Source: Macrostomum lignano (Eukaryota). Taken from it: a stretch of 64,000 nucleotides of DNA. The stretch covers positions 186,001-250,000 of the forward strand of contig NIVC01001135.1 of assembly GCA_002269645.1 (NCBI GenBank), in the 5' to 3' direction. Positions 1 through 64,000 of the stretch are shown one piece after another. The translations under genes and the position numbers were made by a program. The notes under the pieces are model-generated. The model had not been told where the DNA came from and did not search any database. It saw only the letters and a program-made list of their open reading frames with translations. How positions within the stretch are numbered: the first letter of the stretch is position 1; each line of letters opens with the position of its first letter.

Positions 1-809
1 TATAAAGGACAGAACACAAGTTGCTAGCTAAAATATAACCGACTAGATAAATTTCACCTATGATAATAAATAAACATTACTTTTTTGCAGATGAATGATT
101 CTTAGAAATATTGCTTTTTAGTATGTGCATCTCGTGCGTGTAGGTTTACCTCAGAGTCCTGACCTTTTTAAAATAAAGTTTAATTTTGCAATAAAAGATT
201 CTCTGATTCTTTAAAAACTTAAAAGCACCCGCTCAGACCCCTAAAACGGTGGATTAAATTTCCGATTGCGATTGAACATCATTTATAAAAAAACTGCTTA
301 CTTGCTCAATGTTCTTCTCAGGAGTCCCAGACGATAAAAGTGATTTAAGTGAAGTGTAGCTCATATGTTAAAATGATCGCATCTACGATATAACTAATTA
401 TGTGTAGTCGTATGTGTTCTAATTCATATGAAAGCTTTAAAATGTATAGTATGTTCATTACATAAACTAAAATTTATTTACTTGGAATAATAGAGGGCCA
501 GGTAATAAGCAGAATTAGGAATCTATTTGTTATACGAGTATTTCTTGTTCAAATAATAATTAATTCTTAATTATCCGTAGATTTGGCAATAACATGTACG
601 AGCGTATGTTTTCAATCAGAAACGGCAATAATTATCTGCTTTGCAACTGATCGCCTGCGCAGAAGTGTTCCATTATGAGTGTATAAATAAAATTAACAGT
701 TTATTTATTCATCATTGATTTAGTAATTAACAATTCCAATCTGTGTTCAAACGAATCATGAAGAATGTGTATACTGTATAGTATGTTGTAACTACATTGT
801 ATACACAAT

Positions 810-837
810 AACAACAACAACAACAACAACAACAACA
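810..837. repeat. (AAC)9A microsatellite at the 5' flank of the Ingi-like LINE
   Basis: Nine AAC units plus A, directly before CCCGCTG at 838; a same-length tract lies at 6450-6477. Confidence 0.95.
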
Positions 838-876
838 CCCGCTGTGCTTTACGCGCAGCCTGCGGCTCGCCCGCAG

Positions 877-946
877 CTCCTACCCGGCGCCGCGTCTTCG
901 TCGCGGAGGGGAGCACCTCTCTTGGGAAGGGGTCGAAGAGCGCCGG
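877..946 (+). ncRNA. Candidate HDV-like (nested double-pseudoknot) self-cleaving ribozyme in the LINE 5' end
   Basis: Manual fold: P1 877-883/905-911 (6 of 7 pairs), P2 884-890/940-946 (7 of 7), P3 GCG 892-894/CGC 902-904, L3 UCUUCGU, P1.1 C896-G913 and U897-A912, P4 915-933, J4/2 C934-GAA. Confidence 0.6.
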
Positions 947-967
947 AAAACGGACACTACGTCCCTC

Positions 968-2021
968 GTGCTTTTGGTTACTTGGATTGTTATCTTTCTC
1001 TGCAGCGCGTACCTGGACCACGGGAAGCTCGGCAGTGAGGCCCGCCACCTTCCCACGCTGCTGCTCAGGGCCGGTGATATCGAGCTCAACCCGGGACCTG
1101 CTCTCTGCGGGCAGCGTGAGTGCGGACGCCCGCTCAGAGGGAAGTCCCTCCACTGCCGCATCTGTGATAAGTACTACCACCTCCAACGCGACTGCTCCGG
1201 GCTGAGCAGATGGGCGGCTAACAAGGCCATCGGCTCCACCGAATGGCGCTGCACTAGCTGCACGAACCGAGGCAGCAACGCCGTCAATTCCACTTATTCT
1301 TTCGACTCGGACAGCCAGCCAGAGGTGGCCCCTACTGAAGTCGCCGAAGTTAGCCGGCGACAAGAACTGCTCCAACGCATCCAACGAGACAAGCCGAACT
1401 GCACCCACTGCCGCAAACCCATCCGAATCAGCACTGTTATTGCGTGCCGTAACACCTGCGAAGGTCTCTTCCATAATGCTTGCACCCAGGCCACCCGGGA
1501 TCAGATTAAACGCGAAGTCAGCAGGGGAATGTGGCGCTGCCCTCCTTGCTCGAAAGCAGCCAGCCGTAGTCCACCCTCCCCCACGGGCTCGGACCCGACC
1601 ATCCCTAGGCGCGGCAGCTCAGCTCCCGGTTGGGACAGCTCGAAACCGACCTTAACCATTCTGCAATGGAACGCCGACGGGATCTGCAACAAGATGGGGG
1701 AGCTGGAGGAACTAGCTCAGAGACTTCAGGTCGATATTATCACCGTCCAGGAGTCCAAGCTCACGTCGCTCAATCGAACCCCTAAGCTGTCAGGCTATTC
1801 CACCGTTCGCAAGGATCGCAAAGTAGCTAGGCTCGACCCCAGCATCAAAGGAGGAGGCCTGTTGCTCTTCGTCCGCCAAGGCATTCCGTATCGTAAAATC
1901 CAGGGCTGGAACGGCGGCACCACTGAAGGGAGCCGTATCGTCGTGAACACGTCCGCCCGCGACAGACTTATCATCACCAATATTTATCGCCCCCCGATCC
2001 GACGTATCGAAGGCGAGGACC
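968..2021 (+). CDS. LINE ORF, N-terminal part: 2A-like peptide, tandem PHD fingers, first half of APE endonuclease
   Basis: ORF track 968..2227; after 2021 the frame runs into the nested insertion. No in-frame ATG before the second PHD finger. Confidence 0.85.
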
Positions 2022-3104
2022 TTGACTTACTTCTTGACTTAGCTGCAGGGCTGTCCCGGAGGGGACACAGCGGGAAGGCGCGGGCGCCCATTCCGCTAGT
2101 CCCTGAACGGCCGACGCGTCGCTATGGACGGAGGGTTGGCGCCGCCCAGGGAGGTCCCCCAGTGTCGCCAGCAGCTATGGTGCTCTCTGGAAAGGAGAGT
2201 TCAGCCCTGCGGGTGGCCCGAAGGTAGCGCATGAGCTGATTAAAGTTTTCGGGTTTGCACGCTTCAGTAATCTATAATTTGCACGGCCCGAGGTAAGTGA
2301 GTCTGGCCCGCGTGAAGGCGGGACAGATGCTGACGAAATGCTCAGCGGTTTCGTCACCTGAGTTGCAGAAACTACAGGTGGCGTTGGTGGCGTTGCCCTG
2401 CAGGTACTGGTGCCTGGAGAAGCAGCCGTGACCAGAGAGGGTCATGGTGGCAGCCCGGATGTCTCTGCGCGAGAGGCGCAAGAGGAGCTTCCGGAGCTGG
2501 TGAGAGGGCTGAGGGACAGCGCCTCTGGATTGCCTGCAGTTCGTGCGGTTCGCCCAAGTCGAGCGGTGCTGAGTCCTGATCCACGCTTTGATGCGCGAGT
2601 CGATGACACAGCCAGGAATCGGGACAAGAGGTTCGGGGCCGAGAGAGGAGCCGGAGGCACCAACTTTTGCAAGGGTGTCAGCCAACTCATTTCCTCGGAT
2701 CCCCACATGCCCCGGAACCCACTTAAGGGTAATTTTGTTGGCGGAACCCAACACGTTGAGGAGTTTATTGATACAGTCGAGGACTGTAGCAGAGTTGGTG
2801 CTGCAGCCACTGATGGCGTGCAAGGCAGCTTGGCTGTCCGAATGGAAAATGATGTTCTTACCAGTAACGCCAGTGGCGAGAAGCTCTGCAGTGCAGGAGC
2901 TGATGGCCAGAACTTCATTTTGGAAAACACTGGAGTTGACCCCAGTGTATTGAGCGTGGGTAGCGATGACCCTCCCGTTCAGAAAGATTCCAACACCAAA
3001 GCCGGTGTTGGCTGACTGCTTAGAACCGTCGGTGTAGCAATGAAGCTCACCAGGGTTCCATTGGTCATTGATGTTATCGCGCGAGTCGATAGCTACGGAG
3101 TAGC
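2022..3104 (-). mobile_element. 5'-truncated RNase H-bearing non-LTR retrotransposon (LOA/Tad/I-group-like) inserted antisense in the APE domain
   Basis: Minus ORF has YTDGSK, NEVLAI, SDSQAA, WVPGHVGIRGNELAD and a C-terminal knuckle (SGHG...CSFC...EHFVSICP). 12-bp TSD AAGGCGAGGACC at 2010-2021 and 3105-3116; short AAGT/AAGTC-repeat tail. Confidence 0.92.
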
Positions 3105-3116
3105 AAGGCGAGGACC

Positions 3117-6100
3117 ACCGCGAACATCCTAGTGTCGACAGCTGGCTCCGCTGCCACCACCGCGAGATCATCACGGGCGACTTTAACCTGCACCACCCAT
3201 CCTGGGGGAGCGACGCCGATCAGGGCCGGGACAGCCTGCCTCAATCCCGTTGCCTTATCAACTGGTGTTCCTCTACCAACTACCGGATACTCAACTCCGG
3301 AGCTCACACCTGCATCGACCGTCACTCAGGGCGCTCCAGCGCTCCCGACCTCTCCATTGCCAGCCAGGAGATCGCCCCCCGCTGCACCTGGTCCACTCTC
3401 AATGAACTTGGATCGGATCACAAACCTATCCTGATCTCTATCAGCACTGCTCGGGACACTCTTCGAGTGACACCCAGATTGCACTGGGCTTGGAAGAAAG
3501 CCGACTGGTCTCAGTTCAGGTCCATTCTTGAGGAAAACTGTGAACACCTCAACCGAGGTTCCATCAAGAAACAGGTCAGCCGGCTTACCAAAGGTATGCT
3601 CAAAGCGGCAGAACTGGCCATCCCGCGAAAAAAGGTCTCCATCAGAAATAAACCGTACTGGGATGACGAGCTGAGCAAACTGCGTGATCATCGCAACGCT
3701 CTCCGTGAAGCCGCCGCCCCTCCCGAGGAATGGCGCGCTAAAAGCCAGGAGCTTATCAAGCGCTGCGGCGAAAAGAAACATGAATTTTGGAAGGACTTTA
3801 TCGGAAAAATGGCCGAATCCGAGGACCCCAAAAAGGTCTGGAACACCATCAAATGCCTTAGCAACGGCAAACAAGCGGCCCACCCTAACGAGAACCTGGT
3901 CGTAAATGGAAAGGAACTCTGTACCGACAAGGACAAAGCCAACGCCTTCGGCAGATATTATGAAGACATTAGCACTCTGAAGCACGACGCCACCCACCGC
4001 AAATTCAAGGAGCAAACGGCTACTCGCCTAGCCTCCTATGAGGCGGACGACGACAACTATCGCCGTGACTTCACCGAGGGTGAACTGCTCAGAGCTCTCG
4101 ACAGACTTGATCCCAGCAAGAAATGCGGCCCCGATGGCATTGAAGCAGCGTTCTTTCTGCACCTGCCCGACCGCTGGAGAGCCGCGTGGCTCAAGGTCTT
4201 CAACCGCTGCTGGCGCACTGGACACTGCCCTGGCCCCTGGAAGCAAGCTATCATCATTCCTCTGCTCAAGGATGGCAAGGACCCCAAGGATCGAAGCAGT
4301 TACAGACCAGTTAGCCTCACCTCCATCTGCTGCAAAATTCTCGAAAGACTCATTCTGGACCGCCTCTACTACTGGCTGGAGCGACATAGAAAGATTCAAC
4401 TATGGCAAGCCGGCTTCCAACGAGGCCGGGGCTGCGAAGAACAGGTCGCCCGCCTGGTCCAGGCCATTCAAGACGGTTGGGAGCGCAACCCGCATCTCAA
4501 AACCCTTGCCGTGTTCATAGACTGCTCCAGAGCGTTTGACAGAGTCTGGAGGGCCCGACTCCTCGCCCGGATGATGGACGAGGGCCTTCCCGCCTGTATG
4601 GTCAAATGGTTTGACAGTTTCCTTGAGGGCCGCCAAATTGCCGTTAGAATCGGCGCGACCACCGGAAAATGGCGCCGGCTCCGTGAGGGAGTCCCGCAAG
4701 GGGCTGTCAGCTCGCCGGCCCTCTTCCTTCTCTACGTTAATGCCTGGTCCGACTACATGACGGCGAATGTCGAATATAGCGGCTACGCGGACGACATCGC
4801 ACTCTGGACGACGGGCCGCGACATCCGAGAGCTTCTTGCTCGCACTCAAGATGCGCTCCAGAAGATCGGACAGTGGGCAGATCACCTGCGCATTGACCTT
4901 AATCCATCCAAGACCGAATGCTGCCTCTACAGCAGGGACCGCGCCGACCGCGACCGCGCTCTTCACCTCTCGCTGAACGGCCACTCGATCCCCTCCAAGA
5001 AAGAACTGAAGTTCCTCGGGGTGTGGATAGACCATAGCCTCCTTTTCGATAAGCACTCCAACGCGGTCAAAGAGAAGATGGCACGCAGAACCGCCATCAT
5101 CCGCGCGCTCGCCCATCGCGAATGGGGCTGGGACCGCGCCCTGCTCCTCCGGGTTTATCGAGCACTCGTCGAATCTGTGGTCTGGCACGCTGCTGCTGCC
5201 TGGACTCCATGGCTGTCCAGTACCCGCCTCGACGACCTGGACCGCGCTCAAAGAGAAGCCCTCAGAGCCATCACGGGATTGCCACGCTCGACACCGGTGG
5301 AAGCCATCTATATGGAAACCAACGTCAGTCCGATCAGCCTCGAAGCCCGCCGTAGGGCCCTGATGGCCTACGAGAAAGCAAACCGCCGCCCGGCCGACGA
5401 TCCGTTCCGGCAGATTTGCGACAGGCAACTCAACATCCGGCTAGCGGCCAACAAAGGGCTACGAGAGCAAGCCAGAGCCATCTGCAACGCTATGATCCCT
5501 CTCCCGCGTCTGCCTATACCTACGATCCGCAATCCCCCATGGGACTCGCTGGTTGATTGCGGGGTGCAGATGTACACCAAACTCCCCGAGCATGAAGGAT
5601 CTGCGACCGAGGCAGTGCTCTCCGCGATTGAGCAGCGTTGTCCCGACGCAGCCCTCTACTTCACTGACGGTTCAGCCTCAGGAGGCACCACCAACGGGGG
5701 ATCGGCCTGGATCCTCCTCCACAAAGAAGACGGCACCATCATCCGCAGAGGGCACGCGGCAGCTGGCCGATGGTGCAATTCCTACGAGGCCGAGCTTCAA
5801 GCCATTACTCTCGCGCTTCAGGACATCATTGATTCCGCTCCCGCCTGCGCCGCCATCCTCACGGACAGTCAAAGTGCCATTACCGCCATCCAAGCCGACC
5901 GGCCCACGCTGAACGTTAGGCTCGAGCTAGCGAAGACCCTCCTCGTGACCGCGGCCCATAGGACCAAACTTACGCTGCTCTGGGTGCCCGGGCACTCGGG
6001 AGTGCACGGCAATGAACTCGTCGACACAGAAGCGAAAGTCGCAGCGACTCTCTGTCAAGATCAGGTGCTTATCTCGCTCCCCGCCTCCAAGGAGCGGATC

Positions 6101-6436
6101 TACCATCACCTTAGGTATCAGCCCGACCTGCCAGGACACCTGGAGGTATACCGCACCCCGGTGTCCCCAGGAACGGGCTCTCGTCGGCAGAAGACGCTTA
6201 TATCCCAAGTCAGATCCGGCCATTGCCCAGAATCATCCTACTATCGTCACCGAACAGGCATCGCCGAAGGAGGGCCATGCCGGCTATGCAATCAACCGAC
6301 TGAGCAGTTCCATATTCTCCATTGTCCTAAGCTCGAACTTACTAGACGCACCATCGGCGTCACTAGCATTGGTGACCTTGCACGAGGAGAAGTAGTGGCG
6401 CAGCTCCTGGGGGCCATCGACTGGCGGCCCCTTTGA
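3117..6436 (+). CDS. LINE ORF, C-terminal part: rest of APE, reverse transcriptase, RNase H, zinc knuckle
   Basis: ORF track 3467..6436 extended upstream in frame through ITGDFNLHHPSWG and SDH. Confidence 0.93.
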
Positions 6437-6449
6437 GCTCATCTCCGCA

Positions 6450-6477
6450 AACAACAACAACAACAACAACAACAACA
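6450..6477. repeat. (AAC)9A tract: 3' tail/target of the Ingi-like LINE and (GTT)n tail of the antisense RTE fragment
   Basis: Direct reading; the RTE copies at 48.7 kb and 58.7 kb also end in TGT/GTT repeats. Confidence 0.9.
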
Positions 6478-7400
6478 GAATACGCAGTCAGCGTCACAGG
6501 GCGCGCCTCAAGGCCAGGTCCCGAATGAACGCCACGCCGCCGGCCGAATCCGGGGCGTCAGCCAGCAGGCAGTCGACGAAACGCCGAGTGCGCGCCTGCC
6601 CCCGCCGGTAGGGTGCCTGCAGCGTCAGCAGCCGCCAAGAATGCCGCATCCATCGCTGGCGCGTCAGCGAGCACCTCGTACAGCAGCGCGGTGGCAGCGG
6701 TCAGGCGCGAAATCGGCGACCCGCCCCTGACCCACGCCCGCACGATTTCCGTGTACCGCGCGCTCAACCGGCAACGCGACCGCGCCGAACTTCAGAATCG
6801 TCAGGATGCCGTCCTCCTGGCGAGGCTCCGCGCGGGCCACTGCAGCCTTCTCCGCGCGTACAGTCGCATCGTCAACCCGACGGCGGACCCCATTTGCCCA
6901 CGCTGCGAGGAGGGCCCGGAAGACCTCGAGCACTGGCTCGGTTGCCCGGCCCTCCGGAGGCTCCGCCTCGAGCTGTTCGACGAGGACACCCTGGACCCCG
7001 GGATTCTGACCGTCGCCCCCGCGAGGTCGGTGGCGCTTGCGAGGCGAAGTCTCTGACTCCCTCGGCGCCTTTGCCCCAACAACAACAACAACAACAGCAG
7101 CAGCACCTCCTGCACCGGCTGTGGGCAGTACGACTCGGCGCGGATGATGTGGCCTGCCAGCTGGAGTCGCCGACGGCGCAACAGGTCGCTTGGACGGACC
7201 AGGCCGGTGCGGCGATACAAAGCCGCGTTGGTCACTCGCTCGTAGCCGATCTTGAAGGCGGCGCGCAGCAGGCCAGCGTGCGCCGCGTCAACTTGTTGCT
7301 CGAGCGACTCCGTCAGCGCCCAGGTCTCGGCGTTGTACAGCAGGACGATCTCGATCACCGCCTGGAACAATTAACGCCGCCCTCTGGCGGTCAGGCAGGG
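6478..7400 (-). mobile_element. 5'-truncated RTE-clade LINE fragment, split by an insertion at 6633-7095
   Basis: FQAVIEIVLLYNAETW...LRRRRLQLAGHIIRAESYCPQPVQEVLL continues at 6632 as LLTLQAPYRRGQARTRRFVDCLLADA; homologous to 48488-48750 and 58140-58680. 5' boundary approximate. Confidence 0.85.
6633..7095 (+). mobile_element. 5'-truncated second Ingi-like LINE (C-terminal zinc knuckle only) with (AAC)6 tail
   Basis: LLARLRAGHCSLL...CPRCEEGPEDLEHWLGCP, stop at 7056, (AAC)6 at 7078-7095, flanked by duplicated AGCAGC inside the RTE AGCAGCAGC tract. Confidence 0.85.
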
Positions 7401-7788
7401 CCCAACAACAGGCAAAAAGTTCCACCCACCAAGCAAGTATATTTTTATTCACCTTTTACCGTGTATTTAAAATGAGAAGTTTTCTCTCTAACTACGCGTG
7501 ATTTGTACAGATTGAACTTTTGACTGTTGCTGAGAAATCATGGCACCATTGAAAAGTCGCCATCTTTTGCGCGCCGAGCAATTTCTCTCGGATCTCACTT
7601 GCAAGTTGCGCAACTCACTCTCACCGCGGGGCAATCATTACGTCATCCTCACACTGGCAATTAGGGTGTAGGACAAAAACAATGAAAACATCATTTATTA
7701 AGTTTCAATTAAGTTATAAGCCCTGCTGGCATGGTATCAACCATGCATTTGATTCACATGTAAGATGTTTTTAATTCAGAAAAGGTCT

Positions 7789-8420
7789 TAGTAACGAGTG
7801 TGTCCTCCGCGAGGCAAAAGGCAGAAACGCTTCGCGGCATCCCCAGAGAATGAGGCGCCGCAGAAATCTTGAGGAAGACTCTGCCAGGCATCTGTAATGA
7901 CATTTTGTGGCGGATTCTCCCGCTAAATTTTGCGCTTCAGAAAGTCCCAGACATGTTCGATCGGGTTCAATCATGTTCGATCGGGAAGACAATTTCCGTC
8001 CCCGAGTGCAATGAGATCCCAGCCCAGACATGTAAGCTGACTGACTGTCTGCACATTGCACACATGCTTCTGCAATCATCTTCTGCCTGAGGTTCTCGCC
8101 ACACACGAGTGCGACCGTCAGCTCGGAAAAGGCGAAACCGGCCCTCGTCGGTGAAGACGACACACGCCATCACTGCTGCTGCCTCCAGTGAATGCGCTGC
8201 ACAGCCCACTGCTCACAGCAGGCAAAATGAGCAGGACTTAGCCGCGATTGCTTGCGATGTTTCGGGAGTGCAGCCCGGCTTCTCGGAGACGCCGTCGGAT
8301 GGTCTGAGCACTCAGGATGTTTCCTCGCCTGCTTTTCTCGCCCCATTAGACTGCTTACGACTCTTGACATCCTCTCTAATTGCATGATGTACGGGCGGAC
8401 GTGTAGATCGAACATCCATG
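7789..8420 (-). pseudogene. Degenerate Tc1-family transposase relic
   Basis: Across frames: LSAQTIRRRLREAGLHSR, VFTDEGRFRLFRADGRTRVWR, VWAGIS, LNPIEHVWDFLKRK, GGHTRY-stop. The middle catalytic segment is missing at a duplicated CCCGATCGAACATG. TIRs not found. Confidence 0.85.
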
Positions 8421-9028
8421 ATTTATGTACAACGGCTTAAAAGTACATGTCAAGAAATTACTCCCATGAAAGTTTCAACGGAAATGAATGTATTTTATTA
8501 TTCCGAACAACGATCGGATTTATTCAATTTATAACTCGAATTCAAATTATCAAAGAAGTCAAGCAAGAAAACTGCATGGCAGCTTGAAAGAATTTCCGCT
8601 CGATCAAATTCATGGACAGATTTATTTTTGGTGTTCAATCAAAGAAAATGTAGAATCGTGTCAGTGTTGAACAACCCTTGCAAATTTAGAAGCGATCGCT
8701 AAGGAAGCCATCTGCCCTGACATGGGAGGCAAAACAAGTTATTTTTTATCCCAGATAACACGAGACAGGAATTGGAGAAACGCTGGAGTGGCAGGTTGCG
8801 CTGGATGCAGCGTGACTGGCACAGATTCTGGACTGTCAGGAAGATGGAGGCGGGGCCAAGCTGCTCCTTTGTTTCAGCTCACCGCCCCACCCCATGGGAT
8901 CAGCAGACAGCAGCTGGAGAGCATAAAAGCCGATGTGTCCGGCGCTGGCATCGATGCTGCGCTCCTTCGCCAACTAAGCGTCGACCTTCTCCTCAAGTCA
9001 GAGATAACTATTGGAGTCTCGAGTTGCT

Positions 9029-9530
9029 ATGCACATCAAGCCGTCATCAGCAGGCCTGGCCGCTCTGCACCTGGCCCTGCTGCTGCTGTACGTCAGCGCC
9101 GACAAGGTCGAATCCGTCAGAGACGACAAGGCGGCTTCCGTAGAGGACAAAATCGACTCAGGTGAGTTCTGTGACTCGTGCGCTGTGCTAATTCAGCTGC
9201 CAATCAGAACTTATCAGGTGAAGCTGGATCTCCCCAACAAACGGTCCCGCAGGCTTCGACATTCTGGTGCCGGTCTCCGAGCCGGAGCGGCGCAAAATCT
9301 GCAGCAAGTGCGCCGACTGCCTGATGTGCGCCAGCGACGCCGCCGGCTTCGAAGACGGCATCGACGCGTTTCCAGTGGCAGCCGGCAGCAAGTTTGAAAT
9401 CCACTGGACGGACAGCGACCCGGTGGCTGAGAACCGGCGAAAGCGCATCGTGGACCTGACAAGGCCGGCCAGGTACCACTGCGGCAAGTGCCCGACCTGC
9501 TACTGCTACTACAGAGCCTGGCGCGGCTGA
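9029..9530 (+). CDS. Small secreted Cys-rich protein, about 143 aa (predicted exons 9029-9161, 9197-9217, 9253-9530)
   Basis: Signal-peptide-like MHIKPSSAGLAALHLALLLLYVSA; two phase-compatible 35-bp GT-AG introns join it in frame to CSKCADCLMC...RRKR...CGKCPTCYCYYRAWRG-stop. Confidence 0.62.
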
Positions 9531-10527
9531 GCAGTCGGGGCTTTGGACCGACCAGCAGTGAACCATCCGTGAAAATTGACTCAAATATCTATATAAGACG
9601 CTACTGTTACCGCTTCTGTACTTCCTATACAAAAGTTGCCAGGGAAATACACGCCTCAAGTATTAACATCTTACTGAATCATTTTTCGGATAGCCAGTGA
9701 GCAATTGATTACCTCTTAAGACTCAAATGAATTACTAATCTAGTTAAGAGGCGCGAGCGATATGCATGCATGAGCGATATCGTCCCACAACCACATCTGA
9801 GGCAACTCTGCCAATTCCGACTGTGATCTGCAGTTACCAAAACCGTCATCCAAGAATGCTCGTGCTCATCAATGCTCATCACAATGCCCCCGGCCCACAA
9901 GTCCAGACAATTAGTGACCAAATTCTTGGCTAAGAAATGCGCATCACAAATCCGGGAGTAATGTACGTGGGTCGTCTGAAGCTGCAGTGGATAGAGGCCT
10001 TCACCGAGTATGTAGGAAGTGCCTGCTTCGGAATGGTCAAACTGCCTCAACAGGTAGTTTGAGCAAATGCTATCGTGCATAATTGTTTAATCGTTTGGAG
10101 AGCAGTGTGGTACTTTGAAATAATTGACCGTCAGTAGCCTATCAACAACTACGAGAGTTACGTTCGGTTCGTAGTAGAGACACTTGCAGAGAGTCGTGAA
10201 ACTTGCTGCTTCGGGGCCACCGTACACCCTGTGTGAGCGTGTGTACGAGTGCATGCCTGAGTACAGTATTGGAGCACTTGTGTGTGCGGAAATGGGCGGA
10301 GTTGCCGTCAGCTCTGGTTGTTATTCTGTCCAAATCAGTTAATAAAAATCAGTAACAACAAAGACAGAATAGCAATGAACAGTTTCATGAACTGCAGTTG
10401 ATGCACACATTTTTATTTATTATTTTTTTAATCCAGCAGGCCAATCCGTCAAACGCTTGCCGCAGAGCGGCTGCCAACACTTTTTTAAAGTCATAAATCT
10501 GCCAGCGCGCTTTCATCTCCGCCGAGT

Positions 10528-11847
10528 TTAGCGCTTCCTGCGCATCCTCAGGAAGTTGTTCTTGCGCCAGAAGGCGTGCCGACTACCGCCGATGGTCTGG
10601 TGGAACCGGTGACCCTTGCCCAGTCCGCGGCTCTTCTTAGAAGAGCTGGTCAGGCCGCGCATCTCCCTGTGCTTGTGCTTGGCGGTGCAGATCCAGTTGA
10701 TGCGCGGGTCGCGCCTGATGGCCTTGTGGTTGGGATCCACCAGGATCACCTCGTAGAACTTGTAGGTGGAGTCCTGCGCGATCCAGTAGGAGCCCAGCAC
10801 GCGGAGGGCGCCGATCTTGCGGCCGATTCGCTCCTGATGTGTGGGAATTGGTTTGGGCATTGAATTGGCGCCACCCCCTGTTTTTCAGCCATAGAGTGGC
10901 GCCAACCCCAGTTCTTCAGCCATAGAGTGGCGCCAACCCCCCAGTTCTTCAGCCATAGAGTGGCGCCACCCCCCAGTTCTTCAGCCATAGAGTGGCGCCA
11001 ACCCCCCAGTTCTTCAGCCATAGAGTGGCGCCACCCCCAGTTCTTCAGCCATAGAGTGGCGCCACCCCCCCCCCAGTTCTTCAGCCATAGAGTGGCGCCC
11101 CCGCAGTTCTTCAGCCATAGAGTGGCGCCACCCCCTGTTTTTCAGCCATAGAGTGGCGCCACCCCCTGTTCTTCAGCCATAGAGTGGCGCCAACCCCAGT
11201 TCTTCAGCCATATAGTGGCGCCCCTGCAGTTCTTCAGCCATAGAGTGGCGCCACCCCCCAGTTCTTCAGCCATAGAGTGGCGCCAACCCCCCAGTTCTTC
11301 AGCCATAGAGTGGCGCCACCCCCCAGTTCTTCAGCCATAGAGTGGCGCCCCCCCCCCCCCAGTTCTTCAGCCATAGAGTGGCGCCCCCGCAGTTCTTCAG
11401 CCATAGAGTGGCGCCACCCCCCAGTTCTTCAGCCAGAGTGGCGCCATCCCCCATAATTTTTTTCAGCCATAGAGTGGCGCCATCCCTCCTGTTCTTCAGC
11501 CATAGAGTGCCCTTTCCCCGGTCCCACGTGACCCTGACCTCGGCGATGGCCTGATGGCTGCGCTGGTTCTTTAACTGGTTGACACCCTCGTGCACCGGCT
11601 TGCCATAGGTGGCGCCCTTGGGCACCGGGCGCTTGCGACCGCCGCGGCGGATGCGGATCCGGTAGATGACGAAGCCCTGCTTGGCCTTGTAGCCAAGGCG
11701 GCGGGCCCTGTCCGGCCGGGTGGGCTTGGTGGCCCGGTGGATCACGTGCCTCTGGCGCAGGTGCCAGCAGCGCAGGCGCAAAATGAAGCGCATCACATCG
11801 GATTGCTTTTTGCGGTACAGCTCCGAGATGAACTTGTAGGCGCCCAT
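10528..11847 (-). CDS. RPL15: 60S ribosomal protein L15 (eL15), 204 aa; coding exons 11847-11539 and 10833-10528
   Basis: [17 protein letters not shown]...[16 protein letters not shown] joins [17 protein letters not shown]...[10 protein letters not shown] across a phase-0 GT-AG intron; 103+101 codons. Confidence 0.97.
10862..11508. repeat. Minisatellite, about 31-33-bp unit CCCCAGTTCTTCAGCCATAGAGTGGCGCCA, in the RPL15 intron
   Basis: About 20 tandem copies with a variable C run. Confidence 0.97.
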
Positions 11848-11904
11848 GACGGCTGGAAGTGCAGCGGGGAAAGTGTGAGGTCAAGAAATACTTTAGCGGA
11901 ATTA

Positions 11905-12275
11905 TAAGGGACATCTGAGGTCAAGTTCTATTTAGGTCACTTACTGGGGTCATCTGAGGTCAAGGTTCTTTTAGGTCACTACTGGGGTCATCTGAGGTCA
12001 AGTTCTATTAGGTCGCTTACTGGGGTCATCTGAGGTCAAGCTCTATTAGTTTATTTACTGGGGTCATCTGAGGTCAAGTTCTATTTAGGTCACTTGCTGG
12101 GGTTATATGAGGTCAAGTTCTATTAGGTCGCTTACTGGGGTCATCTGAGGTAAAGTTTTATTAGAAGTTTATTTACTGGGGTCATTTGAGGTCAAGTTTT
12201 ATTAGAAGTTCATTTACTGGGGTCATTTGAGGTCAAGTTTTATCAGAAGTTTACTTACAAGTCATCTGAGGTGAA
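11905..12275. repeat. Minisatellite, 38-39-bp unit (TTACTGGGGTCATCTGAGGTCAAGTTCTATTAGGTCAC), in the probable RPL15 5'UTR intron
   Basis: CATCTGAGG recurs at 11912, 11951, 11989 and onward. Confidence 0.95.
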
Positions 12276-12478
12276 ATTCTAAAAATGCTGACTGTGCTTA
12301 AATTTCATTATTTATTGCAAAGCAAATACTAATCGAGCAATCAATGCGTCATTAAATTTATTGATCAACAGTAAACATTTCTACAGCAGAATAAATGTGA
12401 GCGATACAGCCCCGAATAAGCGAGTCAAAAACCAAAAATTGATTATAAGCCGAGGCATTTGATAACTACAATAACCAC

Positions 12479-12506
12479 CTTGTGCTAAAGTAAAGGGAAG
12501 AAGAAA
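12479..12506 (-). promoter_or_regulatory. Probable RPL15 non-coding first exon with TCT/5'TOP pyrimidine tract
   Basis: Minus strand TTTCTTCTTCCCTTTACTTTAGCACAAG followed by donor GTGGTT; a matching acceptor TTCCAG lies 5 nt upstream of the ATG (exon starts at 11852). Confidence 0.5.
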
Positions 12507-12541
12507 TTTAAATAAGTGGGGATTCGTGGGTTGATGAAAGT

Positions 12542-12547
12542 TTTATT
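12542..12547 (-). terminator. Candidate poly(A) signal AATAAA for CTU1
   Basis: AATAAA on the minus strand just past the minisatellite that follows the CTU1 stop. Confidence 0.45.
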
Positions 12548-12580
12548 ATTAAACTGACAACCAAAAACAGACTGTAAAAG

Positions 12581-13015
12581 GGAATTGCCAATAGGACACG
12601 GTAAAAGGGAATTCCCATAGGACACGGTAAAAGGGAATTCCCAATCTAGGACACGGTAAAAGGGAATTCCCATAGGACACGGTAAAAGGGAATTCCCATA
12701 GGACACGGTAAAAGGGAATTCCCATAGGACACGGTAAAAGGGAATTCCCAATAGGACACGGTGAAAAGGGAATTCTCAGTAGGACACAGTGAACAGGGAA
12801 TTCCCAATAGAACACAATGAACAGAGAATTCCCAATAGGACACGGTGAAAAGGGAATTCTCAGTAGGACACAGTGAACAGGGAATTCCCAATAGAACACA
12901 ATGAACAGAGAATTCCCAATAGGACACGGTGAATAGGAAATTCCGTATAGAACATAGTGAACAGGGAATTCCGGTAGAACACACTGAACATGGAATTCCC
13001 AATAGGACATCTGGT
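12581..13015. repeat. Minisatellite, about 26-28-bp unit GTAAAAGGGAATTCCCATAGGACACG, downstream of the CTU1 stop
   Basis: Period 26 at 12601/12627; copies diverge towards 13015. Confidence 0.95.
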
Positions 13016-13086
13016 GAGATAGCTATTCCCAAAATAGACTCTCAAAACACTAGAAGGCGATTCCAAAGAACAGATTTAAAAAGTCA

Positions 13087-15113
13087 TCAAGAATCCGCCG
13101 CCGCAGCGCATGCCGATCCCGAGCAGCCGCGCCTGGCGCCGGCGCTACCGCAGCATTGGGCGCTATTACGCCCAGCATCAGTAAGCATTCGCTGCTGCTG
13201 TTGCTTAGCCGAACAAGCCGAGGATTTGCCAACAGCCAGCCGGGGATTGCCGGAGTTCAAGCCGTCCAGCAGCACGCAGGCTTTGCACACTGGCTGGCTG
13301 CTGACGTAGCCGCACAGCCGGCAGGTGTCCAGCTCCGGCATTCGAGCATCGGTTCGGAATCGAATCTGTTCAGCGGCCTGGATAATGTGCAGCAGAGCGG
13401 CCGGCCTGGCCCGCTCCAGATCCTTCACCAGAGCCCTGGCGTGGCCCCTGTAGGCAGCCGGGGCGTACAGGCACTCGGTGGCGAAGTAGTCAAGCCGTTT
13501 GAAATAGGCGTAGAGCACGATCTCCTTCTCGTAGGCGTACTTTAACGGCTTGCAGCGGGCCGGCAGGCCGCCGCCCGTGTGGGTGACGCCGTCGGCGCAG
13601 CGGGACAGCCTGGCCGCGTCGCCACGCAGGAGGTTCATCACGACGGTCTCGGCCACATCGTCAGCATTGTGACCGGTGGCCAGTTTGTCAGCTTTAAGAT
13701 GACCGGCGCCTCTGTCCAGGGCCTGGCGACGGAACACGCCGCAGAAGGTGCAATTGCTGCGCCGGCCAGCGGCCCGGACAACTTCGTCCATTGTCCAGCC
13801 GTACAGGTCGCGATAGGTGAAGATTGTGAGGGGCAGGCCGAGGCTGACCTGTACAATTTGATGGAAAAAGCCTGTTATACTACTTGATAATAAACAGCGT
13901 AAGTAGCTTTCTAATTTTATTTAACTTTTGATTCAATCCATAAGCTAAATTGTGAAGTTGATACCTGGACTTTAAAAGGTATTACCTGGGTTTCACAGGT
14001 GATACCTGGGTTGGACAGGTGATACCTGGGTTTCACAGGTGATACCTGGGTTTCACAGGCGATACCTGGGTTTCACAGGTGACACCTGGATTTCAAAAGT
14101 GACATCTGGATTTCAAATGTGATACCTGGATTTCAAAAGTGACACCTGGATTTCAAATGTGACACCTGGATTTCAAAAGTGACACCTGGATTTCAAAAGT
14201 GACACCTGGATTTCAAACGTGACACCTGGATTTCAAAGGTGACACCTGGATTTGAAATATGACACCTGGATTTCAAATGTGATACCTGGATTTCAAAGGT
14301 GACACCTGGATTTCAAAAGTGATACCTGGATTTCAAAAGTGACACCTGGATTTCAAAGGTGACACATTGATTTCAAAGGTGATACCTGGATTTCAAAGGT
14401 GACACATTGAGTTCAAAGGTGATACCTGGATTTCAAATGTGACACATTGATTTCAAAGGTGATACCTGGATTTCAAAGGTGACACCTGGATTTCAAAAGT
14501 GATTTCAAAAGTGATACCTGGATTTTAAAGGTGACACCTGGATTTCAAAGGTTACACCTGGATTTCAAAGGTGATACCTGGATTTCAAAGGTGATACCTG
14601 GATTTCAAAGGTGATACCTGGATTTCAAAAGTGACACCTGGATTTAAAAGTGACACCTGGATCTCAAAGGTGACACCTGGATTTCAAAGGTGACACCTGG
14701 ATTTCAAAGGTGACACCTGAATTTGATACAAAATGCTACACTGAGTTAAAACGATGACAAACCTCTGTGCGCCTCAGAGCGTCCAGAGAATCGTCCCGAT
14801 AACCGGCAATGCCCTCATCAATAGCCAGCAGGCGCAGATCCAGCCCATAATTGTGCCTCTCATTTAGCGTCTTCAATAGGTAGGCCAGCACAGTGGAATC
14901 TTTGCCGCCGGATGCGCCAATAGCGACGCGTTCGCCGGGCGAGAACATCCGGCTGGAGACGATCGTGTCGTGAGTTTCAGCTTCGAATGCCCAGAAGAAG
15001 CAGTCGCGGCAGACTGCGTGGCCGGTTTTTGGCCGACGAAGCTGCGGCTTCTTCTCGCAGAAACGGCACCTGCGCTGCGGCTGCCGCTGCGGTTCAGCCT
15101 GCGGTGAGGCGGC
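13087..15113 (-). CDS. CTU1: Cytoplasmic tRNA 2-thiolation protein 1; exons 15113-14763 and 13848-13087; start codon not found in the genome
   Basis: N-terminal CRFC...CRDC, PP-loop [26 protein letters not shown]-terminal [16 protein letters not shown]; phase-0 GT-AG intron. Confidence 0.95.
13960..14720. repeat. Minisatellite, 20-bp unit GTGACACCTGGATTTCAAAG, in the CTU1 intron
   Basis: About 37 tandem copies. Confidence 0.97.
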
Positions 15114-15134
15114 CTGCAGTTCCAGAATGAGATG

Positions 15135-16205
15135 GCATTGATGAGGCTGATGCTGGGGTGTGATTGATGAGGTTGATGCTGAGGCATGTGATTGATGAGG
15201 CTGATGCTGGGGAGTGATTGATGAGGCTGATGCTGGGGAGTGATTGATGAGGCTAATGCTGGGTGTAGAATAGATGAGGCTGGTGCGGGGGAGTGATTGA
15301 TGAGGCTGATGCTGGGTGTAGAATTGATGAGGCTGATGCTGGGGTGTGATTGATGAGGCTGGTGCTGGGGAGTGATTGATGAGACTGATGCTGGGTTGTG
15401 ATTGATGAGGCTGGTGCTGGGGTGTGATTGATGAGGCTGGTGCTGGGGTGTGATTGATGAGGCTGGTGCTGGGGTGTGATTGATGAGGCTGATGCTAAAG
15501 GTGTGGGATTGATGAGGCTGATGCTGGGGTTGGGATTGATGAGGCTGATGATGCAACATGTGATTGATGAGGCTGACGCTGGGGCATGTGAATGATGAGG
15601 CTGATGCTAAAGGTGTCGGATTGATGAGGCTGATGCTAAAGGTGTCGGATTGATGAGGCTGATGCTGGGGTGTGGGATTGATGAGGCTGGTGCTGGGGTG
15701 TGATTGATGAGGCTGGTGCTGGGGTGTGATTGATGAGGCTGGTGCTGGGGTGTGATTGATGAGGCTGATGCTGGGGTGTGGGATTGATGAGGCTTATGCT
15801 GGGGCATGTAATTGATGATGCTGGGTGTAGGATTGATGAGGCTGATGCTGGGGTGTGGGATTGAAGAGGCTGATGCTGGGGTGTGGGATTGGTGAGGCTG
15901 ATGCTGGGGTGTGGGATTGATAAGGCTGATGCTAAAGGTGTCGGATTGATGAGGCTGATGCTAAAGGTGTCGGATTGATGAGGCTGATGCTGGGGTGTGG
16001 GATTGATGAGGCTTATGCTGGGGCATGTAATTGATGATGCTGGGTGTAGGATTGATGAGGCTGATGCTGGGGTGTGGGATTGAAGAGGCTGATGCTGGGG
16101 TGTGGGATTGGTGAGGCTGATGCTGGGGTGTGGGATTGATAAGGCTGATGCTGGGGCATGTGATTGATGATCTGATGCTGGGATGGGATTGATGAGGCTG
16201 ATGCT
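15135..16205. repeat. Minisatellite, about 26-28-bp unit GATTGATGAGGCTGATGCTGGGGTGT, directly upstream of CTU1
   Basis: About 40 copies; explains the spurious His/Gln-rich ORFs. Confidence 0.96.
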
Positions 16206-16584
16206 TGATGTTTAAGGTGCTTTACTTTGCAAAGGATAACCGAAACAAAAAGTTAGTCTTAAAACTAATATGAAGAAGTCACAATATAATTTGGTTAGCT
16301 AGCAAAAATATGCATAATATACTCAAACAGCATTATAAAGATAACAAATGTGCTGCTAAAACCGGACACAATGAAATATGAAATGCTGCAACAGCTGAAA
16401 ATCTACACTGCGCCTTACTTGTAACTTTTTTAACACAAAGCAATAAGTTTGAATTTGCTGCAGAAAGATATAAGAACATTTAAAGGTGGAAAATATTGAA
16501 CCTCAGACTGCAGCAATGGTTGTATTGCAAAAAGTTACGCTCATAATTCACAGGCTTTAGCAAAAAAACAGACAAATTATACAC

Positions 16585-17070
16585 ATTGACCAATAGGAGC
16601 ACGGCATGGATTCCTCAGTTCTCTTGACCAATAGGAGCATGGCATGGATTCCCCAGTTCTCTTGACCAATAGGAGCACGGCATGGATTCCTCAGTTCTCT
16701 TGACCAATAGGAGCACGGCATGGATTCCCCAGTTCTCTTGACCAATAGGAGCACGGCATGGATTCCCCAGTTCTCTTGACCAATAGGAGCACGGCATGGA
16801 TTCCCAGTTCTCTTGACCAAAAGGAACACGGCATGGATTCCTCAGTTCTCTTGACCAATAGGAGCACGGCATGGATTCCCCAGTTCTCTTGACCAATAGG
16901 AGCACGGCATGGATTCCCCATTTCTCTTGACCAATAGGAGCACGGCATGGATTCCCCATTTCTCTTGACCAATAGGAGCACGGCATGGATTCCCCAGTTC
17001 TCCTGAACAATAGGAGCACGGCATGGATTCCCCAGTTCTCCTGAACCAATAGGAACATGGCATGGATTCC
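16585..17070. repeat. Minisatellite, 38-bp unit CCAATAGGAGCACGGCATGGATTCCCCAGTTCTCTTGA, between POLRMT and CTU1
   Basis: Period 38 at 16591/16629; about 12 copies. Confidence 0.97.
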
Positions 17071-17197
17071 CCTAACAATTGTGAACGTCAGAATGCGCTA
17101 TACGCTTGAAACGGAAAGACGTAGCGCTTCTCAGGCACACAATAACAAATCTAGAAGATAGTAAGTTATCTGTACAAAAAATATTGCCACAAGCATC

Positions 17198-20100
17198 TCA
17201 GGAGAAGAAATACTCGGACCGCAACACCTCGGACAGATCGAAGTCGCCCTTGTCGGGAATCTGCAGAATTCGAGAATTAAATCGCTTAGCAGCCTGCAGC
17301 TTCTGGCCGCTGAGGCTGGCCAATTCTGACTGACGAAATGAGAACACGCGATCAATATGCGAGCTGAGATCGGCTAGGATTGGCTTGCTGTGCAGCTGGA
17401 CAAACTGCTGCCTACAGATCCTGCCCATGGCGTCCACGTCGCACGGATGCGTCCAGAAGCAGTCGTGCACCGCGGCAAAAGTGACGCCAAACTTCTGGCA
17501 CTCCAATGCCGTTAGCATCATATGACACGAGTCGAGCGAGTGCACAAAATTAGGCGGAAACGCGTTGGACTGTTTGACCGGATCGGGCGGATACGGCTGC
17601 ACAATGGGCAGGCCTAGCGGAGTTCGCCATTGGATTGAAGCCTGCCTCAGCTTGGCCACGTCCTTGGCCAGATCGGTGAACCAGTGCTGAATGTGGGTGG
17701 CGCTAGTGAAAATCCTGCCAATGCTGGACAGGGTCAGTTTAGCCAAATAGGCTGCTGCCTTGTGCCGCATCTCGCTAGGGAACTCAGCGTCCTTCAGCCT
17801 GGCCAGGATCTGCTGTATGGCGCCGTACTCCGTGACGCCGTAGACTGTGGTCATCACCGACTGCTTGATTGTGCGCCTAACTACGTAGCCTTGAAGCGAC
17901 TGGGCAACCGCGTGACCTTGAGCGGCATCGGCTACTCTGGTAGACTCTACCAGATCTACAACAGCCTGGTAGACATCTTGCGGCCGGTCAACCGCTCGCA
18001 GATTGACAGCCAGAGCGCCGGCCACATCCCGGCCCATTGCGGCGTAGTGTTGCAGTCCGTTGCAGCTGCCGTCCTGGTGCACAGGGAACGAACTCACGTA
18101 GCGTTCCGGCCCGTCTGGATGCCTGGCAGCGGCGAGGATCTCAGAGCACGTGGCCAGAGTCTGCCAGGGAGCTTCGTCGTTCTGCCACCAGCCGCGCCCG
18201 GTCCAGGGCCGTTCGGCGCTGTCGATGATATCCGGCAGCAGCGAGTCGGCCATGTCTAGCCGTTCGGCGTTTGTCAATTTTTTGCCAAGATCCGCCACAT
18301 TGATGGCGTGAATGCGGAGCCAGCGCCAGCCGCGCTCGCCCAGAGGCTTGGCATTGTTGAAGCGAAGCAGCGAGCGGGACAGATCGCAGCTCATGTGGTT
18401 CAGATGGGGTGGCATTGGGTAGGCCCGGCCTCTGCAAAAGTTAATTTTACTTTTCGATACATATTGGCTTTTTGTGCAGTTTTGTATTTTTCGATACATA
18501 TCGGCTTTTTTGTGCAGTTTTGTATTTTTCGATACATATCGGCTTTTTTGTGCAGTTTTGTATTTTTCGATACATATCGGCTTTTTTGTGCAGTTTTGTA
18601 TTTTTCGATACATATCGGCTTTTTTGTGCAGTTTTGTATTTTTTGTTACATATCGGCTTTATTTCTCAGCCAGACGGTTCTCGAAAAATTCAAAGACAGA
18701 CAGAAAGACAGACAAACAAACAGCGCAAAATTAGCATATAGATTATACTACGCTCGTAATTATAATAGTTAATATATTATTACTAACCGACTACTCACCG
18801 AAAGTCCATATTATGCGGCAAGTAGAACGGCCGGTCCTTCAGCCAATCGGCAATGGACAGCCGGTAAAGCTCCGTGCACCAGAGAGAATAGCGCTCCCTT
18901 TCAGCTTTGCGCTCGGCCGCTTTCTCCCGGCGTAGGGCGGCAATGTCGGCCCTCGACGCGCCCGGAGCCGGAGGCGCTAGGCGCTCTACAGATCGGGGTC
19001 GGGCAGGCAGCGCCAGGTGCTCGGCGCCGCTAGAATTGAAGCGGTCAGTTATCAAGCGGAGCATGGCTCTGTCAACTCGCCAGGCGCAGGAGCTCACGGT
19101 CTGGTCGCGGTTGTTGGGGAGAATTCAATTGATAGGATTAGCGCGTGAAAAAAGAAACAGATAAAATGAAATATAGGACTGTTTGAGTGTGAATATGGGG
19201 ATGCTTAAGGAATCTGCAGCAGTATTTAGAAGTATGCATTCTGAGTCTGAGATGATGCTGATTTAAAGGATTCGGGGATAATGCAGATTTAAAGGATTAT
19301 GAGATGCAAATTTAGAGGATTCTGAGTCTGAGATGATGCAGAATTAGAGGATTTTAGGATGACGCCGGTTTAGAGAATTCTGATATGATGCAGATTTAGA
19401 GAAGATTCTGGGATGATGCAAGCAGATTTAAAGGATTCTGGGATGATGCAAGCAGATTTAAAGGATTCTGGGATGATGCAGATTTAAAGGATTCTGGGAT
19501 AATGCAGATTTAAAGGATTCTGGGATGATGCAGATTTAAAGGATTCTGGGATGATGCAGATTTATAGGATTCTGGGATAATGCAGATTTAAAGGATTCTG
19601 GGATAATGCAGATTTAAAGGATTCTGAGATGATGCAGATTTAAAGGATTCTGGGATGATGCAGATTTATAGGATTCTGGGATAATGCAGATTTAAAGGAT
19701 TCTGGGATGATGCAGATTTAAAGGATTCTGGGATAATGCAGATTTAAAGGATTCTGGGATGATGCAGATTTAAAGGATTCTGGGATGATGCAGATTTATA
19801 GGATTCTGGGATAATGCAGATTTAAAGGATTCTGGGATGATGCAGATTTATAGGATTCTGGGATAATGCAGATTTATAGGGTTCTGGGATGATGCAGATT
19901 TATAGGATTCTGGGAGGATGCAAATCTAGAAGATTATGGAAAGATGTAGAACTAGATGATTTTGAAGAATTAAAACCAATATATACTAAAACAGACGAAG
20001 CCAAGAAGCCACAGATATTCTAATTGGCTAAAGAAGAAATCAAGTGACATGGAAAGCAAGAAAATAAGCTAACTCATACTCACATGCAGTGCCTCAAGAA

Positions 20101-23100
20101 CAGTCGGGGGCGGCCCAGACAGTCGGATTTCGCTCATCTGGGCCAGGGCATATTGCCTCAGCAATTCCGTATTTAAGGTCATGTAGCGAGCTGGCCAAAA
20201 AGGCTTAGTCAGCATTGGCAGCTTGGATGGCTGGAACATCAGCTTGGTGGCATCCTGCGCCTGCTGAAATGCTTTAGCGACTGTCGGATGAGCCCGGATG
20301 TGCTGCACGTTGCTATCGGGATCCAGAACTCCGTACGTGGCCGGCACGCCTCGATAAGTGAGCTGGGCCAGGTGATCGGTCAGGTATTTGCCTAATTCGA
20401 TGCGCCAATGACGGGGCAGAGGCGGCCAGCCCAGGTCACCAGTTTCACGACCCAGCTCCTGGGGAATTATGGGAATTATTCGTATTGCAATTAATTGCTC
20501 GAAGCTTAGATGCCACCACTTTTAACATTTAGATGACAGCTGATTGAGGATTTCTTTGATGTAAGATCCCATCTACTGAGTGGATACTTACTGCGAATCT
20601 AAAATCCTATTTTTTAGGATCCCACTACTTAAGATCCGACGATATCCGACGATATAAGATACTATCAGCTTAGGATCAGACAGATCTAAGATCCCATCAG
20701 TTTAGGATCAAACAGATCTAAGATCCCATCAGTTTAGGATCAGACAGATCTAAGATCCCATCAGTTTAGGATCAAACAGATCTAAGATCCCATCAGTTTA
20801 GGATCAGACAGATCTAAGATTCCATCAGCTTAGGATCAGACAGATCTAAGATCCCATCAGTTTAGGATCAAACAGATCTAAGATCCCATCAGTTTAGGAT
20901 CCCACAGATCTAAGATCCCATCAGCTTAGGATCAAACAGATCTAAGATTCCATCAGCTTACGATCAGACAGATCTAAGATCCCATCAGCTTAGGATCCCA
21001 CAGATCTAAGATCCCATCAGCTTAGGATCAGACAGATCTAAGATCCCATCAGCTTAGGATCAGACAGATCTAAGATCCCATCAGCTTAGGATCAGACAGA
21101 TCTAAGATTCCATCAGCTTAGGATCCCACAGATCTAAGATCCCATCAGCTTAGGATCCCACAGATCTAAGATCCCATCAGCTTAGGATCAGACAGATCTA
21201 AGATTCCATCAGCTTAGGATCCCACAGATCTAAGATTCCATCAGCTTAGGATCCCACAGATCTAAGATCCCATCAGCTTAGGATCCCACAGATCTAAGAT
21301 CCCATCAGCTTAGGATCCCACAGATCTAAGATTCCATCAGCTTAGGATCCCACAGATCTAAGATCCCATCAGCTTAGGATCCCACAGATCTAAGATCCCA
21401 TCAGCTTTCCCATCAGCTTAGGATCCCACAGATCAAAGATCCCATCAGCTTAGGATCCCACAGATCTAAGATCCCATCAGCTTAGGATCCCACAGATCTA
21501 AGATCCCATCAGCTTAGGATCCCACAGATCTAAGATCCCATCAGCTTAGGATCCCACAGATCTAAGATCCCATCAGCTTAGGATCCCACAGATCTAAGAT
21601 CCCATCAGCTTAGGATCCCACAGATCTAAGATCCCATCAGCTTAGGATCCCACAGATCAAAGATCCCATCAGCTTAGGATCTCACAGATTTAAGATCCCA
21701 TCAGCTTAAGACCCGCTACTAGAGGACCCAGCCATGGAAAATCCCATTGCAAAGAAGTGTAATCAAAGCAGCACTGACCGCTCTAGCTTTGCGCTGAATT
21801 TTTTCATAGAACAAATCCGTCAGATCCCGCATAAAGTGAGGCTTTGGCATGTACTGCACAGCCTGTATAGAGGCCAGCATCACAGCCTGGCTGAGCAGAA
21901 ACTGTACAGTCTCCTCTTCATCAAGCGCAATCACCAGCGGATAGATGGTCCGCCTAGCGGTTCTCTCGTCTCTGACTTTCAACTGACGCCGACGCTCCGG
22001 CACCAGGCGGCGCAGCTCGCGCAGCCAGTGGTCGCGCACCGCGGCGGCCTCTTTGGCTGCCTGACGCCGAGCCGCAGGCGTCACGGCCGGCAGAGGCTCT
22101 GAGACGCAAACGATGGACACAGCGGGTTCGGACTGCTCCAGCTGTGAGGTAGGAATGATTTATTTCAATATATAAGGGGTTGCAGCCTAGTGGTTAAAGC
22201 GTCGGACTCGCGACTGAAAGGTCGGGGGTTTGATTCTAGACTCACTTAGAACAATTGTGTCCATGAGCAAAAGACACTCTGCATTGCTTCAGTTCACCCA
22301 GCTGTAAAATGGGTGCCAGCATTAGTTGGGGTAATTGACGGTGTGTGTGGCGACCCTCCCCCAGTCCTGAGCTGTCGGTTGCTTATCTGCCTATCAGGGC
22401 AGGTGTAATCAATTAATTTTATAGTATCGGAATAATAAACCAATCAGACTACTTTGCAGTTAGTGTTAATCAGTAGTGCTGGAGACATTTTCTCATTTAT
22501 TCTGATTAATATGACAGCTAACAAAAGTCATGTTAACCTGCTCAGAAACTGGTCCTGGCCGGTAACACTTGCAGAGGCCCACAGCCTACAGAAAGAACTT
22601 ACAGACAACTGAAGCGCTCGGTCCCCAGCGCTGTTGTCCTCGGAGCAACAGACTCCGATTGCTGCTTTGTCGATAAAAGCGAAGGAAGCCCAGCCAAGCG
22701 CAGACCAGCCATCAGCTCAGCATCCTGAGCTTCATCCGATAATTGATTTTGCCAATTGGAATCGGCCGCCAATCTTACTGTTAATTCGGCAACCTCGGCG
22801 CTGTTTAATCTGCCGGCTGCGCGTAGGCCGAGCGCCACCGCGCCTGCGCTCAACTGCTGACCATCGCGAGCGGCGCCGGCCAAGGTGGACAGGCTGGCCG
22901 AGAGGGTGGGCCGGTGCAGCAGGATGGCGGCCGGGATCTGCGAGGGTAAAGTGCGGTAGACCGGCATGTAAGAGCAGTCCTGGGGACGCTTCTGAGTGGC
23001 GGTTGACTCTAAACGTGTAGGGTCTGGAGACAAGATTCTCAATGGTAGTCTAGGGGCGATTCTCAATGGTTGTCTAGGGGCGATTCTCAATGGTAGTCTA

Positions 23101-25451
23101 GGGGCGATTCTCAATGGTAGTCTAGGGGCGATTCTCAAGGGTAGTCTATGGGCTATTCTCAATGGTAGTCTAGGGCGAGTCTCGATGGTAGTCTTTGGGC
23201 GATTCTCAAGGGTAGTCTATGGGCTATTCTCAATGGTAGTCTAGGGCGAGTCTCGATGGTAGTCTTTGGGCGATTCTCAAGGGTAGTCTATGGGCTATTC
23301 TCAATGGTAGTCTAGGGGCGATTCTCAATGGTAGTCTAGGGCGAGTCTCGATGGTAGTTTTTGGGCGATTCTCAAGGGTAGTCTAGGGCGAGTCTCGATG
23401 GTAGTCTTTGGGCGATTCTCAAGGGTAGTCTAGGGGCGATTCTCAATGGTGGTCAAGGGCGATTCTCAGTGTTAGTCTAGGGGCGATTCTCAATGGTGGT
23501 CTAGGGGCGATTCTCAATTGTAACCTAGGGGCGATTCTCAAAGGTAGTCTAGGGACGATTTGAAGGGTAGTTCAGTGCTTTTAGCGCCCTAGAAACGTCG
23601 GTTTCTAGACCAGCACAGGAACTAGCAGATCATTCAATAATTTTTACCTGTTCGTCCAGCACAACCGCCCCGGACCACAGGCTGGCCAAGCTGCCAAACC
23701 TGGCCCGTTGCTCAGCCAAATAAGCCGCCGCTTTGTCATGCTCGCCTCGCAGACACAGGCACAGCAGCCAGGCCGCCAGCTCTTCATTATATCTATCGGA
23801 TTTTTGAATAAAGGCCAGGCCAATATTGGGCGCGAACTGGGCCGGGTCCGGCCGCTGACGGGGCGGTGGCACCCGAGCTTGGAGCAGCTCGACGGCCCGT
23901 CGACAACGCCGGCGTAGATTGGCATCGAGCCAGAGCAGCTCGGACATCTGGCTGAGCTGCTGGACGAGTACAACGGCCAGAGTGCAAGGACAGCGCACAT
24001 TTTCTAGCCGCTGGGCCCAGTCAAAAACTGCCGCAATCTCCTTGGCTGACGCTTTTGCTTTCGCTTGGCTAGCAACGGGCGGCGATTTCGACTGCCCGCT
24101 CTGACGATGATCGTCGCCTGCTTCGCCTGTCGAGCGTCGACGCCTGGCAACAGAGGCGGCGGGCGCAAGCGCCGCTGTGCTCCGCTGTTGCCGGGCCGCA
24201 AAGCCTGCGAGATTAGTGAATTGGTGGTTTTGTAAGAAATATTCATTATTAAAACAACAAAAATGGCTCTATCTTACTGTTAGTAGACCAAAGGGATATT
24301 AAATGACAGTAAATTAAAAAACATTGACATAGACATAGACAGTAATTCTAAGCATTGTGTACGGGTTTTATGCTGTGCAGACAGGATTTTCTGTTGGTCT
24401 AGAGGCGATTCTTAAGGATAGTCTAAGGGTGATTATCAAGGATAGTATAGCGGCGATTCTCGAGGATAATCTAGGGGCGATTCTCAAGGATAGTCTAAGG
24501 GCGATTCTCAAGGATAGTCTAACGGTGATTCTCAAGGATAATCTAGGGGCGATTCTCAAGGATAGTCTATGGGTGATTCTCAAGGATAGTCTAAGGGTGA
24601 TTCTCAAGGATAGTCTAAGGGCGATTCTCAAGGATAGTCTAACGGTGATTCTCAAGGATAATCTAGGGGCGATTCTCAAGGATAGTCTATGGGTGATTCT
24701 CAAGGATAGTCTAAGGGTGATTCTCAAGGATAGTCTAAGGGCGATTCTCAACGATAATCTAACGGTGATTCTCAAGGATAATCTAGGGGCGATTCTCAAG
24801 GATAGTCTATGGCGATTCTCAAGGATAGTCTATGGGCGATTCTCAAGGATAGTCTATGGCGATTCTCAAGGATAGTATAAGAGTGATTCTCAAGAATAGT
24901 CTAACGGTGATTCTCAAGGATAGTCTAGGGGCGATTCTGAAAGTTAGTCTAGGGGCGATTCTGAAAGGTAGTCTAGGGGCGATTCTGAAAGTTAGTCTAG
25001 GGGCGATTCTGAAAGGTAGTCTAGGGGCGATTCTGAAAGGTAGTCTAGGGGCGATTCTGAAAGTTAGTCTAGGGGCGATTCTAAAAGGTAGTCTAGGGGC
25101 GATTCTGAAAGGTAGTCTAGGGGCGATTCTAAAAGGTAGTCTAGGGGCGATTCTGAAAGTTAGTCTAGGGGCGATTCTAAAAGGTAGTCTAGGGGCGATT
25201 CTGAAAGGTAGTCTAGGGGCGATTCTGAAAGGTAGTCTAGGGGCGATTCTGAAAGGTAGTCTAGGGGCGATTCTGAAAGGTAGTCTAGGGGCGATTCTGA
25301 AAGGTAGTCTAGGGGCGATTCTGAAAGGTAGTCTAGGGGCGATTCTGAAAGGTAGTCTAGGGGCGATTCCAAGCTACAAACAGCAAAACTTACAGTGCCG
25401 ACAAATCTGTTGTGTCTCTGATAAGGCAAAAATGCGAAGCAGCGGCAACAT
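17198..25451 (-). CDS. POLRMT: Mitochondrial (T7 phage-type) RNA polymerase; exons about 25451-25394, 24204-23648, 22979-22603, possibly 22585-22538, 22141-21779, 20458-20084, 19100-18799, 18431-17198
   Basis: HNMDFRGRAYP, QDGSCNGLQHYAA, KQSVMTTVYG, FPPNFVHSLDSCHM, VHDCFWTH, terminal YFFS; N-terminus MLPLLRIF...RHCFAARQQRST resembles a mitochondrial presequence. The phase of the junction at 22.5-22.6 kb could not be resolved. Confidence 0.93.
18449..18660. repeat. Minisatellite, 38-bp unit GATACATATCGGCTTTTTTGTGCAGTTTTGTATTTTTC, in the last POLRMT intron
   Basis: About 5.5 copies. Confidence 0.96.
19230..19930. repeat. Minisatellite, 26-bp unit GGATTCTGGGATGATGCAGATTTAAA, in a POLRMT intron
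   Basis: Period 26 at 19489/19515/19541. Confidence 0.96.
20665..21712. repeat. Minisatellite, 32-bp unit GATCCCACAGATCTAAGATCCCATCAGCTTAG, in a POLRMT intron
   Basis: Period 32; about 32 copies. Confidence 0.97.
22176..22410 (+). mobile_element. tRNA-derived SINE in a POLRMT intron (antisense to the gene)
   Basis: A-box-like TGCAGCCTAGTGGTTAAAGCG, B-box-like GGTTTGATTCT, then a CORE-type central segment TGTGTCCATGAGCAAAAGACAC...CACCCAGCTGTAAAATGGGT. Confidence 0.75.
23035..23570. repeat. Minisatellite, 21-bp unit GGGCGATTCTCAATGGTAGTC(TA), in POLRMT intron 2
   Basis: Same family as 24405-25368. Confidence 0.95.
24405..25368. repeat. Minisatellite, 21-bp unit GGGCGATTCTCAAGGATAGTC / GGGCGATTCTGAAAGGTAGTC, in POLRMT intron 1
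   Basis: About 45 copies in two variant blocks; the 21-bp unit creates long spurious ORFs. Confidence 0.97.
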
Positions 25452-27278
25452 TCCTGAAATTTGTATTTTAAATCAAGCATTGCATTGTCGTTAGGAAATT
25501 ATTAATGATTTTATAATTTCAGGAATTCCAGCCATCCATCTTTAAATGGGCTTAATAAGCAATTTTACATTTTCCAAAAAATGTTGCATCGATGCAAAAC
25601 AGTCAATAAGCTTTATCCTATGTGAACATTTAGTGCTTTGTGACTAGGAATTAATCTAGTGATATAAGGTTTTGGTAGATAGAGCATAAACCTAAGTTTT
25701 TTATCATCAAGATGACAGTCTCATTTGGCACCCTAGGTCTAGTCTAAACTTAGGATGCTAAATTGAAAACAGGAATTCTAGCTGGCATCAATAGCAAATT
25801 CAAAGTCAAATAAAATGCCTAAGTCTAGCTTATCATTAAAATTTACATTTCCAAGATTCTCTAATGTACATAGGTTCAAAAAATCTATAGACACCAGGTT
25901 TATAGAATCAAGGTTGAAAATCAATACACAAAAAGTCTTTAAACCCCAAGGATCCTAGCAATCCAAGAAGCTAAAGCACCTTTCAAGCTTACCACAAAAA
26001 AGACTATATGGCCAGAGGAAAATATGCAAAAAATGAAAAAAACCAGTAGAATTGCTTTGAATTCAAGCTGGTAATATTGGTATTTTTAAAATAATGTTTT
26101 ATAACTAATTGGCCAAAAATGTGCTGCATACACCAAGGACTTCCATAGGCACTATGATTTTTATACCAGAGGTTAGCAAACTTTTTGCTTTGTAGTCTAA
26201 ATACAAAACCTAGCATATGATTGTAGGCCAATAGAGAAAAGAGAGGAAGAAATAGAGAAGGGAGTAAAGATAGGAAAAGAAAAAAGAGAAAATAAAATAA
26301 AGAGGAGACACAAAAAGAGGAAGGATAAAATAAAAAGGGGAAAGTAGAAGAGAAAGGAAAGAAGATTTCTTAATATAGGCCTATATAATTTTTGTGGTAA
26401 AGCCTATAAAGGCTAGGGCAAATTGAAAAAGTTTATGAGAAAGGGAAGAAGGACCAAGCTATACTAAATACTATAATCCAATATTATAGAAAATAGACCT
26501 TACATAGTTATATAGACCTTACATAGACCTTATCTAATTTTTTGCCTTAGCTAAAGGGGGGGGGGCAATAGCCTCCTGCCCCCCTTAGCCTAGATCTGCC
26601 TTTGGCAAGGACTACTTCTTAAGTATGGATATTTTTATATGTTGAATAGCTTGAAGCTGCAGATCTACTAAATCTATTCATTCATCTGATATATTTCTTT
26701 ATCTTTTCTAAAGTTACTATTATAATTTTGCTTTGTGCATCCTTGTTTAATGTTAACCTACCATAAACTTGAAAATTTGGCCATTAGACTATTAGGCTAG
26801 TAGATAATAAAATACTTAATAGTCATTATCTAGATAAACTCAAATATAAAAATAATTACACAAAGCAAATTGCAAGATTGCCAAATAAGAAAAGTGGTTA
26901 ACATGACAATAGCACTGTTAAAAAGCATGATTTAAAAAAATTAATGGCACAACATTTAATAGAAGATAAGAAACATATATAGATCTTAGGTTTTTTATGT
27001 GTAGAATGTGTGTACTTTAAATTTTAAAATTGCACTTTGAAATTGGGCATAAGTTAGGATTTCATACCTTGTCTGAGGCAAAAACCCAATATATATGCAA
27101 AATGCAAGCTATGCAACATGTTTAGTATATAGATAGATCCTAGTCAAATTATCAACTGGCATTTTGTTACTGGGAAGCCATTGCTCTTATGTCACTTTGT
27201 TGACTAGCCAATTAGTAGACCTCATAAATATGGTCACTTTATCAATTGCCAAACTATAATAGTTTGAAATAGTATAAT

Positions 27279-28058
27279 GGGTTACACTGAATTCATCAAC
27301 ATCTAAGTTGTCAACAAATCTAAAATCCTAGAAATTGAAGGAAATTGAATTCATCAACAGTTAAAACAAGCTGAGCAAATTCATCAACAACAAGACAAGA
27401 CTTTTCCTAAAGTTGTTCTTTAATGCAATAACTGTAAATTTCTATAATTTAATGAGCAAAATGTTGCCAAAGACTTCAACAAGACGAACTTGAGTGCACA
27501 TTCTAAATGCTATTATGCATACACAACTCAAAATTTAATGAATTGGGCAATCAATGCTATGTACATAATTACTACCTTCTACATAGTTGTATATTCAGAT
27601 GCAAATATATCAAGAGCTAGTCTATTGGGTGTTTTGTGCTGCATATGCTTTATTGCATCTTTAAAGTCACTTTAATTCAAGTTTTATACCAAGTTTGTTG
27701 ATTTCCTTAACCATTACCAAAGGTTTTGTTTGAGTATGACTTCAGATTTCTAAATTTATGCAAAAATAGTTCTCTGGATTTATTGCAATTCAGTGGGTTT
27801 AAGATCTGCAGGTTTTAACAGGTTGTAAAAAAATATATATCAAATAAAAACCATTCACTTTTGTTATCTTATATGTACAAGTATCTTCTCAATATGCTTT
27901 TGTCTTTCATTTTTTTGCATATAGTAAAAAATATATACTAGCTACATGGTCAATAGTATATTGTCAGGTAACCAAATTTGTCAAACAGTGCATGATAAGG
28001 TAGACCGAATTGGTCAATAGAGTTGACAAATTAGATGTTGACAAATTTGGTGGCACCC
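27279..28058. mobile_element. Old MITE with imperfect TIRs (GGGT...ACCC ends)
   Basis: GGGTTACACTGAATTCATCAACATCTAAGTTGTCAAC versus reverse complement GGGTGCCACCAAATTTGTCAACATCTAATTTGTCAAC; flanks AGTATAAT/AATATAAT (7 of 8). Confidence 0.5.
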
Positions 28059-28515
28059 AATATAATAATCACTTTGTCAACTATTCATTATGTAAACATA
28101 TATGTAATGCAATATTATATATATATATATATATATTAATGGCTATCTATGCCAAGAATTTTTCTATTAAACTCTGATATGAATGAAGCAAGTGAAGCAA
28201 GCAAGTGAGTTAATTTTGAAGTGCAATATACTACATTGACATATTGTTTTCAAATTGTATATGTTTAAATTTTCTTAAATTGACTTGAATTGACTTATAT
28301 TACAACAAAAAATATTTTAAAAAGAATAATAAATAATTATAAATAATTAATTAACCTAGCACTAAATATTGACCTTCCTTCAATTAAAAAATTACTAAAA
28401 AAACTTTTATATAAAGCTTAATTCTCTAAACATATTTGGTACCAAAGACAAAGTAGGCCTAACTATAACTAAAAACAAGGTCACTTTGTCAATTGCAAAA
28501 ACTGCTAACATAACC

Positions 28516-29122
28516 GGCAATCCTACAGTTTTCCGCTTTTAATTATTTTTTGGCTTTTTTCTTGATTTCAGCTAAGCTGCAATGGCCGGTCGTCCATCTG
28601 CACCAACGATAGTCATTTCACCTGCAGAAATTGAACCTGCCGATGCATTGGCTGCCCTGGATATCAGTTATCGGGAGCTGGTACTGGAGATACGGTCTGT
28701 GTAAACATCGCAATAGACGCAACAGACTGCAACAGGACCGCAACGGACCTCAAGAAACTGCTACAGACTTTAAACGAAGTAAAATCGTACCTACAAGTAT
28801 AATAAATTAGATTTCTGCCTAGCATTAGCTGGTAGATCGTTTTTATATTTATTACTTTGGTATTTTTTCATTCTGCATGTATTTTAATACATGTACCTCC
28901 ATATGTACCTCCAAGAGTTTTTATGGCGCCGGCTGTTCCAAGACTGCAAGAGTGTCAATTCGGGAACATGTTGTATTGGATACGCCATTATTATCCATGT
29001 AAACTGTTGTGACCATCATGAGTGACTATTATATAAGTTTATTGTAATTTCTTATTCCTGCTATGTCGTAATTTTTCAAAAAAGCCGAAAAATAATTAAA
29101 AGCGGAAAACTGTAGGATTGCC
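28516..29122. mobile_element. Non-autonomous DNA transposon, Merlin-like (GG termini, 8-bp TSD)
   Basis: About 40-bp TIR GGCAATCCTACAGTTTTCCGCTTTTAATTATTTTT; perfect TSD ACATAACC at 28508-28515 and 29123-29130. Confidence 0.85.
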
Positions 29123-32100
29123 ACATAACCAAATAGGGCCTAGTCACTTTATCAAAGTAAATGGTTAACAAAGTGACTAGTACCTTAGCATATAGCCATA
29201 ACTATTTAAAACATATTTGTAAGAGTTTCTATAGTGCAATAAATTCTTCCCTATGCCCTTACTAACATTACAATACTTCTTACACTATATATTGCAGGGC
29301 AGTACCTGTTGTAAATTTTGTATTTAGGCCTACCTACCTAGTTTTTTTATTTTAACAATTGGACATTTGAACATTATGTAATGTTTGTAATTAGGTCTAT
29401 CTTTGCTCCAATAGTTTGTTTTTTGCAAATATTGTTAGACTGTTTCTCTTTGAGTTTAACAAATAGAACAATAGGCCCTACTTATGCCAATAAAAATTTT
29501 TAGAGCCTATTGCACTGTCCCCCTTACAGAGACCTGAGAAAAACACAGGACACCAAGCACATTTTCACCAAAATATGGAGCCAGACCCTCGCATTAATAA
29601 ATAATAATAGGGCCTAATAATATATTAAACAAAACAAAATTACAAATATCAAAAGACAAAATGGATCCGAATATGGGAAAACTGTAGGCGTAGCCAAGTT
29701 TAGGACACGTAATTTTTGTGATAGAGAAATGACGCCGCGGCTAACAGGACCTGTAATGCGATAACCAATACATTTAGCAAATAATTTTTAGTATATGGAT
29801 TTAGTATATTTAGATTTGGATCTTGGCCGCGCTTGGCTGGCGCATGAAAATGAGAGCACGTACAAAAAGTATTTTAAATTCTATTTTTAAAATGATTAGA
29901 TTTACCATACACAAAGCTAAATAACAATTAAATTTTTTAATCTAAATTTGGTTTTATCTTCAGGTTTAGTAGTAGTACCTATATTTGCATTTGTATCTGC
30001 ATTTGTTTTATGGTGACATTTACGGTGCCAATTTTTTGTGGTGTAGATCTTGTTAAGTTGTTCCTTAAATACTATAACCACTATATGCAATTTGTGATCG
30101 CGCTCAGAGACAAAAAATCTTTCGTAAGTTTATTGTACAAATAATATATTTTTTGCGTAGAAGTTACACAAACTTCAAAATTACCCGGATGAAAATGTTA
30201 CTGTATGAAATATCGTTATGGAAGACTGATAGTAATCAGGAAAAGGATGACTTATGAAGTTAGAGAAGTAGCGGATTTAGAAGGCGGCACAAAAGGCGTC
30301 TCTATTGAGTTTGATATTTTTTCTATGGGTATAACCACATTATGGAAAAATCAATGGAGTAATCCAAACGCAAAGTATACCTTTTTAGAATTCTGCACTG
30401 TTCAAACTGGATCCGTGCCTGGACGTGTGCTAATTCTTTTAAAAGACCTCGATCAACATGTATTCCAATTTAGCTGCCTCGATAGACTTGTATCAAATTA
30501 AGGAGGGATCAAAGTTGAAAGCATCTGCACTGTGGTGGAAATACAATATTCCATCATTGTACATATGTATGTTCTAGTACAGTACACAAGGACTTCTAGA
30601 CTAGCAGGACGTAAAACTCAAAGATCGTGTAAATTTTTAGGAGGACGATTTCCTGGAAAAAATACACTGCGGAGATAGGAGCAAATCATTTTTTCATCAC
30701 AAAATCAATGATTGCATTTGATCTAAGGCAGCTAAGATAACCATTCTTTTTATTTAGCACGCACAACATGTTACTCTATTATATTTTAATGTAGTTGTGT
30801 CTTGAAAGTTTCATCTTCATATTATTTTCTTTTTATTTCATAAGCCCCAAGTTGCAAAATACTCACAAGTGGCATTAGCCGAACTTTGTATTTTTCCTTT
30901 TTAAAATCAAGTATATTTGCAATAAAAATGCTGCATTACAGTACTATTAAGCCATTATTGTAGGTATAATTCCATTTCAATGTAGTAACTATACTAATAG
31001 ACCTGTCTATGTAGTTAAATATATAAGGACAATATTTACAATATGCCCCCACCATTTTCATTTTTCTTGTTTTACCTAGGCCTCAAGTCTTTAGAAAGCT
31101 ATCAGTTTTTTAAGCTAGACCTGCATATATAGGACCAAGAATATAGTCATATAGACCTAGGCACAAAAACAAGCTCTAACCATTTTTACTAAGTAGGCCT
31201 ATCTATAAAGAAATATTCTAGATTTTTTTAGTATTTAACTTTTAATATTATTATTATTATTATTATTAAATTGCAAGTTTTATAGGTTAAAATGTGTTAA
31301 TAAGAAATATATTTGCATTAATAATTAACAAAATAAATAGATTAGTCGTTAGAAAAGGTAAATGTTAAATAATAGTTTAAGAAAAAGGAATTTGTTAAAA
31401 TAGTTTTATATGTGTACTATTTTAAGTTTAAATTACTTTTTTAGCTAAAAATTTACATCATATAGTAGTAAAACTTCTAATTGAATTTTTGTACCTTTTG
31501 CTTATGTATTAGCTTTTTTTTTATGTTGACTTATATATTAAAATACAATTGACAACCTTTGATAATATTTATTTTTGCATTAACCCTGAACAATTAAATT
31601 CTTTATATTTCAACATATTTTGTTTCAGCTGCCAGCAACAAGCCTCAATTGCCACTGCCTGATTTTCAGCCTACATTCTGAGCTTATCTACTAGCTGTGT
31701 ATTGGCCAATGCTTCATGTTTGATCAACCTAATGATTGCATTATGGCATTCCATGTCCTGCTCACTTGTCACAACTCAGTGACCTAGCCTGCCACCCAAA
31801 AAGCTAGGCAGGCTGGTTGGTTTTGTGCTGGCAATTGGTTTGGTTGTCAACATACAGAAGATTGCTGTGCTCTAGTAACCAGACAACATCAAGCTTTGAG
31901 GCTATTCTACTGTGCACTGCATTCAAGATGAGCAACTGCAGTTCTTTAACTGCTTGCTGGCTGACACTAGCACTTCAAGACTCATTGGCACTACCTTAAT
32001 TTTTGCTGGTGATGTCTTTCTTATAAATAACTCAAAGTTAATAACTTCTCTTTCACCTTAGTAAATAAAAAAGACAAGACTTTTTTCATTTCAAATGAAT

Positions 32101-32527
32101 TTTATTTTGTTTCACAGATCTGAAATGTGAACTTTCAACTGTTTTGACTTGCAAAGAATGTAAGATGTAATTTATAATATATATACAGTGCATTGAAACA
32201 TTAAAAGAGCAATGTATAGATACATTCTTTATACATACTGATGTAGAAAATAGAAAATGTTCTTTGTTTTTGAATTGGTTTTTTGCAATGTTTGATGTTT
32301 CAGAAATGGAAAAATAAACCAGGCACAAAGATGCACAGCTCATAATATGCAACTGCAAGGGCAAAATTGAGTAAATATTTTGTATGACATGGTACTTGTA
32401 TCTATGAAGTAAATCAAAAGTAAATCAGAAAAGTAAATTTAAATACTGTAAAGGCTTGGCTTAATTTGGAGGTCGAAATATGAGTATAATAACCAGCAGT
32501 GTAGTGTTAAGTGTTTACCAGGCATAG

Positions 32528-32697
32528 CATGCCTGGGCGCAACCTAGGGATTCACCCGGCCGTTTCTATTGGCAACACACACATGTAAGTTGCTATTGGA
32601 TGGAATAGTAGTCACGTGACTATTCTCAGCCAATAGCGACTTACATGTGTGTTGCCAATAGAAACGGCCGAGTGATTCCCCAGGTTGCGCATGTATG
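32528..32697. mobile_element. 170-bp palindromic MITE (CAT...ATG ends, 8-bp TSD), nested in the foldback element
   Basis: Long imperfect palindrome centred on CACGTG; TSD AGGCATAG/CGGCATAG. Confidence 0.8.
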
Positions 32698-34462
32698 CGG
32701 CATAGAATTTTTTTGTGGAACTAACAGTGCAGTTGGATTGTCATGGCCATGTGGAGTTTTATGCACGGGGTTAGTGAGGAGCACTACATCCAGGCAATGC
32801 GTGGGCGGCCTTAGCTCCAATGGCTGCGCAACTTGTAGCTAAACTAAACAGAAAAGCAGATATCAGTATTTAAAAAGAGAAAAAATTGGCAAATTAGCAA
32901 GTACCATGAAGCTTATTTGCTTCAATTAATTTTGCACAGTCGGCCTACAGTGGCTGAAATTGGACTATCTATCAGACTCAGTCTTGCCGCACTATACCCT
33001 TAAAACATTAGTCAGCTTTCTTGAGATGTGGCATAGCAGATCAGGTTCAATGGCATGTCTATGAAGATCGCATCCTACATCGCTAAGACCACTAAAGTGA
33101 GACCTCAATGTTATGTGGGGTGAAGGACATGGGCATTGCTTCTCAGTGTGCAGTTCCCGCTGGCCAGTTATAGATATAGTGAATTCCATTTCCAATGCTC
33201 AGTTGCAGCTGCCAGATGAAAAATGATTAACAATCAGGTGGGCTCCAAATTCTTTCCAAGGTTGGCACCAGGCTCTACCAGCATGCTTGAGATTGCTTTC
33301 CATGGCCTCCAATTGAGACTATCGCTCTAGTTGATGTTGGAAGCCCAAAAATGCAAAACTTTGACTTGAGTGCTGCAATGATGAGCAATAGGCCTAGTGC
33401 TGGAGTCCATCCACCACACTAAAATGTTGGTAGGTATGGGCAATGGTAAAATGAGAAATTTTGTCTTTTCATTGGAATGAACTTTCCTAAAAGGTTATAC
33501 CATAAATTTTGCTACAAACTATGCCATCATAAATTTAGGGAAACTAGCCATGTAAAAGGTAAGGATATATCATCTTTTGCCCCAACCACATTGACCCTTG
33601 CTTTTTACTAACCCTTATCCATATATTAAAAAAAAAAACATTTAGAAAATTTACTCACTTGCTAAAGTCAAATGTAATGAAGACCTTGTGGTGTCAGGAA
33701 AGACACTTTGTGGATCACTTTAATTGGTATCCAAAAGTATATCATCTTGTGCAATGGCATTTTAGCAGGTTGATGCTTTGCAAAAATTTCCACTGAAGTC
33801 AGATAGGCACTGGAAAGATCAAAGGATTAAGTATGTCAAATACAATGCTAGACATAATTTATATCATAAGGAAATCTGTTTGAAATCTAACAAGATTAGA
33901 TTTTGCAGCCTTTTGTCTAAAATGGTTGCTAGTGTAAGTTACTACCAAAAATTTAATTGGCATGATAACTATCTATCTATTAAGATAGATGATAGGATAA
34001 TATATTGGTACAAAATACTTATAGTAAAATTAAAGATTATTGAATAAAAATGTAACAATTAGACATCTAAGTACTATTTAGTATTTGGATTAGACCCTAA
34101 TAGCCAAAATCTAAGTTATTAAATAATACTAATTAAAAAATCATATTTACCTATAAAAAATAAAATTAAAACTGAATATAGATAACTAAATTAATAAACA
34201 AATTTTAAATTAATACTAAAAACTAGATTTTCATTGTCAATTATTAGAGCCAGCTTAGTTTTATAAATAGATATAAGGTAGTAAAATGAATAGGCCTAAA
34301 TATTCCTAGTTTCAAAGCTTTATGAGTGCAATAAGGCCTAGGCCTAGTTTCAATAGTAAATAAATGCTAAAGTTAAGATAAATGTGGGCATGCAGTATTG
34401 TATTACCCATTTTTTAGTTTATAATAAAAGACCTATCATAATAATCTAATAATTAGGCCTAT

Positions 34463-34641
34463 CATGCTTGGGTGCAACCTAGGGATTCACCCGGCCATTT
34501 CTATTGGCAACACACATATATAAGTTGCTATTGGCTGAGAGCAATCACGTGACTACTATTCCATCCAATAGCAACTTACATGTGTGTGTTCTGTGTTGCC
34601 AATAGAAATGGCCGAGTGATTCCCAAGGTTGCGCATGTATG
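34463..34641. mobile_element. 179-bp palindromic MITE of the same family, nested in the foldback element
   Basis: Perfect TSD AGGCCTAT at 34455-34462 and 34642-34649. Confidence 0.85.
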
Positions 34642-35991
34642 AGGCCTATGATTCAAATATGATATGAAATATACCATTAAAATTGCAATTTTAAAGGTAT
34701 TATATTCAACAAAATATATAATTCAAGGAAGGTAAACCTAAACCAGCTGGGTGCTAGGCCTAGTTTATATAGTATAGTGTATTCAAATTTGCAATAAAAA
34801 ATTAAAAATCTAAGCCTAATTAAAAGTGTAAAAACCTAGAAAAAAGGTTAGTGCCCATTTTTGTGACTAGGCCTAGGCCCTAACCATTTTTTTCTGTCTG
34901 GCTTTCAGGTAAAAACTGATAGCTTTCTAAAGACTTGAGGCCTAGGTAAAACAAGAAAAATGAAAATGGTGGGGGCATATTGTAAATATTGTCCTTATAT
35001 ATTTAACTACATAGACAGGTCTATTAGTATAGTTACTACATTGAAATGGAATTATACCTACAATAATGGCTTAATAGTACCGTAATGCAGCATTTTTATT
35101 GCAAATATACTTGATTTTAAAAAGGAAAAATACAAAGTTCGGCTAATGCCACTTGTGAGTATTTTGCAACTTGGGGCTTATGAAATAAAAAGAAAATAAT
35201 ATGAAGATGAAACTTTCAAGACACAACTACATTAAAATATAATAGAGTAACATGTTGTGCGTGCTAAATAAAAAGAATGGTTATCTTAGCTGCCTTAGAT
35301 CAAATGCAATCATTGATTTTGTGATGAAAAAATGATTTGCTCCTATCTCCGCAGTGTATTTTTTCCAGGAAATCGTCCTCCTAAAAATTTACACGATCTT
35401 TGAGTTTTACGTCCTGCTAGTCTAGAAGTCCTTGTTCGTAACGCGTATGCATGCTAATTTTTCGTTAGCCTCTGTACATTATTACGAGTCAGTATGCAGT
35501 AAAGCGTTCCTATAGAGCCAGCTACACCTAAAAGGACTTGCTTTCACAAATTTCTTGCCATAGTTCTTGTATTTCAGAGAGCAGATGAAAGAGGATGTGA
35601 ACTTAATAATGATAGCACTTTTATAATGATAATCACAGTATTATTAACACACTCAGCGTCGGCCACGCAAATGTACATGCAGTGCACATATGGGTGCGGG
35701 ATTCAGATTGCGTAATCGATACTTAAATGCTCGTTGCCCAGCAAAAAGAAAGTTCAAGGTGTCAGGGGGCAATAAAAAGTGAAGAACACTCATTATAAAA
35801 TGATATTGGCTAGCCAAGAATTACTTCGGCCCTCGATATAATGAGGATTTCAATATTAGGTCCATAAGATTTAGGCATATGATTACAAAGGCACAGCACC
35901 CTCGGCATCTCTGTCAGCCTATCTTGCCTACTAATGTATAATCCCATCAGTACTCGAAATATGGCCCGTAAAAAATCATCAACGCAAGAGG

Positions 35992-36287
35992 GATGCGGTT
36001 TTCAACGATTCTTTTCTCATTGTCGGTCCAGTAGAGAGATCCGATAGAGAAACCGGCTCAATCGGCCACCGCTTCCATTTCAGAGCCTTAAGTTCACATG
36101 AAATCCCCGTTTTCCCCATTTATCCCATTCAGGGAGACCAAATGATAGAGAGATGCGGTTTTCGACGATTCTTCTCTCATTGTCGGTCCAGTAGAGAGAT
36201 CCGATAGAGAAACCGGCTCAATCGGCCACCGCTTCCATTTCAGAGCCTTAAGTTCACATGAAATCCCCATTTTCCCCATTTATCCCA
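35992..36287. repeat. Tandem duplication, 160-bp unit, about 1.85 copies
   Basis: GATGCGGTTTTC recurs at 35992 and 36152. Confidence 0.9.
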
Positions 36288-37233
36288 TGCGCGGAAGCGG
36301 CCGGGAAGCTATGAGTAAAAATGAGTTTTGCCTTTATGGAAGGATCAAGGATATCATGCAAGGTTCATGAATCTGTAAATCCTGCATTATTTCAGTACGA
36401 GTGACCCGATCGTTATAGCAAAATATATATACAAACCCAATATACCTTGACTAATTGCATGTGCTTTTTGTCCCCATAAAATGTCATGTAACAATTTTTC
36501 GACAGTTTGATCGTGCTCAAGCCTCGATATATATACAATACAAGGATCACTGCCTCGATATTTAGAGGAAACGTGCATTCACAATTTCTGAAAATCCAAC
36601 TTTTAGGTTGTAAAAACCACCTGACGCTACAGAATCGAGAACTTGTAGGTGCCACAAGGCAGAGAAGCAAAGAAAAATAGAAAAAGAAAATATAGCTAGG
36701 ACAGTGATCAGAAAAAGAACGGCCAAGGGCCACACATACAGAGGCGCTTTCACTGTATAACACTATATAACGAGAGTGCAGACATCAAAGTCATGAAGCG
36801 CGTAGGGCACATGTTACAAACGGCATCATTGTTTGGTTTAAATTCATGAATTGAAATTAGACAAGAAATTATACTGAATAATGTATGTACTTAAATGTAC
36901 AGTGTACTCATACATACATGGCCACATGTATGCGTACAACAAATATACCATTTTATTTGATCTGTGGCGCATCAAAAATGCACGCACACGTACAGTAAAT
37001 GCATATGTTACATTACAAACTAAGTACACAGCAACAGGACAGAATCAGATTATTTTTGCTGATTGTAAAAATATTGTAAAATCATAATAAAAAGCAAAAG
37101 CTCGAATCAGCCTTTCACGGGTAGATATCACAGGCGATTGCTGATAATTTTCGTTGAATGAATTTACCGCATGCCCGAGCCTACATAAAGACTGCATGAA
37201 AGTAATCCCGTCTCCATGGTTGCTCCAGCTTAT

Positions 37234-38058
37234 TTACTCAGATTTTGGGTCGTCTCCATCAACAACTTGGCGCCTCCGCTTGTCGTACAGCTCGTAGACA
37301 ACAACAATGACCAGAATGGCGACAATTTCGCAGCCAATCGCCACGAGCGGAGTCAGGAAGCTCAGCGGACTCTTCACCCGCAGGAACAGCCTGGCGGTGT
37401 TCTCTCCGTACCTGTTTTTGGACGCGCAGGTGATGTAACCCCTGTCGGCTTCGTAGCTGACAGAGCTCAGGTAGAGCGTATTGTTATTTGTCAAATTGAA
37501 CGCCGGGTCTACAGACTTCGTCCAGCGAATGTCGCCCATCGGGTTGCCTTCGACCAGGCACAGTATTGCCACGCTTTCTCCGGGCCACATCGCCACGTCG
37601 TACTCGTTCGCCCCGTCCACCTTCATCGTCAGGAGTGGCGCGGACAAGAATCGGCCAGTGGCGGAAGCCGTCTGGTTGACAATGCAGACAAAGTTAGTGA
37701 TGTCAGACTTGACCGGGTAGTTGATGTTGAGCACCGAGGTACCAGAGAGGCCATTGTCAGCCAGTTTTGTGTCAACGGTGATTCTGGCGTCAACGGTTGC
37801 GCTGGAGTTGGAGTTTTCCAAACGCCAGAAGAAACTACTCGGGCTCAGCACCCCAGAGCTGCTGGCCCTGCAGGTAATGGCCAGACGTTTCAGCTTGCCA
37901 AGGGTGTACCTCTCGCCTGTTGAACTGCCAGAGTCTTTAAGACTCACCGAAACGTCGTCTACAGTAACATTGATGTGCTGAGCGGACACCACAGCAGCCA
38001 GCAGGAGCTGCAGGACAGCGGCAGCAATCGGGCTCTGGCAGGCGAACATTATCGACAT
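37234..38058 (-). CDS. Basigin/neuroplastin/embigin-family Ig-domain type I membrane protein, 274 aa, single coding exon
   Basis: Signal peptide, two Ig-like domains (C-W-C patterns, DRGYITC), TM segment PLVAIGCEIVAILVIVVVYE with the family's intramembrane Glu, then KRRR. Confidence 0.85.
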   Translation of the reverse strand: MSIMFACQSPIAAAVLQLLLAAVVSAQHINVTVDDVSVSLKDSGSSTGERYTLGKLKRLAITCRASSSGVLSPSSFFWRLENSNSSATVDARITVDTKLADNGLSGTSVLNINYPVKSDITNFVCIVNQTASATGRFLSAPLLTMKVDGANEYDVAMWPGESVAILCLVEGNPMGDIRWTKSVDPAFNLTNNNTLYLSSVSYEADRGYITCASKNRYGENTARLFLRVKSPLSFLTPLVAIGCEIVAILVIVVVYELYDKRRRQVVDGDDPKSE

Positions 38059-39578
38059 CCGGGCTGCAACTGGCTTCGATCGGGAAAAAATTCTGGCTCT
38101 GCCGGAGCAGAAAATTGCGTCAAAATGAAAAATAAGGGGGCAACTGGAAAGAGAGGAGATGAGCAAGCCAGTGAGCGATGAGGCTCGGTTGGCTTTATAC
38201 TGGGCAAAGAAATCTGCCCACTTCCCGCCCGCCTCCTCCGTCTACCTGCCTAAACTCGTTTCCCAACTTCCCATTTGACTCGGGGCGGTTCATTACCGAG
38301 CGGAAACTGCCATTGGCCGTGCAGATCTAGAGGATATTTTTCTGCGCAGAACGCACACCCTGATACGTCCTGTTCGCTTAGGAGAGAAAATCAAAGAAAA
38401 GGGAACAAGGGATAGACCAATGAAGGGGAAATGTCTTCACCTATGCATATTGTCAAGCAACTGCCTTTTTACCGCGTTTTCTATCCCTTCCCCAGCTCTC
38501 CAACAGCCGATGCAGAGTGGCACGCCGGTCTGGTCAGACTCCGACCACTTTGTGCCGCTTTGAACCAGCGAGATCCGCCTCGCCACAGGGCTCTCTGTCC
38601 TCAACCACTCCACCTCAGCGTCCAGGATAGGAAAGCAATAGCACGCCACGTACTAGGGGGTCAATAGAGACTCAATAGAGAAATAATACAGACAAGCGGC
38701 TGAATTTGCAGTCTGGACGAACAGAAATGTTTGTAGCTCACATTCCTACATTTTCAATTGGAATGATTAACTCTGACTTATCTATTAATAACCCTTTCTT
38801 AAAAATCTATCGCTTAAACTTTAAATGTCACATCAGTCACAGAGCCCTCAGTTTTCAAAACTGGTATTGGATTTTTTACCTTATTGAAATCAGGCTTAAA
38901 CATCGATTTCCATGCTATAATGGATCAGAATTCTCAACCTGCTCGCCTTTTTCCGACGATGTCTATGGGCAAGACCGAATCTACTGCCTGCCAAATGGGA
39001 TTTTCAACTTGGTTGGACTTACTATCAACTTGCCTGACAAAAGCAATGTTAGCAGAAAGGAGCTAAAAATAACTTTAAAATTGTTGAACACAAAAGAACA
39101 TTGAGACCTAACGGGCGTTCAAACTTTCGCCCAATTCAGTTCTAGAACTGGTTGGAACAGCTTTTTTTCCCGAAGGGGCAGCAGCAGTTTGTGTGCGTGA
39201 GAATGTTTCACTGTACAGTTTTAATTTTTACCCTCACTGAGAGCTTTAGCAGCAACGCAATATTGTGTATGAATTGGTGAGAGAAGGTGAGAGAGAAAAC
39301 CGCCCCTGCTCCCATGGTTTCCGAGAGGGTGGGGGCCGACCAGGGCAGATACGCTGAGAGACGGGCATTGTACAGTTCAGAACTAGCTGCACAGCGAGGC
39401 TAGAGAGTACAGTCAGTACACCCATGTCCAAACCCACGCTAGCAAGCTGCATGCCAGCGAAGTACAGTCAGGCGAGTAAAACAGTTGCTGGGCATGCAGT
39501 TTAGCTGACTGATGCAGCTGAAATCGACAAGAAAACTCTACTTTGGTCACAATACATGCCGCTGAATCCGATAGCGTC

Positions 39579-42254
39579 ATGTACAAGCGCTTCGTTCGCG
39601 AGTCCTCAGAACTGGAGCCCTTCCGAGCTCAATGTGAGTCCTCCGGCGCCCACGGCAATCCAGAAGTCGACGATCTGTGGGCCCGAATCGACGCGCGCAA
39701 CCGTCGGCAGGCTTTCCAGACTGCCGCGCAGGAGCCAAAAATTGCTGGTGGCTCCTCCGATTTGAACGCGGCGGCACGTGCGCGTCACCAATGGGGCACC
39801 GTGCGAATCTTCATCTCGTCCACATTCAAGGACTTCTTTGCTGAGCGCGAGAGTCTGGTCAAGCGGGTTTTCCCCAGCCTGCGAGAGTGGTGCGAGAAGC
39901 GCAGGATTGCCCTATACGACTACGACCTGCGATGGGGAGTGCCAAAAGACAGCACAAGCTCCGAAGCAGTTCGCACCTGTCTCGAACTGCTCGATCGCTG
40001 CCAGACGGAAACTGGGGGGCGCGTCTTCTTTCTGGGCCTGGTTGGCGACCGATTCGGCTGGGTGCCCGGGCCTGCTGACCTTGACGAGGAGCTGCAGCTT
40101 CAGTATGACTGGACGTTCGGCAGCTCGGTGACGCAGATGGAGGTCGTGCACGGCGCCATGGCGAAGCTGAGCCCCAACGCGCTCTTCATGGTTCGCGACT
40201 CGGCCTGCTACGCGGATATTCCGGACGCTCAGCGCAAGGACTTTGTTGAGCCAGCCGGCTCCGTCACCGCTCGTCACGTAGCTCGACAGAAGCTGGAGTT
40301 AGCCAAGCGGTTCCCGCCAAGCCAGGTGCGCCTGTACTCGGTGCGATACGCAGGAAGTGTCAAAGAGGGCAAGCGCGAGCGCGTTCAGTTCTCCGGCTTT
40401 GAAGAATTCGAGCGGCAAGTGCTGACCTTCTTTCAGAAAACAATTGCAGCAGAGTTTCCGCTGCACGTGGCCAGTGAGCCGCCAGAGGAGCCGGTGACTT
40501 CTAGTGAGAAGCCGACATCAGAAGCGGCAAGCGACAGTGGCGAGTCGAATGAGATGCACATCTGCTACATGTTTGCCCTGGCTGGCAATGCTCAGGGTCA
40601 GACGGCTTGCCTGAACTTGATGCGGGACTTTGCATCAGCCGACGATCCCGATGCCAGCAAGCTGCCGCCACTTTTTGGGGACCTGGAGGAGGCCAGCGAG
40701 ACATCCGACCTGAGGGCTCTGGCGATCTGCGGCGACACTGGGGCCGGGAAAAGCACAGTTCTGGCTCGGCTGGGCCAGCTCTTCGTTGACAAGAAAGGCT
40801 TTGATGTGATGGCGCACTTTTCGCAGTTCAGTCCGACCTCAGGCGACGCGCAAGCGCTTCGAAAGAAGCTAAGAGACTTTTTCCTTGACTTCGTGCCAAA
40901 AGAAAATGTGACTGCCATAACGAAGGATACAAGCGTTGAAAACATATTGGAATTGGTGTCCAAAATTACGAGTCGACGATTTATTGTTCTGATTGATGCC
41001 TACGAGTGCTTCTTCGAGTCCAGCCACCCCCGAGACCTGCTGCCAGCTGCCTGGCCAGCAAATGTTCGCTGCATCCTCACCTGTCACAAATCGGAGGCGG
41101 CTCGCTGTTTCGGCGATCGAGTTGTGCACCTGTACAACCTGGAGCCTCTGGAGCCGGAAGCTTGTCGGGCTGTGTGCCGCGGCTACCTGGACGCGTTCGG
41201 CAAGCGTCTGGACGCGGCGCAGCTGACCTCCCTGCTCGGCAAGGCCAGCGCCACCAACCCGCTCTGGCTGACGCAGGCCTGCGAAGAGCTGCGCGTATTT
41301 GGCGACTACGCGGCTCTGTCGCAGATGATCGCCAATTTCCCGGACGACACGCACGAACTTCTAAAAACCATCGGTGCTCGAATTCTCAAAGACGACAAAC
41401 CGGACGGTCTGGTGGCCACCCTGCTATCGCTGGTCAGCGTCTCGCGTGTCGGCCTCTGGGAGAAGCACGCGAGACGGTTGCTCCATTTTGCGTCCAATGG
41501 GCAGGAGACGAAATACGAGAGCGAAAACGATGAAGTGCCCCTTGCGGAGTACCTGAGGCTCCGGCGGGAAACCAAAGCTTTTCTGCGTAGCATCGCTCGT
41601 GAGTCCACCTGTTTGACCTTTCAGCACCGAGCCTCGCGCGCCGCGGTACAGGAGCTGCTCCTGGCAGAGCCCGAGGCTGTCATCCGTTGGCACAGCCTCG
41701 TGGCCAACTTCATCTTGTCTAGGCTTCGGAATGGCTTTGACGCTGTGTTGTCTCGTGACCTGCCGCATCACCTGTACTATTGCGACCGAAGGTCAGAGCT
41801 GCACAAGATCCTGTCATTCGACCAGAGCAGCAGACACATCGCTATTCGCATCCCGACCATCACGTCAAGCTACGTTTACAATTCTTGGCGCTGTCGCCAG
41901 GTGAAGGTGACGCCGGAGAGCAAGCAGGCTTCATTGGTGGTGTGCACCTTCTGCAAGAACCTGCCAACTCGAGTCGGCACTCTGAGGTCGGCCGGCTGCG
42001 CCTACTGCGGCATGATGATCATGCGGGGCCACTCGGTGCCAGCGGGCACCTGCCAGATGCACCAGGCCCCACATGCCAGCATGCTTCGCTGTTGGTTCTG
42101 CGGCAGGACTGACTCAAACGCAGCGCAGTTGTCGATCTGTTCGATGTGCAACATGTCCAGCCCGATGTGGTGCTGCCAGCCCGTATTGGAAACTGACAGG
42201 CAGTTCCGATTTCTTCAGCGTGGTCAGACTAAGCGGTCAAATCTGTTTTTTTGA
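39579..42254 (+). CDS. TEP1/NWD-like STAND NTPase: DUF4062-like domain, NACHT-type P-loop, Cys-rich C-terminus
   Basis: VRIFISSTFKDFFAERESL...DLRWGV; Walker A GDTGAGKS (40731-40754); Walker B FIVLIDAYE; NPLWLTQACEELR. First in-frame ATG at 39579; an upstream exon is possible. Confidence 0.85.
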   Translation: MYKRFVRESSELEPFRAQCESSGAHGNPEVDDLWARIDARNRRQAFQTAAQEPKIAGGSSDLNAAARARHQWGTVRIFISSTFKDFFAERESLVKRVFPSLREWCEKRRIALYDYDLRWGVPKDSTSSEAVRTCLELLDRCQTETGGRVFFLGLVGDRFGWVPGPADLDEELQLQYDWTFGSSVTQMEVVHGAMAKLSPNALFMVRDSACYADIPDAQRKDFVEPAGSVTARHVARQKLELAKRFPPSQVRLYSVRYAGSVKEGKRERVQFSGFEEFERQVLTFFQKTIAAEFPLHVASEPPEEPVTSSEKPTSEAASDSGESNEMHICYMFALAGNAQGQTACLNLMRDFASADDPDASKLPPLFGDLEEASETSDLRALAICGDTGAGKSTVLARLGQLFVDKKGFDVMAHFSQFSPTSGDAQALRKKLRDFFLDFVPKENVTAITKDTSVENILELVSKITSRRFIVLIDAYECFFESSHPRDLLPAAWPANVRCILTCHKSEAARCFGDRVVHLYNLEPLEPEACRAVCRGYLDAFGKRLDAAQLTSLLGKASATNPLWLTQACEELRVFGDYAALSQMIANFPDDTHELLKTIGARILKDDKPDGLVATLLSLVSVSRVGLWEKHARRLLHFASNGQETKYESENDEVPLAEYLRLRRETKAFLRSIARESTCLTFQHRASRAAVQELLLAEPEAVIRWHSLVANFILSRLRNGFDAVLSRDLPHHLYYCDRRSELHKILSFDQSSRHIAIRIPTITSSYVYNSWRCRQVKVTPESKQASLVVCTFCKNLPTRVGTLRSAGCAYCGMMIMRGHSVPAGTCQMHQAPHASMLRCWFCGRTDSNAAQLSICSMCNMSSPMWCCQPVLETDRQFRFLQRGQTKRSNLFF

Positions 42255-43051
42255 AACTGAAAATTTTAATTCGGTGTTTTTTGAGTGGAATGACACCTTC
42301 AAAGTGAGCAAATAAACAATTCCATTAACCTTCATTTAATTAACCCACTCTTGTTTTTATTTTAACGCAAATCTGCACAGTTCCGTCTGAAATAAAATGA
42401 CCTTCGTTGTCCGCTAATTTTCTTAACGAGGCTGCGCACTAATTGCATCGAGTCATGTCTAGCCTATACATGTAGTCTTGTCTGCACTCGCTATGAAGAA
42501 GATAAAGCGATCCGACAACTGTAATTAAGGCAAGACCGATCTGCGCTCACGCAGGTCTTCCTGTCACGCATTCGGTGACTGCATGGCATTCAGAATCCCT
42601 ATTGGGGATAATAGGCTTGTTAAACGAAGCTTCAAATGAGGACACTGCTGCCATCTAGTCTGTCCATTTAAGTCGGAAAACTGTTCTCGAGTGATGGACA
42701 AGGAGGTGGATTTCAACGAACTTTCTTTCCTGCCCCTTCTACTGATTAACAGTGGGATTACCGGCTTATGCAGAGCTGCTCAATACTCCTTTGTGAAGAA
42801 AATGCTTCTCACTAACTTTTTCGACTTAAGAAATGTTGCACAGCTCGTACTGGGTGAGGATGGGAATCCATGAGTCTTCTATTCTCACCGAGGCTGCACT
42901 CATGCGCTCAACTCTGCAGTTTTGTTATGAAAGAGACGCTCTTTTGCAAGCAAAGACAGATAAAAATACTTACTACTTGAGTAGCTTAAATGAGTCATAT
43001 TCCTGAGTAGTTTAAAAGCGTATCATGATTACACGCAGTTGTATATTTGCG

Positions 43052-43273
43052 TCCTGGGTAGCTCTAATCTCGCATCCTGGGTAGCTCTAATCTCGCATCC
43101 TGGGTAGCTCTAATCTCGCATCCTGGGTAGCTCTAATCTCGCATCCTGGGTAGCTCTAATCTCGCATCCTGGGTAGCTCTAATCTCGCATCCTGGGTAGC
43201 TCTAATCTCGCATCCTGGGTAGCTCTAATCTCGCATCCTGGGTAGCTCTAATCTCGCATCCCGAGTAGCTCTA
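43052..43273. repeat. Minisatellite, 23-bp unit TCCTGGGTAGCTCTAATCTCGCA
   Basis: Period 23 at 43052/43075; about 9.5 copies. Confidence 0.97.
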
Positions 43274-43332
43274 GGGTCGCAATGCCCGGATCCGTCGTCA
43301 TGTACAGAATAGGTCTGCTTGAGGCTTTGAAT

Positions 43333-46300
43333 CAAGGACTTCTAGACTAGCAGGACGTAAAACTCAAAGATCGTGTAAATTTTTAGGAGGACGATTTCCT
43401 GGAAAAAATACACTGCGGAGATAGGAGCAAATCATTTTTTCATCACAAAATCAATGATTGCATTTGATCTAAGGCAGCTAAGATAACCATTCTTTTTATT
43501 TAGCACGCACAACATGTTACTCTATTATATTTTAATGTAGTTGTGTCTTGAAAGTTTCATCTTCATATTATTTTCTTTTTATTTCATAAGCCCCAAGTTG
43601 CAAAATACTCACAAGTGGCATTAGCCGAACTTTGTATTTTTCCTTTTTAAAATCAAGTATATTTGCAATAAAAATGCTGCATTACAGTACTATTAAGCCA
43701 TTATTGTAGGTATAATTCCATTTCAATGTAGTAACTATACTAATAGACCTGTCTATGTAGTTAAATATATAAGGACAATATTTACAATATGCCCCCACCA
43801 TTTTCATTTTTCTTGTTTTACCTAGGCCTCAAGTCTTTAGAAAGCTATCAGTTTTTTAAGCTAGACCTGCATATATAGGACCAAGAATATAGTCATATAG
43901 ACCTAGGCACAAAAACAAGCTCTAACCATTTTTACTAAGTAGGCCTATCTATAAAGAAATATTCTAGATTTTTTTAGTATTTAACTTTTAATATTATTAT
44001 TATTATTATTATTAAATTGCAAGTTTTATAGGTTAAAATGTGTTAATAAGAAATATATTTGCATTAATAATTAACAAAATAAATAGATTAGTCGTTAGAA
44101 AAGGTAAATGTTAAATAATAGTTTAAGAAAAAGGAATTTGTTAAAATAGTTTTATATGTGTACTATTTTAAGTTTAAATTACTTTTTTAGCTAAAAATTT
44201 ACATCATATAGTAGTAAAACTTCTAATTGAATTTTTGTACCTTTTGCTTATGTATTAGCTTTTTTTTTATGTTGACTTATATATTAAAATACAATTGACA
44301 ACCTTTGATAATATTTATTTTTGCATTAACCCTGAACAATTAAATTCTTTATATTTCAACATATTTTGTTTCAGCTGCCAGCAACAAGCCTCAATTGCCA
44401 CTGCCTGATTTTCAGCCTACATTCTGAGCTTATCTACTAGCTGTGTATTGGCCAATGCTTCATGTTTGATCAACCTAATGATTGCATTATGGCATTCCAT
44501 GTCCTGCTCACTTGTCACAACTCAGTGACCTAGCCTGCCACCCAAAAAGCTAGGCAGGCTGGTTGGTTTTGTGCTGGCAATTGGTTTGGTTGTCAACATA
44601 CAGAAGATTGCTGTGCTCTAGTAACCAGACAACATCAAGCTTTGAGGCTATTCTACTGTGCACTGCATTCAAGATGAGCAACTGCAGTTCTTTAACTGCT
44701 TGCTGGCTGACACTAGCACTTCAAGACTCATTGGCACTACCTTAATTTTTGCTGGTGATGTCTTTCTTATAAATAACTCAAAGTTAATAACTTCTCTTTC
44801 ACCTTAGTAAATAAAAAAGACAAGACTTTTTTCATTTCAAATGAATTTTATTTTGTTTCACAGATCTGAAATGTGAACTTTCAACTGTTTTGACTTGCAA
44901 AGAATGTAAGATGTAATTTATAATATATATACAGTGCATTGAAACATTAAAAGAGCAATGTATAGATACATTCTTTATACATACTGATGTAGAAAATAGA
45001 AAATGTTCTTTGTTTTTGAATTGGTTTTTTGCAATGTTTGATGTTTCAGAAATGGAAAAATAAACCAGGCACAAAGATGCACAGCTCATAATATGCAACT
45101 GCAAGGGCAAAATTGAGTAAATATTTTGTATGACATGGTACTTGTATCTATGAAGTAAATCAAAAGTAAATCAGAAAAGTAAATTTAAATACTGTAAAGG
45201 CTTGGCTTAATTTGGAGGTCGAAATATGAGTATAATAACCAGCAGTGTAGTGTTAAGTGTTTACCAGGCATAGCATGCCTGGGCGCAACCTAGGGATTCA
45301 CCCGGCCGTTTCTATTGGCAACACACACATGTAAGTTGCTATTGGATGGAATAGTAGTCACGTGACTATTCTCAGCCAATAGCGACTTACATGTGTGTTG
45401 CCAATAGAAACGGCCGAGTGATTCCCCAGGTTGCGCATGTATGCGGCATAGAATTTTTTTGTGGAACTAACAGTGCAGTTGGATTGTCATGGCCATGTGG
45501 AGTTTTATGCACGGGGTTAGTGAGGAGCACTACATCCAGGCAATGCGTGGGCGGCCTTAGCTCCAATGGCTGCGCAACTTGTAGCTAAACTAAACAGAAA
45601 AGCAGATATCAGTATTTAAAAAGAGAAAAAATTGGCAAATTAGCAAGTACCATGAAGCTTATTTGCTTCAATTAATTTTGCACAGTCGGCCTACAGTGGC
45701 TGAAATTGGACTATCTATCAGACTCAGTCTTGCCGCACTATACCCTTAAAACATTAGTCAGCTTTCTTGAGATGTGGCATAGCAGATCAGGTTCAATGGC
45801 ATGTCTATGAAGATCGCATCCTACATCGCTAAGACCACTAAAGTGAGACCTCAATGTTATGTGGGGTGAAGGACATGGGCATTGCTTCTCAGTGTGCAGT
45901 TCCCGCTGGCCAGTTATAGATATAGTGAATTCCATTTCCAATGCTCAGTTGCAGCTGCCAGATGAAAAATGATTAACAATCAGGTGGGCTCCAAATTCTT
46001 TCCAAGGTTGGCACCAGGCTCTACCAGCATGCTTGAGATTGCTTTCCATGGCCTCCAATTGAGACTATCGCTCTAGTTGATGTTGGAAGCCCAAAAATGC
46101 AAAACTTTGACTTGAGTGCTGCAATGATGAGCAATAGGCCTAGTGCTGGAGTCCATCCACCACACTAAAATGTTGGTAGGTATGGGCAATGGTAAAATGA
46201 GAAATTTTGTCTTTTCATTGGAATGAACTTTCCTAAAAGGTTATACCATAAATTTTGCTACAAACTATGCCATCATAAATTTAGGGAAACTAGCCATGTA

Positions 46301-48179
46301 AAAGGTAAGGATATATCATCTTTTGCCCCAACCACATTGACCCTTGCTTTTTACTAACCCTTATCCATATATTAAAAAAAACAACATTTAGAAAATTTAC
46401 TCACTTGCTAAAGTCAAATGTAATGAAGACCTTGTGGTGTCAGGAAAGACACTTTGTGGATCACTTTAATTGGTATCCAAAAGTATATCATCTTGTGCAA
46501 TGGCATTTTAGCAGGTTGATGCTTTGCAAAAATTTCCACTGAAGTCAGATAGGCACTGGAAAGATCAAAGGATTAAGTATGTCAAATACAATGCTAGACA
46601 TAATTTATATCATAAGGAAATCTGTTTGAAATCTAACAAGATTAGATTTTGCAGCCTTTTGTCTAAAATGGTTGCTAGTGTAAGTTACTACCAAAAATTT
46701 AATTGGCATGATAACTATCTATCTATTAAGATAGATGATAGGATAATATATTGGTACAAAATACTTATAGTAAAATTAAAGATTATTGAATAAAAATGTA
46801 ACAATTAGACATCTAAGTACTATTTAGTATTTGGATTAGACCCTAATAGCCAAAATCTAAGTTATTAAATAATACTAATTAAAAAATCATATTTACCTAT
46901 AAAAAATAAAATTAAAACTGAATATAGATAACTAAATTAATAAACAAATTTTAAATTAATACTAAAAACTAGATTTTCATTGTCAATTATTAGAGCCAGC
47001 TTAGTTTTATAAATAGATATAAGGTAGTAAAATGAATAGGCCTAAATATTCCTAGTTTCAAAGCTTTATGAGTGCAATAAGGCCTAGGCCTAGTTTCAAT
47101 AGTAAATAAATGCTAAAGTTAAGATAAATGTGGGCATGCAGTATTGTATTACCCATTTTTTAGTTTATAATAAAAGACCTATCATAATAATCTAATAATT
47201 AGGCCTATCATGCTTGGGTGCAACCTAGGGATTCACCCGGCCATTTCTATTGGCAACACACATATATAAGTTGCTATTGGCTGAGAGCAATCACGTGACT
47301 ACTATTCCATCCAATAGCAACTTACATGTGTGTGTTCTGTGTTGCCAATAGAAATGGCCGAGTGATTCCCAAGGTTGCGCATGTATGAGGCCTATGATTC
47401 AAATATGATATGAAATATACCATTAAAATTGCAATTTTAAAGGTATTATATTCAACAAAATATATAATTCAAGGAAGGTAAACCTAAACCAGCTGGGTGC
47501 TAGGCCTAGTTTATATAGTATAGTGTATTCAAATTTGCAATAAAAAATTAAAAATCTAAGCCTAATTAAAAGTGTAAAAACCTAGAAAAAAGGTTAGTGC
47601 CCATTTTTGTGACTAGGCCTAGGCCCTAACCATTTTTTTCTGTCTGGCTTTCAGGTAAAAACTGATAGCTTTCTAAAGACTTGAGGCCTAGGTAAAACAA
47701 GAAAAATGAAAATGGTGGGGCATATTGTAAATATTGTCCTTATATATTTAACTACATAGACAGGTCTATTAGTATAGTTACTACATTGAAATGGAATTAT
47801 ACCTACAATAATGGCTTAATAGTACCGTAATGCAGCATTTTTATTGCAAATATACTTGATTTTAAAAAGGAAAAATACAAAGTTCGGCTAATGCCACTTG
47901 TGAGTATTTTGCAACTTGGGGCTTATGAAATAAAAAGAAAATAATATGAAGATGAAACTTTCAAGACACAACTACATTAAAATATAATAGAGTAACATGT
48001 TGTGCGTGCTAAATAAAAAGAATGGTTATCTTAGCTGCCTTAGATCAAATGCAATCATTGATTTTGTGATGAAAAAATGATTTGCTCCTATCTCCGCAGT
48101 GTATTTTTTCCAGGAAATCGTCCTCCTAAAAATTTACACGATCTTTGAGTTTTACGTCCTGCTAGTCTAGAAGTCCTTG
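43333..48179. mobile_element. 4.85-kb foldback DNA transposon, copy 2, with 8-bp TSD
   Basis: Same orientation as copy 1 (offset 12746); TSD CTTTGAAT at 43325-43332 and 48180-48187; nested MITEs at about 45274-45443 and 47209-47387. Confidence 0.94.
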
Positions 48180-48487
48180 CTTTGAATGCAGCTTGCGTGG
48201 CATTTAATAATAAAGCAAAAGGGGCACTTTTGAGTGGTGTTTAGTTCATTGAGTTTATACACAATTGATCTGAAAATCTAGCTCCGTAGGGATATGGTGC
48301 TCTGAAAGGGGAGCAATGTTGACTAAGTCCTAGTTTTTGCCTTGCACTTTATTTCAGTAGCTCGTAGGTCTCAGGCCAACAACGCTCAAGATAATCGAGG
48401 TACATCGTACATGTACTTCAGCAACTCCCTCAACCCCTGTCAGTAATTAAAGTTAGACCTCCCAACCTTCCACCTCCCAGTGAACTG

Positions 48488-48750
48488 TTGCGCCGTTGGC
48501 GACTCCAGCGCCTGGTAGGCTATATCATCCGAGTCAAGTCGTACTGTCCGCAACCGGTGCTGCTGCTGAAGCTGCAGGCACCCTACCGGCGGGGGCAGGC
48601 GCGCACTCGGCGTTTCGTCGACTGCCTGCCGGTTGAAGCCGGCGCCCCGGACACTGCCGGCGGGGCGGCCTATGTTCGCGCCCAGGCCCTGAAACGCTCA
48701 ATGTGACATTGTCCCACGCTTGACTGGCTGACGTATTTTGTTGTTGTTCC
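48488..48750 (+). mobile_element. 3' fragment of an RTE-clade LINE
   Basis: RLQRLVGYIIRVKSYCPQPVLLLKLQAPYRRGQARTRRFVDCL, then a (TGT)n tail. Confidence 0.8.
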
Positions 48751-50127
48751 AACAAGAATCGACATTTCAAACCAGTTTAATCGCCAGTTGAAATCGACGC
48801 TTTGCTGAAATTTTCCTTGAAACAAAACCGTCCACTTGAGAGACTGCATCGACCAATGATAAAGTTCTCGTCCAGCTTGACGCATTCTCAGGATATCTGT
48901 GCCAAAAATTCTGGAATGGACAGCTTAAATTTTCTCGTCGTCGTGACAGTAAATCAATTCGCGATAGAAACAAAAGATAATAACGGATATTTGCGTGATT
49001 GAGAGGACTCGTAAAACTGCGATTGAGTAGCCATGCAATGCAGGTCCTGCAGTCTGTTTTGCATAGTTTGCTCTTCCCGTTATTGTTGTTCCATTCAGCA
49101 ATCCTTTGAGCCTCCGGCAGGCTCATTCTGCCTGCTGACGATTTCTTCAATCTGAAAATTTCTTCGTTGTCTTGCACGATTCAAATCTTTATTCGTCTAC
49201 TTTTCTCAGTAGTCTAAATTGAGTCTCTTACTGAGACTATTGGTCCAGAGCGCTGCTGAAGATCTGAGAGAGAAGGGGCATGGATGAACTGTTATCCTGC
49301 GATGAAACTCGGCCGATCAACAATTCAAATAAACGGAGTACATGAAGTGTAAAACCGATTTAATGCAATCAATGCGATCTACAATCAGTGACAAATTTGT
49401 TTATAAAAAACATGCGTCACTTCTGTGTATTGGCATTTCTGATTTCCTTTTATTCAAGATTTAAACTGGCAGCTGATGCAACTTTTTATACATTCGTGCA
49501 TTTACATCTAAACGCTGAAAACTTTATAATTCGAAGCAAGATTGGGTCTTGTCGTCACGTCACGTGACTTCCAGAATCTGTTGTGCTTTTCGTCCTTTGC
49601 CTGCTATTTTAATCAGTAGTTACAAACAAGCTACTGTTAGTAGACGGTTAGTCGCAGATTTAACTCCGTTTAATGACTCATTTAAACAAACGCACTTACG
49701 GAACGGAATAAAATTATTTATACTTTGAAGTGAAATCGGCAGGTGCAGTTGACATAACAGCTCTTCCCATCTGTCTTCGTGACGACGCCCGCAATACCAC
49801 ATTTGTCTATCGTAAAACCCCAACTCACGCGATGTAATCTACAGAACATTCATTCAGAAAATACGGGTAACGTATTTCAGCACCATTTTTACGATCGCTA
49901 ATACAGAATTTTCAAAATGCCATTTAGGCTACCATAATAAATGTGTATTAAAACTGTGTCTATATTGAAAGTCTACAACTAGACAGACTCACTAAACACG
50001 ACGGTTAGAAGCGCTCTATATATACCCTATAATACACATATTAGTGATGAATATAACATGGTCATATAATATTAATGATGATGATGATAATGAAAAAAAC
50101 TACAAAATTGCGGAACCACAAACACAT

Positions 50128-51701
50128 CTAAGTAATAAAAGCGGTCACTGCGGCTGCTATGCTAGCATTGCATTTCGGACACCGGGTCAGCGGCTCCAGG
50201 CAGCGGTCGCACAGCAGGAAATGCGCGCAGGGCAGCGTGACCCGGTTCCTTGTCCGGTTGCGGCACCGGATGCACCGATCGTCAACTTCCGATTCGCCAG
50301 CCGGATCGGACAGATCCGTGTTTGCTGGGCCGCCGCCGCCGCCAAAACCAACTATTGCTGAGACAGACGAGGCTGCGAAGCTGGGCACCGCGTATGCGTC
50401 GACTGAGGATCCTCCACCGCCGCGGCCGGCACTACCGTCGTGAGACGCCGAAGTCTCGGAGCCGCCAGCCGCAGGGTCAATCAAGCAGGAGTCGATCAGG
50501 CGGCGCAGGTCGAACCGAGCGGCAACAGCCGGAGCTCTGGGATCGGCATCTTCAACAGACTGCGCCAGGCGGAGCAGATCGCCCGGCCGCTCGATGCCGG
50601 AGCTGCCGCCGCCGCTAGCCGTGGAGGCGGCGCTGCGCAGGAACTGCCTGGCCAGGCAGACCTGCAGAAACGCCGGATCGAAGCCGTACGAAGCGGCCGC
50701 GCCAACAACCGGCGAGTCCAGCAGTAAGCGGAGCCGCCGCGTCGACGGCAGGTGAAGCCGGACGGCGGAGTCGGCGGCTGACGGCCACTCGGCTGAGGTG
50801 GACGGCGCCGAGGCGAGGCTGACAAGCCGGGCGGCGAGACAGTCGGGCCGGTGCTGCTGCTGACTGGCCAGGCCGGCCTCTGCCTCACAGCAGAAGCAGA
50901 TCAGTAGCCCAGATTCGTTGGCAAACCAGCCAGACGAGGCGAGTGTCTCGCGGGTGGACTCGTCAACACCAGCCAGTCGCTGCGTGGTGGCCAAACGGTC
51001 AGCGTACAGCAGCCAGCCAGTGCGGGCGGACGAAGATATGACCATCAGCACGATGACTGCAGGGGGATATTGCAGAGGAATAACTGTGACCATGTACGAT
51101 GACAATCCCAAATCTAATAGTCTGTGATCCCGAATCTATTAGTCCATGATCCCGAATCTAATAGTCTGTGATCCCGAATCTATTAGTCCATGATCCCGAA
51201 TCTAATAGTCCATGATACCGAATCAAATAGTCCATGATCCCGAATCAAATAGTCCATGATACCGAATCAAATAGTCCATGATCCCGAATCTAACAGTCCA
51301 TGATCCCGATCTAAACAGTCCATGATCCGGAATCTAATAGTCCTTGATCCGGAATTTAATAAGTCTCCATCCAGAATCTAACAGTCCCCGATCCGTGCCA
51401 TTATTACGTTTTTAATTCTAGAATCTAAAAAGCCCGTTCAAAGTGAGAAATCCCACAAAAAGCTAGATTTTAAAGTTCGAAATAAAAAATTTAATGAAAC
51501 AGTAAAGCTGTTACAGAAAGCTTGGGTCAGAGAAGAAGCAATCCATGCTTTATAGCGCTACAAAAATACACCACGTCACCGCTTACCCGTTATTCCAACG
51601 CGTCGATTTTCGCTCAGAGCCAGAAACGCTGCACGGAATTGAGCCGGGTTTTGCAAGCCAATGACATCTTTAAATAATGCTGAGACAACTTCTTCAGACA
51701 T
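50128..51701 (-). CDS. IAP-like protein: compressed BIR-like motif, UBA-like segment, C-terminal RING (predicted exons 51701-51587 and 51056-50128)
   Basis: RLATT...LASSGWF...CFCC...HRPDC; GFDPAFLQVCL; RING CIRC...LPCAHFLLCDRC...CPKC near the C-terminus. A phase-1 GTAAGC...CCTGCAG intron joins the upstream exon in frame; that exon is less certain. Confidence 0.75.
51112..51390. repeat. Minisatellite, 21-bp unit GATCCCGAATCTAATAGTCCAT-type, in the predicted IAP intron
   Basis: Period 21 at 51126/51147. Confidence 0.93.
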
Positions 51702-53827
51702 TTGATACGGTTCAAGTCTGACCTGAAATGGTCGGTGGGAGACGGCAGTGCGACATTGCTGTTCTTGTATTGATTCAACCTTCTTATACATGCAATTCAA
51801 TGCAAAACCAGGTACAAGCATAGAACACTGTCGGATTAGGAGTTTCTCACACTTTAGAATTGTTTTTCAGAACATTAAAATTAAGAGTAATTTCTGTTCC
51901 TTAAGAGTAATTTGCACAAATATAGCCATTGTCCTTGCATGACAGCTCATCTAACAATTATAAAAAGTGTCATTGCATTAATTAAACACCTCAACTCAAG
52001 CAGCCGTTAGCATGATGTTGGTGACAGACAACTTTGCGAGACTAAATTAAAAAATAAACGCGCGTCAATCATCAATTACTTGACCGGCTGCGCTGCGTCA
52101 TATTTATAGCAAGACACAGGCTAATTGTCCGCACAGGCTACAGTAAGCAGCCATGCCAAACTCTGACAGCCTACGATGCGACAAGAATCACAGGCTGGTA
52201 AGAAAGACGTCAAGATACACCCAGACTGAATCGAGCCTCACACGGGTCGTGCTAACGAATAATTCAGAGGCCAGCCTGACTACAGCTTGTATTCTGATGC
52301 CCAGCAACATGTCGAAACTGGACAAAAACGAGGAAGTCGACGAAGTGAATAATTTAGCAGCGGAACTGGTTCACGGCGCGCTGGACAGGAGCTTCGAATT
52401 GCTAACCAAACCTTGACTAAGAATCAGCTGTCAATCTCTGTGTTTAAGCTGTGTTTTATTGAATTTAGTGCTGAAAATATCGTACCTCTTTCGTTGATAG
52501 ATTTTTGCAAATACGCGCGGCAAGGATGCTTTTCTGTTTCTAATTTGTCAAGAGGTAAACCGTTAAAAGGAGAAACTTAATGCTTAATAACAGTATGGGG
52601 TTGCATTCAGTGGTTACAGAATGCGGCACTATGCATGTGCGATCACACTGCTTGTACATTATTTTTCGTCGCTTTGTAAATTAGTCGCGTGATTTTATAT
52701 CGGTGTGAACGAGCCATAATATGTAACAGCGCACCTAATTTTATCCTTTGTGCAATTTCTAATTCTAGCTGTATAAATAGGGTTTTATACTGAGAGCAAT
52801 TTAAATATTTAATGAGCCAAGTGCGCAGAATACTAACGGTCCGCTAGTTGTAGCAAACCAATCAGTGCTCGAAGGCGTTGGTCTGTGTTTATTAGCTCAC
52901 ATTAAATTCGTCGCCATAGCCGTGGAGCACGTAGCGACAACAGGACTTGTTTAATTAAGGCGTCGATAGTCCTAGCTTTGAAGCGCTGTACAGGCGATAA
53001 AGTGAGCAAGGAACATTGTACACAAAGCCGATAGATTAAATTACAAAGTCAGAAAGCATTAAGGCTATTCTGAGAGTTGAGAAACCAGCATGTCTGTCGT
53101 CAACAAAGGAAGTGCAGACGAAACGGAATCCAAATGTCAAATGCAAGCCAAGAAAAGTGAAGGAAACACGCGCAGCACCACAGAGAGCAATGACCAAACT
53201 AAGGGTACGCACAGATCACGTAGACTTTCTGTAACTAGCAAGACGTTAATTAATTGAAGGTTAAGACTCCATCGTGTTCAACACCTGTTTTTAGCAGGTC
53301 GCAGCTATACAGGTGATAGCAAAAAGAGCAATAACAGCGGATGCGTGTGTCTGATCGGCTGCACCCTGGACCTGGTGCAGGATGTTGCAAAGCAACTTCG
53401 CCAACTGGACAAAGATGACGTGCAGCTGCCAAATGAGAGCAGGACTAATCGAGATGCCTTAGTGAACCGATTGGAAGAAGAAGTAAGGCAGCACAAGGCG
53501 GAACAACAGTGCGTGTGTGAAAACTTGAAGAACTAGCGCAGCACGTCAATCTGATGTTTAATACAGCTACTGACTACTCACTGATACAGTAAAATGAACT
53601 GTTCAAGTTGTGAAATGCGAATCATGACAAAAATACACAACCTATGTGCAGACAGTGCAACAATTGGTTAATAGTTTATAGTATACTCCAATTATATCCT
53701 TTGAAATGGGCGTGTTTGGCCTTTAAGGAAAACCCAAAGCTTTCATCTATCTGATATTAGAAAAACGAGTCATCCTAAGTTTTTAATTAAATTTTTTCAA
53801 CAGACTACTAAAAGTAGATAAGTAGTA

Positions 53828-54414
53828 TTGTTTTTGACAATCTAAATGATAATTTGGACATTCATGGCCAATAGCTGCTCTATGGCTGCTGCAGCTCGCT
53901 CCGTGGACAGAGTCTGTGGACAATCTAATCGATAAATGCTCTCATCGCGCGCACTACAGTAGCAGCAGCAGAATTTACACACAGAAGCAGCAGAATGCTG
54001 CCTCAAACAGGTGAATCAGTTCGCCGTCGCCTGATCGATGGCATCAACGTTGGGCACTTCATCAAAGAGGCAGCAAGGGTGCTGCAGCTGCCAATTCTTC
54101 CATCCTTTGTTGTCTTTTGTTTGTCTGCCTTTTAATCACTATAGATTGACTTTTAGCTGAGTTATTGTTCCATTAATGAATCAGTTAAAAATTCAAACAG
54201 TCTGTTGAAAACATTTGGCAGCAAAAATTATCACTTAAAATGAATGGCTTTTTCTTCTTTTGAATGTCCAAATTATCATTTAGAATGGCTTTTCATCGAT
54301 TAGATTGCTCATGGACTCTATGTCCAATACCAGTTTGCCAGCAAGTTGCTGCAGCTTGCTGTATGCATTTCTCATTTCGAATGTCCAAATTCTCATTTAG
54401 ATTGTCAAAAACAA
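53828..54414. mobile_element. MITE with about 36-bp TIRs and TA flanks (Tc1/mariner-type)
   Basis: TTGTTTTTGACAATCTAAATGATAATTTGGACATTC versus GAATGTCCAAATTCTCATTTAGATTGTCAAAAACAA; TA on both sides. Confidence 0.7.
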
Positions 54415-57400
54415 TATTAAATATATTTAAACTGTTTTAGAGGCTAATCAGTAAGGGGCAACCTATACTAAGCCTTTCCTACAGTTCATACATGTATAGC
54501 TAAATAGCATCTTAGGGGCCCAGCTACTTAAGTAGCAACAGTATAGTCTAGATCTAGCCTTGTGAAATTTTATTGCAATATTCTCATAGATCAATTGCCT
54601 ATTCAAGGGAATCCTATGGATACTACTTTTGGAATAGCCAAAGTAAAAAAGCTGAGGATGCCTATGCTAAACATGCAAGGTCACAAGTGAACAGGAAACC
54701 TGTGTTATCCCATCCTATTAAATCGAAATGTTGTGGGTAAACAGTGGGAGCAACTATGACTTTAGTAAGAAGAAAAATGCTTTGTCATCTAATGATTACT
54801 ATATAATAGCCTTTGTCAACATATATTTTAGAAAAAGCACAACTTTATGATTAATTTTCATAAGCACACTGGACACTATTTACTAAACTCTTATTGAAAT
54901 CCAAATAACCCTTATAGTATGCTATTTAGGGATAGAAAGCACACCTAAAGGAAAATTCTAAGAGATATGCTACAAGTGATGCAATATTTAAAGCTTATCT
55001 ATTATCAATAAATACCAATGACATAAAAAATTTTAAAGACATTTTTAAACGATTAATCAAGTTTTATGCTCAATTACTGATCAAGAAAAATACTAATTCT
55101 AGTAATTGAAGAAGATACTACGATTACTTATCAAAGAAGCTATTGCGACCCTAATGGAAAAACCCAAGAGCTTGATAGTAAGACAGACTAGCATGATAAG
55201 CCAGAGCTGCACCAAATATATATTACTTTAGCACTCATTGCCAAATGGTTTTTCCCCCCTTCCTAATGCTGACCGGAGCTCCAACACTCTTAATGGTATA
55301 ACCATAAGCAAAATGGCACTGATAAGCGAGTTGGGCTATGAAGACTATAGTGAAGTGAAAATAAAGAACTAGAATGATTTATAAGTTTATCAGCAACTTT
55401 AGCAACAATGAGGACAACATTGCAGGAGTAGAGCTTCTCTAGATCTTCTACTATCTGAGAATGCGAGCACCTTAACAGATTATACTAGCACCTCAACAAT
55501 GTTAGTGTAAGTGTTATTGACACGATGGAGTTGGATTCTCTCCCTAGAACTGGCCTATGCGAGATCAAATGCTACAGTATAGAGAGAAATTTGCGAGCAA
55601 CATAAATTCCCTGGGCTATCCTCTGGATGTTCTACAAACAGTGGAGCTGGAGAAGCTTAATGAGCACCTACATCTTTAGGTAACATAGTCATACTAAAGT
55701 TAGAGAGCATTGAAATAAATAAATTAAACTATTAGTCTATGGTAATAAGAATATTGAATGTGTGACAATCAGAAGCATTGCCAGTAGGCTTTGTCTAAAT
55801 GACAATGAATATTATTTATTTCTAGGTGTCAAATATATATCTAGGTAGGCCTAATAGGTTTTCTAAGAGCTCTTAGCATGTATCTGCAGGTTTTTGAAAA
55901 GTGATTGCAAGACAGGCAAACCTGCTATTGCTGCTCCCAAGCCTGAATAAAACACTCATTTAATAATAAATAATAGGATCTATGTCACTATTTGAGCTTA
56001 GTAGGAATTATAATTTTCCCTAGGACAGGACTAGATCACTAGGATCCTAGATAAATCTTGAGATACAATACTTTTTAGATATCCTAAGCCTAAGGAATAG
56101 ACTAAATTTTGATTTTGGGATCGCATGATATATGATTTCCTAGGATTAGGCCTTAGGGCCTATCCTAGGCCTAAGATTTTAGAAAATTTTGGGATTTTGA
56201 TATTTAGGGAATATATAATATACTTCAAAGATTTTGGTATCCTTAGTGCTTAGGCATTACCATTAAATTTTCGCCAAATACAGGCCCATTGCCCGCCCCC
56301 TTTCTTTGGCTTCGGTCTGGCTGGACTGCACCACCTCACTGAATTCCTGGTTGCGCCACTGCAGAAGATTTATGGGCCTATGGTCACTTAATACTTGACA
56401 CTGTGCCCTAACTCAGATTAAAACATAAACGTTCGCCACCGTGAAGAAGAAATCAAAATGCACGGCTCGAGCTTTCTTTGGTATTGAGCATGGTGAAGTG
56501 ACAGTAGGAACCCATAACCATCATGTACATAATGTCTATTTTCTACTTAGGACGTATACAATTGATTTTGCAATTGTACTACTGGTAAATTTTTAAAGTT
56601 CCTATCGCCAAATATTATTGAACTATATGACAAGCTTTTTTTATTTAGTAATACATGTATTGTTGCTCGTATTTTCATATTTTTGTTATTCTTAAAATTG
56701 CTTACGTCGTTTTTTAAAATAATTGGCGAGCATTGCGCTTCGATGAATTTCGCGCTGGATGAGCGTTTGGGTGTGCTGTGAAAATTCGAAGTAGCGGCCT
56801 GTGGTTCGGCAAATTCTACATTTTAGCGACGACACCTGTGTTCAGATTCTATGTAAAACGACGCGACGATTTCCTGGAGCCTCAGAAGCGGCTAACCATA
56901 CATGCAGTTCATTCCATCCATAATTCATCCCTAGTGTCTGTAAGACTCCCTCTGCGGTCAGTCAATCGATAAATCCATTCACATCCCCACCAGTCGTAAA
57001 CAAAAACTCATTCCTGGAGAATCCGGCTTATCAAACTCTGATGGCTCAAGACCTGCCTGTGCATTCGCTCCCTAAAAGGGCACATCCGACGCAACTACCG
57101 AAACGCCGAGAGAGGGCTTGGTCAGAACCGTCCCTCTGTAGAATAGAGTCGGCCTCCACTTCAAGCCTCAACAGCTGCAGCTTTGACCACCACGGCGCGC
57201 ATTTCTCAGACGCCGTCGCCATTGTTTGATTGACACAGGATCGGTTGCTATTAAAGTATCATGTACACTGTATAGCGTTGACATCTGCCAGAAGGTCAAA
57301 GGGTGGCTCCAGCTAAGCAGTATCAGTATCAGAGGCGTGGCAAACTACAGCATGCAGCCCATTCGGGAATTGGCCAACCCAGTCGTCTATAGACGATACT

Positions 57401-58139
57401 AGACTGGAGATTAGACTAGATTGCAAGACTAGAATACGTACAATAGACTAATACTAACTTGATTAGATTAAAACTAGACTATTCGAATGGATTTGACTTG
57501 AAATTACCACTGGAAAACCTCTGCGGGAAAACCTCGCGTAGGAAATTCTCCTAGTCCGACCCCCCCCCACGATCGATCAGTGGCACAATTAAATTTGCAT
57601 TTGAATTTTGAATTTTTGTAGATGTTTATCTAAATAATATGACTTTTATATGCATGGGTTCTCAAATTGATTGAGTTAAATCATCTCAGTGTGTATAAAA
57701 TTTCTTTGCGTTTTGTTTAAGTTAACTGAAGTTGCAGCGGTTTTGTTAGGATTCGAATCAAGCAGAAGGACGGGAAACTACATTTCTTGGAAAAATTTAG
57801 GAGGCAGATTTTAGCAAACAATATATTATGGGGATAGGGGGTTTCTTTGTTTCAGCACAAAAACTGTTGTTGCTTTGATAGCTCGTAGAAGGGAGCCTCA
57901 ACAACGTTCATCTTTTGGATGTCTTGCCTTTCTTATAGCTCTATTGATATTCATAACGAATATTAGAAAACTAGGATTTGATAGAAACTAATGCCATTTA
58001 AACAGAGCGTTATAGTGTCTACTATTTCATTGCAGATTGTATGGTTTTAAACATGTAGCCTCAAATCTCAGTTTCATGTGTACTTACTTGAAATGACACA
58101 CGCGATGGAGCTTCCGCGTCGTCATCAGTTCATCCACCT

Positions 58140-58680
58140 CGGCGGTCTGGTTCCCGGCTTCTGAGAGGCGTCGCTATCTACGGCGTCGCCACGGGCTTGA
58201 CTGGGCTGTCTTTCGTTCTGTGAGGCAAGTCCTGAAGTCCGAGTCCCTCCACCTGGCCGCCAGAGGGGGCAGCGTTCTTCCAGGTGGTGGTCAAGACCGT
58301 TCTGCTGTACAACGGCGAGACCTGGACGCTGACGGACCCGCTCGAGTAACAAGTGGACGCGGCGCACGCTCGGCGACGAACGAGTATCGCCGCACCGGCC
58401 TGTCCCGTCCAAGCGACTTGTTGTGCCGTCGGCGACTCCAGCTGGCAGGCCGCATCATCCGCGCCCAGTCGTGCCGCTCACAGACAGTGTCGGATCTGCG
58501 CTGCTGCTGGCGCTGCAGGCGTACTGGCGGGGACAAGCGCGCACTCTGCGTTTTGCCGACTGCCTGCTGGCTGATGCCGGCGTCCCGGATTCAGTCGGCG
58601 GTGCGGCCTGTGACGCTGCAGGACTTCTAAAGACCCTGAAAGCAAATTCTGTTGATCTTTTTTGTTGCTGTTGTTGTTAC
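58140..58680 (+). mobile_element. Degenerate 3' fragment of an RTE-clade LINE
   Basis: RQVLKSESL...KTVLLYNGETW...RRRLQLAGRIIRA...RGQARTLRFADCLLADA across frameshifts; TGTTG tail. Confidence 0.82.
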
Positions 58681-61219
58681 ACGTAAGCACGGATGTAGGG
58701 CGGCAAACTTGCTGAAAAAGAAAGAATGGCTTTTCATTAAATATATATTTAACGTTTTCTACCCAGTGAGCTTATAATTGGTTCGTATTCCTCTAGTGCA
58801 CTTATGTACGCACTATCACTGTCTAAAAACAGAAATTCTGCTGTTCTTGCATGCACATTGAGTGTCAGGTCGTTTGTCTACCACATTGTAGTGAGAGTGT
58901 ATTTTCTAGGATGTTTCGCCACAATACTATAGTATGCACGCATGCCGTCTACAAAGCGGCTGCTTTTCCTACCACCCTATACCCCTGCGCAGCACTTTAG
59001 TAGTCAATGTGGCATTTATGAGCCGGCAGAGGGGCAGACGGGAAGAGAGTAAACCTGCAGCGATGAAGCCGCATTAACATTTAAACAGTATAAGCTTTAT
59101 TTTGTAGCCCTCACCTACCAAGGCATTTCAACCTCTATATTGCAGAAAGAACAGCTCGCAGATGCTGCTGTACGAGCGAAACAGACGTAGACAAGTGGAG
59201 TATTTAGTACAGTTTGGAAAACAATTTGCAGTACACTTCACAGTACACCGAGTGTACGTGTAGTGGCGGAGAACTTCCCTCCGATTTTGCAATGCACTTA
59301 TGCGGCGGCAATCAAAAGCATTTTGAAGCAACTTCTATGCTGGTATTGCTATTTACTTTGCAAATTAACTGACCAGCGCGGCCCTACAAAATATAATCCC
59401 CGTCTTATTGCAATCAATAATATATAGTTTTTTTTATTCCTGCCATTGCAGGACAACTACGTCATATATAGTTAAAGCGGAAAATGCAAATAATTTTTCT
59501 CTGCAAAATTGCATCAGCTATAAATTATGGGGGGGGTTTGTTTTTAACAATTGACTCAAATGAAGCAACAAGTATTTATTTTGCAACTCAGGAGTAAGAG
59601 CTCAGGCTCAGAGCATGAGCAGCTGCTCAAAGCTGAGCAATTACTCTGAGTCTAAGCAAGTGCTCGTTGTCACTATGAATAATGAAAAAAAACTTGCACT
59701 CTGTGCTCTTGCTCAGACTGCCTGAGCTAGAGCTCAGTTTGGTTTGGCCATAGACTTGGCATCCCGGGCATAAGGAAGTTTTTAATGAAGGCTTAATGAG
59801 GGCTAGTTTTTGCACCTCATGCCTTCATATGATTTGGCAAGCACTTTTCAAGAAATGTTACCGCGGAGACTGAAAAGGCTGAAAACTGAAAAATTCCTAT
59901 GTCAATAATGCATTTTGCAGCAAAACTTATGAATTTACTCGATCTGTGAGTGCGACGTCCAACTTTAGCCATGGTTTTTGAGTCGAGCTAAGCTTAGAGA
60001 AACAAGATAAGATAAGAGCATTGAATAGAAAGCGATTGGGATGGGCAGTGCGGACTGAAATGCCAGTGTGAGACGCCAGATAGCTTGAACGGTAAAGTAA
60101 TGTATAGGGCTGAGAAATAGTGAGAACTTAGATTGAGACGGAATTATAGGGAGTGTACTATTATATCAATAGTTTCTCCTATTTAGCTAAATTGTGTTAT
60201 GACACATCATGCTAAAATTGCGGCGATATGTATATACAATTTGTACCTTTCGATGTGTAAATACTTTGGCAGCAGGGAGCTTTTGGGACGCTGGCGCAAA
60301 TCAAGGCGACATGTAGAGTAGCAGTAGGCTCCCATCCCGTGCTGGGACCCCCACCCCCCACCGCTATATTGTCCCCACTCGGATTAACCTGAGGCATCTA
60401 GTAAGCGGGAGAGGCGGTAGAGGTGGGCTTTCGCCCCAACCGCCGGCCCCCAAGTCCCGCGCTGTCGTTTCCTATCCTTCTCTCCCATGGTCCACTGGCA
60501 TGGGCCATGCTTGCAGGGACTCAACCGAGGGAATAGGCCGTATGAATAAACTAAGCAAATGCTCAAACTCAAGCAAATGCTCAGGTCAGTAAGAATAAGC
60601 ATTAACAAGCATTAAGCTTTAATTAAGCATTAATAAGCTGTAACCATTGCCCTCTCAGATCCTGGCTGCTTCGCAAAGCATATCGCTGGTTCCAGGGGAA
60701 ATCCGTAGCTGTGATAGGAATCGCATCTATGAGTACCCCGCTTTTACTCAGGACAGATTCAGCTACTCAAGGGTATCTGCTCATCCACATCTAAGGGCTA
60801 CTACAGCCGGACGAGCGAGCGTCCGAGCGACCATCCACCTCATGGACTCTCCGGAGGGGTCCGCGCAGCGGACATGCACCGGCACCATTGGATCTCTTGG
60901 GCGACACCGCAGCACTCGCTGCAGCTGTGCTCGCAGGGGTTAGCGAAATTGATGGTTGATGCCTCTCCCCGCTGCATCCAGATGTCCAGCCCCCACCACG
61001 GGATTTTGTAAGACCTGAATTTCACAATGTCTAAAAGTTCAGCGCCTAAAGTTTATAGCGCCTAATTACATAATACTTTATAGCTTAAATGTCACCTGTG
61101 TCGGGCATCGTTACTAAAGGTCTTGTGCTGTAAAGTGGCGTGCTAGTTTGATCTCATGCAATGCAAATTAGACTAAAGAACAATAGAGGCTCAGACGACT
61201 TCAACCTACGGCATCAAAT

Positions 61220-61548
61220 CAGGGGCGTAGCCAGAGGGGGGCAAGGGGGGCCGCGGCCCCCCAATCACCAACTCTGGCCTTGGCGCCCCCCCCCCAGAAC
61301 TGCGCTTTGCCGCCCCTTTGGAAATGCTGCCGCTTTTTTGGCGCCCCCCCCCGAGAAACTGGCGCCCCCCCCCTTATAAAGAAACTGCCCCCCCCTCTAT
61401 AAAGAAACTGGCAGCCCCCCCCCTAAAAGAAACTGGCGCCCCCCCCCAATTAAGAAACTGGCAGTCCTCCCCCCTATAAAGAAACTGGCGGCCCTAAAAG
61501 AAACTAGCGCCCCCCCTCCCCCAATCAAAATTCCTGGCTACGCCCCTG
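61220..61548. mobile_element. hAT-like MITE, 15-bp TIR CAGGGGCGTAGCCAG, 8-bp TSD, internal AAAGAAACTGGCGCCCC repeats
   Basis: TSD CATCAAAT at 61212-61219 and 61549-61556. Confidence 0.88.
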
Positions 61549-61568
61549 CATCAAATATATAATAAATA

Positions 61569-62930
61569 CTTCGGGTGTGTCGTAAGTAATGTCACTGCAT
61601 GTCTCTGTCAAAAGCATGTAGGCATATGCACTTGTGGGCAGTGCAGCTGCAAAGTATACTTAGTGAAGCAATACCAGTGTATTTGAGACGTGTATCGGAT
61701 GTTTATGGTCCAACTTATCGCAAGAATTCGATATGCAGATTTAGCAAGCGCAACGCGGTGAAAAATCGTCTATGCATCGAACAAATATCAACATGAATCA
61801 CGATAAGACGCACATTCAGTTCTACGCTTTCGTTCGTTTTAAGCTTGGAAAATCTGCAGCAGAAGTAAAGGAAGATCTCCGGATCACAATGCCAGACAGC
61901 TGCCCAACTCGCAGGACAATTTACAGGTGGTTCCAGGACTTCAGTAATCCTGGGTTTGAATTGGGAGATGCCACCAGGTCTGGCCGACCATGCTCAACCA
62001 GGACAACAGAGAACATCGATGTCATCAGCGATCTGGTCAAGGAAGACCCACGGCAGTCTGTCAGGGAGCTAGCGGACTGTTTGGAGATTGATTTCAAGAC
62101 AGTCCATCGCATCCTGACAGAGGATCTCCATCTCCGCAGTGTCTGCTCAGTCTGGGTGCCCTACGATCTCACTGCAGACCAACGACAGGCTCGTGTGAAC
62201 TGCGCCAAGCAGATCCGCAAGGTGTTCAGCAGCCGGGGCTTGAATGACATCCTAAACTGCCTGGTTGTTGAGGATGAAACCTGGCTCCACCTGGATGGCA
62301 AGGGCAGCAAGGCAGACAATCGCTGCTGGCTGGGAGCTGGGGACTCCAAGGCGACCGTGACCAGGAGGTCCATCTCGGACAAGAAGACCATGCTGCTGGT
62401 AGCCTTCACGCCAAACAAACGAGTCTCCATCTGCACAACTCCACCGAACACCAAGGTCGATGGCCAGTATTTTATCGACTTTGTCCGGCACACTGGGGAC
62501 CTCTGGCGCACTCTCCGGTCAAATCCATGTCACCTGGACGAGGTGCTGTGGCAGATGGACAACGCAAGGCCTCACACCTGTAAGGCTGTTTCGGATTTTC
62601 TGGCTGGACGTCGAGTGAATCTGCTCTGGCAGAGTCCCTACAGCCCGGACTTCAATTTGTGCGACAGATTCCTGTTCAAATGGCTGAAGGCTGACTTTTC
62701 CAAGAGGAGTTTTGCAAACCATGAAGAGGTCAAACAGCTGCCGCGTTGCACTGGTTCCGGCAGCTGGAGGAAAAACACCTGCAGGCTGAGGTGGAGAAGC
62801 TGTACGAGCACTGCGAGAGAGTGATTGATGTTGGGGGACACTATGTTGTTGATTGATACATTTTTGTTCATCTGCCATTGCAAGTTCGTCTGTTTTTACA
62901 TCAGTGACATTACTTATGACACACCCGAAG
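61569..62930 (+). mobile_element. Mariner transposon, 1362 bp, 29-bp TIRs, TA TSD
   Basis: CTTCGGGTGTGTCGTAAGTAATGTCACTG and its reverse complement (1 mismatch); TA at 61567-61568 and 62931-62932. Confidence 0.95.
61793..62857 (+). CDS. DD34D mariner transposase with a 1-bp frameshift near the C-terminus
   Basis: WVPYDLT, DETW, DNARPH, YSPDFNLCD (34 residues between the last two Asp). After EEVK the natural tail ...ALHWFRQL...CERVIDVGGHYVVD-stop lies in another frame. Confidence 0.9.
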
Positions 62931-64000
62931 TACCTGCATGAATACCTGAAATCGAACCAATTAAGTTCCTTTGTCAGACGAGAAATTAAACGGTCTAAAC
63001 TCTAAGCTCGAAAAAGCAAATAATTAAAAATCCTTATTTTTTACTATACACTAACTATTCAGGATAGCAACTCACCCAGCCGTTTTTTGTAAATTATCCT
63101 ATAGTTGCCGCTCAATAAATGTAGTGATTTCTCGCATCCGAGCAAACAATGGGAAGAAAAGCCTTGAATGATGTTTCATTTGAAAATTAAGATTACTTTT
63201 TCTTCTAAATGATGGAAATGCTAGTGTTTCAAAAAATTAGTTAAGTGCCTATATTGATTGCTGAATTGAAGTTACTATGGATAATTTGTAAAGTATTTTT
63301 ATGTATCAATTGAATCTCCGCACTTTTTATGATATCCGGCGTTCTTGAAAATTGTTGTTATTATTTAGTCAGTATTTATTCAATAGTAAGTTTCCTATTT
63401 CCGCGATACCTACTGCATGTACGTACTTACTTTACTACTTTTGTTTTACTGTATGTTAATTCCTATCGTATTTGAAACGCGACATGCGCTGTGTTTGACC
63501 AGTGTTAGGGTTTTTTCTAGGCGCTGTAGTTGTTGTTGAGTAGCGTAGTTTCCAGAATTCAAGTAGATCCAGTTTAAATAATAATTAACCTAATTACTTT
63601 TATTACAAATAGATTTTACAAATAAATATGAACTAAATTAAGGCGCATTGCACCCACCAAACAAGGACGCATTCATTCATCCGTCTGTCATCACAACGAA
63701 TATTCTTTTTGAATTGTTTGACTTCAAGAAGTTTATTTTACAAATTTGTAATTCAATTGCACGCCACAACGGAATGTTTCTAAAACAGCGGTCAATCAAA
63801 AATTGAAGTATAAAAATATTTCTACGTAAAATTATTAATTTATTTTATTAAGCTTTCTGTTTCTACAGTTACAAAATATGATACAAAATAAAACTTTAAG
63901 ACTAAAAAAGCGAAATTAGTTATCGCACGCCAAAAACGAATATTCAATAAATTTCAAAACCTTAGCATAATGATGGCTTTCAGAGAACGAGCTCACACGA

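Follow-up and report, generated by a model that had tools for sequence, protein, structure and literature searches.

A spliced leader as the probable source of the start codon of CTU1 in the flatworm Macrostomum lignano

In Macrostomum lignano the CTU1 gene, which encodes a tRNA-thiolation enzyme, lacks a start codon upstream of the conserved N-terminal zinc finger. Its start AUG is probably supplied by the spliced leader (SL) at a trans-splice site, which would make full-length CTU1 dependent on trans-splicing. This proposal grew out of a stretch of 64,000 nt of genomic DNA (the window), whose relevant features are collected in Table 1, together with paralogous loci, public gene models and the literature. 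According to the proposal, CTU1 would be the internal gene of a same-strand transcriptional unit POLRMT > CTU1 > RPL15, and SL trans-splicing at CTGCAG/GCC would create the 5' end of its mRNA. The junction would read ...UUGC AUG GCC GCC UCA..., with the AUG of the SL in frame and as the only AUG upstream of the zinc finger, so that the full-length enzyme would need trans-splicing.

Table 1 Features of the CTU1 region, in positions of the window
Feature	Positions	Strand	Details
POLRMT, last coding exon	17198..18613	-	stop TGA 17200-17198; PF00940, E = 8e-138
Spacer, presumed outron, POLRMT stop to CTU1 acceptor	15114..17197	-	2,084 nt
Minisatellite, 38-bp unit	16586-17072		in spacer
Unique AT-rich portion of spacer	16206-16585
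Minisatellite, 26-bp unit	15137-16205		in spacer
In-frame stop TAG closing the CTU1 frame upstream	15495..15497	-	inside minisatellite; ORF open to 15494
Proposed trans-splice acceptor CTGCAG	15114..15119	-	preceded by pyrimidine-rich ccatctcattct; matches [T/C]TNCAG
CTU1 exon 1	14763..15113	-	start = proposed SL trans-splice site; then zinc finger, PP-loop (SGGKDS)
Four more CAG acceptor sites	15074..15100	-	exon starts 15098, 15086, 15080, 15074; all phase 0
Zinc finger CRFC...CRDC	15000..15068	-	Cys codons at 15068, 15059, 15011, 15002
First genomic in-frame ATG	14946..14948	-	M57 in SL-AUG numbering; downstream of zinc finger
CTU1 intron, the only one, GT...AG	13849..14762	-
CTU1 exon 2	13087..13848	-	ends in stop TGA, 13089-13087
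RPL15	10528..11852	-	exon 1 ends 11539; exon 2 10833-10528; downstream of CTU1

The identity of the gene is clear from its product. CTU1 occupies two exons on the minus strand, with a GAG/GTTTGT donor after the first and a 20-bp minisatellite (13955-14724) within the intron, and splicing gives a product that matches UniRef A0A1I8H5K8, the CTU1 of M. lignano, at 100% identity. Pfam detects PF01171 (ATP_bind_3, E = 3e-13) and PF16503 (E = 3e-15), and residues 16-315 align to the [4Fe-4S]-dependent U34 thiolase 6SCY (E = 4e-46) as well as to TtuA structures. In an alignment of 16 eukaryotic CTU1s the PP-loop motif SGGKDS is invariant, and so are the cysteines C17, C20, C36, C39, C151, C154, C294, C297, C306 and C309. 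The protein thus carries the N-terminal and C-terminal CxxC...CxxC zinc fingers and the catalytic-domain cysteines by which CTU1, Ncs6 and TtuA are recognized. The catalytic-domain cysteines we take to be the ligands of the Fe-S cluster, as in the structures of TtuA and Ncs6.

What is missing is a start codon in front of all this. A scan of the minus strand from 15113 to 14949 found no ATG in any frame, and in the CTU1 frame there is none from the upstream stop (15497) down to 14948. The preliminary description had placed the zinc-binding region CRFC...CRDC ahead of the first in-frame ATG and had followed the frame back into a minisatellite without meeting an ATG; both statements hold, coordinates included, and the frame remains open up to the TAG in the repeat. 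That it runs into the minisatellite at all probably means little, the repeat unit being poor in stop triplets. The first genomic ATG lies 40 codons beyond the first invariant cysteine of the zinc finger, at a position (M57) that is a leucine in most aligned CTU1 orthologues.

The four cysteines of the zinc finger upstream of this ATG are present in 16/16 eukaryotic CTU1s in the alignment, the motif aligns to the archaeal Ncs6 6SCY from residue 5 of the latter, and archaeal Ncs6 and TtuA structures align to CTU1 starting at their residues 2-5. A look at orthologues, as suggested at the outset, places the predicted start methionine just before the zinc finger, 3-4 residues ahead of the first cysteine, in 11 of 15 cases. 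The nearest matches from outside Macrostomum among the matches listed (P0005 and P0004) begin with ordinary ATGs. Counting against the proposal, the CTU1 that would start at the SL AUG has 16 residues before the first cysteine, more than most orthologues.

Can the spliced leader of this organism provide the codon? The sole published SL of M. lignano is 35 nt long, CGGTCTCTTACTGCGAAGACTCAATTTATTGCATG, and has ATG at its 3' end (...TTGCATG; PMC8629364). It is found at the 5' ends of five environmental transcript contigs, and contig L007 contains an SL RNA gene with the sequence ...TTGCATG/GTAAG, in which the ATG immediately precedes the donor. The preliminary description had pointed to AUG-ending leaders in flatworms and had named an organism without one as the case that would speak against the idea; in M. 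lignano the published SL and the SL RNA gene both carry the terminal ATG. A passage of the G3 2023 Macrostomum genome paper regards this ATG as a likely start codon. In the 64,000-nt window itself no SL RNA gene was found, with 0 matches in Rfam and 0 for an SL pattern allowing up to 3 mismatches. The T at position -3 gives the SL AUG a weak initiation context. In all five SL-bearing transcripts sampled, and also in RPL15, the main start lies elsewhere, and SL-AUG use is thus a minority case.

Trans-splice acceptors in M. lignano follow the motif [T/C]TNCAG (PMC8629364). Downstream of the 26-bp minisatellite there is only one such site, CTGCAG/GCC, whose first exon base is 15113 and whose phase is 0, and we infer that the SL is joined here. 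The SL ATG followed by the exon from GCC GCC TCA stays in frame through the zinc finger with no stop in between, just as had been predicted, and ribosomes would then initiate CTU1 at the SL AUG. Four further CAG sites sit in a 12-nt CCGCAGNNNNNN repeat just downstream; each of them joins the SL ATG in frame, and they may serve at times as alternative acceptors. The earlier statement that the acceptors are all phase 0 applies to 15113 and to these four; with the AG/G at 15069 a single base remains ahead of the following codon. Of the five CAG sites in phase, 15113 would be our choice. Shuffling produces a YTNCAG that is in phase, free of stops and no more than 60 nt ahead of the first cysteine codon in 2.7% of cases, which taken alone is modest support for this acceptor. 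At 15113 GC3 rises from 0.42 upstream in the same frame to 0.80 in the 15 codons that follow, the value for the entire CDS being 0.74.

Public gene models reflect the missing codon. Since gene finders seek a genomic ATG, all four CTU1 models carry a partial or fragment flag. Two of them at NCBI, PAA78570.1 and PAA69784.1 (named Mlig006805.g2 and Mlig015290.g2), are 5'-partial and start within exon 1, respectively 27 nt and 9 nt past the acceptor. According to PMC5730564, the annotation divided transcriptional units into genes by mapping SL and poly(A) reads, and 5'-specific libraries were also used. RPL15 provides a yardstick for the precision of such boundaries. Its acceptor TTCCAG leads to an exon start at 11852 and a genomic ATG of its own at 11847, and five models of it start scattered, 2-23 nt beyond the acceptor, with the ATG cut off. 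This raggedness removes an invariant N-terminus and must therefore be an artefact, so that an annotated 5' end shows roughly where a boundary lies rather than the exact site. PAA78570.1 starts directly after CCGCAG, at the equivalent of 15086. This site, CCGCAG/CGG, was considered as the exact trans-splice site and dropped in view of the scattered RPL15 starts and of the model of the paralogous locus L002, which starts after TCA.

The same boundary could be read differently: CTU1 might have its own transcription start near 15100, with no trans-splicing involved, and be translated from a non-AUG codon or from M57. The 5'-specific libraries of the annotation leave room for a transcription start at about 15086-15104, and such an mRNA would indeed have M57 as its first AUG. 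We nevertheless consider this very unlikely. Initiation at M57 would delete the zinc finger, and as this is invariant from archaea to animals the truncated enzyme is unlikely to work. The sole in-frame near-cognate codon between 15113 and the first cysteine is an AGG at 15071, downstream of 15113. The ends of the RPL15 models are equally ragged, and there an artefact. Furthermore, the acceptor motif, its phase and the step in GC3 would be left unexplained.

Sequence collections were searched for the junction itself. The N-terminal 103 residues of CTU1 retrieved no M. lignano fragments from the protein collection, the best match being 66% identical, and none of ten candidate full-length products (five SL-AUG junctions for each of two alleles) had an exact match there. 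The collection apparently contains no M. lignano RNA assemblies, RPL15 also having no RNA-run source, and these null matches are therefore uninformative on the SL junction. The string spanning SL and exon was not found in JGI contigs. Mlig006805 and Mlig015290 have no entry in the supplements of PMC8629364 and PMC5730564, and full-text searching for the two names gave 0 papers.

The surroundings of CTU1 fit an internal gene of a transcriptional unit. POLRMT, a mitochondrial-type RNA polymerase, adjoins it upstream on the same strand, and RPL15 is g3 of the annotated units in which CTU1 is g2, although the gN numbering does not strictly follow position (in another unit RPL15 bears the name g1, g3 or g4). 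As defined in PMC8629364, operons of M. lignano comprise same-strand neighbours less than 1 kb apart after subtraction of repeats, with the downstream gene trans-spliced. Outside tandem repeats the spacers of POLRMT > CTU1 > RPL15 amount to 528 nt (POLRMT-CTU1) and 426 nt, and both adjacency and distance agree with this definition for the three genes. From the annotation we infer that CTU1 and RPL15 are trans-spliced. As a poly(A) signal for POLRMT, neither AATAAA nor ATTAAA was found anywhere in the 2,084-nt spacer.

This spacer is also where an overlooked exon would have to lie. It had been described as AT-rich, which is true of its unique part (16206-16585) but too simple for the whole, 1,556 of the 2,084 nt belonging to the two minisatellites. 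It had further been said to hold no convincing coding exon up to the POLRMT stop, and indeed no ATG exon was found that combines a good donor with a compatible phase. Might an upstream exon, cis-spliced to the same acceptor and supplying a genomic ATG, have been missed all the same? Tiny first exons are easily overlooked, and besides 209 ATG...GT combinations the spacer contains four additional YTNCAG sites and a single good donor. The only candidate that runs from an ATG (16479) to a strong donor (CAA/GTAAGG at 16418) ends in phase 1, however, and is unusable because five of the acceptors are in phase 0 and one is in phase 2. All other candidates have weak donors that agree with the consensus at no more than 2 of 5 positions, and most of these candidates fall within the 38-bp minisatellite. 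The transcript-based models, moreover, are 5'-partial and start in exon 1, which an assembled ATG exon would preclude, and POLRMT lies immediately upstream on the same strand. A missed exon appears very unlikely as well.

CTU1 is present in several copies. Three of them, the one in the window and the paralogous loci L001 and L002, do not differ at the acceptor at 15113 or in the sequence that flanks it, and together with models from an older assembly these copies have a common ATG-less 5' end, intact ORFs and identical catalytic residues. Near its 3' end L002 has a frameshift (CCCC>CCC), located in a homopolymer; such frameshifts are typical of long-read assembly error. Only one M. lignano CTU1 cluster appears among the matches listed, and 0/4 of its members have a start methionine. 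Least likely of all is that these copies are in decay or wrongly assembled and that a functional, ATG-bearing CTU1 lies elsewhere in the genome: M. lignano, according to the G3 2023 genome paper, is a hidden polyploid in which many genes are duplicated, L002 is frameshifted, and a diverged paralogue could be missed among the best 120 matches listed, but three independent copies and the older models agree, the cluster offers no start methionine, and the frameshift has the look of an assembly error.

The supply of the start codon by the SL could also be given a stronger form. The start codon of CTU1 would then have been permanently handed to the SL, the 12-nt CCGCAG repeat would form a ladder of acceptors locked in phase, so that an in-frame enzyme with a complete zinc finger results whichever of the five sites is used, and thiolation would be hard-wired to trans-splicing. 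We find this extension of the proposal unlikely. If it were true, there would be N-terminal isoforms with 3 to 16 residues ahead of the first cysteine, and thiolation of wobble U34 would be tied to trans-splicing capacity and co-transcribed with the mitochondrial RNA polymerase and RPL15.

Initiation at an SL AUG is already established in Schistosoma and Echinococcus, and CTU1 would be a fresh example rather than a new principle. PMC9851317, PMC12582326 and PMC3510090 cite Cheng et al. 2006 for it, and more than 40 S. mansoni cDNAs are reported to need the SL AUG. Like a subset of the trans-spliced mRNAs of Schistosoma mansoni (Cheng, Cohen, Ndegwa & Davis 2006, J Biol Chem 281:733), CTU1 combines an AUG-ending SL with the lack of any other in-frame start for the full-length protein. 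In S. mansoni initiation was tested experimentally, whereas the case of M. lignano CTU1 is built on sequence; Macrostomum, moreover, is a free-living macrostomorph with an SL of its own. For Echinococcus granulosus, PMC3510090 lists eight SL cDNAs, four of which need the SL AUG, and reasons in the same way from the N-termini of orthologues. That work used full-length SL-cDNA clones, whereas the CTU1 junction is deduced from genome and annotation.

Along similar lines, CTU1 resembles the operons described in M. lignano (Wudarski 2017, PMC5730564; Ustyantsev & Berezikov 2021, PMC8629364) in its same-strand neighbours, its [T/C]TNCAG acceptor and its repeat-adjusted distances below 1 kb. Operon spacers in this species are likewise filled with minisatellites, which inflate the intergenic distances. 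The SL ATG as the start codon of particular genes is not discussed in the passages retrieved from these two papers. A further parallel is provided by the slORFs of nematodes, Oikopleura and trypanosomes (slORFfinder, PMC9851317), in which the leader also gives the start codon. As summarized there, slORFs mostly use near-cognate NUG codons and are often alternative or out of frame, whereas CTU1 would use a true AUG for its main conserved ORF.

If the proposal is true, SL-AUG initiation would reach beyond parasitic flatworms to a free-living species of an early-branching lineage that is amenable to transgenesis, and CTU1 would be a clear case of a conserved tRNA-modification enzyme that is lost when trans-splicing fails. 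The practical benefit concerns annotation: wherever trans-splice sites have been mapped, the SL ATG could be added to the gene models, which would make that of CTU1 complete, and probably many others of M. lignano.

The start AUG of CTU1 is probably supplied by the trans-spliced leader (SL). At the sequence level the locus fits: the SL ends in AUG, the proposed acceptor is in frame, and a usable genomic AUG is lacking. The mechanism would be the same SL-AUG mechanism already described by Cheng et al. 2006 and others, reportedly in parasitic flatworms, and the case would be no surprise to a specialist. An ATG-less CTU1 is a useful annotation flag, and the locus offers a handy test case in a flatworm open to transgenesis.

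The spliced product is 100% identical to the M. lignano UniRef entry A0A1I8H5K8 ('Cytoplasmic tRNA 2-thiolation protein 1') and falls into one 90% cluster with the NCBI models PAA69784.1 and PAA78570.1 (assembly GCA_002269645.1). It contains the Pfam domains PP-loop (PF01171) and C-terminal zinc ribbon (PF16503), and residues 16-315 align with 6SCY, a [4Fe-4S]-dependent U34 thiolase, and with TtuA structures. With the codon of the first Cys (15068) as anchor, the frame stays open 5'-ward to 15494 and is closed by a stop at 15497-15495. From this stop down to 14948 it holds no ATG, the one at 14948 (M57, counted from the SL AUG) being the first, and between 15113 and 14949 there is none in any of the frames. 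This agrees with the preliminary description, which had placed the zinc-binding region 5' of that ATG and had the frame run ATG-less into the minisatellite. The upstream open frame crosses the 26-bp minisatellite and is given no weight as coding evidence. Aligned with CTU1s from 15 diverse eukaryotes, the protein shows four invariant N-terminal Cys, and in 11 of the 15 a predicted start Met lies 3-4 residues ahead of the first one; archaeal Ncs6 and TtuA structures match from residues 2-5 onward, sharing this CxxC. Just ahead of the PP-loop, the Met at 14948 aligns to a Leu that is internal in the orthologues and replaced by Met in one of them. Judged from its sequence, a protein started there would be without the N-terminal zinc finger.

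Among all AG sites between minisatellite and zinc finger, those with exon starts at 15113, 15098, 15086, 15080 and 15074 are phase 0, as had been claimed for 15113 and the adjacent CAG acceptors, while 15069 is one base off. The five are not independent, because they are located within a 12-nt CCGCAG-type repeat. CTGCAG/ (15113) matches the M. lignano trans-acceptor motif [T/C]TNCAG as published (PMC8629364). Between the POLRMT stop and the first Cys codon (2.1 kb) this motif occurs five times, the other four sites lying >1.2 kb upstream, past the minisatellite; an in-phase, stop-free motif site <=60 nt from the first Cys codon appeared in 2.7% of shuffles. In this frame GC3 steps up from 0.42 just upstream of 15113 to 0.80 over the first 15 codons past it; the CDS as a whole has 0.74. 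Two further M. lignano copies of the locus (L001, L002) agree with the window at every base of the acceptor and of the 28 unique bases preceding it; the minisatellites vary. Copies also differ by an in-frame indel of 12 nt (AEPQ) within the CCGCAG repeat: the window (15087-15098) and L001 have it, L002 and A0A1I8H5K8 do not, and with it one in-phase CAG acceptor is gained or lost. It is improbable that CTU1 has its own transcription start and is translated from a non-AUG codon or M57: this would account for neither acceptor motif, phase nor GC3 step, and would yield an enzyme without an invariant domain.

Even less to be expected is an upstream cis-spliced exon carrying a genomic ATG. The spacer offers 209 ATG...GT combinations, of which just the one from ATG 16479 ends in a good donor (CAA/GTAAGG at 16418), and this candidate exon is phase 1 and compatible with no acceptor at CTU1, which upholds the earlier view that the spacer up to the POLRMT stop lacks a convincing coding exon. 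The neighbour named there is indeed a same-strand POLRMT (stop 17200-17198), and POLRMT, CTU1 and RPL15 are consecutive on a single strand. The POLRMT-CTU1 spacer of 2,084 nt comprises 1,556 nt of tandem repeat and 528 nt remaining, the CTU1-RPL15 spacer of 1,234 nt comprises 808 and 426 nt, and both repeat-adjusted lengths are below the published 1-kb operon criterion. The 2,084-nt spacer 3' of the POLRMT stop (window 15114-17197) is free of AATAAA and ATTAAA; several of these hexamers are seen 3' of the CTU1 stop. All non-coding intervals of the unit (10866-17072, minus strand) have their own, mutually unrelated minisatellite, and such repeats make up ~70% of its spacers.

Least probable of all are decaying or mis-assembled copies with a functional ATG-bearing CTU1 elsewhere, since the ATG-less 5' end is common to three copies and a frameshift occurs in L002 alone, within a C-homopolymer (CCCC>CCC at ~8245, window ~13243, in exon 2, shifting the last ~60 codons). 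This frameshift, matched by the differing C-terminus of PAA69784.1, is the result of a homopolymer error in long reads or else the mark of a decaying copy.

Both NCBI CTU1 models are 5'-partial. PAA78570.1 begins at CGG directly after CCGCAG/ (window 15086), and PAA69784.1 9 nt past the CTGCAG/ acceptor, in the copy without the 12 nt. A 5'-partial call would imply that the transcript model begins at that point; one extending 5' of the stop at 15497 would presumably have received an M57 start. The genes are named Mlig006805.g2 and Mlig015290.g2, with the adjoining RPL15 genes as g3 of the same units, although g-numbers are not strictly positional in all transcriptional units. As described for this annotation, units were split into genes at boundaries from mapped SL-containing and poly(A) reads (PMC5730564). 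All five NCBI RPL15 models are likewise 'partial', with scattered first residues (VMGAYKF, YKF, KF, F, I) and 5' ends 2-23 nt past a TTCCAG/ acceptor (window 11845-11852; L001 9357-9380; L002 9526-9549), despite a genomic ATG 5 nt past it. The real site can thus be up to ~25 nt upstream of an annotated 5' end, and such ends are unable to choose among the CTU1 CAG sites.

A single 35-nt SL, CGGTCTCTTACTGCGAAGACTCAATTTATTGCATG, is published for M. lignano, where ~30% of genes are reported as trans-spliced and ~15% as in operons (PMC8629364). It ends in ATG, as had been assumed from other flatworms. In JGI contigs scanned with its 3' half, the full SL stands at the 5' ends of five transcript contigs (L003-L006 and L008, Ga0316592), presumably from a Macrostomum because the 35 nt are exact. 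One genomic contig (L007 639-659, Ga0302322) carries an SL RNA gene reading ...TTGCATG/GTAAG. Within the 64-kb window no SL RNA gene was found by Rfam or the SL pattern (<=3 mismatches).

With T at -3, the SL AUG would have a context that depends on the first exon base, which would be G (+4) in CTU1 and is C, C, T, C, A or C in RPL15 and the five environmental transcripts. In these six only an ORF of 2-41 codons opens at the SL AUG, and a downstream AUG starts the main ORF, 20-110 nt further on in the environmental five; in RPL15 the SL AUG would be out of frame, with a 20-codon uORF overlapping the start, and would have to be bypassed. This fits leaky scanning as the default, with a minority of mRNAs using the SL AUG, in a sample far too small for a claim. 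For S. mansoni, the SL AUG is reported in frame in 28%, with >40 cDNAs dependent on it, and minority use is likewise reported for E. granulosus.

Features of the window and of the POLRMT-CTU1-RPL15 unit
Feature	Position	Strand	Remarks
LINE-like retroelement	968-6436	+	endonuclease, reverse transcriptase, RNase H domains
Minisatellite	10866-11509		31-bp unit; RPL15 intron
Minisatellite	11908-12281		38-bp unit
Minisatellite	12576-13009		28-bp unit
CTU1 exon 2	13848-13087	-	stop TGA 13089-13087
CTU1 intron		-	914 nt; with 20-bp minisatellite
Minisatellite	13955-14724		20-bp unit; CTU1 intron
CTU1 exon 1	3' end 14763	-	donor GAG/GTTTGT
Minisatellite	15137-16205		26-bp unit
Minisatellite	16586-17072		38-bp unit
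Ig-domain ORF	37234-38166	-	
903-aa ORF	39543-42254	+	DUF4062 and STAND-NTPase-like matches
RING-finger ORF	50128-51111	-	
Mariner/Tc1-like transposase	61772-62824	+	DDE_3

At its C-terminus (window 13087-13230) M. lignano CTU1 has a Cys/Gly/Ala-rich tail and is without the terminal (D/E)F seen in 12 of 15 aligned orthologues; a similar tail, CCGGSGSCG, occurs in a Logan homologue (P0005).

What the first reader, a model, noticed from the sequence alone, without database searches (positions are those of the whole stretch)
17560..17612. Mitochondrial RNA polymerase apparently missing the specificity loop
Seen: TPLGLPIVQPY-P-PDPVKQSNAFPPNFVHSLD is encoded contiguously, with no room for an intron. 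Known (from recall of human POLRMT, to be verified by alignment): about 27 residues separate QPY from PNTRKQKNGFPPNF and form the specificity-loop hairpin that contacts promoter DNA in T7-type polymerases and lines the RNA exit channel. Here about 26 are absent while catalytic motifs and terminal YFFS are intact. Inference: promoter recognition is fully delegated to accessory factors, or mtDNA transcription initiates in a non-standard way in this lineage.
Basis: partly seen in the sequence, partly recalled or inferred. Interest (0 to 1): 0.7.

Follow-up and report, generated by a model that had tools for sequence, protein, structure and literature searches.

The report
Flatworm mitochondrial RNA polymerase lacking specificity loop
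The mitochondrial RNA polymerase gene of the free-living flatworm Macrostomum lignano (or a sibling species) is otherwise intact but has completely lost the 26-residue hairpin that related polymerases use to read promoters, the most extreme case of a loop-shortening trend that also occurs in nematodes, a wasp and an ostracod.

Summary
On the minus strand, 17623..17531 encodes TPLGLPIVQPY-PPDPVKQSNAF-PPNFVHSLD inside one uninterrupted 1,234-nt terminal exon. Compared with human POLRMT, the query lacks the equivalents of about R1083–R1108, which is the whole specificity loop (1085–1108). Catalytic motifs A, B and C and the YFFS end are intact. The query keeps 93% of the family's highly conserved columns, its four 3' exons splice cleanly, and the AlphaFold model is confident across the junction. 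A retrotransposon in the window is 98% identical to a Macrostomum lignano element, and the polymerase branches with flatworms.

Among about 270 homologs, the spacer between the two anchors has a median of 35 residues and a minimum of 16. The query has 11. It is therefore the extreme case, but not the only short one: Ampulex and Cyprideis have 16, an unnamed clade has 19–20, and chromadorean nematodes have 23. Parasitic flatworms instead have 56–67.

In human POLRMT, deleting only the loop tip abolishes promoter-driven transcription but not catalysis. I could not check reads, transcripts or paralogs. I rate it a new variant of a known kind, of moderate to high interest.

The parts
17198..18431 (-). 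Terminal exon of the mitochondrial RNA polymerase gene (411 codons plus stop). It encodes the palm and fingers polymerase domain, ends ...SEYFFS*, and contains the loop-less junction.
   Evidence: ORF; splice acceptor TTTTGCAG|A at 18432/18431; human POLRMT E=3e-125; PF00940 E=1.8e-138.
17579..17599 (-). Codons Q-P-Y-P-P-D-P. This is the site where the 26-residue specificity-loop hairpin of other single-subunit RNA polymerases is missing (Y|P junction at 17591|17590).
   Evidence: Codon map; split alignments; spacer of 11 against a median of 35; AF2 mean pLDDT of 82 for residues 621–630.
17531..17623 (-). The full anchor-to-anchor peptide TPLGLPIVQPY-PPDPVKQSNAF-PPNFVHSLD. The conserved flanks are retained, and K (the human K1114 equivalent) and Q are kept.
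18038..18079 (-). Motif A region HQDGSCNGLQHYAA (catalytic Asp, the T7 D537 equivalent).
   Evidence: invariant columns D467–H475.
17831..17878 (-). Motif B / O-helix RRTIKQSVMTTVYGVT (T7 K631/Y639 equivalents).
   Evidence: invariant columns R532, K536, M540, T541 and Y544.
17447..17470 (-). Motif C VHDCFWTH (T7 H811/D812 equivalents).
   Evidence: invariant columns H669, D670, W673 and T674.
18432..18798 (-). Last intron (367 nt, GT..AG, phase 2), carrying a 38-bp minisatellite at 18451..18660.
18799..19100 (-). Exon encoding ...SSCAWRVD...LPHNMDFR (the end of the N-terminal domain and the thumb helix).
   Evidence: tblastn; profile E=5.5e-27; human alignment; splice sites.
19101..20083 (-). 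Intron (983 nt, GT..AG) with a 26-bp minisatellite at 19246..19950.
20084..20458 (-). Exon encoding the part of the N-terminal domain that aligns to the human intercalating-hairpin region (human ~600–700). A beta-hairpin is predicted at protein residues 162–177.
   Evidence: query 156–397 aligns to human 600–853.
20459..21778 (-). Intron (1,320 nt, GT..AG) filled with a 32-bp minisatellite at 20644..21708.
21779..22141 (-). Exon encoding N-terminal-domain helices (weak match to human residues ~411–486).
   Evidence: domain 1, 19 bits.
22604..24205 (-). Probable further 5' coding exons (open frames ~23000..22604 and ~24205..23650, separated by a 24-bp minisatellite at 23034..23571). The boundaries, reading phase and start codon are not resolved.
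   Evidence: (the strong donor at 22602 has phase 2 and fits no acceptor of the next exon); no PDB or Pfam match.

Best explanation
This is the nuclear gene for the mitochondrial single-subunit (T7-type) RNA polymerase of Macrostomum lignano or a sibling species. An in-frame, lineage-specific deletion has removed the entire specificity-loop beta-hairpin, so that the strand ending in QPY is joined directly to the conserved PxPxKQxNAF-PPNF segment by a proline-rich turn (PPDP). Shown here: the deletion exists in the assembly, the rest of the enzyme looks constrained and foldable, and the loop region is unusually labile in animals, and in flatworms in both directions. Inferred: the enzyme is catalytically competent but cannot read promoter bases through a polymerase-borne hairpin. 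Start-site selection on the 14.2-kb mtDNA must then rest on the remaining elements (the intercalating hairpin, the G-helix, the retained basic residue at the loop base) and above all on TFB2M/TFAM-type factors, or else be relaxed. The RNA exit path, which this hairpin helps to line in T7-type elongation complexes (established knowledge, not tested here), would be more open.
For: The junction is contiguous inside one exon. Three independent methods split the alignment at the loop. Three canonical GT–AG introns give a clean 757-codon frame. All 41 invariant columns are kept, as are 121 of 130 columns that are >=90% conserved; most of the nine substitutions are conservative, with G->S361 and G->D394 the exceptions, and the family range is 83–100%. 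The AF2 model has pLDDT above 90 over most of the polymerase domain and 82 across the junction, and its best structural matches are human POLRMT, then yeast Rpo41, then T7 RNAP. Organism: the RT ORF is 98% identical to a M. lignano RT, the NJ tree places the protein as sister to the other flatworms, and it shares the motif P[ND]P[VI]KQ with tapeworm and fluke sequences. M. lignano mtDNA is fully transcribed, so a working mtRNAP is required (PMC5446695). The human tip deletion 1087–1099 keeps catalysis but loses promoter-driven initiation (PMC4402542). Loop residues read the -4/-3 bases together with the G-helix. Natural stumps of 5–12 residues occur in other animals, so severe truncation is compatible with life.
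Against: There is only one assembly and no independent reads, transcripts or congeners. No protein more than 55% identical exists in the searched collections. M. lignano carries extensive recent gene duplication (my own knowledge), so a paralog with a loop cannot be excluded. The 5' part of the gene model (start codon, targeting peptide, PPR region) is unresolved, with a phase mismatch. The N-terminal domain is modelled with low confidence. Nothing was tested about TFB2M, TFAM or TEFM orthologs or about promoters in this species. Conservation of the G-helix could not be assessed.
Confidence: 0.6

Rival explanations
1. This locus is one of several POLRMT paralogs in a partly duplicated genome. 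Another copy with a normal loop does promoter-directed initiation, and this one is redundant, specialised (for example primer synthesis or elongation only) or starting to decay.
For: M. lignano is known for recent large-scale duplication (my own knowledge). The query sits in the lower 15% of the family for retention of conserved columns. The 5' exon structure could not be closed. No annotated M. lignano POLRMT appeared in the protein collection, even though M. lignano proteins are present in it, so annotation of this gene is evidently incomplete.
Against: There are no stops or frameshifts in 757 codons, the splice sites are canonical, every invariant residue is kept and the substitutions are mostly conservative. 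Recent paralogs would be expected to be near-identical, including at the loop. No second copy lies in the 64-kb window.
Confidence: 0.15
2. It is an assembly or consensus artefact: the true genome has the loop, and 78 nt were lost during assembly or polishing.
For: The region is extremely repeat-rich, with minisatellites in every intron, and only one sequence source is available.
Against: The junction lies in unique, high-complexity coding sequence about 860 nt from the nearest minisatellite (the 38-bp array at 18451..18660). The loss is exactly in frame and removes precisely one structural element, hairpin base to hairpin base. The flanking residues match the flatworm-specific motif. Long-read errors typically give frameshifts rather than clean 26-codon deletions.
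Confidence: 0.07
3. The loop is dispensable for promoter use in many animals, so its loss here has no mechanistic consequence. It would be a neutral end point of relaxed constraint on a variable surface element.
For: The spacer ranges from 16 to 97 residues in homologs with very low sequence conservation. Stumps of 5–12 residues occur in a wasp, an ostracod and nematodes, and unrelated-looking inserts of 52–67 residues occur in other flatworms. In human initiation complexes part of the loop's contribution is backbone binding, and R502 of the G-helix carries much of the base recognition.
Against: The human tip deletion abolishes promoter-driven transcription, and point swaps in the loop change species specificity. 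The loop also functions in yeast and plant enzymes.
Confidence: 0.2

Closest known systems
Human POLRMT (PDB 3SPA, 4BOC, 6ERP, 9MN4 and others)
   Same: Same family and fold. The polymerase domain aligns at E=3e-125 and about 50–60% identity, and the TM-score normalised to the query is 0.63–0.69. The catalytic motifs, the intercalating-hairpin region, the thumb and the YFFS terminus are shared.
   Different: The human enzyme has the specificity loop 1085–1108, whose T1101/N1103 contact the -4/-3 template bases. The flatworm protein has nothing between the equivalents of Y1082 and K1109. The R1113 and K1116 equivalents are V and S, and K1114 is retained.
Engineered human POLRMT with the loop tip deleted (residues 1087–1099; Morozov et al. 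2015, PMC4402542)
   Same: The specificity hairpin is removed while the catalytic core is left intact.
   Different: It is a laboratory mutant lacking 13 residues, and it cannot carry out promoter-driven transcription. The flatworm loss is natural, larger (26 residues) and occurs in an animal whose mtDNA is fully transcribed.
T7 RNA polymerase
   Same: Homologous polymerase domain (E about 1e-40; Foldseek probability 1.0). The anchors QEY...PNFVHSQD are conserved.
   Different: The T7 loop (739–770; numbering from my own knowledge) makes the main base-specific promoter contacts at -7 to -11 and later contacts the nascent RNA. The flatworm enzyme has no counterpart.
Naturally short-loop mtRNAPs: Ampulex compressa (wasp), Cyprideis torosa (ostracod), the nematodes Haemonchus, Syphacia and Meloidogyne, and the chytrid Phlyctochytrium
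   Same: The same element is independently truncated, with spacers of 16, 16, 23 and 20 against a norm of 35.
   Different: They keep 5–12 residues beyond the conserved base, whereas the flatworm keeps none. Some rest on annotated gene models only. The Ampulex junction is also seen in an independent 1.1-kb Logan contig.
POLRMT of parasitic flatworms (Fasciola, Paragonimus, Hymenolepis) and the unnamed sequence P0297
   Same: These are the closest relatives by tree and by distance, and they share the P[ND]P[VI]KQ.NAF motif at the loop base.
   Different: The element is expanded to 52–67 residues of unrelated-looking sequence rather than deleted.

Membership tests
Single-subunit T7-type (Pol A family) mitochondrial RNA polymerase, POLRMT/Rpo41 | Pfam RNA_pol (PF00940) polymerase domain above the curated cut-off | tested here: met
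   462.6 bits against a cut-off of 22, E=1.8e-138, in two stretches broken at the loop.
Single-subunit T7-type (Pol A family) mitochondrial RNA polymerase, POLRMT/Rpo41 | Catalytic motifs A (DG.CNG.QH), B (R...K...MT..YG) and C (HD) | tested here: met
   All are present and fall in invariant alignment columns.
Single-subunit T7-type (Pol A family) mitochondrial RNA polymerase, POLRMT/Rpo41 | Conserved C-terminal end (YFFS in animals, FAFA in T7) | tested here: met
   The protein ends ...LRSEYFFS*, with the stop at 17200..17198.
Single-subunit T7-type (Pol A family) mitochondrial RNA polymerase, POLRMT/Rpo41 | Overall fold of solved mtRNAP and T7 RNAP structures | tested here: met
   The AF2 model has pTM 0.71. 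The top Foldseek hits are human POLRMT (E=2.5e-48), yeast Rpo41 and T7 RNAP, all with probability 1.0.
Single-subunit T7-type (Pol A family) mitochondrial RNA polymerase, POLRMT/Rpo41 | Specificity loop: a variable beta-hairpin of 26±3 residues between blocks G+H and I (Nayak et al. 2009, as cited in PMC5040748) | tested here: not met
   No residues remain beyond the conserved loop base. The spacer is 11 against a median of 35 and a minimum of 16 elsewhere. This is a recognised functional element rather than a criterion of homology, so the protein is filed as a variant member.
Single-subunit T7-type (Pol A family) mitochondrial RNA polymerase, POLRMT/Rpo41 | N-terminal domain with an intercalating hairpin | tested here: inconclusive
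   The sequence aligns to human 600–711, which includes the 605–624 hairpin, with a 3-residue gap. AF2 predicts strands 162–166 and 173–177, but pLDDT is only about 57–63. The Pfam RPOL_N match is below the cut-off.
Single-subunit T7-type (Pol A family) mitochondrial RNA polymerase, POLRMT/Rpo41 | PPR domain, N-terminal extension and mitochondrial targeting peptide | tested here: inconclusive
   Open frames exist upstream (22604..24205), but they have no Pfam or PDB match, the exon phase is unresolved and no start codon could be assigned.
Single-subunit T7-type (Pol A family) mitochondrial RNA polymerase, POLRMT/Rpo41 | Dependence on TFB2M/Mtf1-type and TFAM-type initiation factors | not testable with these tools

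The most novel reading that the evidence does not exclude
Macrostomum lignano transcribes its mitochondrial genome with a polymerase that has no promoter-reading hairpin at all. Start-site choice would then be entirely factor-borne or sequence-relaxed. Together with the 5–12-residue stumps in nematodes, a wasp and an ostracod, and the replaced inserts in parasitic flatworms, this would mean that the 'universally conserved' third promoter element of single-subunit RNA polymerases has been abandoned repeatedly in animals.
Probability: 0.5. Interest if true: 0.7.

Novelty: new variant of a known kind. Interest (0 to 1): 0.58.

Why it matters
The papers read here describe the specificity loop as a beta-hairpin conserved in single-subunit RNA polymerases. 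They report it as essential for promoter-driven initiation in human mitochondria and as a determinant of species-specific promoter use. A natural enzyme without it, in a laboratory model animal with a small, fully transcribed mtDNA and a single candidate control region, offers a direct way to ask how much promoter selection the accessory factors and the G-helix can carry alone. It would also allow a test of whether the RNA exit path tolerates the missing wall. The survey further suggests that loop length varies far more in animals than the often-quoted 26±3 residues. That bears on mito-nuclear co-evolution and on how far the human and yeast models generalise.

Tried and rejected
1. Organism identification with the neighbouring CTU1-like protein was uninformative: the hits were 60–68% identical across plants and animals. 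The retrotransposon ORF then gave the answer.
2. The Rfam gathering scan of the window found no matches.
3. I searched for close relatives or independent copies of the gene. Nothing was more than 55% identical in the 5.8-billion-protein collection, the 1.84-billion representative set or the metagenome contigs. An exact look-up of the 471-aa terminal ORF found nothing. I therefore could not test whether the deletion is shared within Macrostomorpha or supported by other assemblies.
4. I could not complete the 5' gene model. Homolog-guided tblastn and a homolog profile reached only the three exons upstream of the terminal one. Enumerating splice phases showed that the strong donor at 22602 fits no acceptor of the next exon. 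The upstream frames have no PDB or Pfam match.
5. I first thought that P0270, the most similar full-length hit with a 19-residue spacer, might be a flatworm relative showing stepwise loss. I rejected this because it clusters with the wasp Ampulex in the tree.
6. A first anchor regex was wrong by one position and was corrected.
7. No paper mentions both Macrostomum and POLRMT.
8. G-helix (human T498/R502) conservation could not be assessed, because that stretch did not align at the sequence level.

Full report
**What is at the coordinates.** The flagged interval lies on the minus strand inside an open frame (17198..18613) whose real exon begins at a canonical acceptor (TTTTGCAG|A, first exon base 18431) and ends in ...SEYFFS plus a stop. 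The peptide TPLGLPIVQPYPPDPVKQSNAFPPNFVHSLD is encoded without interruption at 17623..17531, with the Y|P junction at 17591|17590. The exon is 1,234 nt long and the junction sits in its middle, so no intron can hide a missing segment.

**Is the loop really missing?** Three independent comparisons break at the same point.
- phmmer against all PDB chains aligns human POLRMT (E about 3e-125) in two blocks. Human ...QPY ends the first block and PNTRKQKNGFPPNF starts the second.
- A profile built from 20 long homologs skips profile positions 497–524.
- Pfam PF00940 matches in two stretches.

I counted from the residue numbers given in the literature (T1101, H1102, N1103 in the loop; R1113, K1114, K1116 at its base). 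On that count the query lacks the equivalents of human R1083–R1108, 26 residues, which covers the whole specificity loop as defined in PMC11642874 (1085–1108). The query's PPDPVKQSNAF corresponds to human KPNTRKQKNGF. K1114 and Q1115 are kept, while R1113 and K1116 are V and S.

**Is it unusual?** I measured the number of residues between '...Q.Y' and '.PNF.HS.D' in three samples.

| Sample | n | Median | Minimum | Other counts |
|---|---|---|---|---|
| 120 best homologs | 120 | 35 | 19 | 4 at <=20; 9 at <=25; 7 at >=45 |
| Junction-targeted search of 1.84 billion cluster representatives (49-residue query, favours loop-less proteins) | 147 | 35 | 16 | 5 at <=20; 12 at <=25 |
| Metagenome loci read directly from DNA | 5 | – | 21 | range 21–35 |

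The query has 11 and is the shortest of about 270, but it is not isolated. The named short cases are as follows.

| Organism or group | Spacer (residues) |
|---|---|
| Ampulex compressa (wasp; also seen in an independent short Logan contig) | 16 |
| Cyprideis torosa (ostracod) | 16 |
| A plant RpoT3 gene model | 17 |
| Phlyctochytrium (chytrid) | 20 |
| An unnamed 'QYY' clade | 19–20 |
| Haemonchus, Syphacia, Meloidogyne (nematodes) | 23 |

After subtracting the 11 conserved base residues, these keep stumps of 5–12 residues, too short for the canonical hairpin. [quoted passage not shown] 2009, as cited in PMC5040748).

**Whose gene is it?** The CTU1-like neighbour did not help. A 989-aa non-LTR reverse-transcriptase ORF at 3467..6436 is 98% identical to a UniRef Macrostomum lignano reverse transcriptase. 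A neighbour-joining tree of the polymerase domain puts the query as sister to Hymenolepis, Fasciola, Paragonimus and an unnamed sequence, and those are also its nearest sequences by distance. The loop base shares the motif P[ND]P[VI]KQ.NAF with tapeworm and fluke sequences. The other flatworms carry 52–67 residues at this site, so the element has changed in both directions within the phylum.

**Is the gene functional-looking?**
- Four 3' exons (22141..21779, 20458..20084, 19100..18799, 18431..17198) join through GT–AG introns of 1,320, 983 and 367 nt into a 757-codon frame.
- All 41 invariant alignment columns are kept, and so are 121 of 130 columns that are at least 90% conserved. Most of the nine substitutions are conservative. 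This is the 15th percentile of the family, whose range is 83–100%.
- The N-terminal part aligns to human residues about 411–486 and 600–853, which includes the intercalating-hairpin region.
- AlphaFold2 with a 115-sequence alignment gives pTM 0.71, pLDDT above 90 over most of the polymerase domain and 82 for residues 621–630. There the chain goes from a beta-strand through QPYPPDP straight into the next helix.
- Foldseek returns human POLRMT, yeast Rpo41 and T7 RNAP in that order.
- The 5' end is not resolved. Open frames exist at about 23000..22604 and 24205..23650, but the strong donor at 22602 is in a phase that fits no acceptor of the next exon. These frames match nothing in Pfam or the PDB.

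**What it probably means.** In T7, yeast, plant and human enzymes this hairpin takes part in promoter recognition. [quoted passage not shown] M. lignano has a 14,193-bp mtDNA that is transcribed throughout, with one tandem-repeat non-coding region as the candidate control region (PMC5446695). My preferred reading (confidence about 0.6) has three parts.
- This is the working mtRNAP and it is catalytically normal.
- Promoter or start-site selection has moved to the remaining polymerase elements and mainly to TFB2M/TFAM-type factors, or has become relaxed.
- The RNA exit path is more open.

Only the first step, that the deletion exists and the enzyme looks constrained and foldable, is shown here. 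The rest is inference.

**Rivals.**
- A full-loop paralog elsewhere in a duplicated genome (0.15).
- An assembly artefact (0.07). This is unlikely for a clean 26-codon, element-exact loss in unique sequence.
- A neutral loss with no mechanistic consequence because the element is dispensable in many animals (0.2). The natural stumps support this; the human, yeast and plant experiments argue against it.

**Limits.** No reads, transcripts, congeners or paralogs could be examined. No protein more than 55% identical was found in any collection. No paper mentions Macrostomum together with POLRMT.

**Verdict.** This is a new variant of a known kind: the extreme end of a recurrent and apparently undescribed erosion of the specificity loop in animal mitochondrial RNA polymerases.

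Noticed in passing
window 18451..18660, 19246..19950, 20644..21708, 23034..23571, 24397..25373: Every intron, or presumed intron, of the polymerase gene is largely filled by its own minisatellite array (units of 38, 26, 32, 24 and 24 bp; 6–41 copies; 85–98% matches). Similar arrays flank the gene at 13955..17072.
   Followed up: partly
window 968..6436 (+) and 2272..3174 (-): A non-LTR retrotransposon with PHD, endonuclease (Exo_endo_phos) and reverse-transcriptase ORFs, 98% identical over part of its length to a Macrostomum lignano RT. This identified the organism. An RNase H ORF lies on the opposite strand inside it, which suggests a nested or rearranged second element.
   Followed up: partly
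window 11299..11847 (-) and 10866..11509: The first about 100 codons of this ORF are a ribosomal protein L15 exon. The rest of the ORF reads through a 31-bp minisatellite (the repeated ...GATLWLKN... peptide), so the listed 182-aa ORF is not the real protein end.
   Followed up: no
window 13087..13791 (-): A CTU1 (cytoplasmic tRNA 2-thiolation protein 1) exon. It is only 60–68% identical to any protein in the collection, plant or animal, so it gave no taxonomic signal.
   Followed up: yes
window 39543..42254 (+): A single-exon 903-aa ORF with DUF4062 followed by weak NACHT/STAND NTPase matches. This architecture is typical of innate-immunity-like or signalling NTPases.
   Followed up: partly
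window 37234..38166 (-), 50128..51111 (-), 61772..62824 (+): Three further ORFs: an Ig-domain membrane-protein-like ORF, a C-terminal RING-finger (zf-C3HC4_3) ORF, and a Tc1/mariner-type DDE_3 transposase with HTH domains.
   Followed up: partly
window 22598..22610 versus 22141: The strongest splice donor upstream (CT|GTAAGT at 22602, phase 2) cannot be joined in frame to any AG acceptor of the next confirmed exon. A micro-exon, a non-canonical site or a different 5' structure is needed.
   Followed up: partly
P0003, P0048, P0099, P0241–P0245, P0297 (homologs, not in the window): Parasitic flatworm and related mtRNAPs carry 52–67 residues at the loop position. The sequence looks partly helical (for example ...EEWVAALTRAARRIERQ...) rather than like the usual hairpin, so the element may have been replaced rather than merely lengthened in Neodermata.
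   Followed up: no
P0098, P0102, P0103, P0115 (homologs, not in the window): An unnamed clade from ENA, JGI and Logan samples has QYY in place of QPY, NGC in place of NAF, and only about 8 loop residues. It branches near the base of the animal sequences in the NJ tree, and its organism is unknown.
   Followed up: partly
whole window: No Rfam family reaches its gathering score anywhere in the 64 kb. GC content alternates sharply between about 55–60% in genic or transposon blocks and about 30–35% in long intergenic stretches (26–36 kb and 44–48 kb).
   Followed up: no
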